Positions 1 through 64,000 of a stretch of DNA of 64,000 bases are shown here, piece after piece. Source of the stretch: a virus. Below the pieces are notes generated by a model. The model did not search any database and had not been told where the DNA came from. It saw only the letters and a list, made by a program, of their open reading frames with translations. The position numbers and the translations under genes were made by a program. The stretch lies in the IMG/VR virus record IMGVR_UViG_3300042398_001307, positions 24,250 to 88,249 of that record. One strand, written 5' to 3'. Each line of letters starts with the position of its first letter. Positions within the stretch are counted from its first letter, which is position 1.

Positions 1-315
1 TCATCCAAAGGAAGACCGAGTTCAAGAAAGGGGAAAAGTGGAGTAGTATCTGATGAAGCTAAATTAAAGATTTCGGCGGCGTTGAAAGGCATTTCAAAAC
101 CTTCAAAAATATTGTGTTGTCCATATTGTTTATCAGAGATTAAAGGTGCATCAAACGCTAAAAGATGGCATTTTGAAAATTGCAAAAAACACCCTAACTA
201 TATAAAACCGGTAGCATTACAAAAACCAATAATTCATTGTCCATTTTGTAATGCAGCCAGTTCTAATAGATTAAGTATGCAACGATGGCATTTTGAAAAT
301 TGCACAAATAAATAG
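1..315 (+). CDS. 3' end of a homing endonuclease (NUMOD3-like plus two CxxC..RWHFENC repeats), truncated by the window
   Basis: Frame open from position 1: SDEAKLKISAALKG followed by two CP(Y/F)C...RWHFENC repeats. Confidence 0.6.
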   Translation, partial: SSKGRPSSRKGKSGVVSDEAKLKISAALKGISKPSKILCCPYCLSEIKGASNAKRWHFENCKKHPNYIKPVALQKPIIHCPFCNAASSNRLSMQRWHFENCTNK

Positions 316-324
316 TTTGGATAA

Positions 325-609
325 CTACTCACTGTTTTTAATTTTATCGAACAGTTCTTGTTGTTCTTTTTTATATCTACGATACTGGTATTCTAAAGTT
401 TTATATACAACAAAATATAAAAACATACCAATTGCATACATAACAACAAATATTGCCAATGGCAAAGCATACTCATTAGGTAAGAAAGCTAGTGACCATC
501 CTATAACCAGTACGATTATAGATAAAACTGTAATCCAGTTGGTATCTTTAAACAACCATTGTATAAAATACCATAGTTCTTTAATTTTGTGTTTCATTCT
601 ATTGCCCAA
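325..609 (-). CDS. small membrane protein
   Basis: 94 aa ORF with two hydrophobic helices. Confidence 0.6.
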   Translation of the reverse strand: MGNRMKHKIKELWYFIQWLFKDTNWITVLSIIVLVIGWSLAFLPNEYALPLAIFVVMYAIGMFLYFVVYKTLEYQYRRYKKEQQELFDKIKNSE

Positions 610-1034
610 GATAAAATAAGGTTATCAACAACAGTAGCGGCTAATTTACCATCGTATTGCCCTGCATATTGTGCTTTTAATGCCTTTATTGCAGCTGGCT
701 TACCACCTTCTTGAACATGTGGAATAATAAATGCTTCAATTTCTGCAGCAGTTAATTGTTTTGGCATGTAAACTTCAAGAATGCCTTTTTCAGTTTGATA
801 TAATGAAATATCAATACCTTTAGCAGTACCAACCGTAATACATTTGTCTAAATTCTTATCGAATTTCTTAATAACTGCAGAAACTTCGGCATCGGTTGAT
901 TCGCGTTTCCCATCATTCAACCCAACATTGGCAGCTTCGCTATATAAAGTAGTTAATAGAGAAATTGCAGTTTTTGCAGTACCTTCTTTTCGTAAGGCAA
1001 ATAAATCAGTTTTAATTTTAGCTAGTAATGTCAT
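594..1034 (-). CDS. YqeY/GatB-domain protein
   Basis: Motifs TDAEVSAVIKK, EKGILEVYMPKQLT, YAGQYDGK. Confidence 0.8.
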   Translation of the reverse strand: MTLLAKIKTDLFALRKEGTAKTAISLLTTLYSEAANVGLNDGKRESTDAEVSAVIKKFDKNLDKCITVGTAKGIDISLYQTEKGILEVYMPKQLTAAEIEAFIIPHVQEGGKPAAIKALKAQYAGQYDGKLAATVVDNLILSWAIE

Positions 1035-1224
1035 TGTTTTTACCTTCTCTGTGTGTGTTGATCCAATTTACAGCTTCTTCAGCCAATGATGAATCTAGAT
1101 TCGCGCCGACTATTACATCGGAAATAATATTACCAATTTCTATTAAATCAGGTTGGTATAACCCACAACCATTTTCTAATAAAACTTCGTTAATTTTGTC
1201 AAGTGTTTGTTCTATATATGCCAT
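1018..1224 (-). CDS. hypothetical protein
   Basis: Probable start MAYIEQ just after the terminator hairpin at 1240-1259. Confidence 0.45.
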   Translation of the reverse strand: MAYIEQTLDKINEVLLENGCGLYQPDLIEIGNIISDVIVGANLDSSLAEEAVNWINTHREGKNNDITS

Positions 1225-1237
1225 AATCTTTTTAAAT

Positions 1238-1260
1238 GAAAAGGGGGCCGAAGCCCCCAG
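1238..1260 (-). terminator. intrinsic terminator after the DUF2828 gene
   Basis: Minus strand GGGGGC-TTCG-GCCCCC-TTTT. Confidence 0.8.
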
Positions 1261-1264
1261 TTGT

Positions 1265-2677
1265 TTAAACCGCGTATCGATCAACCATTACAGTTTTTAA
1301 CATGATACCTTCTGGTGTGAAGTCACTCATGTCTGCCGCCAATAATGCTTTAACAATAGCTGGGCTGAAGCCAGAAACCATAGCTGCACCTGATTTGTCA
1401 GATTTAACTGGTACATTGTCAGATGAATTAATGTTCCAGAACACAATTTGTGGAACAGTGTAACCTGCTGCCGCATATTTGCGTTCAATCATTTGAATTG
1501 CACTATCATCGTAATGACTGCAGCAATTAAATTGCATGTCAGACATTATCAACAACATTTCTGGCATTTCAGCTTGTGGAACATCAAACTTAGTTGCTAC
1601 ATCTAAAATTAAATCAAATGCAGCGTGTAAGTTGGTACTCATACCCCATGCAGATTTAACCATTTGAGTTGCTTTTTCTACAACGTTGCCGCGTAATGTC
1701 AACAATTCTGGTTTTTCATTAAACGTGATAAAAGTATCTTTAAATTTACCAGTGTTTTTATCAGCTAAGTATAAACCTAGTGATACTGCAACATCCATGC
1801 AAGTTACCTCTGATTTAGAAGTATGCCCACCTGCACGACAGGACATTGAGCCACTAACATCAACCAATGGTAAGATATTAGCATCACCAACAAAGTTTGG
1901 TAAAGCATCCCATTGTGCAACGATATGATCTTTTTCAGTTCTATCGAAGCCATAGCTACCAACACCTTTAAGAACATCGTATGGGAATACTGCACCAGCA
2001 TTTACTTTCACACCAGCTTCACCTTTTACCAAAGCTTGAACATATTCGGCAAACTTTGGAGTATGGCGGTTAAATGCTTTTTTATAGCGAGAACTTGCCA
2101 ATGATGGCACATGGTTAAAGTTAATGTTATCCCAGTCATTCGCACACATTTGAGTTTCAACAACAGAAGTTAAAGAAACTAAAGTTTTACGGTATTGTTT
2201 TGGACTCCAACCTAAAAACTTACGAAATTCAACTGCTACATCCCCTTTACGAGGTGTCCATTTAGCAGCTAACCCGTTGCCATCAGTCAGTGCATTTTTC
2301 AACATTGTGAAAGCTTCAGTTTTCATTTCTTGAGTTTTGAACACAAAAATGTCATCCCAACGGCCCAATTCAGGCACTTTAGATAATAATACTTTTGCAG
2401 CATCGATATCAACAGTTTCTAAATGAGCTAAAATGTCTCTGAAAACTTTACGTTCGCCAGAACCGCCGCGAGCATCACGTGCCCATAATGCAATACGCAT
2501 TGCCAAGTCTTTATCTTCAACATATGCTGCTGTAAAAGCAGGAATAATGTCTTTACCACGGCTTGCACCGACATTGTAGAAAAAATCTACAGCTTTGTTA
2601 GTGGTTGATTTACGTGCTTTCATACCATTTGTGGTACGAGCTTCTTGATTTTCTACTGCTTCTACGAATGTAGTCAT
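1265..2677 (-). CDS. DUF2828-family protein with C-terminal vWA domain (inferred Ro60/TROVE-like RNA-binding ring)
   Basis: RDARGGSGER, GRWDD, LAAKWTPR and VETQMC motifs; MIDAS DVSGSM and SDMQF; AGGAG RBS. Confidence 0.8.
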   Translation of the reverse strand: MTTFVEAVENQEARTTNGMKARKSTTNKAVDFFYNVGASRGKDIIPAFTAAYVEDKDLAMRIALWARDARGGSGERKVFRDILAHLETVDIDAAKVLLSKVPELGRWDDIFVFKTQEMKTEAFTMLKNALTDGNGLAAKWTPRKGDVAVEFRKFLGWSPKQYRKTLVSLTSVVETQMCANDWDNINFNHVPSLASSRYKKAFNRHTPKFAEYVQALVKGEAGVKVNAGAVFPYDVLKGVGSYGFDRTEKDHIVAQWDALPNFVGDANILPLVDVSGSMSCRAGGHTSKSEVTCMDVAVSLGLYLADKNTGKFKDTFITFNEKPELLTLRGNVVEKATQMVKSAWGMSTNLHAAFDLILDVATKFDVPQAEMPEMLLIMSDMQFNCCSHYDDSAIQMIERKYAAAGYTVPQIVFWNINSSDNVPVKSDKSGAAMVSGFSPAIVKALLAADMSDFTPEGIMLKTVMVDRYAV

Positions 2678-2694
2678 TGTGTTATCTCCTATGT

Positions 2695-2733
2695 CAGGTT
2701 AGTGTGTTAATTTGGTTTGCTGTTTACTAAACT
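2695..2733 (-). ncRNA. scaffold RNA copy without cargo, in the 5' leader of the DUF2828 gene
   Basis: AGTTTAGT-aaaCAGCAA...ACTAACCTG lies between the promoter and the RBS. Confidence 0.7.
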
Positions 2734-2743
2734 ATAAGTGTGT

Positions 2744-2771
2744 ATTATAGCAGATTTAATTTGTTTGTCAA
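2744..2771 (-). promoter_or_regulatory. sigma70-type promoter
   Basis: TTGACA-16-TATAAT. Confidence 0.8.
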
Positions 2772-3044
2772 GTTTTTTATTGAAGCTGCAACCATGTCTT
2801 TAATATAATCATCGTAATCATCTGGGTGAACATATTCATCCCGTCCATCAACAGTCATCCAGTATCGATAATCATCCAACGGAAATACGCATGTTTCTTG
2901 AAGTTCATGGGCATAAATTGTTGTAGCATTGCTGAGGACTGCCCCTAATTCATATTCATCATTCATATTCAATCTCAATATAAATATCATGTCATATGGT
3001 CTCTTAGGTCTTACTACTGCGAATTCAGTATATTTTGGGATCAT
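2745..3044 (-). CDS. hypothetical protein
   Basis: ORF track, probable start MIPKYT. Confidence 0.5.
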   Translation of the reverse strand: MIPKYTEFAVVRPKRPYDMIFILRLNMNDEYELGAVLSNATTIYAHELQETCVFPLDDYRYWMTVDGRDEYVHPDDYDDYIKDMVAASIKNLTNKLNLL

Positions 3045-3229
3045 AAATTTAATAAAAACCAAGTTGCATGTGCGTCATCGTTAAAAGTTATTTGATACTT
3101 ATCAATAATTTTAGATTTCTTACCTTTGTATACTTCTTTAACATAAGAATATGAAGAATAATAACCACACTCAGTTGCTTTTTCAATCAACAAAAAATTT
3201 TGGTCAAGTGTAATAGTAATAGTTTTCAT
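3041..3229 (-). CDS. hypothetical protein
   Basis: Probable start MKTITI; the upstream part of the called ORF overlaps an RNA element. Confidence 0.45.
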   Translation of the reverse strand: MKTITITLDQNFLLIEKATECGYYSSYSYVKEVYKGKKSKIIDKYQITFNDDAHATWFLLNL

Positions 3230-3247
3230 AGTAATTATCAAGTTAAA

Positions 3248-3463
3248 CAGGATGGCCGGAAGGATGTATTTTATTTTCTGGTTGTCATCTACCACTTGGG
3301 GACTTGATCCACAACCCTATCTGATTTAGTCTAATCAGCAAACATTCATTTTCTAATGACAATATCTATCTTTCGCGTTAGAAGCTATCTAGATTTCTTC
3401 TAGAAATATCCGATTGATGTAAACATCACCGGAGAATAGGTTGTAATATGCAGAAACCATCCT
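3248..3463 (-). ncRNA. scaffold RNA copy with long multi-hairpin cargo
   Basis: AGGATGG-tttCTGCA...CCATCCTG closing stem. Confidence 0.65.
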
Positions 3464-3473
3464 AAAAAAGTAA

Positions 3474-3580
3474 CAGGCTAGTGTTTGTTGAAGGTTTATA
3501 CTGGCTCTTCCTTCCAGTTCGACTAGCAGTATGTTCGCCAGTCCATCCATTATAATAAATTGGATTGCTGTATCTAGCCT
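3474..3580 (-). ncRNA. scaffold RNA copy
   Basis: AGGCTAG-ataCAGCAA...CTAGCCTG. Confidence 0.75.
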
Positions 3581-3589
3581 AAATATTAG

Positions 3590-3682
3590 CGGAATAGGGG
3601 TTGCCATTTGTTTCGCTTCTAATAGCAAAGAAGTGTTTCTGGAGCGGGTATTAGCCGCGAAATTGTTGCTGTATCTATTCCC
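3590..3682 (-). ncRNA. scaffold RNA copy
   Basis: GGAATAG-ataCAGCAA...CTATTCCG. Confidence 0.7.
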
Positions 3683-3689
3683 AAATTTG

Positions 3690-3977
3690 TTATTCTAAGA
3701 TACCAATGATATCGTGTTCATGCATTACAATATAATCAATACCGTCTACTTTAATTTCAATACCAGTGCCTTTTGCATATAACACGGTATCACCAACTTT
3801 GACGAGCATAGGTCTTGTTTGACCATTATCAAGTTGTTTTCCATCACCAACTGCAAAAACTTTACCGGTTACTGATTTTTCAGTAACATCACTAGCAATT
3901 ATTAATCCAGATGCAGTAGTTTTCTTGTCAGTGTTTTTTTCAACCATAACTCTATCATTTAACACTTGTAAAGTCAT
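3690..3977 (-). CDS. groES: co-chaperonin GroES
   Basis: LNDRVMV, TTASGLII, VKVGDTVLY, EHDIIGI. Confidence 0.95.
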   Translation of the reverse strand: MTLQVLNDRVMVEKNTDKKTTASGLIIASDVTEKSVTGKVFAVGDGKQLDNGQTRPMLVKVGDTVLYAKGTGIEIKVDGIDYIVMHEHDIIGILE

Positions 3978-4249
3978 TATTCAGTCCTATTGATAATATG
4001 ATACCCAAATTGTGTTTGTACTGGTTCACTTAGATCACCAATTGCTAATCCAAATGAAACATCTTCAAATGGTTGAACCATTTGGCCACGGCGAAATGAT
4101 CCAAGATCACCACCATTTTTTCCACTAGGGCATTTACTATGCGATCTTGCTAGTAATTCAAAATCCTCGCCTTCATTGATTTGTTTAATCAAATTTTGTG
4201 CTTCATCTAGTGATCCTACTAAAATATGTCTTGCTCTTACTGTTGTCAT
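3977..4249 (-). CDS. ppiC: parvulin-type peptidyl-prolyl isomerase
   Basis: ARHILV, HSKCPSGKNGGDLG, QTQFGYHII. Confidence 0.95.
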   Translation of the reverse strand: MTTVRARHILVGSLDEAQNLIKQINEGEDFELLARSHSKCPSGKNGGDLGSFRRGQMVQPFEDVSFGLAIGDLSEPVQTQFGYHIINRTE

Positions 4250-4274
4250 ACATTCCTTTATTGTTAAATCAAAA

Positions 4275-4385
4275 CAGGATACGTGTTTTTAGCCTGGCGC
4301 TCTCCCATCTGAGCTACATTTCTATTGAAATGGTAGGACTTGAACCTACGACATCTAGGGTATATAAACTTGCTGAATGTATCCT
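4275..4385 (-). ncRNA. scaffold RNA with circularly permuted tRNA-like domain (YrlA-like)
   Basis: AGGATAC..CAGCAA, T arm GTAGGTTCAAGTCCTAC, closed acceptor hairpin CATTTC-AATA-GAAATG, D arm TAGCTCAGATGGGAGAGC, GTATCCTG. Confidence 0.85.
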
Positions 4386-4394
4386 AAAAATTAG

Positions 4395-4493
4395 CAGGGT
4401 CACTGTATTATACTGGCATACAACCATTATACTTCTAGACGGAATCGAACCGTTCCACCAGTTTGGCTTAATATAAAATGCTGAACTGACCCT
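4395..4493 (-). ncRNA. scaffold RNA with permuted tRNA-Gly(GCC)-like domain
   Basis: AGGGTCA..CAGCA, GCCaa-ACTGG, T arm ACGGTTCGATTCCGT, D arm GTATAATGGTTGTAT, CCAGT, TGACCCTG. Confidence 0.8.
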
Positions 4494-4498
4494 AAATT

Positions 4499-4573
4499 TG
4501 GAAGCGGGAGTTGGATTTGAACCAACGACCTCTGGGTTATGAGCCCAGCCATCTACCACTGATATACCCCGCG
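4499..4573 (-). tRNA. tRNA-fMet(CAT)
   Basis: Cloverleaf, GGG/CCC anticodon stem, unpaired C1, CCA. Confidence 0.9.
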
Positions 4574-4701
4574 ATAATTCTTGTTATAACTGATACTATA
4601 GTAGATGTATATTTGATCTATGATCGCTATTATTATATGTAATAGCATCAGTTATTTTTAGTAGTATACTTGATAATATTTTAGTTGTCAAGTATTTAAA
4701 A

Positions 4702-4754
4702 CAGGCTCATTTTTTCTTGTTTGCAATAAGATTATGTTATGCTGAATTGAGCCT
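4702..4754 (-). ncRNA. scaffold RNA with anticodon stem-loop (GCA, Cys)
   Basis: AGGCTCA..CAGCA..TCTTa-TTGCAAA-cAAGA..TGAGCCTG. Confidence 0.75.
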
Positions 4755-4760
4755 AAAATT

Positions 4761-4834
4761 TGGAGCGGACTACGAGATTCGAACTCGTTTAGCTAGCTTG
4801 GAAGGCTAGAGCACAACCCATATGCCAAGTCCGC
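4761..4834 (-). tRNA. tRNA-Gly(TCC)
   Basis: Cloverleaf, CTAGC-CTTCCAA-GCTAG, CCA. Confidence 0.9.
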
Positions 4835-4843
4835 AATGTTTAA

Positions 4844-4897
4844 CAGGATACGTTTTATTTCACCAATTGAAAGTTTTGTATTTGCTGAATGTATCCT
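4844..4897 (-). ncRNA. short scaffold RNA (cargo ambiguous, possible CT-TTC-AA loop)
   Basis: AGGATAC-attCAGCAA...GTATCCTG. Confidence 0.75.
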
Positions 4898-4903
4898 AAA
4901 ACT

Positions 4904-4979
<76 letters not shown>

Positions 4980-4987
4980 ATTATTCT

Positions 4988-5128
4988 TTAAACTTTGTGT
5001 TTAGTGCCACACACTGTACAAGTGGCGTTAACTTTTTTGAAATCAAGGTTCATTACTCGCATACCTTTTCCGTATGTTTTGTCTTGAAATTCATGATTAC
5101 AATTGCATTTCTTTACTTCTACAGCCAT
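4988..5128 (-). CDS. 46 aa zinc-ribbon-like protein (not in ORF track)
   Basis: MAVEVKKCNCNHEFQDKTYGKGMRVMN...CTVCG. Confidence 0.6.
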   Translation of the reverse strand: MAVEVKKCNCNHEFQDKTYGKGMRVMNLDFKKVNATCTVCGTKHKV

Positions 5129-5307
5129 TAGGCACCTCTTTTAATAAGAATGTTAATACGATTTTGATATTTACGTTTATCACGTGGTCTAACAGTTTTT
5201 TCAACTAGTTCTTGTAATTTAGCTAAACTAAAATTACCAATTCTAACTCTACCATTTTTAGTTTGATTAGGGTTAGCTTTTCTGTTTCCTTTACTAATAG
5301 TTGCCAT
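5128..5307 (-). CDS. 59 aa basic protein (not in ORF track)
   Basis: MATISKGNRKANPNQTKNGRVRIG..., downstream of a TTGACA-17-TATAAT promoter. Confidence 0.55.
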   Translation of the reverse strand: MATISKGNRKANPNQTKNGRVRIGNFSLAKLQELVEKTVRPRDKRKYQNRINILIKRGA

Positions 5308-5327
5308 TTGATGTCCTTATTATACTA

Positions 5328-5609
5328 TTACTTATTGTTGCTGTCAAGTGTTTTTATATTTTCTTCGATAAATTTAATTGCTTCATCGACTGGTAATTCA
5401 CCCACTTCTACATGAAATACATTTCTGTCTTGTGCATGAGCACCATGTGAATTAAATGCTACCTTTGGCAATTCTTTATCGTTGGTTGTACCTAACACTT
5501 CTTCAACAACTTCCTTTTTCTTACCGAAAATTGCATCCCAGTTATCTGCAAACTTCTGCCTGTTAACTGGTCTAGCTGCACTTCCTTTGCCGCCATGCCA
5601 TCCTGCCAT
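5328..5609 (-). CDS. hypothetical protein
   Basis: N-terminal WHGGKGS..R..FADNWDAIFGKK motif. Confidence 0.6.
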   Translation of the reverse strand: MAGWHGGKGSAARPVNRQKFADNWDAIFGKKKEVVEEVLGTTNDKELPKVAFNSHGAHAQDRNVFHVEVGELPVDEAIKFIEENIKTLDSNNK

Positions 5610-5821
5610 TGTATCTCCGTTACATTTTTGTTGCCAATATAGTTTTGGCTAATTCTTTTGTTGCGATTAAATCATTCTGACTAAATGAACTTTTAATCTT
5701 TTCTGAAAATTCAATTCTTTCTTCTATTGTCATTAATCTATAAATTATTTTTATCAATTCATAATCAAATTCAGTTGGTTCTTCTAAATTTTCAAACATA
5801 ATAATTATCTAGTCAGTGTGT

Positions 5822-6154
5822 TTAAATTTCAGGTTGAGTTTTTATAAATCGATCAATATTTTGAATCATCAATTGTTTCAACCTAACTTTATCATATTCA
5901 GGTTCTTTTAAACATTCTGGAAGTGTTAGCCTGAATAAAGTTTCTTTTTCTTCATCATATATGGATAATGCCCATATCTGTGTTCCACAGAATCCACTAG
6001 CAGCTAATAATATCATTTGCCACCCATCACCTTTAATAAAACTATGGGTGCGTTGCAATCGTGGTCCAACATTTGTTTTCAGAAAATCAAAAGTATTAGC
6101 TAATCTATTTTGATAATCTTCACCATAAGAATTGTTTCCGTGTATTACTAGCAT
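5822..6154 (-). CDS. hypothetical protein
   Basis: Probable start MLVIHG after GAGG RBS; the longer ORF overlaps tRNA-Ala. Confidence 0.5.
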   Translation of the reverse strand: MLVIHGNNSYGEDYQNRLANTFDFLKTNVGPRLQRTHSFIKGDGWQMILLAASGFCGTQIWALSIYDEEKETLFRLTLPECLKEPEYDKVRLKQLMIQNIDRFIKTQPEI

Positions 6155-6174
6155 TTGTGCCTCTGTGTTAAAAT

Positions 6175-6248
6175 TGGTGGAGACTAGGAGAGTTGAACTC
6201 CTGATAACGCCGTGCAAGGGCGTGGTTATACCATTTAACTAAATCCCC
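6175..6248 (-). tRNA. tRNA-Ala(TGC)
   Basis: Cloverleaf, G3-U70, CCA. Confidence 0.92.
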
Positions 6249-6251
6249 GGT

Positions 6252-6905
6252 TTATTTTAATTTTCGTCCCTTAACCCATCCTTCTGGTATTGGACTATTC
6301 TTTTGTATCTTTATATTTTTGTTAAGTTCTGCATTATGAATCCACATAGTTCCGTATTGAGAATTCTTTTCACCTGATTGTGAAATTGAACTTAACATAC
6401 CTATTTTTCTCTTTGCTTCATCTGAATGAGTTTTACCAAAAAAAGTGCCTGGTTTATTGCTATACTCTTTCTTTTTTATATCACTAATGGTTTTAGAGTA
6501 TTGTTGTTTGAATTCGTTATCTTCACGCAACTTTTTATGAAATGCATCAGAAGCTTTTTTCAGTGATGATAAAACTCTTGGATTATTTTTCCTACAATAT
6601 CTATTGAAGCCAGATGAATTTACATAATCGAACCCACCATGACCACCTTCTTTAATATTATACGTATCATTCCTACGGATAAAATCTTCTGTAACTAATT
6701 CTCTCTCCAATTCATACATTTGGTCTGAATTGTCAAATACTTGTAAAATGTCTTTTGTAAAATTATCAATACCATACTTACCAATAGCATGTTTAATGTA
6801 TTTTCCAGAACCCATATAACCATCATTTATATCTTTGGTTTTGTGAACACCAATATAAATTTTACCATTTGTATTGTTTGTTATTTTATAAACTATATAT
6901 TTCAT
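6252..6905 (-). CDS. free-standing GIY-YIG homing endonuclease (Seg-like) with NUMOD3
   Basis: YIVYKITN..KIYIGVH..GYMGSG; GKTHSDEAKRKI. Confidence 0.9.
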   Translation of the reverse strand: MKYIVYKITNNTNGKIYIGVHKTKDINDGYMGSGKYIKHAIGKYGIDNFTKDILQVFDNSDQMYELERELVTEDFIRRNDTYNIKEGGHGGFDYVNSSGFNRYCRKNNPRVLSSLKKASDAFHKKLREDNEFKQQYSKTISDIKKKEYSNKPGTFFGKTHSDEAKRKIGMLSSISQSGEKNSQYGTMWIHNAELNKNIKIQKNSPIPEGWVKGRKLK

Positions 6906-6954
6906 AGTATTATTTAGCAAAGTTCGAGACTTACCTTCGAACTTAAAATACTAT

Positions 6955-7043
6955 TTGCTCCACCCGCGCGACTCGAACACGCATACGGTTTCCCGATTAC
7001 AACTGATTAACAGTCAGTCCTCTTACCATTAGAGTAGGGTGGA
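6955..7043 (-). tRNA. tRNA-Asn(GTT), atypical (long variable arm, no encoded CCA)
   Basis: ACTGA-CTGTTAA-TCAGT; acceptor TCCACCC/GGGTGGA extended by a 10-bp inverted repeat. Confidence 0.8.
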
Positions 7044-7175
7044 GCAAATAGTACTTATAATAGTTTAGTATCAAGAGTGAGTTGTACCAAGATACCGGTC
7101 ATTCAAAATATTGTTATACAATATCTAAATCTCGCACCGCATGTTATTGTAAACTATCTTTTATTTATATTTTAT

Positions 7176-7238
7176 CAGGATGCGTTTTAACATTTTCAAT
7201 TTTTGAGATTGCTGTTTAAAGTTTGCTGAATGCATCCT
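7176..7238 (-). ncRNA. scaffold RNA with anticodon stem-loop (CAA, Leu)
   Basis: AGGATGC..CAGCAA..CAAT-CTCAAAA-ATTG..GCATCCTG. Confidence 0.8.
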
Positions 7239-7247
7239 AAAACTTTA

Positions 7248-7335
7248 CAGGATCTTTTATTTAGTGGACTTGAACCACTTAACTTACGAATATTAATCGT
7301 TTGTATTTTCCAAAGGAATATGCTGTAAAGATCCT
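7248..7335 (-). ncRNA. scaffold RNA with anticodon-like arm plus T arm
   Basis: AGGATCT..CAGCA..ACGA-TTAATAT-TCGT..AGTGGTTCAAGTCCACT..AGATCCTG. Confidence 0.8.
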
Positions 7336-7341
7336 AAATTT

Positions 7342-7430
7342 TGGCGGAAGATGTGAGATTCGAACTCACGCAACCCTTTCGAGGTTGACGGTTTAGCAAA
7401 CCGCTCCATTAACCACTCTGGCAACCTTCC
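7342..7430 (-). tRNA. tRNA-Ser(GCT)
   Basis: Type II cloverleaf, CCA. Confidence 0.92.
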
Positions 7431-7445
7431 TATTATTTTAAATTA

Positions 7446-7529
7446 TGGTACGTCTGGGCAGATTCGAACTGCCAACTCCGAAGAGTATGGGTTTTAAGCC
7501 CACTATGTATTCCGTTCCATCACAGACGC
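7446..7529 (-). tRNA. tRNA-Leu(TAA)
   Basis: Type II cloverleaf, CCA. Confidence 0.92.
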
Positions 7530-7546
7530 ATTATATACTTTATTAT

Positions 7547-7625
7547 CAGGTTAGTTGCTTACCTAAAGCTAATCGCATATAGCGACCGGAATCGAACCGA
7601 CTGTTTATTTTGCTGTAGCTAACCT
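7547..7625 (-). ncRNA. scaffold RNA with minimal permuted T-acceptor-D domain
   Basis: AGGTTAG..CAGCAA, TCGGTTCGATTCCGG, TCGC-TATAT-GCGA, TAGCTTTAGGTAAGC, CTAACCTG. Confidence 0.8.
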
Positions 7626-7634
7626 AACATTTAT

Positions 7635-7768
7635 CAGAATGCATTTTATTTTTCACCATCGCGTTTACCAGTTTCGCCACTTAAAACCAGGTTTTAAGGT
7701 AGGACTTGAACCTACAAATCAAAGATAACGGTTTCCTATTAATAAAATATAGTTGCTGTAAGCATTCT
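7635..7768 (-). ncRNA. scaffold RNA with permuted tRNA-Leu-like domain
   Basis: AGAATGC..CAGCAA, T arm, CTTAAAAC-CTG-GTTTTAAG, Leu-type D arm GGCGAAACTGGTAAACGC, GCATTCTG. Confidence 0.85.
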
Positions 7769-7774
7769 AAAACT

Positions 7775-7849
7775 TGGAGGCAGCGGGATGATTCGAACAT
7801 CCGTCCTTTGGGTTATGAGCCCAACAATCTACCACTGATATACGCTGCG
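7775..7849 (-). tRNA. tRNA-Met(CAT), second initiator-like copy
   Basis: GGG/CCC anticodon stem, C1 mismatch, CCA. Confidence 0.88.
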
Positions 7850-7905
7850 TTAATTCTTTGTGTATATTATACACGATTTTTTAATCTTGTCAAGATTAAT
7901 TTTAA

Positions 7906-8028
7906 CAGGATCCTTTTTTTACGTTGCTCTACCAAACTGAGCTAATCCCCGGTAGTTTTTCGGGGATGTTGGATTTGAACCAACGACCAACGGCTCCCAA
8001 TGCAATTATTGTATGCTGAACGGATCCT
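7906..8028 (-). ncRNA. scaffold RNA with permuted tRNA-Pro(TGG)-like domain
   Basis: AGGATCC..CAGCA, ATTGGGA, T arm, ATCCCCG-A..CGGGGAT closed acceptor, D arm TAGCTCAGTTTGGTAGAGC, GGATCCTG. Confidence 0.88.
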
Positions 8029-8097
8029 AAAACTTTTAAAATTGTTAAAGAGCTTATTAACTAATATGTGTACATTATACACTAATTAAATTATATG

Positions 8098-8562
8098 TCA
8101 AGTATAATTTGCTTCCCATCCATCTTTTTCAGTAAAAAATCTTACTGCCTTGATATTTGGATATTCACCAGCATCAAACCAATGTTTTACATTAGCTGGG
8201 ACACTGATTAAATCATTTGGTCCTACATCAAGTTCATAAAAAGTATCAGATACATTAAAAAAGAACTTTGCAGTACCATGAGTAAATAAACGCATTTCAT
8301 AATCAGTGTGAAAATGCTCTTTTTTAAACTGCTCTCTTAATGATTGATAGTTGTTAGTTGAACTATCCAATACAATAGTATCATTGTAAGGAACATCATA
8401 ATCATATTTTATTTGTTCTATAATGTTCTCATCGGGTGGAACATGGACATATAATACATGAATATTATCTAATTGTCTAGCAATTTCTTCATATTCCACG
8501 TAAGTAGTAAAATCTTCTGTGTTATCATAAATTTTTAACATAATACTACTTATCTTTTGCAC
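8098..8562 (-). CDS. mtnD: acireductone dioxygenase (cupin)
   Basis: EHFHTDYEMR, DLISVPANVKHWFD, AVRFF..GW. Confidence 0.85.
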   Translation of the reverse strand: MQKISSIMLKIYDNTEDFTTYVEYEEIARQLDNIHVLYVHVPPDENIIEQIKYDYDVPYNDTIVLDSSTNNYQSLREQFKKEHFHTDYEMRLFTHGTAKFFFNVSDTFYELDVGPNDLISVPANVKHWFDAGEYPNIKAVRFFTEKDGWEANYT

Positions 8563-8580
8563 TATAATAGTGCTAAAATT

Positions 8581-8603
8581 TGGCAGCGCGGGAGGGATTT
8601 GAA
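8581..8603 (-). pseudogene. tRNA 3' fragment (partial T arm, acceptor strand, CCA)
   Basis: TTCAAATCCCTCCCGCGCTGCCA with no adjacent 5' half. Confidence 0.55.
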
Positions 8604-8635
8604 TTGACCATCACTGCTTCTATATTTCTGAGTTA

Positions 8636-9247
8636 TTATTTCTTGTGTGGCATCCCGCCTTTTTTCCACCCTATAGTTTCATAATAAGTTAGTTCTTGTT
8701 TATCTATTCGCTTGGCAACAAACCCATTATTAATGAGAATTTTACCTATATTTGCTTCAGCAATTTTTTTACTATGGTCTAATGTCCTTGGATATGATGA
8801 TATTTTTTTCATATGCTCACGGTGAGCAGACGGGTTATGTTTAGACCAATGGTTTTTTGAAATATTGTTTCGTTTTCTATCAGTTGTAATTTGCTGTAAT
8901 GCAGCATTTCTTATTTTTTCTTTAGTTTCTGTTGAATGCCTTCTTCCACTAAATGCACCTATAATGCCAGGGTTCCCTCCAGAACCTCCCGGTTTTATAT
9001 TATATGTATTGGAAGTAGTTATAAATTCTTCGGTAACTATCTCCGCTTCTTTATCAAACATTTCTTGTTTAGAATTGAAAATAAACAAAATATCTTTTTT
9101 AAAATTTTCAATTCCGTATTTTTTTATGGCTCGTTTTAAATATTTTCCTGAACCCATGTATCCATCATTAATATCATCGGTGGAATGAGCTCCAATGTAT
9201 ATTTTTGAATCTATCAAATTAGTTGTTTTGTATATTATATAATACAT
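8636..9247 (-). CDS. free-standing GIY-YIG homing endonuclease (Seg-like)
   Basis: YIIYKTTN..KIYIGAH..GYMGSG; GRRHSTETKEKI. Confidence 0.9.
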   Translation of the reverse strand: MYYIIYKTTNLIDSKIYIGAHSTDDINDGYMGSGKYLKRAIKKYGIENFKKDILFIFNSKQEMFDKEAEIVTEEFITTSNTYNIKPGGSGGNPGIIGAFSGRRHSTETKEKIRNAALQQITTDRKRNNISKNHWSKHNPSAHREHMKKISSYPRTLDHSKKIAEANIGKILINNGFVAKRIDKQELTYYETIGWKKGGMPHKK

Positions 9248-9443
9248 TTAAATTCTCCTATATGTATTTATACAAAACCATCATGATACCATTTCATCAC
9301 CGGGCTAAAAAAATAAATTCCAGGATAGTTTAATCTCTATGAAGCCTCTATCTTCCTATTGAAAGTTATCTGGAACGGGCTAACTCACTCTTGTTTATTT
9401 TAATAGGTTAAGAGCTTAACCGCCACAAAGGGCTCCTATTGTT

Positions 9444-9533
9444 TGGCGGAAGCGGTGAGATTCGAACTCACGGAACCTTGCGGTTCGCCAGTTTTCAAGA
9501 CTGGTGCAATAGGCCATGCTCTGCCACACTTCC
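9444..9533 (-). tRNA. tRNA-Ser(TGA)
   Basis: Type II cloverleaf, CCA. Confidence 0.92.
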
Positions 9534-9570
9534 ATAATTTGAAGGCCGGTCTATGACCTGCCTTAATAAT

Positions 9571-9646
9571 TGGTACCCTGGGGGAGACTTGAACTCCCAA
9601 AACCTGGTTTCTAAGACCAGTACGTATGCCATTCCGTCACCAGGGC
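9571..9646 (-). tRNA. tRNA-Leu(TAG) with short variable loop
   Basis: CTGGT-CTTAGAA-ACCAG, Leu-type D loop, CCA. Confidence 0.88.
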
Positions 9647-9652
9647 AATATT

Positions 9653-9904
9653 CTATTTATCTGTTAAATTTACTGCTAATAATAAAAAAGTCATCATCTT
9701 TTCATCTTTCAATCCAATCCAGTATGGGCCAGTAGATTGGCTTGCTCTATAATGATTCCAAATACTGAAATCCATACCATATTTTTCTTTTAATGTATTT
9801 CTACATTCTTGTGCGCCTTTTGACCATGTGCTATTGAATCGTAATGCTACAACAAATCCTTTATGGTATAGATGATGTGTTTTATTCAGTTTAACAACTT
9901 TCAT
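9653..9904 (-). CDS. hypothetical protein
   Basis: Probable start MKVVKL. Confidence 0.55.
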   Translation of the reverse strand: MKVVKLNKTHHLYHKGFVVALRFNSTWSKGAQECRNTLKEKYGMDFSIWNHYRASQSTGPYWIGLKDEKMMTFLLLAVNLTDK

Positions 9905-9919
9905 ATTATTAAAATAATT

Positions 9920-9995
9920 TGGAGCTAATAATCGGGATCGAACCGATGACCTCCACTTTACCAAAGTGGTGCTCTACCTACTGAGCTATATCAGC
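9920..9995 (-). tRNA. tRNA-Thr(GGT)
   Basis: Cloverleaf, CCA. Confidence 0.92.
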
Positions 9996-10004
9996 TTTTT
10001 AAAT

Positions 10005-10079
10005 TGGCACCCTTGGAGGGAATCGAACCCCCATCATCTAGTTCGTAGCCAGGTATTCTATCCATTAAACTACAAGGGC
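10005..10079 (-). tRNA. tRNA-Arg(ACG)
   Basis: Cloverleaf, CCA. Confidence 0.92.
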
Positions 10080-10089
10080 TTTATTTTAT

Positions 10090-10202
10090 CAGGATCTGCT
10101 TTTTACGGTTTCCTACCACTAGAAGAACTCTTATAATTAAGAGTGTAGGATTCGAACCTACGTTCCCGGCCTGGAATGCTAATTGTATGCTGTATAGATC
10201 CT
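10090..10202 (-). ncRNA. scaffold RNA with permuted tRNA-like domain
   Basis: AGGATCT..CAGCA, ATTCCAG, T arm GTAGGTTCGAATCCTAC, closed acceptor ACTCTTA/TAAGAGT, D arm CTTCTAGTGGTAGGAA, AGATCCTG. Confidence 0.85.
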
Positions 10203-10211
10203 AAAATTGTT

Positions 10212-10484
10212 TTACTTCAGCTGTGATTTTTTAAACAAACGATCCAACTTAGTGTTGATATCTTTGCAGTATTGTTCAGCCAATAATGCAGCTTTCACTG
10301 CAGCATCAGTTTTAACATTTAATACAGTCACTGCTTTGTTGGTGTCAGCCAACTCAGAAACTAATGTTTTCTGGTTTGATTCGATCACATCGATTTCACT
10401 TTGTAATTTAGCAATATCAGAATTAGTAGCACATCCAGATAAACCAATCAATGCGACTACTGATAACATAACTAATTTTCTCAT
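10212..10484 (-). CDS. Lpp/OprI-like outer-membrane lipoprotein
   Basis: Lipobox LSGC, heptad coiled coil, KLDRLFKKSQLK C-terminus. Confidence 0.8.
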   Translation of the reverse strand: MRKLVMLSVVALIGLSGCATNSDIAKLQSEIDVIESNQKTLVSELADTNKAVTVLNVKTDAAVKAALLAEQYCKDINTKLDRLFKKSQLK

Positions 10485-10513
10485 TTTACACCTTTGTTAA
10501 GTTAAAAAAAATA

Positions 10514-10604
10514 CAGGATGATATATTTTGGCGGAGCCGAGGGATTCGAACCCCCTATAGATACCTACTTATCGGCTTCGGGATTACAGTGCTGTAATCA
10601 TCCT
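10514..10604 (-). ncRNA. scaffold RNA enclosing an acceptor/T-arm minihelix with internal GCCA
   Basis: AGGATGA..CAGCA..GAAGCCG..GGGGTTCGAATCCCT-CGGCTCC-GCCA..TCATCCTG. Confidence 0.8.
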
Positions 10605-10615
10605 ATGTTAAACAA

Positions 10616-11029
10616 TTAAGATAATCGTTCTTTTTCTGATTCCATAAAGCGTGTTCGTTTTACAAGTGATAAAACGAATTCTGACTCAGCGATTGATTTG
10701 GAATCAAGATCAATTCGCAAGTTCAAGAAATACGAAACATCGTTGTGAGTTAGTTTGATTGAGTTGAAATCAGTAACTTCACCAGTAAATGATGATGGTA
10801 CTTTGATAACAATGTCTAACAGTCTTTCAAAATGTTTATCCGCATCAATGAAATACTGTTCAACGAATGATTTCAAATGATGTGGTGTATTTCTCATGGT
10901 ATCGGTTTTATAATTTCTGTAAGAACCAACCGAAACTTTTACCGCTTCAATAAGGTCAGTACCAGTGTATCTAGGATACTCAGGGATTAAGTTGTAAGGG
11001 GTTTTTACTTCTTGTTCAATTACTAGCAT
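10616..11029 (-). CDS. hypothetical protein
   Basis: Probable start MLVIEQ. Confidence 0.55.
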   Translation of the reverse strand: MLVIEQEVKTPYNLIPEYPRYTGTDLIEAVKVSVGSYRNYKTDTMRNTPHHLKSFVEQYFIDADKHFERLLDIVIKVPSSFTGEVTDFNSIKLTHNDVSYFLNLRIDLDSKSIAESEFVLSLVKRTRFMESEKERLS

Positions 11030-11057
11030 TATATCATTCCGATAATAGTTAAAAAAT

Positions 11058-11131
11058 TGGCAGGGATACAAGAACTCGAATCTTGAATGCCAGAATCAAA
11101 ATCTGGTGTGTTACCATTACACTATATCCCA
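11058..11131 (-). tRNA. tRNA-Gln(TTG)
   Basis: Cloverleaf, CCA. Confidence 0.9.
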
Positions 11132-11141
11132 ATTGTTATTA

Positions 11142-11260
11142 CAGGTTAGCATTTTAAGTTTTCCCAATTAAACTACATTAAGTGACCAACCCTAACGCTG
11201 GGATTCGAACCCAGAACTTTCTTTTACAATAAGATTTAATAAAATTGCTGAAACTAACCT
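11142..11260 (-). ncRNA. scaffold RNA with permuted tRNA-like domain
   Basis: AGGTTAG..CAGCAA, TCTT-ATTGTAA-AAGA, T arm CTGGGTTCGAATCCCAG, closed acceptor, D arm TAGTTTAATTGGGAAAAC, CTAACCTG. Confidence 0.85.
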
Positions 11261-11298
11261 ATTGGTCTTATTCGCTGGTGACTAACCTCGAATGTTCT

Positions 11299-11556
11299 TT
11301 AAATTATTTCTATAAAGTCTTCTATCATACTTTTTGCTTTCTTGTATGATTTTTCATTCCACAATATGTCAGAATTATTTGGCATATGTCCAGGATTTCC
11401 ACCTAAATGACTATTACGTATCAAGTACTCTTCTGCTTCTCGGAAGTAATTTAAAAATGCTTGTCCATACCTATATGTTGGGTATTTTACCAACATCCAA
11501 GTATAATGAGCGTTAAATTCTTCATACTGCTGTGTTGTTATTGAGAATTCAGTCAT
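11299..11556 (-). CDS. hypothetical protein
   Basis: 85 aa ORF with YRYGQAFLNYF motif. Confidence 0.6.
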   Translation of the reverse strand: MTEFSITTQQYEEFNAHYTWMLVKYPTYRYGQAFLNYFREAEEYLIRNSHLGGNPGHMPNNSDILWNEKSYKKAKSMIEDFIEII

Positions 11557-11577
11557 ATTATAGTTAAGTTAAGATTA

Positions 11578-11641
11578 CAGGATACACATTTTTACGGGTT
11601 TGATTAGCAGTCAAATGTATTATTGTTGCTGTAGGTATCCT
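11578..11641 (-). ncRNA. scaffold RNA with anticodon stem-loop (GCT, Ser)
   Basis: AGGATAC..CAGCAA..TTTGA-CTGCTAA-TCAAA..GTATCCTG. Confidence 0.85.
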
Positions 11642-11660
11642 AAAACCGTTTATGCTATGT

Positions 11661-11688
11661 ATTATACAGCATTTTAAAACATTGTCAA
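11661..11688 (-). promoter_or_regulatory. sigma70-type promoter
   Basis: TTGACA-16-TATAAT directly upstream of a scaffold RNA. Confidence 0.75.
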
Positions 11689-11697
11689 TATTTATTT

Positions 11698-11772
11698 TGG
11701 AGCGGGTAATGAGATTCGAACTCACGACATTCAGGTTGGCAACTTGAAGCTCTACCACTGAGCTATACCCGC
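11698..11772 (-). tRNA. tRNA-Gly(GCC)
   Basis: Cloverleaf, CCA. Confidence 0.92.
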
Positions 11773-11779
11773 TTAAAAT

Positions 11780-11854
11780 TGGCGGACTGTACGGAATTCG
11801 AATCCGTGATACCACCGTGACAGGGTGGCGTGATAACCGCTTCACTAACAGTCC
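11780..11854 (-). tRNA. tRNA-Asp(GTC)
   Basis: Cloverleaf, CCA. Confidence 0.92.
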
Positions 11855-11976
11855 AAAATTGTTGAGTATCTAACATCATACAATACTCGGGAGACCTCTA
11901 CCAGCCTCGTTTTTATTACTGCGCCTATCCGAAGATAGTGTTTCAAATGATATTAAGGTTGCCCAGCTCTAGAGTT

Positions 11977-12055
11977 TGGAGCTCCGAGACGGATTCGAAC
12001 CGCCGATTTTTACTGATTTGCAGTCAGTCCCATTAAGCCACTTTGGTATCGGAGC
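11977..12055 (-). tRNA. tRNA-Cys(GCA)
   Basis: Cloverleaf, U73, CCA. Confidence 0.9.
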
Positions 12056-12062
12056 AAAAACT

Positions 12063-12509
12063 TTATAATAATTTTAAATGACCACTTATTGGGTCAATAT
12101 TTTCTGGATAATCTGGACCGAGTGCTAAACAAGTTTTTGTTGGCACTCCATTAAATTCAGTCAATCCAGCATCAGTTATTAATTTAACATTTACGTTATT
12201 ATCTAATGCTTTTTGATAAATGTCAAGCAATTCTTCTTCACTGTCAACTGAAACACAAACTTTGGTAAATCTACCTTCTAACCATTCTTTAAGAGGCTGT
12301 TTATTTAATTGGATTACAGCACAATTTCCTACCTGAGATTCATAATTGTGATAACCATCGTTATAATCGATAGATGCATCCAAATATATCTCGCTGTAGT
12401 TAAGAATAGCGCCTAATGATGCGTGACTTGCTTGAGCGGCAATTTTGCCTTTTCTCATGTTAAGGTCTTTTCTAACTACAATTACTTGTTTTGGTTCATT
12501 ATTAGCCAT
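12063..12509 (-). CDS. pth2: peptidyl-tRNA hydrolase, Pth2 (archaeal/eukaryotic) type
   Basis: KQVIVVRKDLNMRKGKIAAQASHA, ITDAGLTEF, TCLALGP. Confidence 0.92.
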   Translation of the reverse strand: MANNEPKQVIVVRKDLNMRKGKIAAQASHASLGAILNYSEIYLDASIDYNDGYHNYESQVGNCAVIQLNKQPLKEWLEGRFTKVCVSVDSEEELLDIYQKALDNNVNVKLITDAGLTEFNGVPTKTCLALGPDYPENIDPISGHLKLL

Positions 12510-12524
12510 ATTTTTCCTAAATGT

Positions 12525-12598
12525 TGGTACCCAGTAGTGGTATCGATCCACTGTTTTGGTCTTATCAGGACCACGTTCTACCTTTGAACTAACCGGGT
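12525..12598 (-). tRNA. tRNA-Ile(GAT)
   Basis: Cloverleaf, variant T loop, CCA. Confidence 0.88.
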
Positions 12599-12771
12599 AT
12601 AATTCTATTTAAACGGAGTTTTTTCACAAGCTAGTGCATGTAGATATGCATATCTTCTAGCTTCATAAGTCAATGTTGCTTCGTTTAATTGTTGTTGTAA
12701 TTTTAGCATATCTTTCTCTGCACTGTCAAGATATCTTTTAGCAATATCTGATGTTCTTTTACCTGCCATAC

Positions 12772-13146
12772 TTACCTCGCAAATCTTTTAGATTTTAACA
12801 ATGACGATAATTCTTTTTCAAATGAAAAAGGTTTATTATCTTCTGGTCTATCGTAAATATAATCTGGAACAATAATTCCAATACAAGTTAGAGCATTGTC
12901 TAAACTAGGTTCATTAAAAGTTGCCCAAGGCAAGTTATTCGAAGAATGTTTAAATAACCACAATAAACCATGCATTTGTTCACTAGTACCGCCATTCAAC
13001 ACATACATTGTTTTATGGGTCTCTGCCCAGTCTGTCAGTATTTCATTACCAGGGAAATTATTGTTGATTTCCTGTAAGCAATGTGCAGCTTGAATTCCAT
13101 GTTGTATGGAACTTAGGTACATATTTGTTAAAAAGTATCCTCTCAT
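12772..13146 (-). CDS. divergent Pth2-fold-like protein
   Basis: LSSIQHGIQAAHC...KTMYVLNGG...FNEPSLDNALTCI pattern. Confidence 0.55.
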   Translation of the reverse strand: MRGYFLTNMYLSSIQHGIQAAHCLQEINNNFPGNEILTDWAETHKTMYVLNGGTSEQMHGLLWLFKHSSNNLPWATFNEPSLDNALTCIGIIVPDYIYDRPEDNKPFSFEKELSSLLKSKRFAR

Positions 13147-13163
13147 ATATTCCTCTGTGTGTT

Positions 13164-13238
13164 TGGAGGTAACGGGTAGATTTGAACTACCGACCAACTC
13201 CGTATGAAGGAGCTGCACTACCACTGTGCTACGTTACC
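13164..13238 (-). tRNA. tRNA with CAT anticodon (elongator Met or Ile2)
   Basis: Cloverleaf, CTCC-TTCATAC-GGAG, CCA. Confidence 0.88.
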
Positions 13239-13257
13239 ATTATATAAACTAATTAGG

Positions 13258-13331
13258 GGTGACCGATGGGACTTGAACCCATAAAAACCTGAATCACAAT
13301 CAGGATCGTCTACCAATTCCGACACGGCCAC
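13258..13331 (-). tRNA. tRNA-His(GTG), no encoded G-1 or CCA
   Basis: CCTGA-TTGTGAT-TCAGG, C73; flanked by ACTAATTAGG/CCTAATTAGT. Confidence 0.85.
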
Positions 13332-13584
13332 ACCTAATTAGTCTAATTTTATATTAAAATGCATTAAACGAGGGAACACGAATGCTATACATTCTCCTGT
13401 CTCCGGCCCTCAAGCTTAACATCCTTCTGGCCAGTGATGTCAAGGTGACTGATTAATGCACTTTAATATAAAATCATATAATAAAGCATACTACACGGAA
13501 TTGAACCGTCTTCATTCAAGCCAGGAGCTCAAACTGTGATCCACACAACGCTGATCAGACGCTAATATGCTTTATTATATGATT

Positions 13585-13660
13585 TGGTAGGACCGCCGAG
13601 ACTCGAACTCGAATTCCCGGATTAAAAGTCCGGTGTTCTAACCAATTGAACTACGATCCC
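13585..13660 (-). tRNA. tRNA-Lys(TTT)
   Basis: Cloverleaf, CCA. Confidence 0.92.
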
Positions 13661-13726
13661 AAATTTTCTTGCCTTCTTTTTCTGTTTTTGTCTTTCGTTT
13701 CATAATTATTTCCTATGTTGTTATAG

Positions 13727-13788
13727 CAGGATACGTTTTTACTAGTTGAATTAAAAGTTCAGTGTAAATTGTTTGCTGAATGTATCCT
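13727..13788 (-). ncRNA. scaffold RNA with anticodon stem-loop (TTT, Lys)
   Basis: AGGATAC..CAGCAA..TGAA-CTTTTAA-TTCA..GTATCCTG. Confidence 0.85.
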
Positions 13789-13807
13789 AAAACTGTTTAT
13801 GCTGTTA

Positions 13808-13835
13808 ATTATACAGCATTTTTATACGTTGTCAA
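13808..13835 (-). promoter_or_regulatory. sigma70-type promoter
   Basis: TTGACA-16-TATAAT directly upstream of a scaffold RNA. Confidence 0.75.
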
Positions 13836-14148
13836 TTATTTTATCTGGATATTGTGCATCACGGCGTTCAATTTCAGCATATGGACTGTATCCAGGCTGT
13901 AATTCCGTGATATTAGTAAATCCATTGGTTTCTGTAATCAAACTATCATTAGAATCGATAGAACCACGATATTTACTACCATAACTACCTTCTAATTTAC
14001 CAGTACTCGGATTAAGATCACCCCATTTAGTGTGATTACCACCGATAACTTCAATATAGTAAGTTTTACCAGTTCTGTATGAATAAACAACATGTCTACC
14101 GGTATCTTCAGTTTTTGTAAAAAATTTCTTTCGGGTTTCTTCGTCCAT
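13822..14148 (-). CDS. hypothetical protein
   Basis: 108 aa ORF with AAGGA RBS; WGDLNPSTGK motif. Confidence 0.7.
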   Translation of the reverse strand: MDEETRKKFFTKTEDTGRHVVYSYRTGKTYYIEVIGGNHTKWGDLNPSTGKLEGSYGSKYRGSIDSNDSLITETNGFTNITELQPGYSPYAEIERRDAQYPDKIIDNV

Positions 14149-14166
14149 AATAGTTTCCTTTGTGTT

Positions 14167-14240
14167 TGGTGCCTCCTGATAGAATCGAACTACCGCAACC
14201 AGTGTGTAAGACTAGTGTTCTCCCATTAAACTAAGGAGGC
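14167..14240 (-). tRNA. tRNA-Val(TAC)
   Basis: Cloverleaf, CCA. Confidence 0.92.
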
Positions 14241-14246
14241 TAAAAT

Positions 14247-14415
14247 TGGTGCTTTCTTATTCCCGGCTATCACAGAGGTTGCCACTTGTACTTCATGGTT
14301 CTCAACTTGCAGGTTCTGGCGGAACAGAATTCTCGTATTGCCAACGTGCTTTTGGTTCAAAGCATACCACCCGTGTGTATCACCACACTTCTTATCCTCT
14401 GGGTCAGAGTATCCG
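14247..14415 (-). ncRNA. candidate structured RNA ending in ACCA
   Basis: GC-richer ORF-free segment with several hairpins inside CAGAGG/CCTCTG. Confidence 0.5.
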
Positions 14416-14419
14416 TTGA

Positions 14420-14698
14420 TTAGACAGATCGTTCTTCAAGTACTTGTTGTTCCCATTTGCTTTTTAAATAGATTTTTTTACCATGCAACCAATATTCTTC
14501 TTCTGTGAAATTAGTAATAACAGCAGGGCCGTGTTCATTATGATATTTCCCATTTTGACAATAACAAGTTCTGCGGCCATCATATCTAATAATTGCTGGG
14601 CCATCTGTATTATGCGATACCCCATTCTTCATAAAAACTACTGTTGTATCAGATACGCTAATAGTGAGTTCAGGATTTTCTGGGTTAATATATTTCAT
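14420..14698 (-). CDS. HxxxGPA-repeat (MORN-like) protein
   Basis: HNTDGPAI and HNEHGPAV repeats. Confidence 0.65.
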   Translation of the reverse strand: MKYINPENPELTISVSDTTVVFMKNGVSHNTDGPAIIRYDGRRTCYCQNGKYHNEHGPAVITNFTEEEYWLHGKKIYLKSKWEQQVLEERSV

Positions 14699-14723
14699 AA
14701 TTACCAAATTGTAAAGTTAAAAT

Positions 14724-14799
14724 TGGTGCTACCGACTGGGATCGAACCAGTATAGCTGGATTTTCAGTCCAATGCATGAACCATCACTGCCACAGTAGC
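14724..14799 (-). tRNA. tRNA-Phe(GAA)
   Basis: Cloverleaf, CCA. Confidence 0.9.
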
Positions 14800-14807
14800 A
14801 AAATTAT

Positions 14808-14862
14808 CAGGATACGCTTTTTCATTTTTCAAGAATGTTTTTTTAATTGCTGCATGTATCCT
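14808..14862 (-). ncRNA. scaffold RNA with anticodon stem-loop (TGA, Ser)
   Basis: AGGATAC..CAGCAA..CATT-CTTGAAA-AATG..GTATCCTG. Confidence 0.85.
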
Positions 14863-14885
14863 AAAACTGTGTAAATTATAACGTA

Positions 14886-15416
14886 TTATTTGAACATTTG
14901 CAAGATATTTTTCATAGCATCTGTATTACTATCCCATGTTTGTCCGCCAAATCGTCCGTATTCTATACGGTTATCAACAGACCATTTATTATAATAATCG
15001 GACAATTCACCATTGCATTCCAATAGTTCATCACCGTAATTAATTATCATTACATTAGGATTCATGCAATCACGAATTGAATAAACCTTCTCAAACGCTT
15101 CTTTAATACACATGCCATGTTGTATTAGTACTAGAATAGCAGTTGCTGTACTTCTACTAACACCAGCATGACAATGAATTAAAACTTTATCAGTATCAGT
15201 AAATGTTTTACTGAATTCTAAAATATTTTCAATATTTTGTAAAGTAGGATGTTGATATCCTTCTAATGGTACTTCAATATCATAAAATCTTTCTATATGA
15301 TGTGGAACATCACATTCAAATACAGGTGTAGTTGGATCAACAATGCTAATGACTTTAGTATGGGTTGGTGCCCATAAACTTGCTTCGTACAATCCTGATA
15401 TAGTTATATCTAACAT
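14886..15416 (-). CDS. dual-specificity/tyrosine phosphatase-family protein
   Basis: HCHAGVSRS (CX5R) motif. Confidence 0.85.
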   Translation of the reverse strand: MLDITISGLYEASLWAPTHTKVISIVDPTTPVFECDVPHHIERFYDIEVPLEGYQHPTLQNIENILEFSKTFTDTDKVLIHCHAGVSRSTATAILVLIQHGMCIKEAFEKVYSIRDCMNPNVMIINYGDELLECNGELSDYYNKWSVDNRIEYGRFGGQTWDSNTDAMKNILQMFK

Positions 15417-15432
15417 TTTTTACCTCAAAAAT

Positions 15433-15484
15433 TGGCGGGGCATAAATTGCTGTTAAAATCCTTGACAGGATTTATTTTGGCCCC
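15433..15484 (-). ncRNA. inside-out scaffold RNA with acceptor-like stem and 3' CCA
   Basis: GGGGC..AAATCCT-GTCA-AGGATTT-taaCAGCAA..GCCCC-GCCA. Confidence 0.7.
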
Positions 15485-15492
15485 ATTATATT

Positions 15493-15567
15493 TGGCATTC
15501 CCTACGGGATTCGAACCCGTGACGACACCGTGAAAGGGTGTTGAGATAACCGCTTCTCCAAGGGAAT
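15493..15567 (-). tRNA. tRNA-Glu(TTC)
   Basis: Cloverleaf, CCA. Confidence 0.92.
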
Positions 15568-15689
15568 AAAACTTTTATATAGAAACACACTCGTTTCTGA
15601 GCTTTCGGTATGTATGCCTACACTTTCGGATAGCCCCTGCGTCCAGTTGCTCAGTATCCCATTAACCGTGAATGTGTTTTTATATAAAT

Positions 15690-15768
15690 TGGTCTCCGTG
15701 GTAGGATTTGAACCTACGAATCCTCTCGATCCCAAATCGAGCGCTCTACCAAACTGAGCTACACGGAG
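15690..15768 (-). tRNA. tRNA-Pro(TGG)
   Basis: Cloverleaf, CCA. Confidence 0.92.
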
Positions 15769-15781
15769 ATAATTAAAAAAT

Positions 15782-15864
15782 TGGTGGAGAAGGTAGGAAT
15801 CGAACCTACTTGTCAGAGACGGGCGGGTTACAGCCGCTTGCCCTACCATTAGAGCATCTTCTCC
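15782..15864 (-). tRNA. tRNA-Tyr(GTA)
   Basis: Type II cloverleaf, CCA. Confidence 0.92.
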
Positions 15865-16102
15865 ATAATTTATAACACTCTCCCACTATGTGTTTTAGAC
15901 GGTTCGTATCCGAATAAAGAGTGTATATTAAAACATACTCACTTTAACTTGTCAAGAACCGTAATTCTTAATGCTGATCTAATATGTTTTAATATTTGCT
16001 AAGACATCCTTAGCTTGTCTATTGAAATTATCTCCAGAACCCCCTGCTTTCCGAAACTTTTTAAGTGTTTTCAGTGCCAGGTGCACCATTCACTGTGTAG
16101 AT

Positions 16103-16131
16103 ATTATAATCTGTGTTACTGTGTCTGTCAA
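16103..16131 (-). promoter_or_regulatory. sigma70-type promoter at the head of the tRNA array
   Basis: TTGACA-17-TATAAT. Confidence 0.8.
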
Positions 16132-16156
16132 CTACTTTTTTAAGGAGTCTAAAACT

Positions 16157-16195
16157 AAAAAACCCTGAGAGTTTTCACTTTCAGGGTTCTTTGAA
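16157..16195 (-). terminator. intrinsic terminator overlapping an antiterminator (attenuator)
   Basis: AACCCTGA..TCAGGGTT-TTTT; the 5' arm can alternatively pair with 16224-16236. Confidence 0.8.
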
Positions 16196-16216
16196 AAATT
16201 AACTTATAATATTAAA

Positions 16217-16357
16217 TTATGTCTTCAAAGAACCCTCTCGATACTCCGGTGTGCGATCATTATTAATTAAACTAAATACACACCATACAGACGCAATCGA
16301 GCCGCCTTTTAAGGTTGATTGTAGTTTAAATTGTTGATGTAATGATTGCATATCCAT
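16217..16357 (-). CDS. putative attenuator leader peptide (46 aa, contains all 20 amino acids)
   Basis: MDMQSLHQQFKLQSTLKGGSIASVWCVFSLINNDRTPEYREGSLKT; AAAGGA upstream; last codons form the antiterminator strand. Confidence 0.65.
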   Translation of the reverse strand: MDMQSLHQQFKLQSTLKGGSIASVWCVFSLINNDRTPEYREGSLKT

Positions 16358-16408
16358 TTGTATCAATTTTCCTTTTATTCAATCAGTTGACCCCAACTGA
16401 TGTGATAT

Positions 16409-16437
16409 ATTATACTCTTACTTATCGTTATTGTCAA
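16409..16437 (-). promoter_or_regulatory. sigma70-type promoter for the leader
   Basis: TTGACA-17-TATAAT. Confidence 0.85.
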
Positions 16438-16559
16438 GAACTTTTTAAAATTCTTTTCCGGTTAAGTGAAAGTATTTATCATTTAACCGGAATTACTATC
16501 TAATATGTGTATATTTTAACATATTTTGTTTGTTTGTCAAGAACTACTTTTATTTATGT

Positions 16560-16847
16560 TTATTGTTTGACTGCCATAATTTTTTGTACTCTAAAGTATG
16601 GTTTTAAAACATTCATAAAAGTTTTAAAGCTGTATATCCCTTCACCAGGGCCTTCACCTTGAAAAACATTAGCATACCATGAATCTGGGTATTCTGCAAC
16701 AAAAAGATTACCATTTTTAGATTTTTTTACATGGGTTTTTACAAACTTCTGTAATTCAATTGGGATTTTAGTTCCAGTAAACCCACCAAGGTGGATGTTA
16801 ACTGCTGATGGTTTGTATCTATTTTCTATAATTTGATGTATTTTCAT
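16560..16847 (-). CDS. hypothetical protein
   Basis: N-terminus MKIHQIIE. Confidence 0.65.
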   Translation of the reverse strand: MKIHQIIENRYKPSAVNIHLGGFTGTKIPIELQKFVKTHVKKSKNGNLFVAEYPDSWYANVFQGEGPGEGIYSFKTFMNVLKPYFRVQKIMAVKQ

Positions 16848-17458
16848 TATGCTACCAATGGATCTATTATTACTGGGACATTACCACGCATCATTACATT
16901 TCCACTATGTAAATCTGGATATGCATTACTACTGAATACATTGCTGTAAAATAATGCATTTGCAATTTCATACATACCTGGATATTGTTGCATCATTCTT
17001 TTCACATCACTAGTCATTTCATAGTCAGGATCATAGTTTAAACTTATAAAGTATTCTTGAAATGTTTCTAATATCTTATCAACAATATTCCATTCTCCTG
17101 GAGAAATAGGTCTTAATTTTTCCAATTTAACTGCATATGAATCTGGTCCTATTTTAATAATAGGACCTAATCTTTTTGGAAGATTAGGATTGTTTTGATG
17201 TTTTTTAAAGTATTTATAAAACTGTAAGTATGCATCATCATGTTTAAAGACCTTATATATCCATGGATATGAAGGATGTTCATATGCAGAACCATATGAA
17301 CCAGTACCTAGATGTTTAAAGCCATACGTATCCATTATTGCTTCCCATTCTTCCAGTGTTGCATATAGAGGTTTATCCCTTATATCACCACCTAATATTT
17401 CTTTTGCTTTCTTATAAATATCAAATTTCTTATAACCAGTCAATTCATTTATTTTCAT
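16847..17458 (-). CDS. protein-kinase-like protein
   Basis: LGTGSYGSAY P-loop, YKVF, DLHSGNVM, IIDP. Confidence 0.8.
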   Translation of the reverse strand: MKINELTGYKKFDIYKKAKEILGGDIRDKPLYATLEEWEAIMDTYGFKHLGTGSYGSAYEHPSYPWIYKVFKHDDAYLQFYKYFKKHQNNPNLPKRLGPIIKIGPDSYAVKLEKLRPISPGEWNIVDKILETFQEYFISLNYDPDYEMTSDVKRMMQQYPGMYEIANALFYSNVFSSNAYPDLHSGNVMMRGNVPVIIDPLVA

Positions 17459-18069
17459 ATGTAATTATCCATATATTATTCATTATTTATCATATCATGT
17501 AGAGGTGAACGGAGTTCACCTGGTCTTCGCTATCGCTCATCCCATATTCGCTAACGCTCTTAATTCAATAATGATAATAATCATAACATAATAATCAATT
17601 ATATACTATTCATCTAGATTACGAGCACACTTTGCCTTAAGCAGGCAAAGTTAAAAAAATCTACTTCATCTGAGTTGACTTCGACTAGCATTACAACATT
17701 ACCGAGGCGGTCAGCCTGTACCTCTAGTTGCGTCTTTATCTGACGGCGGGTATATATACAAATGCCAGTTTCTTGCATATATCCGTGTGGAATTTATCCA
17801 CTCTTTTAGCCTTAAATTTTCTCTCTTCAAATAGCAAAACCGGTTGTATGAAGGCATATCCGATCATCGTCCTGTTAAGGATAGTTGCTAAGTACTCCAT
17901 TACAGCGTGGAGATTAATGTCCAAGTGGCTTTTCTGCCCTATTTTCATTACACACGAAATAAACCTGTGCTAGTCATAACTGTACTATTGTGCCTGAAAA
18001 ATGTGCCTAAGAATTGCCTAATGAGATGTATTATACTACAGACCTTTGAGATTGTCTAGCTTTATTTTA

Positions 18070-18606
18070 CTAATCGTAATCATCGTCATACGCAGATGGA
18101 TCATCATAATATTTGTAATATCCTTCATTTTCTTTTAATACTCTAATTTTGTCACCCATTTGTATTTGCAACATTGTTAAATGTGATTCTTTTAAAATGT
18201 CAGTGATGAACCATAACGTACCACAGCCGCCGCCGTATGTTTTGATTGGCCCGTGCTTGATACTGGTTTGCTGTAAACTTTCCCTAAGCAATGAACCATA
18301 TTCGGTTATGATTCTAGTAATACCTTTTTCACGATTCTTCAATCTAATTTTATCGTGTTCTGTAAGTTGTGTAATAATAGCAGTATTGCTATCATCGATC
18401 AGTAGCAAGCAATCTTTTATTTTAATCGATCCTTTGGTATGACTAGAATCGGGTCTTTCACGAGTTGACCATTTTACATTACACTCTACGTGATCTACGT
18501 AATAAGAAGTACCCTTTGTTGTTATTATCCACATCGGTATACTACTATCTTCTAAATGTTTCTTATTAAAATGAAATAATAAATCATCACACTCTAATTC
18601 TATCAT
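18070..18606 (-). CDS. hypothetical protein
   Basis: Probable start MIELEC. Confidence 0.65.
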   Translation of the reverse strand: MIELECDDLLFHFNKKHLEDSSIPMWIITTKGTSYYVDHVECNVKWSTRERPDSSHTKGSIKIKDCLLLIDDSNTAIITQLTEHDKIRLKNREKGITRIITEYGSLLRESLQQTSIKHGPIKTYGGGCGTLWFITDILKESHLTMLQIQMGDKIRVLKENEGYYKYYDDPSAYDDDYD

Positions 18607-18729
18607 AATTTTTCCTTGAATAATTTTTGGCATAAAAAAACCCAAGCCATCTTGATTGCTCAAGACAGTACTTGGGTAAAAAAGGAGTTTTTTAAATTTT
18701 TAAAAAATCTTGTAATCTACAACATGATA

Positions 18730-19116
18730 TTAGATCAAAGATTTATATAATGAACCAGACAATTGGAAGTTTGATTTCCAGCCCCATTCATCTAACACTA
18801 ACTGGTTAAAAGTTGTGTCATCTAACTCAATAATATCTTCGATACTCAATTCGAGCATTCTGATAGCACGGGTGTAGCTTTGTTCATACGAATTGGGAAC
18901 TGCTGGCAAGTTTTTAACTTTTGCAATGCTATCTAATTCACCGGTATTAACCAGTTTCAAGTTATTTTTAGTGATAACTACAACTGCTTTTTTAAAATCT
19001 TCGACAGATTCGATATATTCAGCAATGTGTTTTTCTTTGTTTTCACGAACTACTGCTAGTAATTCTTCTCTTTTGATTTTTACTGTTTTCATAACATTAT
19101 TTTCAATGTTTCTCAT
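18730..19116 (-). CDS. hypothetical protein
   Basis: 128 aa ORF, YTRAIRMLELS..FNQLVLDEWGWK. Confidence 0.75.
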   Translation of the reverse strand: MRNIENNVMKTVKIKREELLAVVRENKEKHIAEYIESVEDFKKAVVVITKNNLKLVNTGELDSIAKVKNLPAVPNSYEQSYTRAIRMLELSIEDIIELDDTTFNQLVLDEWGWKSNFQLSGSLYKSLI

Positions 19117-19131
19117 AATAAAATGGAATAG

Positions 19132-19206
19132 TGGTGCGCTTGATGGGATTCGAACCCATTATCGTAAGTTTTAGAGGCTTTTGCTATACCAAGCAGCTTC
19201 AAGCGC
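19132..19206 (-). tRNA. tRNA with CTA anticodon (probable amber suppressor)
   Basis: Perfect acceptor and T arms, loop CT-CTA-AA, weak anticodon stem, ACCA. Confidence 0.65.
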
Positions 19207-19241
19207 GAAATTATAAAAATAGTAGGGATTTCTCCCTACTA

Positions 19242-19595
19242 GGTATTTTTGGTTATAAGGTATTTCCTACCCCAGAACTCGCTGGATATTAAGCAGCGAT
19301 AGCATCAAAGATGCCATCTACAGTGTAGAATTCAAATTTTGTATTTGCTTTTGCATTTACTTTAAATGCTTGATTTACGGTCATCGCCTACCGATTCTCC
19401 AATGTTCTTTTATCCAGCAATCGAATCTAAGTCAGGCCCATTATAAAACATATTAGCACTTCCCTTTTAAGGGGCAGGAAGTTTATGGCTATGGCCCCAC
19501 TCTGATACCTCTAATATGTTTTATGGTGGACCTGGCGATGTTCTGCCCATCGCGTCTTACCAAACTATTACAACATCTTCAACGAATTCTTTAAA
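19242..19595 (-). ncRNA. ssrA: permuted two-piece tmRNA
   Basis: Acceptor piece ends CAGGTCC-ACCA (19524); coding piece starts GGGCCTG (19439) with G3-U70; tag AKANTKFEFYTVDGIFDAIAA*. Confidence 0.88.
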
Positions 19596-19603
19596 TTACA
19601 TGT

Positions 19604-19631
19604 ATTATACTACATAAAAAACTTTTGTCAA
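19604..19631 (-). promoter_or_regulatory. sigma70-type promoter of the tmRNA
   Basis: TTGACA-16-TATAAT. Confidence 0.8.
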
Positions 19632-19788
19632 GAACTATTTTCTTTTTACACGTGGTTTAATTCTTGGTTTACCGGTTAATGAGTTGTTTCTGCTTCTAGC
19701 CATTGTAAATACCTCTGTTGTTTAAGATGGGTTTATTATACATCAGCCAAACGTGATGTCAAGCATTTTTTAATAAATACTACTATTA

Positions 19789-20238
19789 ATGGAGAAGGTT
19801 GTGGATATAGGAATACCAAATTTTGATTTTTTTAGTCTTGTGCAACAATGTGGGTTTCCTATTGCATTAGCTGTGGTATGTGGATGGTTTGTTATGCAAG
19901 CAATCCAGTTAGTACTTGGGTCTGTTGTAAAATCCATTAAGAAGATGACATTTTTAATTAAATCAATGGATGGACGTGTGAAACAGATGAATGTTGATAT
20001 TATTGAGATTGATAAATTGATTTCACAAGCATTGAATGTTCAATCATTGCCAGAAAAAATACATCATGAAGTAGCTGCAGTTATGAATAGTCATGATGTG
20101 AAACAACCGATACCAACTAAACCAGTGCCTGATAATCCTAAAAAATCAATCCGTGAGAAATTTAAAAATGCGGTTGATAATGTGATTGATAAAAATGTTG
20201 ATTCAATCGTAGAAAAAGTAGAAGGAATTACAAAATGA
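19789..20238 (+). CDS. membrane protein (GFPIA paralog 1)
   Basis: One TM helix followed by coiled coil. Confidence 0.7.
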   Translation: MEKVVDIGIPNFDFFSLVQQCGFPIALAVVCGWFVMQAIQLVLGSVVKSIKKMTFLIKSMDGRVKQMNVDIIEIDKLISQALNVQSLPEKIHHEVAAVMNSHDVKQPIPTKPVPDNPKKSIREKFKNAVDNVIDKNVDSIVEKVEGITK

Positions 20239-20516
20239 GCCCAGAATATATAAAATTTTTTTCTGATACAATAACCCCGATTCTTGGTAGTTGTGTGTTA
20301 GGTGCGTTTATATTCACTGCATTAAAATTTGTACTTGGTGATGTAATTACATCTGTTAGGACATTTGCTAGTATAGTTACTGCATTGGAGAACAGAGTAA
20401 GAATAACATCTAATGAATTGATTAAAATTGATGTTACAGTTTCTGCAAAACTGGGATTACGCCCTGATTTGGACAGAATTGCGAGATCAGTTAGAGATGA
20501 TTGTAGGAGAGATTAA
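20235..20516 (+). CDS. membrane protein (paralog 2)
   Basis: TM helix, LENRV..NELIKID, DLDRIAR. Confidence 0.7.
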   Translation: MSPEYIKFFSDTITPILGSCVLGAFIFTALKFVLGDVITSVRTFASIVTALENRVRITSNELIKIDVTVSAKLGLRPDLDRIARSVRDDCRRD

Positions 20517-20807
20517 ATGGATATAACACAAATAGCAGATATTATAAATCGTTATGGATTTCCAATAATTGCCGCAGGATATATGTTGAAAATGGTGAAA
20601 TATGTTTGGGATTTTACAATAAATGAGATTAATCCGGTACTGGTAGATGCAAATAAAGAATTAATTTCACTAATTGATAAAATTCGTCTAGTTGATGCGG
20701 ATTGCCTTCGAATTACTGCAAAATTGAATACAGTTCTTCAAATGCGAGAGAATGCACAAAAACAACCGGTGGAGAATGAATCAAGGGGTAGTAATGAGAG
20801 TAAGTGA
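20517..20807 (+). CDS. membrane protein (GFPII paralog 3)
   Basis: INRYGFPIIAAG, LIDKIRLVDAD. Confidence 0.7.
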   Translation: MDITQIADIINRYGFPIIAAGYMLKMVKYVWDFTINEINPVLVDANKELISLIDKIRLVDADCLRITAKLNTVLQMRENAQKQPVENESRGSNESK

Positions 20808-21183
20808 AGTAATTTCTGATAAAACCTCAGATATGGCTATAAATGAATTAGTAAGATATGTTAATGAAAAGTGGAATAAAGTTGGCTTACAGGTTGATTT
20901 TGGCACACATTTTGGTCAAAGAATAAATGACGAGCGTAATAATCCACCGATTGATGTTAATGAAGTTGCTAAATTATTTGATAAGTTATTTATTAACGCT
21001 GGTAAAGCAATTTCAAGATTGCCGATTGGATTTAAATCGGTAATGAATGATCCAGATACCAACATAAATGTAATGTTTGTAATAGTAGAGGCTGGAGGGC
21101 ATAAAGAAGTTATGTTAACCTCGATTATTAGAAAAACAAAATTTAGATCGAATACAAAAGTGTTTAGAGAATATAAGGGATAA
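20794..21183 (+). CDS. hypothetical protein, possible RelE/BECR-like RNase fold
   Basis: HFGQRINDERN motif; probable start MRVSEVISD. Confidence 0.45.
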   Translation: MRVSEVISDKTSDMAINELVRYVNEKWNKVGLQVDFGTHFGQRINDERNNPPIDVNEVAKLFDKLFINAGKAISRLPIGFKSVMNDPDTNINVMFVIVEAGGHKEVMLTSIIRKTKFRSNTKVFREYKG

Positions 21184-21185
21184 CA

Positions 21186-22109
21186 GTGAAATTAAGAGAA
21201 ATGCTTATTGAACGAATATCATTGGCGAGCCATACACCAACTATTTCATCTGGTGTATTTGATCATGTTCGTGGTGTTATAACTAATGTATATAAATTAA
21301 ATAAACAATTGATGAAAACAACAGAATCGCGTAGGCAGATAACCCAACTATTCCAAGATGCATTGGTGTCATCCATTCCAGAGTTATTGACTGGATATGC
21401 AAAAACATATGCTGGTAGTTCGCCACTTATAGTAATAGACGCATTTGAAGCTGTTGGGGTCAATGGTGCATATATTCATGACACTAATACGTTACAAATT
21501 AGCAAGAAATTTATCATTGATTTAGCAAATTTCTATGTTGCAAGAATTAACAGAGAATTAAATGGTGAAGATTTTAGAACATATACACCGTTAATACGAT
21601 CTAAAACTAATGGGATTGCTGTGGTGTTTGTGCATGAACTTACACATTATATTCAGTTTTCAAAATCAGGTAAAGAACGCCCTAGAAGTTATATTTATGA
21701 TAAAGGCCAAGTAAATGATTTCTTAGCAAAAAACAAGTTGGTATCTAAGAAAGATCGGGATAATAACCCCGACTGGGATGAAGATACGAGTTTGCAAAAA
21801 ATTAATGTTTATATAGCAAAAGATGCACTTGATATTAAGAAGAATGTAGCAATATACTTGGGACAGCCGGAAGAAATTGCCGCACATGCACAGGAATTCG
21901 TTGCTGGGATACTTAATCAGATTTCAAAGCTTCCTAAAGATAACCAATTAACCCAAATAGATAAGGTATTAAGATCAGTACATGAAATATCGAATTATTC
22001 AATGATGAAAGATCAAGATAACCCTTCATATAAAAAAGTTTTAAACAGATATTTGAAATCTGTATACCAGGAATTTGATTCGTATAGAGATTCTTTAGAA
22101 TTGCCGTAG
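21186..22109 (+). CDS. HExxH zinc metallopeptidase-like protein
   Basis: VFVHELTHYIQ and YLGQPEEIAAHA. Confidence 0.7.
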   Translation: MKLREMLIERISLASHTPTISSGVFDHVRGVITNVYKLNKQLMKTTESRRQITQLFQDALVSSIPELLTGYAKTYAGSSPLIVIDAFEAVGVNGAYIHDTNTLQISKKFIIDLANFYVARINRELNGEDFRTYTPLIRSKTNGIAVVFVHELTHYIQFSKSGKERPRSYIYDKGQVNDFLAKNKLVSKKDRDNNPDWDEDTSLQKINVYIAKDALDIKKNVAIYLGQPEEIAAHAQEFVAGILNQISKLPKDNQLTQIDKVLRSVHEISNYSMMKDQDNPSYKKVLNRYLKSVYQEFDSYRDSLELP

Positions 22110-22357
22110 GACCGTGACTTTGTTACGAAGGCGATAGGTAGCTACTACCTTTGGAACGCTGATTCGCTACCAGCGTTCCATAAAAAGTAGTTTATATTTT
22201 AGATTGTATCTTACATTTAGATATAATTACATCCCAACTGTAGACTATAAATATTTCTATAAAACTTATAATCGATACACCCAAAATTAGTAATAAAAGG
22301 AACAATGAAAATAGTATTGATAGTGGTGTTAAGCTTTTTCTGTTTCTCATAAGTGTC

Positions 22358-24412
22358 CTACTTGGTTGTTGCTATGTAAATACCATCCCAGTCAGGTGGT
22401 AATTTAGTTTTTTTCATTTGTTCACACCGTTCAATCCATAACTCGTAACTATGAGCCATTTGTCCATCAAACTCGCTCATTAACTCGTTGGACATTTTGA
22501 TAGCTTGATCAAAATGTTGGGAACGATATGCTAATAACATGAAATTATGTTTTATTCTAGCCTCTTCATATGCTGGATAATCAACATTTTCTGTTAATAA
22601 TGGTGTATAAATTTGTAATCCAATTGTTTTACCTTTAACTGCTATATTATCAAGTTCCAATGTAAAAATTTCATCTTTAACTAATTCATTTGTATTAGGA
22701 CCAATGATTAATAACACACCATATGACTTAGTTTGGCCTTCTAGTCTGGCAGCAGTGCTTACTGAGTCACCTAATACATCATACCCAAATTTATCTTTAG
22801 ATCCAATGTTCCCAATCAATGTTTCACCAGTATTAACACCAGCGCCCATTCCAACTGGTGGTCTACCATTTGCAGTAAGTTCAATATTGAAGTCTTCAAT
22901 GGCTTTAATCATTTGTTGGGCAGTTTTCACAGCAGTAATTGCATGGTTTGGGTCATCTAATGGTGCACCATGCACGTGTAAACTAGCATCTCCTATGAAT
23001 TTAATCAATGTGCCGTCATTTTTTAATACTGGTACACTTAATGCAGTCATATAATCATTCATAATTTGGGTAAGACCTTCAACATCATCACCGAACGATT
23101 CACCTAGAGTGGTAAATCCACGTAAATCTGTCATTACAATTGAAAGTTCTTTACGTTCTCCACCTAGTTTAATAAGTTCTGGGTTCTTTTGAAGTTTTTC
23201 TACAATAGTAGGGTTAACATAAGAGCCAAATTGTTTCTTAATCTGCATTTTTTGCAAGAATTCACTTACAAATTTCACTCCATATGCGTGTAAAGATACT
23301 AAAATTACACCACTAACTGGTAATGTTATATCAAACAGGAACAAGTATTCACTAAATGCGTATTTACTGCCAATGATTATTATGGTTATGAGCCCAATAA
23401 CTGATGATAATCCAACATACATCCACCGTGATAGTAATAATACCACAATTCCAGCGAAAATTAATGTTAAAATCTCTAATCCATCGGCATAATCGGGGCG
23501 TTGTATTACTACATTATTCATGATAGTGCCAATTACCGCTGCTTGTACCTCATGTGGAAATACTGCACCTTTGGATGTTGGTATTGGGTTACCGATACCG
23601 GCTGCGGTTGGCCCTACGATAACAACTGATCCTTCTAAATCATGTGGAATGTTGGACAAACTGATACTTTTTGATGTTTGACTCCAATCAATCCAAATTC
23701 GACCTAAAGTATCGGTTGCAATAGGTCCAAATTTTGGAATTCTCATCTTTTCAACACCATATTCATTTAATTTTACTTGAAATGTTGTATCTCCGGTGGT
23801 TGCTAACGCCACTGTTTCTAAACTTAGAGCTGGGAATAGCTTATCAGATACCGAAACGATCAGTGGAATTCTTCTATTTACACCATCTATTTCAGGTAGT
23901 GTGTTTACAGTACCAGTTCCAGTTGCTGCTTCTTCAATAATTGGGATATTTGCAATTATTCCAGGATACTGAATAATACGATCTAGGTATTCTGGTCCAA
24001 GAACGGCTGAACCTGAAATTTTTGGAGTATTTTTTGAAATATCCGATGGTATGTTTGGTAAAATAGTTGGGTAAGTTTTGATAGCATCAGCAAATACGTC
24101 ATCCCCTCCTTGTCTATCCTGTTCCGGCATTAATACATTGAATACAACTAAACCAGCACTATGTTCATATAGGTTTTGGATTATATTTGCGTACACATCT
24201 CGCTTAAATGGCCATTGCCCGTACTTATCTAATGATGCTTCATCAATATTAATTGTATATATTGGGTTTTCAGTAGCTGGTTTTGCTGTTATTAATGTAT
24301 CAAAGTAGCGTAAACGAACGCTTTCTACAAATGATGGATCTGCTACTCTAACACTAACAATGAATATTAGTGTCAGTAGTGCTGTCCATGGACTTAATAG
24401 TATTTTTTTCAT
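22358..24412 (-). CDS. CHASE2-domain class III adenylate/guanylate cyclase
   Basis: GQWPFKR CHASE2 motif, three TM helices, TDLRGFT, KFIGDA, GDSVSTAARLEG. Confidence 0.92.
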   Translation of the reverse strand: MKKILLSPWTALLTLIFIVSVRVADPSFVESVRLRYFDTLITAKPATENPIYTINIDEASLDKYGQWPFKRDVYANIIQNLYEHSAGLVVFNVLMPEQDRQGGDDVFADAIKTYPTILPNIPSDISKNTPKISGSAVLGPEYLDRIIQYPGIIANIPIIEEAATGTGTVNTLPEIDGVNRRIPLIVSVSDKLFPALSLETVALATTGDTTFQVKLNEYGVEKMRIPKFGPIATDTLGRIWIDWSQTSKSISLSNIPHDLEGSVVIVGPTAAGIGNPIPTSKGAVFPHEVQAAVIGTIMNNVVIQRPDYADGLEILTLIFAGIVVLLLSRWMYVGLSSVIGLITIIIIGSKYAFSEYLFLFDITLPVSGVILVSLHAYGVKFVSEFLQKMQIKKQFGSYVNPTIVEKLQKNPELIKLGGERKELSIVMTDLRGFTTLGESFGDDVEGLTQIMNDYMTALSVPVLKNDGTLIKFIGDASLHVHGAPLDDPNHAITAVKTAQQMIKAIEDFNIELTANGRPPVGMGAGVNTGETLIGNIGSKDKFGYDVLGDSVSTAARLEGQTKSYGVLLIIGPNTNELVKDEIFTLELDNIAVKGKTIGLQIYTPLLTENVDYPAYEEARIKHNFMLLAYRSQHFDQAIKMSNELMSEFDGQMAHSYELWIERCEQMKKTKLPPDWDGIYIATTK

Positions 24413-24612
24413 TCTTTTAAGTTATTGAATTCTTTTGTAATATTTTGTATGTGATGAACCATTCGGTTATCTTCATCAAATACCTTAATACTACAACAAT
24501 CTTCTGCTGTACTAGCAAAATTGGTTGCTTCATCTAAAGTTTCAAATTTATGATCAGTAAATTTTAAAACCCCTTCAACCCATTTGTGTAATCTAACTCT
24601 ACAATCAGCCAT
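24409..24612 (-). CDS. hypothetical protein
   Basis: 67 aa ORF with GGAG RBS. Confidence 0.6.
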   Translation of the reverse strand: MADCRVRLHKWVEGVLKFTDHKFETLDEATNFASTAEDCCSIKVFDEDNRMVHHIQNITKEFNNLKE

Positions 24613-24624
24613 TATAATTCTCCA

Positions 24625-25953
24625 TTAGTGGAATAAAAGAAAAACACCATCCACATCGTGTCTATTAGCACCAGAATCACCATCACCCGGTCTAACGATT
24701 ACATTCCATTTTGGGATATCCCCTTTTGGAATAGTTACCAATTGATCATATGTCACAACTGAATCTTTCGGAACTCCATAATTTAACACTAAATCACGAA
24801 TAAATGATTGTAAGGTTGCATCAGAATGCCATGATAATTGTTTAACCGTTTTTTTCGGATTTTTAGGGTCTGGAAACGTATGATAACTTGTATATTTATC
24901 GAACATTGTGACTGGAACAACAATCGAACGTTTCAATTTACCAAACATTTTTTCAAATTCTTTAATTTTTTTGTTTTCTTCGGGTTTTGCACCTTCTGAC
25001 CAGTTCGTGATGAAATTTTTAGGTTTAGATGATAACATTACTCCGGCTATTTTTGTATAGCAATAGAAATTCACGTTTGGAAATTTATTAGCAATATCAA
25101 ATGCAAGGTTAAGGTATTGGTCACTGAAGAAATCACCAGCATCATGCCAACGCACACTAACTTGATAATCTTTTTTACCCCATTTATCCAATTCTTTTTG
25201 AATTTCTGCACTTAATTTGGCAACAAACCCGCCTGGATCATTAATTAAGAAATTTAATGTTTTGCTTGATTTCTCCCAATTGGGATTATACATTACATAA
25301 TTGCCCTTTTTAGCATAACATATCGCTTGGCATCCACCAGCTCCTGGGCAAGTATCAACAAAAATAAATTGATCATTCTGTTCATTTACTGCAACGCCTT
25401 TAAGTGCTGGTAACCCAACATTGAAATATATTTCACCACCCTCGCCAGCAGTGTGTTCCATTTTTTCATTCTGTTTTAGTAAATTTTTTGGACGAGTTTT
25501 GATAATATTCTTTACACTATTTACATCAATTTCAGTTGACCCTTGCATAAATTTTATACTACTACCATGAACAAATGGTTGAGTATAATAATCCTTTTTT
25601 CGCTCCTTTTTATTACGTGGAGCTGGAATATCAGTCCATTGTTGTTTAATGTTCTGATAATCTTGTTGTTTTTTATCTGATTTATCTTTAGATCTTCTGT
25701 GAACTTGATCCGCTTTAACTCTAGTTAAATATTGTTTAAAATCATCATCTGAAACATTTTTAAATGCTGGATCATTAACAAATGGTTCATAATTTGGGTT
25801 GTTTTCTTGTTCTTCATCCAACTCGGATTCAGGATTAGCTAGATCTTCACCTGTTTCACTAGCCAGCCATGATGAAAGAGGCATATAGGTCATGTTGTTT
25901 TTAACTAGATAACCAGATCCTGCATTTTCATATAAAAATTCTTGTAATCTCAT
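24625..25953 (-). CDS. Gp88-like (radical-SAM-like Cys motif) protein
   Basis: TCPGAGGCQAICYAKKG, VRWHDAGDFFS, YCYTK. Confidence 0.7.
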   Translation of the reverse strand: MRLQEFLYENAGSGYLVKNNMTYMPLSSWLASETGEDLANPESELDEEQENNPNYEPFVNDPAFKNVSDDDFKQYLTRVKADQVHRRSKDKSDKKQQDYQNIKQQWTDIPAPRNKKERKKDYYTQPFVHGSSIKFMQGSTEIDVNSVKNIIKTRPKNLLKQNEKMEHTAGEGGEIYFNVGLPALKGVAVNEQNDQFIFVDTCPGAGGCQAICYAKKGNYVMYNPNWEKSSKTLNFLINDPGGFVAKLSAEIQKELDKWGKKDYQVSVRWHDAGDFFSDQYLNLAFDIANKFPNVNFYCYTKIAGVMLSSKPKNFITNWSEGAKPEENKKIKEFEKMFGKLKRSIVVPVTMFDKYTSYHTFPDPKNPKKTVKQLSWHSDATLQSFIRDLVLNYGVPKDSVVTYDQLVTIPKGDIPKWNVIVRPGDGDSGANRHDVDGVFLLFH

Positions 25954-25986
25954 TATTATTCCTTGAAATGTGGTTTGATATTGTAT

Positions 25987-26859
25987 TTATGATAATTTAC
26001 TTTCGATAAATGATACAATAGCACCGGCTACATCTGTATTGCAGTATTTTTCGAACCCACTAAACCCTGGGTTGGAGTTTGCTTCACATACATGAAACCC
26101 CTTGCTATCAAACAACAAATCAATACCGGCGATATCTAATTTTAATACATTTGCGGCATTTAATGCTATTTCAGCAATCTCTGGTGTTACCGGATACGCT
26201 TCACCAGTCCCACCATTTGTTATATTTGCTCGAAAATCACCTGATGGTGCAGTTCTTTTCATTGCACCTAACACTTTACCGCCTACTATTAACACTCGCA
26301 GGTCTTCGCCTGGTCTATCACCTAAATATTGTTGTACTATTAATGTTTTTTCATTATGAAGTGCATCCGTAAATTCAATAATATTGTTGTATTCTTTTGC
26401 TGATTGACATAAGTATACACCAACCCCAAAACTACCAACTACGACCTTGATAATGCATGGAAATCCAATATTTTCAGCCACTAATTTATTTTTTGCTGGA
26501 TATTTTGCTATCATGGTGGTTGGTACTGCAATGCCAGCTCTACTTAGAATTTCAGATGATTGAAATTTATCCTGTACTATATCTATACTTTTACTAGAAT
26601 TGTAACATGGGACCCCGGCGAGTTCAAAATATCGTACAATTGCCAATTCATCACGTTTGATACCTGCACCTAATCTGACTAATACTACTTTTGGTAATTC
26701 AATTCGTTTACCATCATAATAAATCCCATTATTAATTACTACATCAAAGTTTTTAAAGTAACAAACTCTGATAGTTATATTTCTTTCTGCGAAAACACTT
26801 ATTAATTTTTTTGTTTCGAAATCATTTATTTTTTGTTTAGTTAAAATTATAACTGACAT
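25987..26859 (-). CDS. rimK: RimK-family ATP-grasp glutamate ligase
   Basis: DKF, GSFGVGV, DLRVLIVG, DFRANI, GIDLL, EANSNPGF. Confidence 0.88.
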   Translation of the reverse strand: MSVIILTKQKINDFETKKLISVFAERNITIRVCYFKNFDVVINNGIYYDGKRIELPKVVLVRLGAGIKRDELAIVRYFELAGVPCYNSSKSIDIVQDKFQSSEILSRAGIAVPTTMIAKYPAKNKLVAENIGFPCIIKVVVGSFGVGVYLCQSAKEYNNIIEFTDALHNEKTLIVQQYLGDRPGEDLRVLIVGGKVLGAMKRTAPSGDFRANITNGGTGEAYPVTPEIAEIALNAANVLKLDIAGIDLLFDSKGFHVCEANSNPGFSGFEKYCNTDVAGAIVSFIESKLS

Positions 26860-26886
26860 AAATTCCCTTTTATGGTATTTATCGAT

Positions 26887-28005
26887 TTATTGTTGCTGGA
26901 CGCTTATTTTTGGGCATCCACCAGCGGTGGTGCAGTTAAAGTTGATAGAATAAAATTGTTGAGTAGAGCCAGATTGAGTGAGACTTAAATCTACTGGATT
27001 TCCGGATAATCCGATATTAGCCATGTGATTACCAGACCCTTGTTGTGTAATATCAACATGTTTATCACCGTCTGATAGCGATGTTTCTACATAATGATTA
27101 CCAGAACCTGATTGATTTATCAATAGAGAGCTACTATTGCCAATGATATTAGCTGAAATTAAGTTGTTACCACCAGTACTGTTTTGTTTAAAATCAACAG
27201 AATTGTTATTTCCAATAATATTTAATGATGTGTAATTTGTAGTAGTATTTATAGATGATGATTGATCGATATTGATAGTATTTCCAGATCCATTTCCTGT
27301 ATAATTTGCATAATTATTCAGTGTGCCTGATTGATTTACGGTAATAGTATTCGCAGTACCAATTTGGTTAATATAAACTTGACTATCTGCCGTGGATCTG
27401 TTAATAAATTCCTGTAAATTCGCTAAATTAACTGGATTTGCTGAAAAACTACTGGAAGAACCGCCACAACACAATACCGGTGCAAAAAAACTTACAGATG
27501 TTGCAAAATTTGATACTGGAACTACTGTTATACCACTTCCAATATTCCAATCAAGCTGAATTACTGCCCCTCCTCCATTTTCGTACCACCAAACATCTAT
27601 ATTGTATACTTGACCTGCTGTTAATGTAATAGAACCAGAACTATTAAAATTAGCGGGTCCTTGTTCAACCCAATTATTGATTACTATAGTGTCATTGATT
27701 GTCATATAAAATCCATCATCACTTCTATCATAGAAAGTGACTGATTTTGATCCAGAACCAGCAGTGCCCGGCCATAAGATACTACCGGTAAAGTGTATTA
27801 TCACCCCATCAACATTCCCACTACTCATAATAACACCACCGCCCCAGTCATAATTTAATGTATCAGTTCTCCCAGAGGTCAACATTGTTCTATTTGTTGA
27901 TCTTGAAGGTGTAGCACCACCGGCTGAATATACGACATAATCTAAACCTGCAAAACCAGCTGAATATACATTAAATGACAGGAGAAAAAGCATGATATAT
28001 TTCAT
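26887..28005 (-). CDS. secreted PA14-domain plus curlin-like repeat protein
   Basis: Signal peptide, RSDDG and WWYENGGGA, Q-x-G-x-x-N repeats. Confidence 0.8.
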   Translation of the reverse strand: MKYIMLFLLSFNVYSAGFAGLDYVVYSAGGATPSRSTNRTMLTSGRTDTLNYDWGGGVIMSSGNVDGVIIHFTGSILWPGTAGSGSKSVTFYDRSDDGFYMTINDTIVINNWVEQGPANFNSSGSITLTAGQVYNIDVWWYENGGGAVIQLDWNIGSGITVVPVSNFATSVSFFAPVLCCGGSSSSFSANPVNLANLQEFINRSTADSQVYINQIGTANTITVNQSGTLNNYANYTGNGSGNTINIDQSSSINTTTNYTSLNIIGNNNSVDFKQNSTGGNNLISANIIGNSSSLLINQSGSGNHYVETSLSDGDKHVDITQQGSGNHMANIGLSGNPVDLSLTQSGSTQQFYSINFNCTTAGGCPKISVQQQ

Positions 28006-29087
28006 TTTTTAAACACTCCTGGGTTTTGTTTGATAGTAACTATGTTACCACCTGGGCTGCCATCGCCAAGAATTGTGGTAGCTGGCTCGAAATTTTGGAT
28101 AATGGTTACTGTTGTATTTGAGCTATAACCCAATGTTTTAACTTCTGCATAATCCTCTGTTCCTAAGACACGAAACGCTATACCTTTGCCTTTACTTTGA
28201 AGAATAGATGACTCTGGATGCTCCCAAATGACACAAATATTAGTAGTTGGATTACAGCCATTTGCATTTGCATTTTTAATCATGTCCAAAATTCTAGCTT
28301 CAGCTTCTTCTGTACTTTTGGTTGCTTGATTAACGATTCTTCGAGTCATTTCTTCTTCCATTGCTTGTTGCTCTTTATCTTTTGGTGATTTTCCAGCTTC
28401 TTTGATGGCTTTTTGTACTTCAATTGGTTTTACTAGAATTAAATTGTTATTAATTTTTGACTCGATTGTGCTAACAGCAGTGGGGAGTGTTGGACTGGTA
28501 GTAGAACTTTGTACATAGGTTGCTTCGAATGCTTTGTCTAAAGATACTGTGCCAGCCAATGTTGAAACTTCAATTTTTCCTACTTTACATGTATTTTCTT
28601 GTAACTCATACTGTTTAACATCTTTTTCATCTTTGCAGCTCGGTACCAACATAATTAAAGATTGACCAGCTTCATCAACAGTCATTGCAAAATCCGTTCC
28701 TCTAACTGCAATCGTGGCAGTTGGTGTTTGAATACCTACTTGCTGTGGATTATTTTTAGCAATTTGACCAGATGCATACCGAACAGTACCCATTCCAATC
28801 TTCAATGCCAATTTACCAGCGTCTGATTGTTTTGGATCAAATACAAAATCATCAATAAGTAATCTACTATTTTCATTCACTTTAACTTTTGTGTCATCTT
28901 TGAATGTTATATTTGCAACACAACCACCGGTGGTATAAGTATCCATACTTTCAACACTCACACCTTTATCACCCGGAAGTTTTTGTTTATTTCGTTCTAT
29001 TTGGCAATTAGTTCCCTTTGTATCCGCGACTGCCCCAATATCAGCAAATACGTTACCGGACATTAGAAGTAGAGCTGCCCACCACAT
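28002..29087 (-). CDS. FecR-domain protein
   Basis: FKDDTKVKVNENS, TPTATIAVRGTDF. Confidence 0.85.
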   Translation of the reverse strand: MWWAALLLMSGNVFADIGAVADTKGTNCQIERNKQKLPGDKGVSVESMDTYTTGGCVANITFKDDTKVKVNENSRLLIDDFVFDPKQSDAGKLALKIGMGTVRYASGQIAKNNPQQVGIQTPTATIAVRGTDFAMTVDEAGQSLIMLVPSCKDEKDVKQYELQENTCKVGKIEVSTLAGTVSLDKAFEATYVQSSTTSPTLPTAVSTIESKINNNLILVKPIEVQKAIKEAGKSPKDKEQQAMEEEMTRRIVNQATKSTEEAEARILDMIKNANANGCNPTTNICVIWEHPESSILQSKGKGIAFRVLGTEDYAEVKTLGYSSNTTVTIIQNFEPATTILGDGSPGGNIVTIKQNPGVFKK

Positions 29088-29088
29088 G

Positions 29089-29886
29089 TTATCTAGCTAT
29101 TGCAGATTGTGGGCTTACTAATGAACTTGAACTTGTTCTAACCGTGATTGTATTAAACCCCCCTTGTGTATCAATATTGATACTAGTATTGTTTGCACCT
29201 TGTTGTTGTGTAGTAATTGCATTACTATTGCCGGTAATAGTTTCGATTAATGAATGTATACCAACATCAGTTTGTTCAGCATTGATAATATTACTACCTC
29301 CTGAAATATTGAAATTAGTTGTATCATGTGATCCAGCTGATGATCCTGTACCAGAATTTCCTGTTAAATTCTGTGTAATTTGGTTACTATTACCAGATAT
29401 AGTCAGGGTGCTTGTGATATATTTACCGATTATATTTTGAATAGATAAATTATTATCACCTGTTATTGATTCGTTAATTATATTGTATTGATTACTAGTA
29501 TTATTTTGGTCACCGATAACTAACTGAGTTTGATTAGATGACCCAATTATGGTACTGGTATACGTGTTATCATTACCACGTATGTTATACTGTGCCCAAT
29601 CATTACTTCCATGTTGAGAAATGTTAAAAATATTATTACTACCATTAATTACCGCATAATTTGAAGAACTTGCTATATCTGGTGTGATTGTAGTAATACC
29701 ACCACTATCAACTGAAGTTATACCTGCAGGACCACTAATATTGTTAGTTCCACCAACTTGTTCAATAGTAATAGTATTAGATGTACCTAATTGTTGTATA
29801 TATACATTATTTGGACCAGTTGAAAGGTCTGTTGCTAACGATATGTGTGAAAATAATAATGATGAAATTATTAATGCTCTTTTCAT
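29089..29886 (-). CDS. curlin-like repeat protein
   Basis: Signal peptide, repeated I-x-Q-x-G-x-x-N units. Confidence 0.75.
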   Translation of the reverse strand: MKRALIISSLLFSHISLATDLSTGPNNVYIQQLGTSNTITIEQVGGTNNISGPAGITSVDSGGITTITPDIASSSNYAVINGSNNIFNISQHGSNDWAQYNIRGNDNTYTSTIIGSSNQTQLVIGDQNNTSNQYNIINESITGDNNLSIQNIIGKYITSTLTISGNSNQITQNLTGNSGTGSSAGSHDTTNFNISGGSNIINAEQTDVGIHSLIETITGNSNAITTQQQGANNTSINIDTQGGFNTITVRTSSSSLVSPQSAIAR

Positions 29887-29922
29887 AGTTATAAATGATT
29901 AAATTTCTCTAATCATGCTCCT

Positions 29923-30729
29923 TTATTCTTTATAAGACCATAAACCCTTACGGACTCCTTCTTTTATTGTTTCAATTACTGCTGCTTGGATAGCTTTATT
30001 GGTTGCTCTGTTAATGCTTTCATTAATACTACCACCGATTTCGGCTTCAACGGCCATTGTGCCAGCATCTAAAAATTTTAATAGCCCAACTCTATCTAAA
30101 TAGCTTAATACAGTTTTGGTAATAGTTACACTAGTAAGCACTTCACCAGAACTTACTGATACTGTACGCAAACTAATTGTTACGGTATCACTTTGGTATT
30201 GTGTATCTGCTCCTATACCAAAGAATCTTACCCCAGCCCCGCCTGTGACTGTGTTGGAATCATAACCAACAATCGACCCTTCTACTATAATACCTGCAAA
30301 TGTCATCGCTGGTAAAGGCTGTGCATCTTTACCTTGAAATTGCTCTCTCATTTGACGAATCATTTGTCTTTCTTTAACAAGATTCTCCAATCCAACTCTT
30401 TCTACCACCTTAAACCATTGTGCATCACCTGCATCTTGTAATGCTTTTATTAAATAACCCTCGCCGCCTTGTGTAACAGCTGAACTCAAACTAGCGATAC
30501 CGGTGACTGATTTACGTTGTCCAGTTTTATCTTGGAATCCGTATACTGCCACATGAACTGGTCCATTCGCCGGTGGTTTTAATTTGTTTTCTGGTTTTAT
30601 CAAAAACGTACTAATACTTTCATTGACTGGATCATCAAATTGTTCACCAGTGATTAGTTTATTCAATGCACTACTAGTGGCACACCCTTGTAAAATTAAA
30701 AATAATGGTATTAAAAGTAACTTTTTCAT
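29923..30729 (-). CDS. csgG: curli secretion channel lipoprotein CsgG
   Basis: LQGC lipobox, VYGFQDKTGQRK, VVERVGLENLVKERQMIR. Confidence 0.92.
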   Translation of the reverse strand: MKKLLLIPLFLILQGCATSSALNKLITGEQFDDPVNESISTFLIKPENKLKPPANGPVHVAVYGFQDKTGQRKSVTGIASLSSAVTQGGEGYLIKALQDAGDAQWFKVVERVGLENLVKERQMIRQMREQFQGKDAQPLPAMTFAGIIVEGSIVGYDSNTVTGGAGVRFFGIGADTQYQSDTVTISLRTVSVSSGEVLTSVTITKTVLSYLDRVGLLKFLDAGTMAVEAEIGGSINESINRATNKAIQAAVIETIKEGVRKGLWSYKE

Positions 30730-31208
30730 TAGAAATAAAACGTCCCTGCTGGTACTTGCATAGTGGTGGACTGGCCTGAAGCAGTATTTTGAATATTAAT
30801 TTGAATCATACTTGCATTATTTGGGCCACTGATCATTTGCCAACTTATTGAATTACCACCTAAATCTGGGATAGATCCACATATCCCACTACCCACTGTA
30901 CAATTAGCACCATCACTGAACATGCTGTTTGTTAGTTGTTGTGCCAATTGGGAATATATTCTGGATTGTAAATTAGCTAAAAACTGCGCTTGTGGCGTAT
31001 TTGCAGCAGCTGATATCGCTTGTTGTTTAATTGCTTCAGCAGCTGCCTGATTTTGTGTGGTAGCTTGTGTCTCTAATTGCTGTAATGTTAAGACATGTGA
31101 ACTATACCCAGTGCCACTAAATGCTGGACTATTGAATTGAAATTGAATTTCTGCAGCAAATATATTACTTGCTATGAACAATAATAAAATACCTACTATA
31201 TTAGTCAT
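30729..31208 (-). CDS. csgF: curli assembly protein CsgF
   Basis: FQFNSPAFSG, FLANLQSRIYSQLAQQL. Confidence 0.85.
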   Translation of the reverse strand: MTNIVGILLLFIASNIFAAEIQFQFNSPAFSGTGYSSHVLTLQQLETQATTQNQAAAEAIKQQAISAAANTPQAQFLANLQSRIYSQLAQQLTNSMFSDGANCTVGSGICGSIPDLGGNSISWQMISGPNNASMIQINIQNTASGQSTTMQVPAGTFYF

Positions 31209-31279
31209 AATTTAATCCTATATGATATATTTACAGGTATAAAACTTAATATAATACTAGCAGTTAATTTAATCTAAAA

Positions 31280-31954
31280 TTAATGTTCTTTAAACAAGCA
31301 GTCAGTAATGTAGGATAGTGCTTGATATTCCGTTAATCCTAATGACATTAGGACACGCGGGTTATGCGGATTTTGTTTTTGTTGTTGACAGTAAAACACA
31401 TGACTTTCGTTTGATTCATCTTGGGTGTAATTGAAAGAATCCAACGATGAGAGATAATATTTCAATGTGTATTCAATAACGGTATAAATTTGATCAATTT
31501 CCGAGTCTTCTTGGATATTACCGGCTGCGATGATTGCATCTGAGAAAATTGGTTTAGCCCATGCTGGTAAATCTCGTTTTTTATTCCAATCTAACGTAGC
31601 AGAATAATGTTCAAACCAATTCAGCATTGGGTGTAGTCTATCCACAGGGCTGAAATCATGAAAACATCCGGTAATTTTATTTTTACCAGCAAAGATATCG
31701 AATCCAAATATTGGAGAATTATTGTGGTTGTGTGGAAATATGCAGCAATGCATCATCCAGATCCCTTTGGTGTCTCTAGCATCGATAACGTTGATGCCTG
31801 CTTTTTTATATAATGGTGACACCCAGGTTGTATTAGACCAACCTGGATATGAAAAAGGTAATGAAACTGGGTCAATGACTTGTTCACCAGTTTCATTAAG
31901 ATGTGATTCAAAAAGGTTTTGAACTTTGTTAAGAGTGTTAGCTAATTTGCTCAT
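31280..31954 (-). CDS. ferredoxin-dependent bilin reductase (PcyA/PcyX-like)
   Basis: MMHCCIFP, PIFGFD, FHDFSP, LPAWAKPIFS, YCQQQKQNPH. Confidence 0.85.
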   Translation of the reverse strand: MSKLANTLNKVQNLFESHLNETGEQVIDPVSLPFSYPGWSNTTWVSPLYKKAGINVIDARDTKGIWMMHCCIFPHNHNNSPIFGFDIFAGKNKITGCFHDFSPVDRLHPMLNWFEHYSATLDWNKKRDLPAWAKPIFSDAIIAAGNIQEDSEIDQIYTVIEYTLKYYLSSLDSFNYTQDESNESHVFYCQQQKQNPHNPRVLMSLGLTEYQALSYITDCLFKEH

Positions 31955-32483
31955 TAAGGTCATTCATGATTGCAATGGCCCATTTAAACGCCACTCTTGC
32001 TTCGTCACCTAAATCATCAGTTGCGATACTACGAATTGATGTTTTTAGTATCTCGATATCTTTAAATTTATACATTCTACCGGTACCAGGTACCATTTTT
32101 GCTATGAATTGTCCACCAAACAAATCACCCATATGGCGAACATAAAAATGTGCCTTAATTAAGTGTCTACGTTCTTTATCGCCAACTAAATCGATTAAAT
32201 AACGGTTGTAGTCAATTGCTGATTGTACCCATTTATTAGTGTAATCTTTTCCAGCCAATTCAACGAAATCTTGGTAAATGAGATTAGTTCGTTCTATTCC
32301 TGGTAATGTATCTAGGACTCCCAATAGTCTAGCACCTAGTTCAATTGGATTATACACCAACATCATTTGATATAAATAATTGGCATATTGATCGTTTGTG
32401 ATCTTCCCAGACAACAAAAGTTTTGAGAATTCGGTTTTCTCAACTTCTGTATGAAGATCTTTTGTAATTTCACGTAATGACAT
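31938..32483 (-). CDS. hemO: heme oxygenase
   Basis: LREITKDLHTEVE, HFYVRHMGDLFGGQ, EARVAF. Confidence 0.92.
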   Translation of the reverse strand: MSLREITKDLHTEVEKTEFSKLLLSGKITNDQYANYLYQMMLVYNPIELGARLLGVLDTLPGIERTNLIYQDFVELAGKDYTNKWVQSAIDYNRYLIDLVGDKERRHLIKAHFYVRHMGDLFGGQFIAKMVPGTGRMYKFKDIEILKTSIRSIATDDLGDEARVAFKWAIAIMNDLNEQIS

Positions 32484-32611
32484 ATTTTTCCTTATAATAA
32501 TCATATATTATATCACTGTGCTGGAATAGTGTCAAGAAAAAATATAAATAAAGATGTAGTTCACGGAATTGGCGTTCCTAACTACTTTAATACTGTAAAG
32601 GAGTATCAACA

Positions 32612-33403
32612 ATGATATTTATAGAAAATAAGTATACCATATGGTATAATAAAATTATTAATTCCTCAAAAACTCGTAAATTATCAAATAATGTATATAC
32701 AGAAAGACATCACATTATACCAAGAAGTGTTGGAGGGTCTAATGATGACAGTAATATAGCAATTCTTACTGCCCGTGAGCATTTTTTATGCCATTTATTA
32801 TTAGTTAAAATGACTTCTAATAAAGAACGGGTTAAGATGATATATGCTTCTTGGAGAATGGTTTGCACATCTAACAGATATCAAGTAAGACATAAAACAA
32901 CATCACGGATTTATCAAAAAATTAGAGAAGATTATATCAATGTTGTTAAAAATAGAAAAATGACTGATGAAACAAAACAAAAATTAAGAGAAGCTAACCT
33001 AGGTAAAAAGCATAGTGATGAAAGTAAAGCAAAAATGTCCAAATCTAGAGCTGGTATACTATTAAATGAAATACACGGGATAGAAGAAGCAAATAAGATT
33101 AGGGAAAAACGTTCTGCTTCATTAAAAGGTAAAAATGCTGGAAAAACTCCTAGATTAGGTGCAAAATTAACAGAAGAATCCAAGCAGAAAATATCCGATA
33201 AAGCAAAACTCCGTAAAAAAGAATGCGAATATTGTAAAAATCAGTATTCTCTTTTAACTTACAATCGTTATCATGGTAAAAATTGTAAATTATCTGGGAA
33301 TACTGATATTAGATTAATGAAAACTTGTGTATATTGTGATAAAACTATGGACCCAGCAAATTATGCAAGATATCATGGTGATAAGTGTAAATTAAAACAT
33401 TAA
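32612..33403 (+). CDS. HNH homing endonuclease with NUMOD3 repeats
   Basis: ERHHIIPRSVGGSND..LTAREHFLCHLLL; GKKHSDESKAKMS. Confidence 0.9.
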   Translation: MIFIENKYTIWYNKIINSSKTRKLSNNVYTERHHIIPRSVGGSNDDSNIAILTAREHFLCHLLLVKMTSNKERVKMIYASWRMVCTSNRYQVRHKTTSRIYQKIREDYINVVKNRKMTDETKQKLREANLGKKHSDESKAKMSKSRAGILLNEIHGIEEANKIREKRSASLKGKNAGKTPRLGAKLTEESKQKISDKAKLRKKECEYCKNQYSLLTYNRYHGKNCKLSGNTDIRLMKTCVYCDKTMDPANYARYHGDKCKLKH

Positions 33404-33702
33404 TCTTCACATTCAATTTTTATCTGGAGTGGAAAGCCATTATCTCTGGCCATACGTGTTGCTTCAACCGCCTTGATTTCAGCAATTTCAAAGTCATATA
33501 ACCCAGCAATACCAGAACCGGTTTCATGCACTTGCATAGTAACTGTGGATGCTGAATCGAAATTGTGTTTGAAAATATCAACAAGCATTTCAATTACGAA
33601 ATCGACTGGTGTGAAATCATCGTTAAGGATAATGACCTTCCATCTTTTAGGTTCTGAAACACGAACTTTAATTTTTTCTTCAATTTTAACGTCTACTGCC
33701 AT
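33400..33702 (-). CDS. clpS: Clp protease adaptor ClpS
   Basis: VIILNDDFTPVDFV, VHETGSG, GFPL. Confidence 0.92.
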   Translation of the reverse strand: MAVDVKIEEKIKVRVSEPKRWKVIILNDDFTPVDFVIEMLVDIFKHNFDSASTVTMQVHETGSGIAGLYDFEIAEIKAVEATRMARDNGFPLQIKIECED

Positions 33703-33750
33703 GATATATTTCCAAATAAGATGGGGGAGTTTTCTCCCCCGGGGTTTATA

Positions 33751-34182
33751 TTATTTAATTTCAATTTTTCGAGGTTTTACAGCTTCTGGAACCAATAATT
33801 CTAGTTCAATACTTAGAATACCATCTTTAACTGTTGCACCACGGACTTCTAAATACTCTGCCAAAAAGATTGATTTCTCAAAACTTCTTAATGCTAATCC
33901 ACGATATTGATAATCGCGATCAGTGGTTTCAGTTTTATATCCCTTAACAATAATTTCGTTTTGATTCACTTCAACTGAAACTTCATCCTTACTAAACCCT
34001 GCAATGGCCATTTCAATTTCATAAGCGTTGTCATCAACTTTTACCACATTATATGGTGGATAATTATTAGTTGATGATTGTAAATATCGGTTTTCGTATT
34101 GACTATACAATCTGTCAAACCCGATTAATGCTCTACTTAAATTAGCTAATGCTGTTGTGTCTAATGTTCTTAATGTTGTCAT
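33751..34182 (-). CDS. small heat-shock protein (IbpA-like)
   Basis: NYPPYNV, EMAIAGF, YRGLALRSF, DGILSI. Confidence 0.92.
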   Translation of the reverse strand: MTTLRTLDTTALANLSRALIGFDRLYSQYENRYLQSSTNNYPPYNVVKVDDNAYEIEMAIAGFSKDEVSVEVNQNEIIVKGYKTETTDRDYQYRGLALRSFEKSIFLAEYLEVRGATVKDGILSIELELLVPEAVKPRKIEIK

Positions 34183-34270
34183 CTTTGATTTCTCCTTATA
34201 TAAGCAAGAGTTGAGGTAGCCTCGCCTGAGCACTACCTCTCCATGTATTTTACTACATTTTGTTTACTTG

Positions 34271-37794
<3,524 letters not shown>

Positions 37795-37854
37795 AATATG
37801 TTCTCCTATAATGTTAAGCAAGAAATACAGTATACCCAACTGGCGTATACTTGT

Positions 37855-38613
37855 TTATTTATCATTTATTTTATTACTTTCGATAAATTCTGTCAATACT
37901 TTTTTCCAAGTATCTCTATTATAATTTGTTTTTCCATGACATTGTTTGCATAATGGTATAAGATTATCAAATACATTATTTTTCTTGTTATAATCAATGT
38001 GATGTATATCTAGTTTTTTTGTTTCAATTTTGCAGATCTGACATGTGAACTTATAACTTTCTTTTATCAGCTGTTTTAATTCTGTGCTAAATTCTAGCCC
38101 ATATTCTCCATTTGAAACACCACCTAACCACAGTGGATGATTTTCTTTTTTAGGTGTATTTTTTAATTGTTTTTCACGTTGTCCATCATTGTATGATAAT
38201 TTTCCCGTTTTTGTCTCTTTCCAGCGCTGTTTTGTTTCTATAGAATGTTTACATCCATGAAACGGGTTATTTTCACCTAATCTTTTTTCCGGGTGTTCTT
38301 TGATATACTTTTTTAAACTAATGCTAATCTTTTCTGCAGTTTCTGGACATTTACTTGGGTTATTATTTGATACCATTGTACTGCGCTGAACCTTTAACTG
38401 ATTCGCTTTTGTAACACCGTGAACATCTTCCCATGTGCGTGTTTTTTGCCAATCTTTCTGGCAATATACAGAACATGTTTTTTTCTTACGATGTGCTACT
38501 ATCGGTAATCCAAAATCAGGATGATCTGCATCATTTATTATTTTTATTTCTATAATATTATTGCAAGATGGATTGGAACATTCTTTATATGTTTTAATAC
38601 TGTATGATGTCAT
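37855..38613 (-). CDS. HNH endonuclease with NUMOD3
   Basis: CQIC..HHIDYNKKNN..NLIPLCKQCH. Confidence 0.85.
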   Translation of the reverse strand: MTSYSIKTYKECSNPSCNNIIEIKIINDADHPDFGLPIVAHRKKKTCSVYCQKDWQKTRTWEDVHGVTKANQLKVQRSTMVSNNNPSKCPETAEKISISLKKYIKEHPEKRLGENNPFHGCKHSIETKQRWKETKTGKLSYNDGQREKQLKNTPKKENHPLWLGGVSNGEYGLEFSTELKQLIKESYKFTCQICKIETKKLDIHHIDYNKKNNVFDNLIPLCKQCHGKTNYNRDTWKKVLTEFIESNKINDK

Positions 38614-38661
38614 AATTAACTCCATTTATAGTATTTATCAATCCTAGATCAATACCCAGTA

Positions 38662-38940
38662 TTATTTATCATTTTCAAAAGAAATACTTGACCAATTTAG
38701 AAGTTTTATCTTCTTTTTGATAGCAGCATTTTCTACTTTATCTACATCAACTATTTTATTTTCAATCAATAGATGAATCATTGCTTGGAGATCACCAATT
38801 TCTTCTTCAAGGTGTTCTCTGTTTGTTTCTCCTTTCCATTCGGTATCTAACCCAAAACGAAAAATTTTTGATATTGCTTGAATTACTTCAGCACATTCTT
38901 CTTGAGTAATACTAAGTATTTCTCTATGTTGCTTATCCAT
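38662..38940 (-). CDS. MazG-like NTP pyrophosphohydrolase
   Basis: QEECAEVIQA..LEEEIGDL. Confidence 0.8.
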   Translation of the reverse strand: MDKQHREILSITQEECAEVIQAISKIFRFGLDTEWKGETNREHLEEEIGDLQAMIHLLIENKIVDVDKVENAAIKKKIKLLNWSSISFENDK

Positions 38941-38996
38941 AAGCACTCCCATGATTAAAAATTAATTATAACATGGGAGATAACTGATGTCAAGTA

Positions 38997-41900
38997 CTAT
39001 TTATAATCTCTTACTGATGACTCAATAAAACTTATTTCTGTTTCTGATAGATTATATAGATTATACAACTCTGCATCATTCCATGATTTTGATAAATCAA
39101 TAACTGGTACAAATGCAAATCTATCAGGTGGGTTATGTTGTGAAATTTTACGTAATAACACCATAAATCTAAAAAACTTAGTTTGCATGTATGTAGCTAG
39201 GTTTAACGCTAATGTTTCATTATCAAAGTGATCAATCACTACGTAGGTTTCTGTACAAATTTCACCTGGTCCTATTACAAATGGTCTGTTAATTACTTGC
39301 AATTTATCGTTATCACCAGTACCAAACGCTGCACTGACTACTGTTTTATATCTATGAATAATATCAATATTTTTTTTGATGTTACCAATGTCTGTATACT
39401 TTGCAAACTTCCTTCCATGAACTAATACGGTATTATCATGTTGATCCACAAAATCACTGAAGGTAGTTCTCAATCCAAACGGTGTTGTAGAAAGTACAAT
39501 TGGACCATAAAATGAATCTGATTTATCTAAAACCTTATCAAGAATTGATATCGCTTCATTGAATCGAACAATAACATCATATTTATTAAGTGGTCTTAAT
39601 AATGAATTCACTACTTTATTATTATCAATACTAATAAATTCACAATCACCATTATATGATTTGTCCATCAAGAAATATGAAACACTTCCTTCAACTAATG
39701 TATTATGGAAACAGTCTTTAGATGTTTTATAAATTCCAAGCTTTTTGATGTTGGTATTATTCATCATTTGCTCTCTAAAGTCATCAACATTTTTCCCACA
39801 TGTGAACCATCTAGCAGGAGTCATCATTAATACAACATCTGGATTAAATGAGAATGCACGATCAACGAACAACTGGTATACTGATTTAGAACTGCGACCA
39901 TACCCACCATCTGGCTTATTGTACATAGGGTTTGAAATAATCACATTTACTTTTGGATCATACGTGGGATCAAAAATATCACCTTCTGATATATTTCCTG
40001 TGGGAATTCCTAAATTATATACAGTGTTAACTCTTTTAAAGAATGATACCATACTGTGATCAATATCACGGTAAAACACATTTTCTGGTTTTACTGTTAA
40101 ATTACGTTTTTTAGCCTCATTCAACAAATAAATCAATAATATTCCTCTACCACCACACGGGTCTAACACTGTCAGCTCTGGATTAGCCTCAACATATGGC
40201 ATTATTTCATTCACCAATTGCTCAGCAATTTCTTTACGAAGTGCAACGAATCCTTTATTATTTTTATAAATTGAATCTTCCATCGCCATATATAATGATT
40301 CTAATGGTAACTCGGAATCTACGAATTTTTCTATCCACAAGTTTGTATATATGGTATCGATTTCCGAAGGACTTAACGCTAATTCAACAAATTCAATGCC
40401 TTCATCAAACAAAGATAATATTTCAGTATCGCCATCAATGATTGCTTGTTTAACAATCTTTACACAGTCTGCTACTGTTTTTACATCCCTGATGAATGCA
40501 ATAATTCTACATTTAGCAACACATAACAGTTTGAAATTATTCCAAATTTGTTTTTGTTGTTCTTCATCAAATAAATCCAGTTGGATCGGGTTTGGACTTT
40601 TACTTTGCTTGACAGTTTTTCCACCGGTCCCATTATTATTAATTTCTAATATTGCACTTTCTGATGAAACTGTGTTCTTGATTGATAACAAAAAATCAGA
40701 TGGTGTTAATGTATTGATATTAATACATTGTTGAATACCATATTTCCCATTTGCAGCCAACTCAGCATAAATTTTATTAAAGCTAATTTCATCAATTTTA
40801 ACAAATCCACCATTTACTTGTGTGAAGAAATCGTAGTTATTGTAAATTGTTCTAGAGATTTCAGCAGATCCACCGCCTGTGTTACGATCTGCAGCTAATT
40901 TCTCAGCCACTGTGATCATCACATTGATTGATGCTTCTAAATCGGCAATAAAGATACCACAGTTTGATTTCCCAGGGGATTGTCTACATACTCTACCAGT
41001 TGCCTGTTCAAAGAAGTTAACGCTATCACCAATACTTCTTAAAAAGATTACTGAGCCCCATTTAGGGATATTTGCGCCAGTACAATCTTTAATACAAGTC
41101 AATGTTAGGGTTGGTTCATTAGATTGCTCAATTTGATCTTTTCTATCACGTAGATTATCATCGTATGCATCAAAAATTTTACCATTAAAGATCCCGTTAT
41201 CAATTAACAATTGTTTAAGTGCTTTAATGTATACGCTTGCAGATCCATCTTTATTGCCATTTGGTAATATAGTTAAAATATGTTTTGTAGATTCACTGCA
41301 TAATCCTGGTGCGTTATAAATACTTAATGCATCGCCTTTCGGATTAAATGGTGATCTTCCAACTAGACGTTTAAAAAACCATAAAATTGAACTTTCATAT
41401 GTGAAAACTACCTCATTATCAACAACTGTAAAATTAAACAATTTGTTAAAGGTAAATGCCTCAGCATCATCAACCCAAAGTGGACTAGTTTTTAAATGTG
41501 ATACTAGATCTTTTACATCAAGTGCATAAGTATTCATATCTGGAAATGATTTATACGGACTATCTGGGTTGGTTCTTTTATCTTCAAATATATCATCCCT
41601 GGTAAATAAAACCCGATTAGAATGGTCAAACAACTCAGCCGCAGTACCACTAAAGATAAAGTCATACGGAGTACCTGAAACAAATACTTTAAAGCAATTT
41701 TGACCAAATGTTTCTTCAATTGCCATCCACATCTTATTTGTTTTTGACCCTAATAATACATGGGCTTCACCAATCAATAATACGCCAATCCGGTTTTCTA
41801 AACCAACATATCTACTATTTAAAATATTATTTGATTTTTGGGCAACATCGTGGTAGCCAGCAAATAAAACAGGTATTTCATCATTTTCGTGAATTTCTGG

Positions 41901-42809
41901 AATATCAGAAACCGAATCAATCATTACCGCTCGTTGATTGATCATCAATAATGTGTCAGCATTGCAATTTGATTTGTATGCGTCATACCATTGTTGAGTA
42001 ATATATGGTTTGATTCTAGTAAAATCGATAAATCCATCATTCTCAGTATTGATTCCGTTTAATGTAGCGATTTCATTTAGTGTTTCACTAAGTGTACTTG
42101 GAATAGTTGTTAAAATTGCATGAATTGTATCGTTGTTATACTGTTTTTTATCGTGTAATGCTGCTACCAATGCAACTGATGCTGCTTCTTTTCCACTGCC
42201 AGTTGCTGGACCCAAAAGGAACTTATCAGCATGTGTGATTTTTTCCAATGCTTCGTTAAGATATGGTCTAGCATCATATGTTTTAAGAAAAATATGATGT
42301 TCACCAGAACAAATTTCTTGCATTTTTTGGTCCCATAAAACTATTGCTTGATTCAGCCAATTTGGACGAGTTAAAAACTCTTCTGGTACTGGATGTACTT
42401 CTAGACTTCTGCCACCTACAAAATTTTGAAAAAATTGTTTTTTAAATGGCATATATGGGCGAATATGATTATCATATCCTTTTCTGTAATTCGTTAAATT
42501 TGGGTCATACATTGGATCAACACTGATTGCATGGTCTGTCATATCCCAGATTCCAATGATATTGTCTTCAGTCATTAGTCCTCTGAAATTTTTGACTGAA
42601 TTAAAGCAATATGATATTACATCGTTGTATGATTCACATCTATGGTCACCCATTTTGATATACCAAACGCTATCCGGTCCGGTAACTATAATTGCATAAA
42701 TCCAGAGTCTTGTTGCACCTGGGACTCGCAATTGTTTTGCATTTGATCTTTTTGATTTAAATTTTGGTGTTTTTGGTTCTTGTTTTGTTACTTCTTCTAA
42801 AAATGCCAT
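38997..42809 (-). CDS. SF2 helicase-like plus adenine methyltransferase (Eco57I-like C-terminus) fusion
   Basis: ATGSGKE, GEAH, SGTP, QATGRVCR; DPCGGRG, NPMY, TPARW. Confidence 0.8.
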   Translation of the reverse strand: MAFLEEVTKQEPKTPKFKSKRSNAKQLRVPGATRLWIYAIIVTGPDSVWYIKMGDHRCESYNDVISYCFNSVKNFRGLMTEDNIIGIWDMTDHAISVDPMYDPNLTNYRKGYDNHIRPYMPFKKQFFQNFVGGRSLEVHPVPEEFLTRPNWLNQAIVLWDQKMQEICSGEHHIFLKTYDARPYLNEALEKITHADKFLLGPATGSGKEAASVALVAALHDKKQYNNDTIHAILTTIPSTLSETLNEIATLNGINTENDGFIDFTRIKPYITQQWYDAYKSNCNADTLLMINQRAVMIDSVSDIPEIHENDEIPVLFAGYHDVAQKSNNILNSRYVGLENRIGVLLIGEAHVLLGSKTNKMWMAIEETFGQNCFKVFVSGTPYDFIFSGTAAELFDHSNRVLFTRDDIFEDKRTNPDSPYKSFPDMNTYALDVKDLVSHLKTSPLWVDDAEAFTFNKLFNFTVVDNEVVFTYESSILWFFKRLVGRSPFNPKGDALSIYNAPGLCSESTKHILTILPNGNKDGSASVYIKALKQLLIDNGIFNGKIFDAYDDNLRDRKDQIEQSNEPTLTLTCIKDCTGANIPKWGSVIFLRSIGDSVNFFEQATGRVCRQSPGKSNCGIFIADLEASINVMITVAEKLAADRNTGGGSAEISRTIYNNYDFFTQVNGGFVKIDEISFNKIYAELAANGKYGIQQCININTLTPSDFLLSIKNTVSSESAILEINNNGTGGKTVKQSKSPNPIQLDLFDEEQQKQIWNNFKLLCVAKCRIIAFIRDVKTVADCVKIVKQAIIDGDTEILSLFDEGIEFVELALSPSEIDTIYTNLWIEKFVDSELPLESLYMAMEDSIYKNNKGFVALRKEIAEQLVNEIMPYVEANPELTVLDPCGGRGILLIYLLNEAKKRNLTVKPENVFYRDIDHSMVSFFKRVNTVYNLGIPTGNISEGDIFDPTYDPKVNVIISNPMYNKPDGGYGRSSKSVYQLFVDRAFSFNPDVVLMMTPARWFTCGKNVDDFREQMMNNTNIKKLGIYKTSKDCFHNTLVEGSVSYFLMDKSYNGDCEFISIDNNKVVNSLLRPLNKYDVIVRFNEAISILDKVLDKSDSFYGPIVLSTTPFGLRTTFSDFVDQHDNTVLVHGRKFAKYTDIGNIKKNIDIIHRYKTVVSAAFGTGDNDKLQVINRPFVIGPGEICTETYVVIDHFDNETLALNLATYMQTKFFRFMVLLRKISQHNPPDRFAFVPVIDLSKSWNDAELYNLYNLSETEISFIESSVRDYK

Positions 42810-42907
42810 TATGCCTGTCCTTTTGCCTTAAAAATTTCCCTAACCGTGGAATCCGCTTCCATTGGTGAGACACATTATATACCGTGATATATAATGTGTC
42901 AAGTTTA

Positions 42908-43132
42908 TTATCGTTTTTTTGGTAATGCTTCTTTTTTGATCTTTTTAGCTAAACGTGCTTTTGCTGCACCTTTTGCTCTTTTTCTTTCTGTAGTTGGCTT
43001 TTCGTAGAATTCTTTTTCACGTAAATCTAGTAATTTACCGGATTCTTCTACTTTTTTCTTAAACCGGCGCAATGCCTGGTTAATATTTTCTTGTTCTTTG
43101 GCACACACGCCAGTTCTAATCCTCTGATTCAT
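42908..43132 (-). CDS. rpsU: ribosomal protein bS21
   Basis: ENINQALRRFKKKV..EFYEKPTTERKR. Confidence 0.9.
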   Translation of the reverse strand: MNQRIRTGVCAKEQENINQALRRFKKKVEESGKLLDLREKEFYEKPTTERKRAKGAAKARLAKKIKKEALPKKR

Positions 43133-43529
43133 CATCATCGCTGTTATCTTCCTCTTCTTCGGTATAAGTTAACCATTCTAGGTTATAAATTCTATTTTTT
43201 GAGATCAAGTTGTATGGAGTGATCTCGTCTGATGTTATGTAATGCACATTAGGCATTGAAAGCAGATAGGTGACAAATTGCTTCGTAATAGTAGAGCAAT
43301 TATCGATGTCAATAATTACAACGTCAACCATGTGTGCTACACTTAACAGCCAATCAACATCATTTTCATCTTGCTCGTAAATGAACACATTAACATCATC
43401 TATATACGATGATAATACCTGTTGCAATTGTTGTTTAACAAATAATGATGGATTAACTATAAGGTAGTTTGGGTTAAGATTGAATAATTTATCTGGTGGT
43501 GTAACGATTGTAATTTTACCTAAGTTCAT
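43116..43529 (-). CDS. hypothetical protein
   Basis: Probable start MNLGKITIVTPPD. Confidence 0.65.
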   Translation of the reverse strand: MNLGKITIVTPPDKLFNLNPNYLIVNPSLFVKQQLQQVLSSYIDDVNVFIYEQDENDVDWLLSVAHMVDVVIIDIDNCSTITKQFVTYLLSMPNVHYITSDEITPYNLISKNRIYNLEWLTYTEEEEDNSDDDESED

Positions 43530-43542
43530 ATATCCTTCTATA

Positions 43543-44580
43543 TTAAAGTTTTGTTGAATCAACCCAATGTGTTCCATTAAACGTGAAATCCTTTGGTGGG
43601 TTGAAATCAGTTCTTGTAAAATTTTGACCATGTAATGGGTCACTTGGAAATACATCTCCAGAAGTATTTACTTTATTTCCATCATTTGGTGAAATTTCTT
43701 GTATATTAAAAGCTTCATACGCCTTTTCTACTGTAAATCCATCACTTTCGTATATTTTATTAATCATTTCATCCATTTCGGGAGATCGAGCTGCTTTTGG
43801 TTTATTAAGTTCTTTAAAGCTATGTTGACATGCTAGTAGTAACATCACCGCCATTGGATCAAATACTGAAACAATTAGGATAATCATCCACCTAACAGCT
43901 TTTTCTAAAATATTTGAATTGATGTCATCACCATACACCATCGCAGCAATGTAACGTATTGGTCCAACTTCTGCTTCTACTCTTCGTAGATCGTTGGCAA
44001 TAGGTGCTCGTTCTTCTCTCAACTTGGAAATTTCCTTCTGTGATTCTGCAATGTCTTCTTGAAGTTGGGTACGTTCTCTTGCTTGCGTTTTTCGTATTTG
44101 CACTGATTTTGCTGCGCCTTGCTCTGATGAAGATCTGATCATAGTTTGATCAACTGCAATATCAAGTTGTGCCAATGATTTTCTTGCAATATCAATATTA
44201 TCTTTTTGTGTTTTTATTTTTTCATCTAGTAATGCTACTTTATCAGCAATGTCACCGGATGGAACTGTTTGATCTGAGTGCGCTTTTGACAGGTATCCAA
44301 AAATACCCATTGAAGTGATGAACATTAGTATAATGACTGCTAATGTTAGGTATGATAATAACATCTTTGAAGCATCGTTCCAATGACGTTTGAGCCAGAC
44401 TGTCACCACTAATTTGCTGATTTCCAGTACAATACCCATAATCATAATTGGAATTGCTGTAGATGAAAATATACTAATAAGACCAATTACTGAATAGTAC
44501 ACCGCAACAGCGGATATTGATAATCCGCTGAAGAGTGTCAAGTATGCAATTATAAAATCACTTGAAAATTGTTTGTTCAT
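43543..44580 (-). CDS. membrane protein with coiled coil
   Basis: Three N-terminal TM helices, EAEVGPIRYIA, VFDPMAV. Confidence 0.75.
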   Translation of the reverse strand: MNKQFSSDFIIAYLTLFSGLSISAVAVYYSVIGLISIFSSTAIPIMIMGIVLEISKLVVTVWLKRHWNDASKMLLSYLTLAVIILMFITSMGIFGYLSKAHSDQTVPSGDIADKVALLDEKIKTQKDNIDIARKSLAQLDIAVDQTMIRSSSEQGAAKSVQIRKTQARERTQLQEDIAESQKEISKLREERAPIANDLRRVEAEVGPIRYIAAMVYGDDINSNILEKAVRWMIILIVSVFDPMAVMLLLACQHSFKELNKPKAARSPEMDEMINKIYESDGFTVEKAYEAFNIQEISPNDGNKVNTSGDVFPSDPLHGQNFTRTDFNPPKDFTFNGTHWVDSTKL

Positions 44581-44590
44581 ACTATATTTA

Positions 44591-45070
44591 TTAACCAACA
44601 ACTTCTAATGATACTCGTTGTACGCCATCTATACCAATTTCTTTGGCAGCGCCTTTTGACAAGTCCATGATTCTATTTTTAACCCATGGTCCTCGGTCAT
44701 TTATCTTAACAACTACTGACTTATTGTTTTTTAAGTTAGTAACTTTTACTTTACTTTGCAATGGTATTGATCTATGTGCAGCGGTTAATGCATTTTGATT
44801 AAATATTTCACCAGATGCAGTTGGTTTACCGTGGAACTTTCTTCCATAGTATGAAGCCAGTCCTATATTTTTAGTAGATTTTTTGGTAGGATGTTTGACT
44901 ACCATTTTAACTTTACTGTGTTTAACAGATTCTTTTTTAACATGTTTAGTGACATGTTTTGGAACGTCTTTCTTCACTACCACATGATGTGTAGTTTTGT
45001 GAGATTTCGCTAAAGTAAGCGAAGGTAATAGACTAGTGATCAACACTAGAATTATAAGTGAATTTTTCAT
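44591..45070 (-). CDS. rlpA: RlpA-like lytic transglycosylase (DPBB)
   Basis: GLASYYG, TASGE, TAAHR, INDRGP, DLSKGAA. Confidence 0.88.
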
Positions 45071-45363
45071 TTTTTCTCCTTTCACTTGGTGCATTCTAAC
45101 AAAGTATGCATTACATTAAGGGAGATAACTGCCAAGGATTTTAACCCTGTGTCACTGGCGTTTTCTCCATCAGCTAATCAACTGTCACTTGTTTTAGCTT
45201 AGGCGAGTATGGCTTCCCAACTACGGGTTTCTTCATTGGCCAAGACTCGCGGGATCATTAAACCTCTTATGATCCAACTATCTTAGTTTCTTACGAAACA
45301 TAACATGAGTAGAATTAACTACTGCATAGTATTTAGTAATTATACTATCAATAAAGATATTTG

Positions 45364-45582
45364 TCAACCCCAAAAAAAGGAAAAATCATCTATCTTATTG
45401 ATATTGATAAGTCTAAATTGATCTGAGCTGAAGTTTAAATATGACAATAACTTTGTCATTTCTGCTTCATCTACTTCTATAGTTTGAACACTTACCCAAT
45501 TACTCGATATTTTCAAGTAATTGGGCTTGTAATCAACTAGCTCTACATCTAGTTCGAACGGTTTGTTAATCGATAGTTTCAT
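45364..45582 (-). CDS. hypothetical protein
   Basis: ORF track. Confidence 0.45.
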   Translation of the reverse strand: MKLSINKPFELDVELVDYKPNYLKISSNWVSVQTIEVDEAEMTKLLSYLNFSSDQFRLININKIDDFSFFWG

Positions 45583-45702
45583 CAATTTCTTCCAAATCTA
45601 ATATAAAGTATTTACCTTTATCAAAGATTTGATTAAGTTCGTCTAAATTGTCAAGTTTAACCGTAGATACTGTTCTTTCATGTTCTACTACTACATTGTA
45701 AA

Positions 45703-46059
45703 TCATATGTGTTTATGAATGATAAATGGTGTTTTATAACCATTGAACTGTAACGATCTTGGATCAAATGACAGTTTCAACACCGTAAAGTTTCCTCTGA
45801 TGTGTTGCTTAATTTCCGAAAAAATATCTTTAGAACTGCAGGATTTTCCAGATAATTGGTCTGCCATTCTTTTCACATCTTCTTTGTATAAGAGGATAGA
45901 TGATTCATCGGTGACCACTGATTCTACATATGCGTAAAATTGTGCTTTCTTGTCAGCTCTTTTCTCGCCATCAAGAGTAATTGATGTATCGATAAAATGC
46001 ATACCATCAATAGATGGTTTAACTAAAACTACCGGTAATGTAATTACTGGCTTTGTCAT
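45703..46059 (-). CDS. hypothetical protein
   Basis: GAGG RBS and upstream TTGACA/TATAAT promoter. Confidence 0.65.
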   Translation of the reverse strand: MTKPVITLPVVLVKPSIDGMHFIDTSITLDGEKRADKKAQFYAYVESVVTDESSILLYKEDVKRMADQLSGKSCSSKDIFSEIKQHIRGNFTVLKLSFDPRSLQFNGYKTPFIIHKHI

Positions 46060-46289
46060 GATTGAATCCTCATAAATGATAAAAATTTAATTATACTGAA
46101 AAAATGTTGAATGTCAAGCTGTTTACATAAGATTGATTATTTTTTCGATAAACATATCGATTTTTTTACAACCTCTATAAAAGTAGATAAAGATATCACA
46201 GATAAACTTCAACGTAAAGTAGATCAATCGTAAAATGATTCTTCTAATTTTCATATGTAAATCAGTGTACTTTCATACACTGAATGCTA

Positions 46290-46484
46290 TTATTTCTCTA
46301 ACTTACGTGCGTTTTTAACATCAGTAACATCTTTACGAACTTCTTTCGCAAGCGTGGTTAATGCTTGTAGTTGTTTTCTGACTCTAGTGCCAGCAGCATT
46401 GATGCCTTTGTCATAGAATTTTTCAAAATCACTTTCCAAATCTTCAATTAATTTTTGGAATTCTTGGTGTCTATTTGTTGCCAT
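46290..46484 (-). CDS. small basic histone-H1-like (Hc1-like) protein
   Basis: DFEKFYDKGINAAGTRVRK..AKEVRKDV. Confidence 0.7.
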   Translation of the reverse strand: MATNRHQEFQKLIEDLESDFEKFYDKGINAAGTRVRKQLQALTTLAKEVRKDVTDVKNARKLEK

Positions 46485-46854
46485 TATTTTCTCCTTTGCA
46501 TATGTTTAAAACAAGCGAGTAATTTTCATAAGCCAATTTGACTGCTGGAAACTTTGCTTGTAGCCGTTTTTCGTTTTCTTTTTGCTCCATTAAAACTTGG
46601 AACAAGTTAAAATGCCCATATTGAGCCATGTTGTTGAACACTTGATCTTCAAATTTCTGTAGACGTTTCAGTTCACTTTCTGGGATTTGAATCGTATAAA
46701 GTGGTTCTGTCTCAATTTCTGAAACATACTGAACAGCATTATAATCAAGTGGTGTTCTAAAGTAGTTATACGTTGGTTTGTATCTACTAAATTTTTTTTC
46801 AGTGCTCACGATTGAAATATCGTGTCTTTTTAAAAAAGCTGCTAATTCATCCAT
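46471..46854 (-). CDS. hypothetical protein
   Basis: 127 aa ORF downstream of a sigma70 promoter. Confidence 0.65.
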   Translation of the reverse strand: MDELAAFLKRHDISIVSTEKKFSRYKPTYNYFRTPLDYNAVQYVSEIETEPLYTIQIPESELKRLQKFEDQVFNNMAQYGHFNLFQVLMEQKENEKRLQAKFPAVKLAYENYSLVLNICKGENNGNK

Positions 46855-46901
46855 AAAATTTTCCTATTATGGATGAATTATACTATAAGTGATATGTTAT
46901 G

Positions 46902-47453
46902 TCAAGCCCATTCTAACACTGGTAGATCTGCTTCAACATCATTGTAACTATTTGGTAATTGGCGAATACCGGCTTCAACTTCGGTAAGAATGCTATACAG
47001 TGTAGACCATGTGTTATCACGCAATTCAACGCATAATTGACCTTCTGATTGAAATTGCGGAATAGATGAGGTAGCATATGTACATGCTGACAAGATGCTA
47101 TCATAATTTCTAGTTTTTGCAAACTCGTCTAATCTTATCTGTACCGAGTTTACTATAGATTGTTTAACCTGGTCCAACCTAGAAGCCATATTAGACTTTA
47201 CTAGATCTTCATCTAGCTCGATGATTTCCCATTGTTGTTCCCAATGTCCTTTGTCTGTTAAAACGGGTTCAATTTCTCGAACTGATTGGGTTATTGAATC
47301 AAATGATGGTTGAGGCGCAGAAAACACCACTGCAATATTTAAAAATTCACACAATGTATTATCCCAAATTAATGGAAATGATGTATTTGGGTTTCGTTTG
47401 ATTATTTCTTCTTGTGATATTATTTCTTTTGTATCAAGCATTATATATGCCAT
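46902..47453 (-). CDS. tail fibre assembly-like protein
   Basis: RLDEFAKTRNYDSILSACTYA..RDNTW; follows fibre genes. Confidence 0.65.
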   Translation of the reverse strand: MAYIMLDTKEIISQEEIIKRNPNTSFPLIWDNTLCEFLNIAVVFSAPQPSFDSITQSVREIEPVLTDKGHWEQQWEIIELDEDLVKSNMASRLDQVKQSIVNSVQIRLDEFAKTRNYDSILSACTYATSSIPQFQSEGQLCVELRDNTWSTLYSILTEVEAGIRQLPNSYNDVEADLPVLEWA

Positions 47454-47465
47454 TATTGTTCTCCG

Positions 47466-49400
47466 TTATGCAATCGCCAAAAATAGGTAAGATGCGTTTA
47501 ACACGTTTATATTAGTTGCTGCTACTTGGTTGACTATAAATCCTGAATTATCTGGATCAATTGAATCATCCGTAGTGACTTCAGCTACTGCAGTATTTAA
47601 CGAAACATGTGGATCATTTGCTGCAACTATTCCACGTGCAGAATCCCATATATACCAATCGCCAGTATTAATAATGCTTTTTATAAGAATAAATCTAGCC
47701 CCAGTCGAAAATCCACAATTAATTGTCTGCGAGGTGCCGTTGCCATTGTATGAACCTACTTTGGAAACACCTGGACATGATGCAAATAAGTAAGATATAT
47801 ATGTCACTGCATTATTGTTTATAGCCGCTACACCAGAGTTACTTAGTGTAAAAAATGAATTAGTAACTTCTGAATATCCGGCGGGTGTTAATGTCGCAAC
47901 AGGGGACGATGAATTTAACAATAGCGAATAATTGAGACCAAGCTGGGTTGGACAAACATCCCATGACCCAGTAGTGGATCTGCTTTTTGTGATAATTAAT
48001 TCAGGCGTGACAGATAAATTGTGATTTAATGTTAACACTGCGCCGGTCCCGGTATAATATACTGTATCGAAGAACCCTGGTGCACGTTTGAAACTATACA
48101 AGAAATATGTGAAAGCAGCTTGATTTTGTTCGTATGTAATAACCGCTCCTAATGTAACTGAATCTTGCCCAAATTTTTGAACACCATATGCAGTTGAACT
48201 AGTATCGCTGGTTGTTGTATTTAATAGTAAATAATGTGCACCACCAATAATTCTAGTACTTGCAATGAAATTAGCATTGGATACATTATTTCTAGTCCGA
48301 AAAAATGCAAAATCTGCAGGAAACCCTAATGATGAAATGATTCTATTAACCACACTGTCACCGGTGAATAACACGGTGCTAAAAACGCTAGTTCCAATTG
48401 ACGGGATTTTCATTGGTCTACGTATCGTTATGTAAATATATGTATCTGTACCACCAACTGTTTGATTAAATCCTACATTATTGATAGTAATACCAGTTCC
48501 AGTTGTGAATTCTGCTTGTGCTAAATTTGGGTCAACGAATGCATAACCAGTGCTATCAAATCCACGCATTGTATCCATTACATACCAGTTACCGGCAGTT
48601 GATGCATTTTTTACTAAAAGATACTGTGGTTCATAACCGAGGTTGACTATATTAGAACCGGTGAATGATCCACATGAAATCACGTTATCAACACCATATG
48701 TTCCAAACCCACCTGCATTATGTGCGAATAAGTATGCAACATAAGTCCCTCCAGCAGCATTAACTGATGCATCAGTACCAATACTGAATAGTGTGCTTGT
48801 TGGTGCTGTACTGTTCCAAACAGTGGTTGCGCTAGCCTGTGCATTGGTTAAGTTTAGCTGAATACTATATGCAGCGGAAGTCAGACCGTTGTGGTAAACC
48901 TGCCAGTCACCAGTCGTATCAGTGCGCTTAACCATGATGCAACCAGGTGTACTACCAAGATTGTGAGACACAACTCTGTTTAAACCGCTTCCTGTATAGG
49001 TAATTACATCAAAGAACTTTGGTTGCTTGCGGAATGTCCACGAGGCAAAGGTGCCGGAATTATTTACAAACCCAGCAGTTAACGCATCAGCGCCCAGTGA
49101 AAATCCAGTAGCGTTAAACGCGGTTAACAAGTCAGTATACGTGCCACCGGGGTTTTGTGCGCCAGTGGAATTGGATCGAATGTAATTATTAACCCCCCGT
49201 GCAGTATCAAATATTGTATGGTCTTGAATACCTGATCTTTGTTTAACCCAAACCAATCCACCCTTACCTGCCAGATCAATGCCATTACTAATAGTTTGTG
49301 TAGTGCCATTACCAGTATATAAATATGTGCTAAAAACATCTTCTACATATATTGGTGATGAATTAGCAGCAGCTGATTGTAATATTGAGCGAACACTCAT
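47466..49400 (-). CDS. virion structural/tail fibre-associated repeat protein
   Basis: Repeated YTG(N/S/T)G..HNL..P..KR..W modules. Confidence 0.7.
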   Translation of the reverse strand: MSVRSILQSAAANSSPIYVEDVFSTYLYTGNGTTQTISNGIDLAGKGGLVWVKQRSGIQDHTIFDTARGVNNYIRSNSTGAQNPGGTYTDLLTAFNATGFSLGADALTAGFVNNSGTFASWTFRKQPKFFDVITYTGSGLNRVVSHNLGSTPGCIMVKRTDTTGDWQVYHNGLTSAAYSIQLNLTNAQASATTVWNSTAPTSTLFSIGTDASVNAAGGTYVAYLFAHNAGGFGTYGVDNVISCGSFTGSNIVNLGYEPQYLLVKNASTAGNWYVMDTMRGFDSTGYAFVDPNLAQAEFTTGTGITINNVGFNQTVGGTDTYIYITIRRPMKIPSIGTSVFSTVLFTGDSVVNRIISSLGFPADFAFFRTRNNVSNANFIASTRIIGGAHYLLLNTTTSDTSSTAYGVQKFGQDSVTLGAVITYEQNQAAFTYFLYSFKRAPGFFDTVYYTGTGAVLTLNHNLSVTPELIITKSRSTTGSWDVCPTQLGLNYSLLLNSSSPVATLTPAGYSEVTNSFFTLSNSGVAAINNNAVTYISYLFASCPGVSKVGSYNGNGTSQTINCGFSTGARFILIKSIINTGDWYIWDSARGIVAANDPHVSLNTAVAEVTTDDSIDPDNSGFIVNQVAATNINVLNASYLFLAIA

Positions 49401-49858
49401 TATTTAATATCCTTAGCCAATACTAACCCATTCCATACTAATCCACCATCGTAAGTAAAAAACCCTAATATATCTCTTCCAGAAATAGTTAATGACGGGG
49501 CAATGCCACTCGCCCACTTGACACCATTCCACCAAGTAATTGCATATGATCCACCATTTGATAAATCTAAAATAAAACTTGAAACCGCACCATTTGCTGC
49601 AACATTACTAACAGTTAATGTTGTGATGCTAGTAATAGTTTTGGTATAATAATTTGCTAATGAAAGGTCTATATTATTATCATAAATGGTTATTTTGGAT
49701 TCTGTAAGTTTAGTAGTGTCTAACCAATTAACTACGCCATTTACTAATGTTCGTTTGTATATTTTTCCAGATACTGGATTATTCCATTCATCGCCCAATG
49801 CTGCACCCGAAGGTGCAGTTTCTGAAATGACATGCTGGTTAAATGATCTTGATGACAT
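49400..49858 (-). CDS. tail-associated protein
   Basis: VKWASGIAPSLT..DILGFFTYDGG motif. Confidence 0.6.
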   Translation of the reverse strand: MSSRSFNQHVISETAPSGAALGDEWNNPVSGKIYKRTLVNGVVNWLDTTKLTESKITIYDNNIDLSLANYYTKTITSITTLTVSNVAANGAVSSFILDLSNGGSYAITWWNGVKWASGIAPSLTISGRDILGFFTYDGGLVWNGLVLAKDIK

Positions 49859-49870
49859 ATATCGCTCCAA

Positions 49871-52720
49871 TTAAGCTTGCGCTTCAGTCCATGATATACG
49901 TGCGTTAATAGAATTAGTAGTTACTGATGTTATGTTAGTCGCACACAAGGTAATAATATCTGGACCATCTGGGTACACATTTAACGCAGAAGTCGGCGCG
50001 GCTAATGTATTTCCACCGCCTAAAATACTATTTCCGATATCTCTAACTGTGCTTAAGTCCTGGCCAGTAACACCTGGTGTTGTTGTGAAAAACGCGAATA
50101 CTTGTTCACCACCTGAAATAGTTTGGCCACTTGTGTGATATGCTACTTGGGCTAAACTAGAACCACCAACTCCAGCAAATGTACCACCACTAACTCGTCC
50201 ATTTAACCGTAAACTAATTAAGAAAGACATATTAGCACCAGTTGTAAAAGCACCCATTGTTCGTAGAACTAATTGCATACGATTAATAATTTCTCTATTA
50301 CCAAGAATCCCAGTTAATCCATTATCAACACTTGGTGCAACTCGAATACTAATTAATGGTTGAGTAACACCTGCACCAATATTAGAAATTGCAGTTTGCA
50401 TACCAGCAACGAATACAAATGATTTATCATCATCAAAACGTCCATCCATAATAACTGCACTACCCCAATGGCTAATCGTACTAGCCGCTTGTGGACTGTA
50501 TAGTTCTACCATAACTGGCGCGGTTGCTGAATATGTAAATGCAGTAGCTGCAGCTCCGCCCGTTTGCCCTCTTGCACTAATTGTTAATGACGTTGTTGTT
50601 TTAGAACTATATGTCATATATTCGATTGCACCACCTGTTGCAGTAGCTGCATATACGGCCACTGTACCAGATGCTGGCCATCCTGTTGTATCAGCAACCG
50701 AAATGACACCAGTAGTCGTACTAATACCCCAAGTAGCAGTTAGGTATGTTTGATATGGGATCGTATTGGTTTCATATCTAGCAGGTAAGTTACCAGACCT
50801 CATATATGCTTCTGTGTTAATATTATTGTTTGGTATTCTGTGACAATATACAACTTCTCCGCGATTGTTTTTAAAACCAAATCTAACTGCACCAGCACCA
50901 TACCATGTATAATCAATATAGAACATTTGCATTTTGGTCAAGTCTAAATTCATTAAACTGTGACCAGTTCCATCCATTTTATCAATGTTCCAGGTACTTT
51001 GTGCATATCTAGTATTAACAGTTTTACTAACAACACAGTTTGAAGTTGTCACTCCTCTGTATTCAGGATAGATATACATCTGCGTATCGCTAGTAATTAC
51101 TTGGACTAGATAACTCATTCCTCTAATAACAATAAAATCACCTGGTTTAAGTTGTGAACTAAATTTAGTACCAACCCCAACAACACTTTGACTTGATATA
51201 GTGGCTGTTACTTTTCCAGATATCTGAGCGGTACTTGATCTTTTAACTGCATATAAAGTTTGACCATCGTATTCAAAATAAAAACCATTTTGTGAGTCAA
51301 ACATTCCTATTCTATTACTACCACCATACCATGAAAATGGAGAAATATTAATAGGGAATCCGGTCGCGGTTGTTGCACTTGGCGTTGACCCAGCGGTATA
51401 CGTAAAAGTCAATGGGGTTGCAGTGGTGGCCACGGTGAAATTTCCGTTATATGCTGTTTCAACTGCACCACTGACTTTTACAACTGCTCCTGGTCGTAAC
51501 CCATGTGGATATCGTGTGGTTACAGTTACCGTAGTGCCGCTTGATGTAACTGTATCAACATACAGCACTGGCTTCATAATAGAACCAGTTGAAAACTGCA
51601 TCGCTTTGCCAGATTGGTATCTAAATTGTCTTCTAGTTTGACGAATTAACTGATATCCATGATATGGTGTTTCATTGCTAAACTGTACACCACCATCATA
51701 CGGACGATGTTCTACATATCCTAATTGTCGCGTATAAATAGAAGCATTAAGGGTAGCAGTAATTGTTCCAGTTGCAGTACATGCAAAAGTGAACGTGTTA
51801 TTTGTTGGTGTAGTTGCAACCACCCAACTACTTAGTAAAGTACCAGTCATTCCAGATACACCAACCACGAAAATACCATCACCTTGGCGAAGTCCATGTG
51901 CATTAGTAGTAGTTACAGTTGCAGTTGTTCCGTTTACTACAATCGCATTAGTAGCAGATGGAATAGCCGCACCAGAATACCAAGCACCTATATATAGATA
52001 TGTTTTAGATGCATCAAATAATGAGGCTGATGGTGTATTTGTAACAGTGAACGAAATATTAACATTTGCACTAACGGTTTCAACAACCCACCATCCATCC
52101 ACGTTTGCGGTATCTAGTGACCCGGTAATAAAAATTGGAGTACCAACTGTAATACCAGTGGTATTTGTAATCGATACAGTAACCACTTTGGCAGCGGCAG
52201 TTGCTGCGGTTATTTGGTAATTACCACTTGCTCCTACAAACGTTCCAGCCGCTACAGTATTAGAAATACCAGAAGTTGGCTCATATGATGCACTTGGGCG
52301 ATTATTAACCAACGCAAGGGTTTCCCATTTTGTTGGTTGCATCCCATATTCGAAGTCGGTATCGATTAATGATTGTGGGGTACTAACACGTAATTTATCA
52401 ACTGGATCTCTTAATGTTTCTGCAGGGACAATTTCTGTATAAGTTTCTTCTACAAGAATTGACAATTTATCAGTCGAAGTCATTGCAGCAGTATTATATG
52501 TTAAAACTAATGTAGTTGTTTCTTGACCAGTTACACTATCAGCTGCGTTTGTATAACTAGTTGCAGTCAATGCAGGGTCAGAAAAATTATAAATTACTGT
52601 ACCGGTTGTAGTATTCGTAATAAGTAATAATTGTTCTCTTCTAATATTTTTACCTGTTACTACAATCGTTTTTGTTGATGGGGTAAAAGTATAACTTTCT
52701 AATATAACGTGTTTTGCCAT
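49871..52720 (-). CDS. large Thr-rich virion structural protein
   Basis: Repeated TVTT..HGL..G..V.G beta modules; RYQSGK. Confidence 0.7.
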   Translation of the reverse strand: MAKHVILESYTFTPSTKTIVVTGKNIRREQLLLITNTTTGTVIYNFSDPALTATSYTNAADSVTGQETTTLVLTYNTAAMTSTDKLSILVEETYTEIVPAETLRDPVDKLRVSTPQSLIDTDFEYGMQPTKWETLALVNNRPSASYEPTSGISNTVAAGTFVGASGNYQITAATAAAKVVTVSITNTTGITVGTPIFITGSLDTANVDGWWVVETVSANVNISFTVTNTPSASLFDASKTYLYIGAWYSGAAIPSATNAIVVNGTTATVTTTNAHGLRQGDGIFVVGVSGMTGTLLSSWVVATTPTNNTFTFACTATGTITATLNASIYTRQLGYVEHRPYDGGVQFSNETPYHGYQLIRQTRRQFRYQSGKAMQFSTGSIMKPVLYVDTVTSSGTTVTVTTRYPHGLRPGAVVKVSGAVETAYNGNFTVATTATPLTFTYTAGSTPSATTATGFPINISPFSWYGGSNRIGMFDSQNGFYFEYDGQTLYAVKRSSTAQISGKVTATISSQSVVGVGTKFSSQLKPGDFIVIRGMSYLVQVITSDTQMYIYPEYRGVTTSNCVVSKTVNTRYAQSTWNIDKMDGTGHSLMNLDLTKMQMFYIDYTWYGAGAVRFGFKNNRGEVVYCHRIPNNNINTEAYMRSGNLPARYETNTIPYQTYLTATWGISTTTGVISVADTTGWPASGTVAVYAATATGGAIEYMTYSSKTTTSLTISARGQTGGAAATAFTYSATAPVMVELYSPQAASTISHWGSAVIMDGRFDDDKSFVFVAGMQTAISNIGAGVTQPLISIRVAPSVDNGLTGILGNREIINRMQLVLRTMGAFTTGANMSFLISLRLNGRVSGGTFAGVGGSSLAQVAYHTSGQTISGGEQVFAFFTTTPGVTGQDLSTVRDIGNSILGGGNTLAAPTSALNVYPDGPDIITLCATNITSVTTNSINARISWTEAQA

Positions 52721-52725
52721 TTTGT

Positions 52726-53190
52726 TTAATCTCCTAGTGCGATTGTAGTCGCAGTAAATGGGTATCTTGATGTTTGGACTGATGAACTTGCTTGTCTAAG
52801 TATTAATGAACTGGAATCACCGATATACGGTGCATTGTAAATAATAAGCTTACCAACGTTGGTGATTCCAGTGGTGTTGTCTGGTAGGTTGCGAACTCGA
52901 AATCCCTTAAATGAATCATATGGTGTTACCCAAGGATATGTATAGTTTGTTATATACGGTGTTAATCTTAGACCATTTATTACAACTTCTAAATCTTTTG
53001 AATCAACTATTGTGTTTACCGTTTCTTGATTTTGGCGTAAATCAAATACCGATTTCAATCCATCAAATTGTGTTGAAATATCATTTAAGATAATAGGAGT
53101 TGAACCAGACCCCGCAGGCCCAGTTGCCCCTGTTGGGCCGGTAGCCCCAGTAATACCACTCCCAGAAATTATACTTTGATATAGTGTCAT
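52726..53190 (-). CDS. structural protein with short collagen-like segment
   Basis: GATGPTGATGP; LNDISTQFDG. Confidence 0.65.
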   Translation of the reverse strand: MTLYQSIISGSGITGATGPTGATGPAGSGSTPIILNDISTQFDGLKSVFDLRQNQETVNTIVDSKDLEVVINGLRLTPYITNYTYPWVTPYDSFKGFRVRNLPDNTTGITNVGKLIIYNAPYIGDSSSLILRQASSSVQTSRYPFTATTIALGD

Positions 53191-53466
53191 GCTTGTCCCA
53201 AATTAGATAATATAATATTTATCATAATTATTATTGATAATAACACCATTCACACTTCATTAAATCACCTTATCGCTTAACGGACCTTCTGGCGTTTGTT
53301 TAACTTGTGATTTAATTTGTTCATCTAATTCTGAAATCAATTTTGCAACAGATTTATATGGCTGATCTGCCAATGCTGTAAAAATTGAATTGATTTGATT
53401 GATGTCCAAATATAATTGTATTTTATCCATTTTATTATCCTTTTGTTTAAAATTTTATTTATAATA

Positions 53467-53841
53467 TTAAACAGGCGGCTCGGAAATTTCTGCAGAAGCA
53501 ACTTGTACGGGTGACCATGGCATAGCTGTATCTATAACTGGATTAATCTTATCATTGATGTGTTTTAAAATTTGCTCGTTAACATGATCTTCGTAACTTC
53601 CGATAACGATTGATTTAATCCAATCTAGTACATTTTCTTCAGTTAATTCTGAAAATGGAACAAATGGACCTGAGTTATCAGTAGAATCTGCGGTAAATGG
53701 AGTAGCACCATTAAAGATGCCTTCATTACCATTATCATCAGTGCCAATTTTTTTCCAATAGGTTTGTACTACTACATTTGCAGTAGATCCAATTGTAGTA
53801 GTTTTTAAACTGGTTACTTCCCATGTATATGTAATTGTCAT
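53467..53841 (-). CDS. tail fibre-associated hypothetical protein
   Basis: FVPFSELTEENVLDWIK motif; downstream of the long fibre gene. Confidence 0.6.
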   Translation of the reverse strand: MTITYTWEVTSLKTTTIGSTANVVVQTYWKKIGTDDNGNEGIFNGATPFTADSTDNSGPFVPFSELTEENVLDWIKSIVIGSYEDHVNEQILKHINDKINPVIDTAMPWSPVQVASAEISEPPV

Positions 53842-53844
53842 AAT

Positions 53845-56800
53845 TTATCCTTTTAATTTAAATTGTTGAATATCTTTATCTAATTTATCGATATGCAGTT
53901 GTTGTTCTTTAATTGCTTCAATTAATACTGGAACCAATCTTGCATAATCAACGGTTAAATAATTCTCACCAGATTTTGATGTAATAATTCCATCAAATTC
54001 CGAAGTTTCCATATCAAATGGCGCTAATGATACTATTTCTGGTAATACTTGTTGCACTTCTTGTGCAGATACCCCTAACTGAATTTCTTCTTTAGAATAC
54101 CCAACTGATTTTGCTAATTCATTATTTACATATCTAAATCCATTCAATGATTTTATAATATCAATTGAATTGGATATATTTCCTAAATTAGTTTTTAATC
54201 TTTCATCAGAATAGTATGCAGTTATATTACCAGTAGCAGCAATTTCATTTGCAACATATAACGCTTTTGAATCATATATTCGAACCCAAGTGGTATCTAT
54301 TTGATAGATACCACCACCATATGAAGCATTATACCACCCGGTAGTTCCATTACTTCTAAACCATGCAGAACAACTTATTGAATTTGAAACACCAGAATCG
54401 TACCCAGTATAAATCCTACCAGCCGCACCAATCACATTTAGATACGATGAACTATTTGGGTCGCAATAATATCCAGTATTATTATAATCATAAAATATAG
54501 TTCCAGTTAAACTACTAGTCATTGTTAATGAACCAGTATAAGTTCTACCGCCAGTGCTTAAATATTCAACCCATGATGACCAGGTACCGGATGACACATT
54601 GCGCTGGCACAATCTATTTGAGTTATCTTCCCAACCCCATGCGATTTGAGTACCCCAGTAGTTACTCGTATTGGAATGTCTATAATGGTCGTAAAACCAC
54701 CAAGTACCACCTGGGCTATTAGTAACAGATGCATCATCACCGGCATGTCTCATACTCCCTGCAGGTGTATTATTGAAGTCAGTATTTAAATTACTGGAAG
54801 TGCCTGATCTAGCCCATCCATTTGGATATATTATATTAAATCTAGACCAACTAGATGGGTCGCAATAATAATATGTGTCATTACCATCATAATAAACCCC
54901 ACCATAAACAGAGTTACCCCCGAAATTACAATACCCTGAATAGTTGGATGAATCTAATACAGTTCGCCATGCTTGCCATGTCCCAGAGTTTTTACCACGA
55001 ATAGCAATCTGCCCCGTTCTGAAATCTCCGTTTATTTGATGTTGCCAATCTGAACTGAATGTTGAACAGTAAACCCCACCATCTGTTTGCCCGAATAATG
55101 TATAGCCTGTGGAATACCCAATACCATTAGTCGCTTGGGTGTCAACAACAAAACTAGAAGTACTATTTGAATTTTTAAAAGCTATACCATCTATATTGTC
55201 TGCACTTGTAGCAGTAGCAGCATTACCTGTACAAGAAGCAGAAGAACCTGTTACTGATATACCCCAAGAACCAGAAGCACCTGTACCAGTTAGAGATGGA
55301 GCATAGGAGTTGTAGTTATCACTAGCTAATAGCGTTTTCCATGATGTCCAAGAGTTTCCACTCGAAACGTCATAATTACCAAAACGAACTTGTAATCCAG
55401 TACCACCATAAGTAGGACTGTAAGGAACATATAACTGTAATGCACCACCACCACCGCTATATGTATTCATCGTCATCACAGAACCGTAGTTTTGAAATCC
55501 TTGTGATGACGAAACAAATGACGATTGAATGCCTGAGTTATAACCAGTTGGTAGTGTAGATGCACTCCAAACATAGTTACTTAAAGCAGAAAGCAACGGA
55601 GAAGAAGCAGAAGATCCTGATACTGAGCCCGAAATGGTGTTTGAAACAGTTAATCCAACAAAATTAGATGTACTTGCTGGATCTACATAATATGCAGTAT
55701 TACTTCCATCATAAAAAACCCCAGCATATAAATTCCCAGTAGAACCACCGCCATTCGCACCATATAATGGTATTGAATACCAAGAATTCCACGTTGAATC
55801 AATACCTTTCCTAATATTAAGCCACGGATATCCAGTGCCATTTGTTGCCGTTGAACCAAATGCTAATTGATATGACGCATCACCTGTACTAGCAGTTGTA
55901 CCAGTCCATGGAGCGTATGTCATAACACCTGCATAATTTCCACTAGTACCAGTTGTACTTGCATTAGCAAAATCAAATCTTACTGCTTGTGGGGTAGTAG
56001 TTGGTAATTTTTCAGCAGCATTTCTGTTAACACTATCCACTGAAGCAATATAGGTAGCCGTTCCGCTAGTCGGCCCAGTTGCCCCTTGAGGACCAGCCGC
56101 ACCAGTAGCACCTTGTGGACCTGCAACCGTTGATGCCGCACCAGTAGCGCCCTGTGGACCTGATACACCAGTAGCACCAGTAGCACCAATAGAGCCAGAT
56201 AAGGTAGATGGTGTTATATCTAAGTATGTACCGGTCGGTGCGGTTACTATATTTCCATTATGTGTCCAAGAAGTACCTGATGGAAGTTCAACACTATAGA
56301 ATGACCCAGCCGTGCTATTACCTGTGTAATTAGAAAAATTGCCATATATAGCAAATACGGTGGCTGATACCATCAAAACTCTTATGAAGGATGGTGCTAC
56401 ACTCGAACCGCTTAATGCAGTATTTCTATATGCGGTTCCATCACCATAAAATGCACCGCCACCAGTGCCGGTCTGCGAATTAGTTCCGTTCGATGTTTTA
56501 AAAAATAATTCAGTATATTGATTTTGTGATGTTTGTGCATTATAACCGGAACCAGATGTGATCCGCATTAACAATTTTGCGCCAGTTTGTGTAGTAGTCC
56601 ATGTACCCATTAATATATAAGATGCAGTGGCACCAGTTTCTGGAAGAGAAAATGTTGTTAAGCCACTCGGACCAGTAGCACCGGTTGCACCTGGATTTCC
56701 ATTTGCGCCAACGCCGGTAGCACCTTGTGGACCAGTGGCACCAACTGCACCAGTGACAGTAATATTCCATGATGCATATGTACCGGAACCACCAATGTAA

Positions 56801-59715
56801 TCAACATTTACAGTTAATGAGGTTCCACTAAATGCGGTAATTGATCCCTCCATAAAATTAGCTGGTGTGGTAGTATATGATACTCGCACCCTGTTTCCAA
56901 CTGCAAATGCAGTGCTAGTTGCAGCTAAGTTAGTAGTAAATGCTTTAGAACCAGTTCCAATTAAAAATGAGGTAGAAGATGTTAATCCATTATAACCAAG
57001 TCCAGTAGCACCAGGTGAACCAACACCAGTGGCACCAGTAGCACCAATAGTACCAACACCAGTTGCACCAGTAGCACCAATAGTACCAACACCAGTGGCA
57101 CCAGTCGCACCAATGGTACCAACACCAGTCGCACCAGTCGCACCAATGGTACCAACACCAGTTGCACCAGTCGCACCGGGATTTCCATTTGCGCCAACGC
57201 CAGTGGCACCTTGCGGACCTGTTGCACCGATTAATCCAGTGTCAGTTATATTCCATGTTGCATATGTACCAGATCCAACAACATAATCAACTGTTACAGT
57301 TAATGTGTTTGCAGTAAATGCTGATATAAATCCTTCCATGAAATTAGAAATGTTATAGGTTGCCCGAACTCTATTACCAACTGTAAATGCAGAACTAGTA
57401 GCAGCTAAATTTGTAGTAAATGCCTTAGAACCAGTTCCAATTAAAAATGAAGTAGTAGATGTTAATCCATAATACCCAACACCAGTAGCACCAGCACCAG
57501 TAGCACCAGTAGCACCCGGATTACCTGTTACACCTGTAGCACCTGTTGCACCAGCGCCAGTAGCACCTGGATTACCGGTTACACCTGTAGCACCAGTAGC
57601 ACCAACAGTACCAACCCCAGTAGCACCAGTAGCACCTGGATTACCTGTTACACCTGTAGCACCTGTGGCACCAGCCGTACCAGCACCAGTAGCACCAGTA
57701 GCACCCGGATTACCTGTTACACCTGTAGCACCTGTGGCCCCCGATGTTCCCTGTGGACCGGCAGTGGAATATATTTGCCAAGTTGAACCATCGTGAACCA
57801 TAGTTACTGAACTGTGGCCAATATTTAAATTTAATACATCATTAACGCCAGCAATCGTTGCACCATTATTATTAATTACTAGGTTATTTGTATTCCAATT
57901 ACCACCATCAACGAATGCAACTGCAAATCCCAATGTTGGGCTTGCTGGGAGAGTTATAGTAAATGAACCACTGGTAGTATTTGCAATAATTTGATCACCA
58001 TTTACAGCTGTATAATTTGCAGTTTTGATAATCCATGGTTTCATCGCACCAGTAGCACCTGGATTACCTGTTACGCCTGTAGCACCGGTTGCACCTGGAT
58101 TACCGGTTACACCTGTAGCACCGGTTGCACCTGGATTACCGGTTACACCTGTAGCACCGGTTGCACCTGGATTACCGGTTACGCCTGTAGCACCTGTTGC
58201 ACCATCATTTCCTGTTAATCCAGTAGCACCCGTTGCACCGAGCCCACCTGCGGCCCAAGATACCGTAGATCCATTTGTTGTTAAATATTTTCCATTTTGT
58301 CCAGTAACTGAGGGTATGCCAACAGCTTGTGTCACACCATCTGGGAATCTAACACCAGTCGTTGTTTCGATAGTACCACTCACCAATAATTTAGAATTAT
58401 TGGTATTTGTAGTAGTACCAATCAATACATTTCCTAGTGCTCTAACTTGTTGGAACCAATCTATTGCTGTACCAACTGCTGCGGTATAAGTGGCAATACC
58501 AACACTACCCACGGCACTACCGTCATAATAAGTGGCAGCATTAATGCCATTATTTTCAGTATACAATTGAACAGAAATTAAATATTCTTGATATAGCTGC
58601 TCATTAGCTACTTGTATTTCATAATTACCTGTGCTTAATTTAACAGCTCTAATATGACTCGCTGGCCCGCTGATATAACAGGAATCTGGGGTATCTTGGA
58701 CAATACCTTCAGTTCTAACACACGCTGCATAATAAGTATATTTGTCTGGATTTATACTTATCGAGATGCCATGATTAGCATTTGGATCAACTATATCAAT
58801 TTTATATGCAGCAGATACATAAGAACCTGTACCTAATGATACCGTAAATAATTTACGCCATGAACCAGCAGGGTCGCCCAAAAAATCCAATTTTGTTTGA
58901 TAAATCGGTGTGCCGTTAGAACCTAATTGCATTCCTTGATTAGCAATAGTTTTACCTAATGCCCCTTGGACTGCACTGCCTAATGTTATATTATTAGTCG
59001 AACCACTAGTTCCATTTGTCCCTATAACAATACTTTTAGTGGTACCATTGGTAGTTGCCCCGGTACCAATGTTTAAAGTTTGTGTTTCTGTTGTTGAACC
59101 CACTGTTATAGTAGAAGACCCTGTTCCACCGCCAGTAGTACCACCAATATTAATAATAGTAATTGAACCACTAACACCATTAACACCCATATTGATAGTT
59201 TTAGTCGTGCCATTAGTAGTTGCACCAGTTCCAAGATTTAATGTCTGTGCACTGGTTGATTGACCAACAGTAATAGCACCAGTTTGAGTCGTTCCTCCGA
59301 TTAGGGTTGTTCCAGTGGTTGCTGCAGTTCCAAGTGTCGTTGCAGTAGTTGTTGCACCAGATAATGATATTATGGAAGATGCAGAAAGGGTCCCGCCTAC
59401 TGTAACACCGATACCGGACGCAGTGGTGACAGTGGTTCCATTGAATGTTAAACCGGCATCTGTTGTAACAATACCAGACCCGTTCAGGTATAGTATTCCA
59501 TTGTTAGTACCAGAAATAACCGATAATGTTCCAGATGGTATATTAACAGTCCCAGTGCCTTTTGGGTTTAAAATTATACTTATATTGGCATCGGTTCCCA
59601 ATGCGTTGATTTGAACCGCATTGCCAGTAGAGTTTCCTAGGAGTTGTAAATAGTTTGCATTGGCAGTACCTGATAGTACACCATTTCTAGCGTTGAATTC
59701 TTTGTTTGTTGACAT
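53845..59715 (-). CDS. long tail fibre with collagen-like repeats and C-terminal S74 intramolecular chaperone
   Basis: G-X-Y runs, YYCDP repeats, [37 protein letters not shown]. Confidence 0.88.
57003..58205 (-). repeat. coding tandem repeats (36-bp [12 protein letters not shown] and 33-bp [11 protein letters not shown] units)
   Basis: Near-identical nucleotide repeats at about 58047-58203, 57480-57740 and 57003-57180. Confidence 0.85.
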
Positions 59716-59794
59716 CCGTTTCCCTATCCACGAAAATATCTAACTAAGTTAGTTAATATATTTATCTGTTTAAATAAGAAACGTAAAAATACGA

Positions 59795-59818
59795 AAAAGC
59801 CCTCGAAGAGGGCTTTTG
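59795..59818. terminator. bidirectional-type intrinsic terminator
   Basis: AAAAGCCCT-CGAAG-AGGGCTTTT. Confidence 0.75.
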
Positions 59819-60112
59819 TTAATCGAAAGTATCTGGTGATGCTGTTATGATGTGTGCAGTATACGGACTATCACCAACTTCATCATCTAACCTTGCAACA
59901 CCACGGTTGTTGGCAAATTTGGTAGGTGAAGCTGTTATAATCACTGCTTCGTGACCACAATCTGCTTTTACTTTATCACCTAACCTTGCTACACCGCGAT
60001 TGTTTGTTATCACATCGGCTGATGCTGAAATGATTTTCCCACCAATATTACCACCATGCACTGAACAACTTCCCATGGTTTGATCATCTAATCTTGCTAC
60101 GCCACGGCTCAT
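59819..60112 (-). CDS. PAAR-like spike tip protein
   Basis: Three GVARL(D/G)D repeats with Cys/His ligands. Confidence 0.85.
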   Translation of the reverse strand: MSRGVARLDDQTMGSCSVHGGNIGGKIISASADVITNNRGVARLGDKVKADCGHEAVIITASPTKFANNRGVARLDDEVGDSPYTAHIITASPDTFD

Positions 60113-60780
60113 GCTAATGCAGCCTCTATATCAGCCACAATTGCTCCGAAGCTATCGGTAACGCTTGCACCAACACTTGCAAATGACGAAGGAATTGCAT
60201 CAGCTACTGCATTTGCACCATCCGTTAATGCTGACGCTGCTGATGCAACTCCATCCGCTACGAACGAGTTTACCGAGTCCATCGCACTTGACACCCCAGC
60301 GCCTAATGAAGATGCAATATTTTGAACACCTTTACATGATAATGCACTTAAATTTATTCCGCTAATAGCATTAGCAAGTTTGGTTTTAAATTCATTTAGT
60401 TTATTACCGATTGCGGTAACCATATCACTTATACTTGATGCAAGACTACTTAATGCATTACTTAATGAATTTTTTAAGTTATTGATTGCATTGGTGATAG
60501 AAGCCAGTGCTGATGATGCTAGGTCCGCAAGTTTGCTAATAGCTTTGTTAATACTAGTCATTACACTGTTGATAGCTTTTGAAATTTCACCAACTATTTT
60601 CATTGCTTGCTGAACTGCACGTTCGGCAGCTTTAGCAATTGCCTCGGCTGCACTATCAAACATACTACCCATTGTACCAAACAGATCACACGCACTACCA
60701 GATAGTTTCACCATATCATTGAGTGATCCTTTTATTGATGCCGATAATGCTGTTAATTCTGAAGGTATTTCTATGGTCAT
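60109..60780 (-). CDS. Ala/Ser-rich helical protein
   Basis: ORF composition. Confidence 0.65.
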   Translation of the reverse strand: MTIEIPSELTALSASIKGSLNDMVKLSGSACDLFGTMGSMFDSAAEAIAKAAERAVQQAMKIVGEISKAINSVMTSINKAISKLADLASSALASITNAINNLKNSLSNALSSLASSISDMVTAIGNKLNEFKTKLANAISGINLSALSCKGVQNIASSLGAGVSSAMDSVNSFVADGVASAASALTDGANAVADAIPSSFASVGASVTDSFGAIVADIEAALA

Positions 60781-61067
60781 ACTAATTGAATTCCTGTTGT
60801 TCCAGATATATATTGGCTGGCATAATCTGATTCAGATATTTCAATAACAACGATAGAAGCTCTATACATTTTTATATCTTTATCTGGATCAACTGTAAAT
60901 AAATATGGTGCCAACCCAATGCCACCTTGTGCTGAAGTTAATACACGTGGTTTAGATACTTTTATGTATATATCATTTTCTTCAACTAATTTAGCAATTA
61001 CTTCTTCACCAGAAGATAATTTAATGGTGATTACATCACCTACTGATAGTCCTTTTTCTATAATCAT
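60777..61067 (-). CDS. hypothetical protein (Sm-like fold possible)
   Basis: TIKLSSGEEVIAK..YISGTTGI. Confidence 0.65.
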   Translation of the reverse strand: MIIEKGLSVGDVITIKLSSGEEVIAKLVEENDIYIKVSKPRVLTSAQGGIGLAPYLFTVDPDKDIKMYRASIVVIEISESDYASQYISGTTGIQLV

Positions 61068-61312
61068 ACTGCCTCTTGTAAATAATTTCTTAATTCTGTG
61101 AATCCACCAATATAGTTATCATTGATGAAAATTTGTGGAACGGTTCTTGCAGTTGGAACAACTTCTAATAATTGTTCTCTTGACCAAACTCCTGATGCTA
61201 AGTTACGTTCTTCGTAATCGATACCGTTGGCTTTTAATAATGATTTAGCTTGTTCACAAAATGTGCAATTCACATTGCTCCAAATAATTGCTGATTTTAC
61301 GGTATCTGACAT
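61064..61312 (-). CDS. glutaredoxin
   Basis: CTFC, TVPQIFI, IGGF. Confidence 0.92.
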   Translation of the reverse strand: MSDTVKSAIIWSNVNCTFCEQAKSLLKANGIDYEERNLASGVWSREQLLEVVPTARTVPQIFINDNYIGGFTELRNYLQEAV

Positions 61313-61476
61313 GTTATGCTTTCTCTACTTCTACGATTACCGTGCTACCAACTAATTCTTGAACGATTGATTCAACCGTTGCCTCAAAGTCATCACCTAC
61401 TAATGGTGCAACTGCATCACCTTTAACTAACTTGCTTAGTTTGATTACTACTACTTCTTCTTGAATTTGTGCCATT

Positions 61477-61920
61477 CTATTTTCCTATGTTATATGTTTG
61501 TTGGAATATGTCTTTCTTGACAACTCCGTAATCATTATCACCATGTCTAACGATTACATCTTCTCCTGCTTTATAATGCAATGGTTCACCCCATGATGTG
61601 TCTACAACACCGTCATGATCAGCCATCTTTGCAATTTTAATGATTTTCTTTGGAACACAAGTTCCATCACCATTATCATCTTTCAATTCATTAAACTTTT
61701 CAGGAGGCATACTATATTGTTCACCTTTCGGACCAGTGAGTATATACCATCCTTTTTTATAATGCTGAGGTTTCCCATTACTTTCTAATGTATCAATGGT
61801 TCCAGGTTTATCAGCAATTTCATAATGTTCTGGATTACCTTTTTTATAAGTTTCAAATGAATCGGTTTTAAACCAATTATCGGTGATACCTTCTGAAACT
61901 ATATTAATTAAATCTCTCAT
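61477..61920 (-). CDS. hypothetical protein (PGDYG-like duplicated domain)
   Basis: Two T(L/S)(E/W)..Y..G..I units; start MRDLINIVSEG. Confidence 0.6.
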   Translation of the reverse strand: MRDLINIVSEGITDNWFKTDSFETYKKGNPEHYEIADKPGTIDTLESNGKPQHYKKGWYILTGPKGEQYSMPPEKFNELKDDNGDGTCVPKKIIKIAKMADHDGVVDTSWGEPLHYKAGEDVIVRHGDNDYGVVKKDIFQQTYNIGK

Positions 61921-61982
61921 TCTCATCCTTATCAACTGATTGGAATATGATTATACACCATATTCCAACGTTTGTCAATTAC

Positions 61983-62534
61983 TTATGCATTTTTAAACGC
62001 ATCGATTTTTGCTTTAATTCGATCCCATCGTGAAGGTTTTGCTTCTAGATAACTAACCGAAAGATCTCTGAACTTCATAAGTTCTTCACGATCTATACGT
62101 TGTCGTTCTAGATTACGTTCTTCAACAGAGCCGTGGTGATGTGGCATAGGCCGTAGCTCAGGTTTTGGACTACCTGCTATACTACAAACCGGTGCATTAA
62201 TTTTGGTGATTGTATATTCACGTATGTTTTTCGCTAATGATTTTGAAATCGATCTAGGTTTATCAAAAAAATCAGCTACTGCAAACATAAATTTTACAGT
62301 TCTACAATTATATTTGTCTTCAACTGCATTGATATGCCCAGTAATAGCTTTCATTTCAACGGCCCATTTATCAAGGTCTCGATCCTTCATTGCTTCGTAT
62401 TTTTTAACTTCCGCTTGTTCTTTTAAAAGTTGTGCTTCTAGCAACGGTTTATGATGTTCTTTAAGATCGGGATCTTTTAATTCTTCTTCTAACTTTTTAA
62501 CTTTATCTTTTGCTTTTTCTAACAAATAACTCAT
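61983..62534 (-). CDS. hypothetical protein
   Basis: 183 aa ORF with GAGG RBS. Confidence 0.6.
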   Translation of the reverse strand: MSYLLEKAKDKVKKLEEELKDPDLKEHHKPLLEAQLLKEQAEVKKYEAMKDRDLDKWAVEMKAITGHINAVEDKYNCRTVKFMFAVADFFDKPRSISKSLAKNIREYTITKINAPVCSIAGSPKPELRPMPHHHGSVEERNLERQRIDREELMKFRDLSVSYLEAKPSRWDRIKAKIDAFKNA

Positions 62535-62542
62535 AATTTACC

Positions 62543-63655
62543 TCATATGGATGGTAGTGCATCGTAGTCAAGTTCATCACTCATCGCTCCGATGATATAA
62601 TTTGTGCTTTCTGACTCTTGCAAAGCGGTTTGTTTTTTACTGCTGTCGCTATGCTTATTGAACCATGGGATAGGAGTAGTTTTAGGTGCAGTGCCTTGAT
62701 ACTTAATACCAATTTCTTTTAGTGCACCAACTGCGGTATAATCAACAAAATCTTTTAAAATATTGGCATTTAACCCGATAACTGGTCCTTTCATAAACAA
62801 GTAATCAGCCCATGCTTTTTCTTCTCTAATAACAGATTCATAAATCCCATATACTTCACGTTCTAATCTTACCTTAGCTGCCGCAAATCTTGGATCATCT
62901 TTAACTACTTGGTTGATCAAGTAAGCAGTCCAATCTTTATGCAACAATTCATCTTGTAAAATTAATGCAATAATATTGCCATTACCGATGAATAGTTTAT
63001 TTTCAACCATTGCTAAACTGGTGGCAAATGAAACCATAAACCTAAATGCTTCTAGTGCATAACTGGCATGTAAAGCCAACCAAATATGATCTATATGAGT
63101 ATCTTCATTATAGATGAAACTGATAGTATCTTTAACTTCTGTTAGACAGTTATATACATGTAATCTATTATAATATTTACCAACACTCGATGCCATATCG
63201 ATGATTTCTTTTGTATCATGAATGGTATTAAATACTTCTTTTGGTACATTATAGATATTACGAATGATATGACTATAACTACGGCTATGAATATTTGTTT
63301 CAAACATAGACCATATAGACATAAGTGCTTCTACTTCTGGTAAGCTAGAAACTGGACCAAAAATTTGAATCGGTGCTCTTCCTTGCAAACTATCTAAAGC
63401 AGTTTGTCTTAACAAATTACTAGTGAATATATGTTTAACCGCATCACTGGCATCTTTAAAATCATTTGCATCTTTACTCAATGAAATTTCTTCTGGAATC
63501 CAGTAAAACCCCCGTTGAGTTTGTTCAAATTTTGCTATTTTATTATATTTTGTTTCTTCAAACCGTTGAATAGTTACTGGCCCTGCTGGGTCAAGGAACA
63601 TTTTACGATTTAAATAATCAGTTTGTGTTTTTAAGTTATATTGCTGTTCTGACAT
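62543..63655 (-). CDS. nrdB: ribonucleotide reductase class Ia beta subunit
   Basis: WIPEEI, LDSLQ, ETNIHSRSY, LEAFRF, DELLH. Confidence 0.95.
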   Translation of the reverse strand: MSEQQYNLKTQTDYLNRKMFLDPAGPVTIQRFEETKYNKIAKFEQTQRGFYWIPEEISLSKDANDFKDASDAVKHIFTSNLLRQTALDSLQGRAPIQIFGPVSSLPEVEALMSIWSMFETNIHSRSYSHIIRNIYNVPKEVFNTIHDTKEIIDMASSVGKYYNRLHVYNCLTEVKDTISFIYNEDTHIDHIWLALHASYALEAFRFMVSFATSLAMVENKLFIGNGNIIALILQDELLHKDWTAYLINQVVKDDPRFAAAKVRLEREVYGIYESVIREEKAWADYLFMKGPVIGLNANILKDFVDYTAVGALKEIGIKYQGTAPKTTPIPWFNKHSDSSKKQTALQESESTNYIIGAMSDELDYDALPSI

Positions 63656-64000
63656 TCCTTGTCCTTATTCGTCTGGTAATCTTCTTTCGTGATAAATTAC
63701 TAATGCATCATCTAGTAATTCGATTTGTTTTTCAATCCTCCATTTTACTAGAGGATCGGTTTCTGTTTCTAATTTTTGTTTTAAGTGTTCGATATCGGTT
63801 TCCATGCATTTACCTTTATTAATTTTTTAATACCTGGAACACGTCTAATTAAGAATACTTTTCTACATGGACCTTCTTTCTTAATGAAATCGTGTGCATC
63901 AACATAATTCACAGTTTTTGTAAAAGGTGACTCTAATCTGATATACCAACCCCATGGTTCCATATTAAATTTGATATTTTTTCCGATACTTAATAATGTA

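What the first reader, a model, noticed from the sequence alone, without database searches (positions are those of the whole stretch)
2678..2771. Cargo-less scaffold copy is the 5' leader of the DUF2828 gene (possible autoregulation)
Seen: promoter TTGACA-16-TATAAT, then a minimal scaffold (AGTTTAGT-aaaCAGCAA..ACTAACCTG), then AGGAG RBS and ATG within about 18 nt. Inference: free protein binds its own leader and represses translation, matching protein level to the RNA pool. This is the strongest sequence-internal link between the protein and the RNA family.
Basis: partly seen in the sequence, partly recalled or inferred. Interest (0 to 1): 0.78.

Follow-up and report, generated by a model that had tools for sequence, protein, structure and literature searches.

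The report
Partner-RNA look-alike in Ro60-like gene leader
The message for this phage's Ro60-like RNA-binding protein begins with a stripped-down copy of the handle found on the phage's own small RNAs, placed right against the ribosome-binding site, and over 100 related phages keep it there, so the protein probably controls its own production.

Summary
On the minus strand, a perfect sigma-70 promoter (2771-2744) is followed by a short stem enclosing CAGCAA (2734-2695). Four bases later come AGGAG and the ATG of the DUF2828/DUF7788 gene (1265-2677). The AlphaFold model of that protein matches only Ro60 structures at full length.

The motif is a degenerate, cargo-less member of a handle family with at least 16 perfect copies in the adjacent tRNA/small-RNA array. 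The window's own copy is weak. It has one U.C mismatch, folds no better than shuffles, and scores E=0.35 across the whole window but 7.6e-4 when only the leader is searched.

The comparative test is decisive. 109 of 112 distinct homologue leaders carry a handle ending -3 to 40 nt before the ATG, against 85 of 1118 other ORFs. The stem covaries: 95.4% of cells are paired, 5 of 8 pairs have changes on both sides, and there are 16 and 26 distinct stem pairs in the two sets. Leader copies form a distinct short subclass.

Best reading (about 0.5): an autogenous translational operator that mimics the protein's RNA partners. Binding and repression are untested.

The scan had already noted handles in DUF2828 leaders on other DNA. 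I found no paper describing this.

The parts
2766..2771 (-). -35 hexamer TTGACA
   Evidence: 12/12 promoter match with a 16-nt spacer.
2744..2752 (-). Extended -10: TG at 2752-2751 and TATAAT at 2749-2744. The predicted transcription start is about 2739-2735, which is 1-5 nt before the handle.
   Evidence: The start site is inferred from spacing only. The same -10-to-handle spacing of 7-14 nt occurs in 19 of 111 distinct leaders.
2726..2734 (-). 5' arm of the leader handle. It pairs with 2695-2703 and has a U.C mismatch at 2731/2698.
   Evidence: and the cmsearch alignment.
2717..2722 (-). Conserved unpaired core CAGCAA
   Evidence: CAGCA is invariant in alignment A6.
2695..2703 (-). 3' arm of the handle, ending in CCUG
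2686..2690 (-). Shine-Dalgarno AGGAG, 4 nt after the handle
1265..2677 (-). Ro60-like protein gene (DUF2828 + DUF7788/vWA with MIDAS motif D273-S275-S277). The ATG is at 2677-2675.
   Evidence: phrog_850 'RNA-binding protein'; the top 13 PDB matches are all Ro60/TROVE.
1243..1258 (-). Intrinsic terminator directly after the gene: a 6-bp all-GC stem followed by a T run
3475..14862 (-). Array of at least 16 perfect-stem handle RNAs (52-133 nt) interleaved with tRNA genes. This is the family of which the leader copy is a degenerate member.

Best explanation
The 5' leader of the Ro60-like gene is a cis-acting operator that imitates the handle of the phage's own Y-RNA-like small RNAs. The handle is a terminal stem, an unpaired C(A/C)GCA(A), an A-rich opposite strand and a closing CUG.

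Proposed mechanism: protein not occupied by the array RNAs binds this lower-grade copy. The copy ends 0-6 nt from the Shine-Dalgarno sequence, so the bound protein blocks 30S entry. Synthesis of the protein is thereby matched to the pool of partner RNAs. This is autogenous translational repression by molecular mimicry, as with ribosomal proteins or ThrRS.

Shown here:
- The element exists.
- It belongs to the handle family.
- It is conserved with covariation at this exact place in more than 100 distinct phage leaders.
- It is a distinct short subclass of the family.
- The protein has the Ro60 fold.

Inferred:
- That the protein binds the handle. This rests on the analogy to Ro60 and Y RNA and on gene-RNA co-location.
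- That binding represses translation.
For: (1) Placement. 52 of 52 distinct leaders in set 1 (homologues 68-100% identical) have a handle ending 10-27 nt before the ATG, and 57 of 60 in set 2 (relatives of P0123) have one ending -3 to 40 nt before it (mostly 6-28). For other ORFs of at least 80 aa in the same loci the figures are 44 of 673 and 41 of 445.

(2) Covariation on 54 MAFFT-aligned leaders:
- 95.4% of cells are paired, against 74.6% in shuffles (0 of 500 shuffles reach the observed value).
- 5 of 8 pairs have changes on both sides.
- Slid controls give 21-41% paired.
- RNAalifold predicts the same 7-bp stem on its own.

(3) Same family as the array RNAs. Model R2 was built only from 50 foreign leader copies.
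- Its 13 best window hits are all array copies on the minus strand.
- It finds the window leader at E=7.6e-4 in a targeted search.
- In set 2 it gave 32 hits at E<=0.01, all on the gene strand. By my reading of the table, 20 of them end within 40 nt of the gene start.

(4) Distinct subclass. 7% of 82 distinct leader copies have an interior of at least 60 nt, against 68% of 234 non-leader copies.

(5) Promoter-proximal class. 19 of 111 leaders, the window included, have a near-consensus promoter whose -10 ends 7-14 nt before the handle. Of these, 13 of 19 have interiors of 21 nt or less, so they have nothing to display except the handle. Sinorhizobium phage phiN3 (40% protein identity) has the same design.

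(6) The protein has the Ro60 fold. The top 13 PDB matches are all Ro60/TROVE, with E from 1.7e-8 to 2.1e-6 and TM 0.39-0.61. The model has pLDDT 88.5.

(7) Handle copies lie on the gene strand 427 times and on the opposite strand 11 times.
Against: - No binding or expression data exist. No RNA run holding the stretch was listed, which counts neither way.
- The window's clade has the worst copy of all 54 leaders. It supplies all 4 unpaired cells at pair 10/85, and L001 also breaks the otherwise invariant G-C pair.
- The stem folds at -1.2 to -2.4 kcal/mol, no better than shuffles.
- Over the whole window E is only 0.35, and model R1 missed the leader.
- Handle-then-ORF is not exclusive to this gene. 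Window ORFs starting at 11556, 10484 and 4249 follow copies at 21-29 nt, and the 90-aa ORF does so in 4 other loci.
- The design is not universal. Felixounavirus warpig has no handle in its leader. KVP40 has CAGCAA without a clear stem. Cronobacter phage S13 has a hairpin plus CCUG without CAGCA. In Vibrio phage BUCT194 the last copy carries cargo and ends about 31 nt before the ATG.
- The leader core does not covary with the array cores of the same phage. In loci whose leader has CCGCA, 35 of 43 array copies still have CAGCA.
- The sign of regulation is open. The 3' arm's CCU can also pair with the SD's AGG (centroid structure), so binding could instead free the SD.
Confidence: 0.5

Rival explanations
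1. The leader copy is just the last small-RNA gene of a co-transcribed array. The handle marks RNA units that are cut out of a long precursor, and the DUF2828 message is what remains after the last cut. Position next to the SD reflects tight packing, not feedback.
For: - In 92 of 111 distinct leaders no strong promoter lies between the previous copy and the leader copy. The preceding sequence is often the 3' end of another handle.
- Other window ORFs follow handle copies at 21-29 nt.
- 44 of 673 and 41 of 445 other ORFs have a handle within 40 nt of their start.
- From recall, not from a call: in Salmonella, Y RNAs are encoded inside the rsr-rtc operon.
- In Thermus phage phiLo, Yrl1 and Yrl2 lie directly upstream of the Ro60 gene (PMC12135203, passages).
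Against: - The enrichment is 109 of 112 for this gene against 85 of 1118 for other ORFs.
- Leader copies are a separate short class, with 7% against 68% having interiors of at least 60 nt.
- In the promoter-proximal class the copy has a 10-21-nt interior and carries nothing to release.
- The gap to the ATG is narrow, 10-17 nt in 51 of 52 set-1 leaders.
Confidence: 0.2
2. The element has a positive or protective cis role. The handle at the very 5' end, alone or with the protein bound, shields the message from 5'-end-dependent decay. Or it keeps the 3' arm's CCU from pairing with the SD, so that binding raises rather than lowers translation, or loads the new protein in cis.
For: - The predicted transcription start is 0-7 nt before the handle in 19 leaders, so the stem would sit at the 5' terminus.
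- The centroid fold of the window leader pairs CCU of the 3' arm with AGG of the SD.
- From established knowledge: 5'-terminal stem-loops stabilise bacterial mRNAs such as ompA.
Against: - The CCU/AGG pairing is 3 bp at about -1 kcal/mol.
- A plain stabiliser would not need the conserved CAGCA core or the family's A-rich strand.
- In most leaders the handle is internal to a longer transcript.
Confidence: 0.15
3. The element is functional in relatives but vestigial in this window's clade. Once a strong promoter of its own was acquired, the operator decayed.
For: - The window, L005 and L007 carry U.C, and L001 carries two A.C mismatches, at pairs that are intact in all the other 50 leaders.
- The interior is reduced to 11-15 nt in the window, L005 and L007, and to about 13 nt by eye (20-21 by the scripts' pairing, which picks another 3' arm) in L001.
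- The fold is no better than shuffles.
Against: - Across the four distinct leaders of the clade, CAGCAA, the 3' arm with CCUG and the spacing to the SD are unchanged, while the loop and the post-SD bases vary.
- U.C is what a half-finished switch between two attested states of that pair would look like. In A6 that pair is G-C in 12 of 50 and U-A in 5 of 50.
- Other promoter-bearing clades keep perfect minimal stems (L034, L037, L108).
Confidence: 0.1
4. The match is a chance resemblance in an AT-rich leader.
For: - The fold is weak.
- Each short word alone occurs at chance frequency. AGTTTAGT has 3 matches against 2.98 expected, and ACTAACCTG has 13 against 12.6.
Against: - The combined descriptor is expected about 0.001 times per 60 nt.
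- The element is conserved with covariation in 109 of 112 homologue leaders.
Confidence: 0.01

Closest known systems
Ro60 (Rsr/TROVE) with Y RNAs, especially bacterial and phage YrlA/YrlB (Rfam RF02553; Chen et al. 2014, PMC4201824) and Thermus phage phiLo Ro60 with Yrl1/Yrl2 (PMC12135203)
   Same: - The protein is a ring-plus-vWA fold.
- The small RNAs have a 5'/3' terminal stem, a conserved unpaired motif beside it and often a tRNA-like interior.
- The RNA genes lie on the same strand within a few kb of the protein gene.
- In phiLo the two Y-like RNAs lie directly upstream of the Ro60 gene (passages).
   Different: - The protein matches Pfam DUF2828/DUF7788, and no TROVE match was returned.
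- It has no sequence match in the PDB.
- The RNA motif is C(A/C)GCA(A), not the GNCGAAN0-1G / CGAA motif (passages).
- Rfam YrlA is matched only below its threshold, 41.6 bits at most against 69.
- The terms 'autoregulat', 'UTR' and 'leader' had no occurrence in the phiLo paper, and 'autoregulat' had none in Chen et al. 2014.
Autogenous translational operators that mimic the protein's main RNA ligand: ribosomal-protein leaders (L1, S8, L20), the E. coli thrS operator that mimics the tRNA-Thr anticodon arm, T4 RegA/gp32, and the MS2 coat-protein hairpin (all from established knowledge, recalled)
   Same: - A reduced copy of the ligand's binding site sits at or beside the SD or start codon of the protein's own message.
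- Such an operator is typically weaker than the primary ligand, so repression sets in only when the ligand is saturated.
   Different: - The regulator here would be a Ro60-fold protein. I found no report of such feedback for that fold.
- Binding and repression are untested here.
- In most relatives the operator is also a unit of a tandem RNA array.
Bas63 gp130, a Ro60-like protein of a Felixounavirus that counters the 'ppl' defence (PhageMaP preprint 10.1101/2024.10.10.617714; passages)
   Same: - It is a phage Ro60-like protein encoded next to a tRNA cluster.
- The authors suggest some of the 'tRNAs' are Y RNAs.
- A Felixounavirus homologue of the window protein (phage warpig, 40% identity) has handle copies among its tRNAs.
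   Different: - I did not compare gp130 itself with the window protein.
- The Felixounavirus leader I read (warpig) has no handle.
- gp130 alone, expressed from a plasmid, protected T7 (passage), so its function there does not need phage RNAs or this leader.

Membership tests
Ro60 / Y RNA (YrlA-type) ribonucleoprotein system | Protein with the Ro60 architecture (HEAT-repeat ring plus vWA domain with a MIDAS motif) | tested here: met
   The AF2 model has pLDDT 88.5. The top 13 Foldseek PDB matches are all Ro60/TROVE over about 520-555 alignment columns. The DxSxS motif is invariant.
Ro60 / Y RNA (YrlA-type) ribonucleoprotein system | Protein belongs to the TROVE sequence family | tested here: not met
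   Pfam returns only DUF7788 and DUF2828. There is no NCBIfam hit and no PDB sequence hit at E<=1.
Ro60 / Y RNA (YrlA-type) ribonucleoprotein system | RNA carries the Ro-binding motif GNCGAAN0-1G / CGAA next to the terminal stem and reaches the Rfam YrlA gathering score | tested here: not met
   The conserved motif here is C(A/C)GCA(A). The best YrlA scores are 41.6, 38.7 and 31.8 bits against a gathering score of 69, and none falls in the leader.
Ro60 / Y RNA (YrlA-type) ribonucleoprotein system | RNA genes lie close to the protein gene and on the same strand | tested here: met
   There are at least 16 copies within 0.8-12 kb upstream on the same strand. In the loci, 427 copies are on the gene strand and 11 on the opposite strand.
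Autogenous translational operator by ligand mimicry | The leader element resembles the protein's presumed primary RNA ligand | tested here: met
   A model built from leader copies retrieves the array copies. The window leader scores 18.6 bits, E=7.6e-4 in a targeted search.
Autogenous translational operator by ligand mimicry | The element overlaps or abuts the SD or start codon | tested here: met
   In the window there are 4 nt between the stem and AGGAG. In 51 of 52 set-1 leaders the handle ends 10-17 nt before the ATG. In L008, L016, L017 and L019 the closing G of the handle is the first base of the SD-like GGAG/GAGG.
Autogenous translational operator by ligand mimicry | The protein binds the element and lowers its own translation | not testable with these tools
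   No protein-RNA modelling or expression data were available. No RNA run holding the stretch was listed.
Intrinsic terminator / attenuator | GC-rich hairpin followed by a U run | tested here: not met
   No terminator-like site is listed between 2678 and 2771. The stem is AU-rich and is followed by ACAUAGGAG.
Described cis-regulatory RNA (riboswitch, r-protein leader and the like) in Rfam 15 | Match to an Rfam family in the leader | tested here: not met
   No match overlaps 2678-2771 at the gathering score or at E<=1.

The most novel reading that the evidence does not exclude
The leader handle is a sensor, not only a thermostat. Leader copies in many relatives display a small hairpin, in some a 7-nt anticodon-loop-like one, and the array RNAs look like tRNA decoys. 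Occupancy of the leader by the Ro60-like protein would therefore report how much protein is free of decoy or damaged tRNA-like RNA. Synthesis of an anti-defence RNP would then be coupled to the state of host tRNA-targeting immunity during infection. The handle would be a portable protein-recruiting tag that phages graft onto tRNAs, tRNA fragments and mRNAs alike.
Probability: 0.12. Interest if true: 0.85.

Novelty: new variant of a known kind. Interest (0 to 1): 0.66.

Why it matters
Ro60 and Y RNAs are conserved from bacteria to humans, and how their amounts are matched is unclear.

This finding gives a Ro60-fold protein family present in 710 of 50,697 phage records a conserved copy of its presumed partner-RNA handle at its own ribosome-binding site.
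- It is the clearest sequence-internal evidence that this protein recognises that handle.
- It offers a minimal binding-site candidate of about 40 nt for gel shifts, structures and reporters.
- It would be the first feedback loop of this kind that I could find for the Ro60 fold.

It also bears on a family of which one member has been reported to counter a bacterial defence (preprint 10.1101/2024.10.10.617714; passages).

Tried and rejected
1. Single words of the motif occur at chance frequency. Only the combined architecture is informative.

2. Model R1, built from 4 window array copies, over-fitted their interiors and missed the leader at E<=10. It was replaced by R2.

3. MAFFT on mixed short and long copies misaligned the 3' arms. 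I did not use those alignments.

4. The script counts undercounted leaders (38 of 48 and 45 of 52). The strict TG end and a keep-first-candidate artefact were the causes. One search is the corrected count with the same rule applied to the control ORFs.

5. R2 on five complete phage records gave 0-2 hits per genome at E<=0.01. It missed even copies seen by eye next to the gene, so it is too insensitive at that distance to test co-location.

6. I tested whether the leader core covaries with the array cores of the same phage. It does not.
   - In set 1 all 37 leaders have CAGCA. In set 2, 18 of 45 leaders have CCGCA, against 11 of 128 non-leader copies.
   - The rows are related, so the Fisher values are not probabilities.

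7. The search for related loci with P0195 and P0259 found no relatives in viral contigs.

8. No RNA holder was listed for window 1265-3100.

9. Complex prediction was not used, because it does not take RNA.

10. I considered terminator, attenuator and riboswitch readings and rejected them.

11. Literature searches.
   - 'DUF2828' returned 5 papers, none about phages judging by title and start of abstract.
   - I also searched 'YrlA'+'phage', Ro60/Y RNA/bacteriophage/tRNA-like, Ro60/phage/defense system/vWA and Ro60/autoregulation/own mRNA.
   - None of these listings or the passages I read describes a handle in a Ro60-like gene leader.

Full report
**What is there.**
The gene at 1265-2677 (minus strand, 470 aa) matches Pfam DUF7788 (8.7e-48) and DUF2828 (5.9e-21) and PHROG 850 'RNA-binding protein'. 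Its 94-nt upstream stretch reads, on the minus strand, as follows.
- TTGACA at 2771-2766, a 16-nt spacer, and TG-n-TATAAT with TATAAT at 2749-2744.
- Ten bases further on, a 9-position helix between 2734-2726 and 2703-2695. It encloses AAA, CAGCAA (2722-2717) and a 13-nt A/C-rich stretch.
- Then ACAU, AGGAG (2690-2686), eight bases, and the ATG (2677-2675).
- The helix has one U.C mismatch (2731/2698).
- A strong terminator follows the gene (1258-1243).

**The family it belongs to.**
A scan for the architecture 7-nt arm, 2-5 nt, CAGCA, interior, complementary arm found 16 perfect copies. All are on the minus strand between 3475 and 14862, and they are 52-133 nt long. One lone plus-strand match looks like chance.
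- The copies are interleaved with 26 tRNA genes.
- The long copies contain T-arm-like sequence and give sub-threshold matches to Rfam YrlA: 41.6, 38.7 and 31.8 bits against a gathering score of 69.
- Six copies are only 52-63 nt long, so being short is not unique to the leader.
- The leader copy has the smallest interior and the only imperfect stem.

**The protein.**
An AlphaFold2 model built from a 61-sequence alignment has pLDDT 88.5. Its 13 best PDB matches are all Ro60/TROVE structures: Xenopus Ro, Deinococcus Rsr, human Ro60 and Thermus phage phiLo Ro60. E runs from 1.7e-8 to 2.1e-6 and TM from 0.39 to 0.61. After these come isolated vWA domains.
- There is no sequence-level match to the PDB.
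- Homologues occur in 710 of 50,697 phage records, some annotated 'Ro-like RNA binding protein'.

**Is the window's leader copy more than chance?**
- Taken alone it is marginal. The fold is -1.2 to -2.4 kcal/mol, and 152-173 of 200 shuffles fold at least as well.
- A model built from four window copies missed it.
- A relaxed descriptor is expected 1.05 times per 64-kb strand, about 0.001 per 60 nt.
- Model R2 was built from 50 leader copies of other phages, with the window's clade left out. It scores the window leader 18.6 bits. E is 0.35 over the whole window and 7.6e-4 when only the leader is searched.
- R2's 13 best window hits are array copies. Leader copies elsewhere and array copies here are therefore one family.

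**The comparative test.**
I used two sets of related phage contigs. Set 1 is 80 loci with homologues 68-100% identical. Set 2 is 80 loci related to the more distant P0123.
- After removing duplicates, 52 of 52 and 57 of 60 leaders carry a handle ending -3 to 40 nt before the ATG. In set 1, 51 of 52 end 10-17 nt before it.
- For other ORFs of at least 80 aa in the same loci, counted by the same rule, the figures are 44 of 673 and 41 of 445.
- The three misses in set 2 are L101 (core GAGCA), L159 (core CCGCC) and L146 (no handle seen).
- Earlier counts were undercounts caused by my script.

On a MAFFT alignment of 54 distinct leaders the 8-pair stem behaves as follows.
- 95.4% of cells are paired, against 74.6% in shuffles (0 of 500 shuffles reach the observed value).
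- With the partner slid by 1-3 columns, 21-41% are paired.
- 5 of 8 pairs have changes on both sides.

RNAalifold finds the same stem unaided. Sixteen and 26 distinct stem pairs occur in the two sets.

Outside these sets the picture is mixed.
- Sinorhizobium phage phiN3 has the same promoter, minimal handle and SD design.
- Synechococcus phage BUCT-ZZ01 has three copies upstream, the last ending 22 nt before the ATG.
- Vibrio phage BUCT194 has six copies upstream, the last carrying cargo and ending about 31 nt before the ATG.
- KVP40, Cronobacter phage S13 and the Felixounavirus warpig lack a complete handle in the leader.

**Is the leader copy special, or only the last of an array?**
Arguments that it is special:
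- 7% of 82 distinct leader copies have interiors of at least 60 nt, against 68% of 234 non-leader copies.
- 19 of 111 leaders have a near-consensus promoter whose -10 ends 7-14 nt before the handle. The handle would then be the very 5' end of the message. In 13 of those 19 the interior is 21 nt or less.
- A handle with nothing mounted on it, kept at that spot in several lineages, argues that the handle itself is what matters there.

Arguments against:
- In the other 92 leaders the copy simply follows the previous handle.
- Three other window ORFs sit 21-29 nt behind a copy.
- The leader's core variant does not track the array's.

**The window's own copy.**
The window's clade (window/L004, L005/6, L007, L001/2) supplies all four unpaired cells at pair 10/85, and L001 breaks the otherwise invariant G-C pair. 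In the other 50 leaders that pair is A-U 33 times, G-C 12 times and U-A 5 times. The window's U.C is therefore half of each of two attested states.
- Within the clade, the core, the 3' arm and the spacing to the SD stay fixed while the loop varies.
- This fits a weak but maintained site. Decay cannot be excluded.

**Mechanism.**
My best reading, at about 0.5, is autogenous translational repression. The Ro60-fold protein recognises stem plus core as it presumably does on the array RNAs. Sitting 0-6 nt from the SD, it keeps the 30S subunit off.
- Binding is inferred from the Ro60-Y RNA analogy and from co-location, with a strand bias of 427 to 11.
- Repression is inferred from geometry.
- Rivals: the last unit of a processed array (0.2), a stabilising or activating 5' element (0.15), a vestigial copy in this clade (0.1), and chance (0.01).

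**Comparison with what is known.**
The system works like Ro60 with YrlA-type Y RNAs but fails two membership tests.
- The protein has no TROVE sequence match.
- The RNA motif is not the GNCGAA/CGAA motif and does not reach the Rfam threshold.

The leader works like the mimicry operators of ribosomal proteins or thrS (recalled). Papers consulted:
- phiLo Ro60 has its two Y-like RNAs directly upstream of the gene. The terms 'autoregulat', 'UTR' and 'leader' had no occurrence in that paper (PMC12135203, passages).
- Bas63 gp130, a Ro60-like protein next to tRNA genes, counters the ppl defence (preprint 10.1101/2024.10.10.617714, passages).
- A jumbo-phage survey mentions ROT/TROVE proteins with a tRNA-like partner in one sentence (PMC7824862, passage).

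I found no paper on DUF2828 in phages or on Ro60 feedback through a Y-like leader. Supplements were closed.

Earlier notes of this scan record the handle family, and handles in DUF2828 leaders, on other DNA. I used them as leads only.

**Verdict.**
This is a new variant of a known kind. Interest 0.66.

Noticed in passing
window 14862-14809, 13788-13728, 11641-11579, 7238-7177 (minus strand); also leaders of L121, L133, L137 and others: The short handle RNAs enclose a 4-5-bp hairpin with a 7-nt loop that has the anticodon-loop pattern (pyrimidine, U, three bases, purine, N). Examples are loops reading CUUGAAA, CUUUUAA, CUGCUAA and CUCAAAA. Many leader copies in set 2 carry such a hairpin as well. 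This was seen by eye.
   Followed up: partly
L082 1088-1330 (minus strand), Cronobacter phage S13 NC_028773.1: Two genes annotated tRNA-Ser (121 nt) and tRNA-OTHER (113 nt) downstream of the Ro60-like gene are tRNA-like bodies. In them a closed handle hairpin (3' arm, short loop, 5' arm, then the CAGCA core) sits where the anticodon arm would be. This is the circular permutation of the window's design.
   Followed up: no
window 4249, 10484, 11556 (ORF starts, minus strand): Three other ORFs start 21-29 nt after a handle copy: 90 aa (phrog_16409), 90 aa (no family) and 85 aa (phrog_6714). The 90-aa ORF keeps this arrangement in L001, L004, L007 and L008. The protein might therefore act on more than its own message.
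   Followed up: partly
L088-L167 leaders: In set 2, 18 of 45 perfect-stem leader copies have the core CCGCA. Only 11 of 128 non-leader copies do, and 35 of 43 array copies in those same loci keep CAGCA. This is a leader-specific core variant in some lineages.
   Followed up: partly
window 1-20000, minus strand: Ten perfect 12/12 sigma-70 promoters, all on the minus strand, punctuate the tRNA/handle-RNA region: 19762, 19631, 16437, 16131, 13835, 11688, 8101, 7893, 5347 and 2771.
   Followed up: no
window 19132-19206, 19289-19588, 17829-17975 (minus strand): A tRNA with anticodon CUA, called tRNA-Pyl by ARAGORN and so possibly an amber suppressor, lies next to a permuted tmRNA (92.5 bits) and a Polynucleobacter-1 RNA (83.1 bits).
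   Followed up: no
window 5884-5831 (minus strand): A handle-like stem (7 bp, ending in CCUG) without the CAGCA core scores 26.4 bits with R1 and 19.9 bits with R2. It may be a degenerate or variant family member.
   Followed up: no
L085 about 2440-2500, Vibrio phage KVP40: The leader of the KVP40 homologue has a promoter and then CAGCAA about 9 nt before the SD, but no convincing flanking stem. It may be a remnant or a different way of presenting the core.
   Followed up: no
window 594-1034 and 3690-3977 (minus strand): A YqeY-like protein (Pfam PF09424; phrog_1460 'tRNA amidotransferase') lies just downstream of the Ro60-like gene's terminator. A GroES-like co-chaperonin (phrog_3188) lies inside the RNA array.
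   Followed up: no

What the first reader, a model, noticed from the sequence alone, without database searches (positions are those of the whole stretch)
16157..16437. All-20-amino-acid leader peptide attenuator at the head of the tRNA/mimic array
Seen: a perfect sigma70 promoter, then a 46-codon ORF that contains every amino acid by codon 39 and uses many GC-rich codons unusual for this genome (GGC, TCG, GCG, CGC, CCG, CGA). Its last codons (AGGGTTCTTTGAA, 16224-16236) pair over 13 bp with 16183-16195, which overlaps the 5' arm of a terminator. Established: ribosome-coupled attenuation normally senses one or a few amino acids. Inference: stalling at any codon (a tRNA cleaved or uncharged) leaves the antiterminator free and gives read-through into the tRNA array, a general translation-stress sensor. 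Caveat: another promoter at 16103-16131 lies past the terminator, so gating can only be partial.
Basis: partly seen in the sequence, partly recalled or inferred. Interest (0 to 1): 0.85.

Follow-up and report, generated by a model that had tools for sequence, protein, structure and literature searches.

The report
Translation-coupled terminator switch before phage tRNAs
A large lake-water phage keeps a short translated mini-gene whose last codons can fold against a transcription stop signal just ahead of its tRNA genes, so it probably ties transcription read-through to how fast ribosomes translate, but the evidence that it is built to sense all 20 amino acids is weak.

Summary
That includes the consensus promoter, the 46-codon ORF with all 20 amino acids by codon 39, twice the usual share of rare codons, and a perfect 13-bp (15 bp with wobble) pairing of the last codons with a segment sharing 5 nt with an intrinsic terminator. 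A second consensus promoter lies just behind.

The module is conserved. I found five distinct DNA versions in two lineages and 14 peptide variants in five lineages, and wherever downstream DNA is held it lies upstream of a tRNA array. The switch arms and terminator are 93-100% identical between lineages, whereas the ORF body is 55% identical.

Only 1 of 11 terminator-like hairpins in the window has such a competitor.

Best reading: a ribosome-mediated attenuator that gauges general translation speed, of the bmrB or whiB7-uORF kind, in a new setting.

The all-20 claim is weak:
- 2 of 245 small ORFs in the window reach all 20 by chance.
- 11 of 14 variants keep all 20.
- Glu and Tyr sit too close to the switch to be sensed.

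Gating is partial, because a promoter follows the terminator. Nothing was tested functionally.

The scan met this module before on related DNA (e1-6037421, e1-5643252, e1-5710864).

The parts
16409..16437 (-). Promoter P1, consensus sigma-70 type (TTGACA, 17 nt, TATAAT)
   Evidence: 12 of 12. 83% identical between the window and the L005 lineage.
16381..16402 (-). Predicted transcript start (about 16402) and 8-bp 5'-terminal hairpin with a 4-nt loop
   Evidence: I20: arms 16382-16389 and 16394-16401, 100% complementary. fold it in both lineages. One pair is changed on both sides in L005 (pair 4/21).
16370..16374 (-). Shine-Dalgarno-like AAGGA, 12 nt before the ATG (11 nt in L005)
   Evidence: Read. 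In my own motif search, 21 of the 24 long ORFs (of 47) that have such a motif space it 4-11 nt from the start. This spacing is therefore at the long end.
16217..16357 (-). Leader ORF, 46 codons plus stop
   Evidence: It stays open in both DNA lineages despite 55% identity of codons 1-36, and length differences are whole codons. There are 14 peptide variants in public data. RNA-library contigs cover 16223/16234-16402.
16360..16366 (-). 5' arm of a possible long-range helix (between the SD-like motif and the ATG) that pairs with 16238-16244 (codons 38-40)
   Evidence: Predicted in both lineages. The sequence is invariant, so there is no covariation test. Inference only.
16238..16249 (-). Codons 37-40: invariant in all 14 peptide variants, three of the four are rare codons, and they partly form the 3' arm of the long-range helix
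   Evidence: 92% nucleotide identity.
16222..16236 (-). R1: 5' arm of the long hairpin, made of the last two bases of codon 41 through the first base of codon 46
   Evidence: 95% identical between lineages.
16198..16221 (-). Apex of the long hairpin: 2-nt internal loop, 7-bp inner stem that begins with the stop codon, and end loop
   Evidence: 75% identical between lineages. The inner stem is kept and the loop changes.
16183..16197 (-). R2: 3' arm of the long hairpin. Its last 5 nt are also the start of the terminator's 5' arm
   Evidence: 93% identical between lineages.
16157..16187 (-). Intrinsic terminator: interrupted 10-bp stem with a 4-nt loop, then six T
   Evidence: -13.3 kcal/mol alone; -18.6 when R1 is masked.. 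The stem-loop is 100% identical between lineages.
16103..16131 (-). Promoter P2, consensus, 26 nt after the T run. It is not part of the switch but limits what the switch can gate
   Evidence: Present in all five DNA versions. The 24 nt up to and including its -35 are 100% identical between lineages.

Best explanation
This is a ribosome-mediated transcription attenuator that reads the overall pace of translation of a roughly 46-codon leader ORF, not each amino acid.

Transcription starts at P1, near 16402. The RNA opens with a protective 5' hairpin and then carries the ORF. The last six codons (R1, 16236-16222) can pair with R2 (16197-16183). R2 shares its last 5 nt with the 5' arm of the terminator.

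If a ribosome has reached the rare-codon cluster at codons 37-41 or the stop codon (which lies inside the hairpin) while the polymerase makes R2 and the terminator's 3' arm, R1 is covered. R2 then joins the terminator stem and the P1 transcript ends at 16162-16157.

If the ribosome is late, stalled before about codon 36, or absent, R1:R2 forms first and withholds those 5 nt. The P1 transcript then runs on through P2 into the small-RNA unit and the tRNA array.

The gain is an increment on top of constitutive P2 and P3.

Shown: the anatomy, its conservation and the maintained ORF. Inferred: translation, the race between ribosome and polymerase, and any effect on read-through.
For: 1. Mutually exclusive folds. 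The long hairpin alone is -24.0 kcal/mol and the terminator alone -13.3. The state with the full hairpin (-30.5) beats the state with the forced terminator (-26.7). With R1 masked, as under a ribosome, the terminator forms and extends (-18.6).

2. The stop codon sits inside the hairpin, 2 nt after R1.

3. Of 11 terminator-like hairpins that my own scan found in the window, only this one has an exact upstream complement of 8 nt or more overlapping its 5' arm (13 nt).

4. Conservation between the window and the L005 lineage is 95% for R1, 93% for R2, 100% for the terminator stem-loop and 92% for codons 37-40. It is 55% for ORF codons 1-36, 52% for the P2 spacer and 46% for the upstream unit.

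5. The ORF is kept open in both DNA lineages and in 14 peptide variants, with whole-codon length changes. Codon 41 varies Glu/Lys, which keeps the two bases that start R1.

6. The ORF body is not a conserved RNA fold. 16 predicted pairs break in one lineage and 4 change on both sides.

7. Rare codons: 11 of 46 against 11.7% in bulk. In bmrB, rare codons set the basal read-through (PMC4191407, section 16).

8. The module lies upstream of a tRNA array in the window and in every relative with downstream DNA, although what follows P2 differs. The first tRNA is 293 nt away in the window, 417 in L009, 579 in L005 and 935 in L004.

9. Contigs from RNA libraries of one lake sample (two runs) cover the leader from 7 nt upstream of 16402 to 16223 or 16234.
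Against: - A consensus promoter (P2) starts 26 nt after the T run in all five DNA versions, and another promoter-like site precedes tRNA-Tyr. The array is therefore transcribed regardless.
- The SD-like motif lies 11-12 nt from the ATG. That is longer than in 23 of the 24 long ORFs where my search found a motif.
- There is no covariation test of R1:R2 or of the terminator. Both are invariant in the only two DNA lineages I could fetch, so a recent exchange of this block cannot be excluded. Neighbouring proteins range from 41% to 100% identity among the same contigs.
- The peptide has positionally conserved residues, and its overall divergence (48-50%) resembles that of neighbouring proteins (41-77%). 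This also fits a functional small protein.
- The long hairpin (15 + 7 bp with an internal loop) also has the shape of an RNase III site.
- RNA-library contigs cannot show RNA ends, and DNA carry-over is not excluded.
- No functional data exist.
Confidence: 0.45

Rival explanations
1. This is an ordinary early gene for a small phage protein with its own promoter and terminator. The long hairpin is a 3' stabiliser or an RNase III-type processing site, and the 5-nt overlap with the terminator has no regulatory role.
For: - The region is built of short promoter-driven units: 9 perfect promoters lie on this strand.
- The gene upstream encodes a T7 gp0.7-like kinase, typical of early host-takeover regions (phrog_15752, E 2e-15).
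- The peptide keeps fixed positions across five lineages and diverges about as much as neighbouring proteins.
- P2 directly behind the terminator fits an insulating terminator between tandem strong promoters.
- The hairpin has 22 bp with an internal loop.
Against: - An overlap that withholds 5 of the terminator's 10 pairs would weaken a purely insulating terminator, and the full-hairpin state is the more stable one.
- None of the other 10 terminator-like hairpins has such a competitor.
- The terminator loop and mismatch are invariant although the flanks are about 50% diverged.
- The peptide matches no Pfam or PHROG family at E up to 1.
Confidence: 0.3
2. This is the first reader's full reading: the leader is built to hold every amino acid, so that a stall at any codon (any tRNA cleaved or uncharged) opens the terminator. 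It would be a universal gauge of tRNA supply feeding the tRNA and decoy array.
For: - 11 of 14 variants hold all 20 amino acids in 42-46 residues. The chance is 0.4-0.9% for unrelated peptides of that length.
- In P0004, Cys, Ala and Phe sit at different positions than in the window version, yet all are kept. The conditional chance is 0.04-0.05.
- Each of the three incomplete variants is known from 1 contig, while the eight complete ones in the same table are each known from 2-9 contigs (Fisher 0.006, post hoc).
Against: - 3 of 14 natural variants lack 1-3 amino acids.
- Given homology, retention is unsurprising for most lineages: 0.41-0.46 for P0005 and 0.25-0.50 for the P0008 group.
- 2 of 245 small ORFs in the window reach all 20 by chance.
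- Tyr occurs only at the invariant codon 39 position in 13 of 14 variants, and Glu occurs only at codons 38 and 41 in the window version. There a stalled ribosome would cover the base of R1 and favour termination (inference).
- The leader's codons are not enriched for those read by the phage's own tRNAs: 43 of 46 against 84.8% in bulk (P 0.07), and 36 of 42 in L005 (P 0.54).
- No tRNA-Trp was found in the window's array.
Confidence: 0.12
3. This is a structured non-coding RNA, and the ORF is incidental.
For: The whole transcript folds far better than shuffles (z -5.9, 0 of 200). The ORF body alone gives z -2.3 (2 of 200).
Against: - The fold of the ORF body is not kept between lineages: 16 pairs break.
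- The frame stays open through 45% nucleotide divergence, with whole-codon indels.
- No Rfam family matches 16140-16440 at E up to 1.
Confidence: 0.04

Closest known systems
whiB7 uORF attenuator of mycobacteria (bioRxiv 10.1101/2023.06.02.543512; abstract and section 7 read)
   Same: - A long leader ORF followed by antiterminator and terminator folds.
- Stalling caused by many different amino-acid or tRNA deficits gives read-through.
- The M. smegmatis uORF encodes 19 of 20 amino acids.
- Which amino acids are sensed is set by the uORF's composition, and the uORF sequence varies between species.
   Different: - The cargo there is one transcription factor with no promoter behind the terminator. 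Here a consensus promoter follows and the cargo is small RNAs and tRNAs of a phage.
- The whiB7 uORF is enriched in Ala. This ORF has no enriched residue.
- There is no sequence relation.
bmrB leader of Bacillus subtilis bmrCD (PMC4191407; abstract and sections 14 and 16 read)
   Same: - A leader ORF of similar size (162 bp) with rare codons and alternative stem-loops.
- It responds to general slowing of translation rather than to one amino acid.
- Rare codons raise basal read-through.
   Different: - In bmrB the terminator lies inside the coding sequence. Here the stop codon lies inside the antiterminator hairpin, 29 nt before the terminator stem.
- bmrB is a host gene for a drug exporter.
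Classical leader-peptide attenuators of amino-acid operons, trp and his (PMC1183508, abstract read; further details recalled)
   Same: - A promoter-proximal ORF, competing hairpins that share a segment, and an intrinsic terminator.
- A race between ribosome and polymerase.
- Use of codons that are rare in bulk mRNA.
   Different: - There are no runs of regulatory codons.
- There are three interacting segments rather than four, so the untranslated state should read through rather than terminate.
- The ORF is two to three times longer.
- The cargo is RNA genes.
Stress-induced tRNA array (trn operon) of Anabaena (PMC8421152, passages read; PMC10272220, search listing only)
   Same: An extra array of tRNA genes whose expression rises when translation is impaired.
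   Different: Control there works through direct repeats at the promoter (a repressor). The words leader peptide, attenuat- and terminator occur 0 times in that text.

Membership tests
Ribosome-mediated (leader-peptide) transcription attenuator | A short ORF with a start signal close behind the promoter | tested here: met
   The ATG lies 45 nt after the predicted start, with AAGGA 12 nt upstream (long spacing). The ORF is conserved in 14 variants.
Ribosome-mediated (leader-peptide) transcription attenuator | An intrinsic terminator between the leader ORF and the cargo | tested here: met
   Stem-loop of -13.3 kcal/mol followed by six T.
Ribosome-mediated (leader-peptide) transcription attenuator | An alternative fold that excludes the terminator and is itself excluded by a ribosome on the ORF | tested here: met
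   R1:R2 shares 5 nt with the terminator. R1 is codons 41-46 and the stop codon lies inside the hairpin. Masking R1 gives the terminator fold.
Ribosome-mediated (leader-peptide) transcription attenuator | Regulatory codons enriched for the sensed amino acid(s) | tested here: not met
   No residue is enriched, and the commonest (Ser) occurs 6 times in 46. There is only a twofold excess of rare codons.
Ribosome-mediated (leader-peptide) transcription attenuator | Cargo expression depends on read-through | tested here: inconclusive
   A consensus promoter lies 26 nt behind the T run in all 5 DNA versions. Read-through can only add to it.
Ribosome-mediated (leader-peptide) transcription attenuator | Read-through rises when the ribosome stalls in the ORF | not testable with these tools
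   This needs coupled transcription-translation or reporter assays.
General translation-stress leader ORFs (whiB7 uORF, bmrB) | A long leader ORF of broad composition whose sequence drifts while the flanking RNA switch is kept | tested here: met
   ORF codons 1-36 are 55% identical, against 93-100% for the switch arms and terminator. The variants hold 17-20 different amino acids.
   11 of 14 variants keep all 20, and three lack 1-3. The conditional chance is 0.04-0.5 per lineage.
   In the window version Glu occurs only at codons 38 and 41 and Tyr only at codon 39. That is at most 3 codons before R1. The footprint argument is inference.
RNase III processing hairpin (T7 early type; features recalled) | About 20 bp of stem interrupted by an internal loop | tested here: met
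   15 bp, a 2x2 internal loop and 7 bp. Cleavage itself is not testable here.
Any described RNA family (Rfam 15) | A match to a covariance model | tested here: not met
   No match within 16140-16440 at E up to 1.
Any described protein family (Pfam-A, PHROGs) | A match to a profile | tested here: not met
   0 families at E up to 1 for the window peptide, P0004 and P0014.

The most novel reading that the evidence does not exclude
The leader may be a deliberate gauge of the whole tRNA pool. Selection would keep nearly every amino acid in a 42-46-codon test ORF. Depletion or cleavage of almost any tRNA, for example by a host anticodon nuclease, would then delay the ribosome, leave the antiterminator intact and boost transcription from P1 into the phage's own tRNA and tRNA-like RNA array.
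Probability: 0.12. Interest if true: 0.85.

Novelty: new variant of a known kind. Interest (0 to 1): 0.5.

Why it matters
Leader-ORF attenuators are known for amino-acid operons and for a few stress and resistance genes. My searches found none for phage tRNA arrays. They covered 'leader peptide' + 'all 20 amino acids' + attenuation (4 papers, none on phages), ribosome-mediated attenuation, and bacteriophage + tRNA genes + leader peptide + terminator/antiterminator (12 of 41 papers listed, none describing this). Supplements were closed.

If the switch works, it would show that a giant phage monitors the translational state of the infected cell and adjusts the output of its own translation-support genes. 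It is easy to test, because promoter, ORF and terminator fit in 280 nt and use consensus sigma-70 signals.

If it does not work, it is simply a conserved small early gene.

Tried and rejected
Searches for relatives
- BLAST of 15950-16620 against the phage collection found nothing, near or distant.
A degenerate DNA pattern found 0 stretches in viral contigs. Alignment A4 found no relative in genome contigs or viral contigs. Alignment A2 and single P0008 were rejected as queries for technical reasons.
- As a result, covariation in the switch arms could not be tested.
- In one search I dropped 5 of the 10 hits. They are proteins of 372-663 aa with short partial matches and are not members of the peptide family.

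Structure of the peptide

Ideas that did not hold
- Codon-to-phage-tRNA matching showed no enrichment.
- A conserved RNA fold of the ORF body was not supported.
- A stem between 16300-16295 and 16243-16238 that I saw by eye is broken by a synonymous change in L004 and L009.

Sequencing runs
- X18 laid nothing, and X20 covered only the tRNA region.
- No RNA contig covers 16142-16222. I draw nothing from that gap or from where contigs end.
- One RNA-library contig runs from 16141 through P2 into the downstream unit. It may be read-through RNA or DNA carry-over, and I do not count it.

Technical failures
- timed out and was redone.
- One search failed on a strand setting and was redone.

Full report
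SETTING

The window is part of an 88-kb IMG/VR virus record estimated to be 25% complete. It has 35% G+C, and DNA runs from lake-water metagenomes hold the stretch.

On the minus strand, 25 tRNA genes lie between 15864 and 4499. They are interleaved with small units driven by promoters. 9 of the 79 promoter-like sites in 4000-20000 are perfect 12 of 12 matches, and all 9 are on this strand. The total of 79 does not exceed the shuffles (72.8 +/- 8.4).

Upstream of the finding lie a 95-aa ORF and a T7 gp0.7-like kinase.

THE OBSERVATION

- P1 lies at 16437-16409.
- The ORF runs from 16357 to 16217 and has 46 codons. All 20 amino acids are reached at codon 39.
- The six named codons are each below 13% of their synonymous family.
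- 11 of 46 codons are rare, against 11.7% in bulk (binomial 0.016). 2.4% of 46-codon windows in long ORFs are as rich in rare codons.
- The 13-nt complement occurs exactly twice in the window, at 16224-16236 and 16183-16195.
- Folding extends the complement to 15 bp plus a 7-bp inner stem that begins with the stop codon.
- The terminator (16187-16157) folds at -13.3 kcal/mol alone and is followed by six T.
- P2 lies at 16131-16103.

The hairpins are far beyond chance (z -5.3). The all-20 property alone is not. Its probability is 0.0087 per 46-mer of this phage's composition. 2 of 245 mechanical ORFs of 35-60 aa in the window have it, and the second one runs across a tRNA-Met gene.

THE SWITCH

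The long hairpin (R1 16236-16222 with R2 16197-16183) and the terminator share 5 nt.
- The state with the full hairpin is -30.5 kcal/mol, and the state with the forced terminator is -26.7.
- With R1 and the stop region masked, as under a terminating ribosome, the terminator forms and extends to -18.6.
- In my own scan, 11 terminator-like hairpins were found in the window. Only this one has an exact upstream complement of 8 nt or more that overlaps its 5' arm.

The transcript should begin near 16402, directly with an 8-bp hairpin.

A further 6-7-bp helix is predicted in both lineages between the spacer before the ATG (16366-16360) and codons 38-40 (16244-16238). Both sides are invariant, so it remains a prediction.

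RELATIVES

DNA searches with two exact strings, and with a peptide profile, found the same six IMG/VR contigs. A metagenome scan added three loci, two of them on contigs of 292 and 306 kb.

After removing duplicates, five DNA versions remain in two lineages:
- the window type: window, L004 (= L007), L016 and L009;
- the L005 type: L005 (= L006, L008, L017, L018).

Segment by segment, identity between the window and L005 is as follows.

| Segment | Identity |
|---|---|
| Unit upstream of P1 | 46% |
| P1 | 83% |
| Start region and 5' hairpin | 77% |
| Leader between hairpin and ATG | 86% |
| ORF codons 1-36 | 55% |
| Codons 37-40 | 92% |
| R1 | 95% |
| Hairpin apex | 75% |
| R2 | 93% |
| Terminator stem-loop | 100% |
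| T tract | 79% |
| Up to the -35 of P2 | 100% |
| P2 spacer | 52% |

The 5' hairpin has one pair changed on both sides.

The arms of the switch show no change that could test pairing, apart from one wobble pair that becomes a mismatch. The conservation is strong but gives no covariation. A recent exchange of the block cannot be excluded, because neighbouring proteins in the same contigs range from 41% to 100% identity.

In every relative with downstream DNA, a tRNA array follows. The first tRNA lies 293 nt behind the T tract in the window, 417 in L009, 579 in L005 and 935 in L004. What follows P2 differs:
- a small unit whose 36-codon ORF is cut to 13 codons in L005;
- a different unit in L009;
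- a protein gene of at least 119 codons in L004 and L016.

IS THE ORF TRANSLATED?

Points in favour:
- It stays open through 45% nucleotide divergence.
- The length differences are 12 nt in L005 and 3 nt in L009, both whole codons. The 1- and 2-nt indels lie in the untranslated leader.
- The upstream in-frame TTG of the window is out of frame in L005, so the ATG is the shared start (read by eye).
- The predicted fold of the ORF body is not kept. Between the lineages, 16 pairs break and 4 change on both sides.
- Contigs from RNA libraries of one sample (two runs) cover 16223 or 16234 to 16402, plus 7 nt. They carry the L009-type 3-nt deletion.

Points against:
- The SD-like motif is 11-12 nt from the ATG. 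The motifs my search found in 24 of 47 long ORFs mostly lie 4-10 nt away.
- Contigs cannot prove transcription.

THE ALL-20 QUESTION

Profile searches of two protein collections gave 11 family members at 90% clustering and 5 at 50% clustering. Together with the loci, this makes 14 distinct variants in five lineages.
- 11 of 14 hold all 20 amino acids.
- P0006 lacks Ala, Asp and Trp.
- P0013 and P0016 lack Phe.
- Unrelated peptides of 42-46 residues reach all 20 in 0.4-0.9% of cases and average 16.4-16.7 different residues.

The variants are homologous, however. I kept the positions identical to the window peptide and redrew the rest. The chance of all 20 was then:

| Variant | Chance of all 20 | Observed |
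|---|---|---|
| P0005 | 0.41-0.46 | all 20 |
| P0004 | 0.04-0.05 | all 20 |
| P0008 | 0.25-0.26 | all 20 |
| P0014 | 0.49-0.50 | all 20 |
| P0015 | 0.44 | all 20 |
| P0013 | 0.14-0.18 | lacks 1 |
| P0006 | 0.02-0.05 | lacks 3 |
| P0016 | 0.03-0.05 | lacks 1 |

Only P0004, where Cys, Ala and Phe have moved, is a surprising retention.

One post hoc observation leans the other way. Each of the three incomplete variants is known from a single contig, while the eight complete ones in the table are known from 2-9 contigs (Fisher 0.006).

Geometry weakens the any-codon idea. In the window version Glu occurs only at codons 38 and 41, and Tyr only at codon 39. Tyr sits only in that invariant block in 13 of 14 variants. 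A ribosome stalled there would cover the first bases of R1, which are the ones that compete with the terminator. That would favour termination. This is inference from the usual ribosome footprint, recalled and not tested here.

The leader's codons are not enriched for those read by the phage's own tRNAs.

READING

The best-supported reading is a ribosome-mediated attenuator that measures how promptly a ribosome gets through a roughly 46-codon ORF.
- Timely arrival at the rare-codon cluster (codons 37-41) and the stop codon covers R1 and lets the terminator form.
- Delay or absence of the ribosome leaves R1:R2 in place, and P1 transcripts run on.

The closest systems in print are these:
- the whiB7 uORF: many amino-acid and tRNA deficits induce it, and the M. 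smegmatis uORF encodes 19 of 20 amino acids;
- bmrB: a 162-bp leader ORF with rare codons that responds to inhibitors of translation;
- the classical trp and his leaders.

An Anabaena tRNA array is induced by translational stress, but through promoter repeats.

What differs here is the phage setting, the RNA-gene cargo, the three-segment design and the strong promoter right behind the terminator. That promoter limits the switch to adding P1 transcripts to a constitutive flow.

The main rival is a plain small early gene whose hairpin serves stability or RNase III processing.

Earlier notes of this scan describe the same module on related DNA, with verdicts from supported to partly supported. 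One of them led me to the whiB7 preprint. Another note, on a different giant phage, led me to the Anabaena paper. I treat them as leads, not as evidence.

Noticed in passing
window 16456-16540 (-): A near-consensus promoter (11 of 12, with TG; 16540-16513) drives only a short hairpin (arms 16456-16469 and 16479-16492, 93% complementary), followed by a T-rich stretch just before P1. The unit is 46% identical in L005, where a different hairpin stands at the same place.
   Followed up: partly
window 15960-16102 (-): The unit behind P2 holds a 36-codon ORF that is cut to 13 codons in L005. It also holds a 6-bp hairpin (15998-16014) whose stem differs at three pairs, all changed on both sides, in L005. 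It is more likely a small RNA than a gene.
   Followed up: partly
window 15925-15937 and 15983-15995: A perfect 13-nt inverted repeat joins the end of the P2 unit to the -10 region of the promoter-like site before tRNA-Tyr.
   Followed up: no
L004 10190-10560 and L016 (after P2): In these relatives a protein gene of at least 119 codons follows P2, in place of the small RNA unit. By eye its end resembles a GIY-YIG homing endonuclease (recalled motif, not searched).
   Followed up: no
window 16847-17458 (-): A 203-aa protein matches phage T7 gp0.7-type protein kinases (phrog_15752, E 2e-15).
   Followed up: partly
window 17829-17975, 19132-19206, 19289-19588 (-): Rfam finds a Polynucleobacter-1 RNA (83 bits) and a permuted tmRNA (92 bits). 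ARAGORN finds a tRNA with anticodon CTA (an amber reader) next to the tmRNA.
   Followed up: no
window 4273-4385, 7887-8012, 11132-11243 (-): Matches to the Y RNA-like family YrlA lie inside the tRNA array, below threshold (32-42 bits; gathering score 69). Earlier notes of the scan describe these as tRNA-mimic modules next to a Ro60-like gene.
   Followed up: no
window 4499-15864 (-): The 25 tRNAs of the array cover 19 amino acids. No tRNA-Trp was found in the window, whereas the L005-type array has one.
   Followed up: no
window 7767-7874 (-): The only other small mechanical ORF with all 20 amino acids (35 aa) runs across a tRNA-Met gene. This shows that the property arises by chance.
   Followed up: yes
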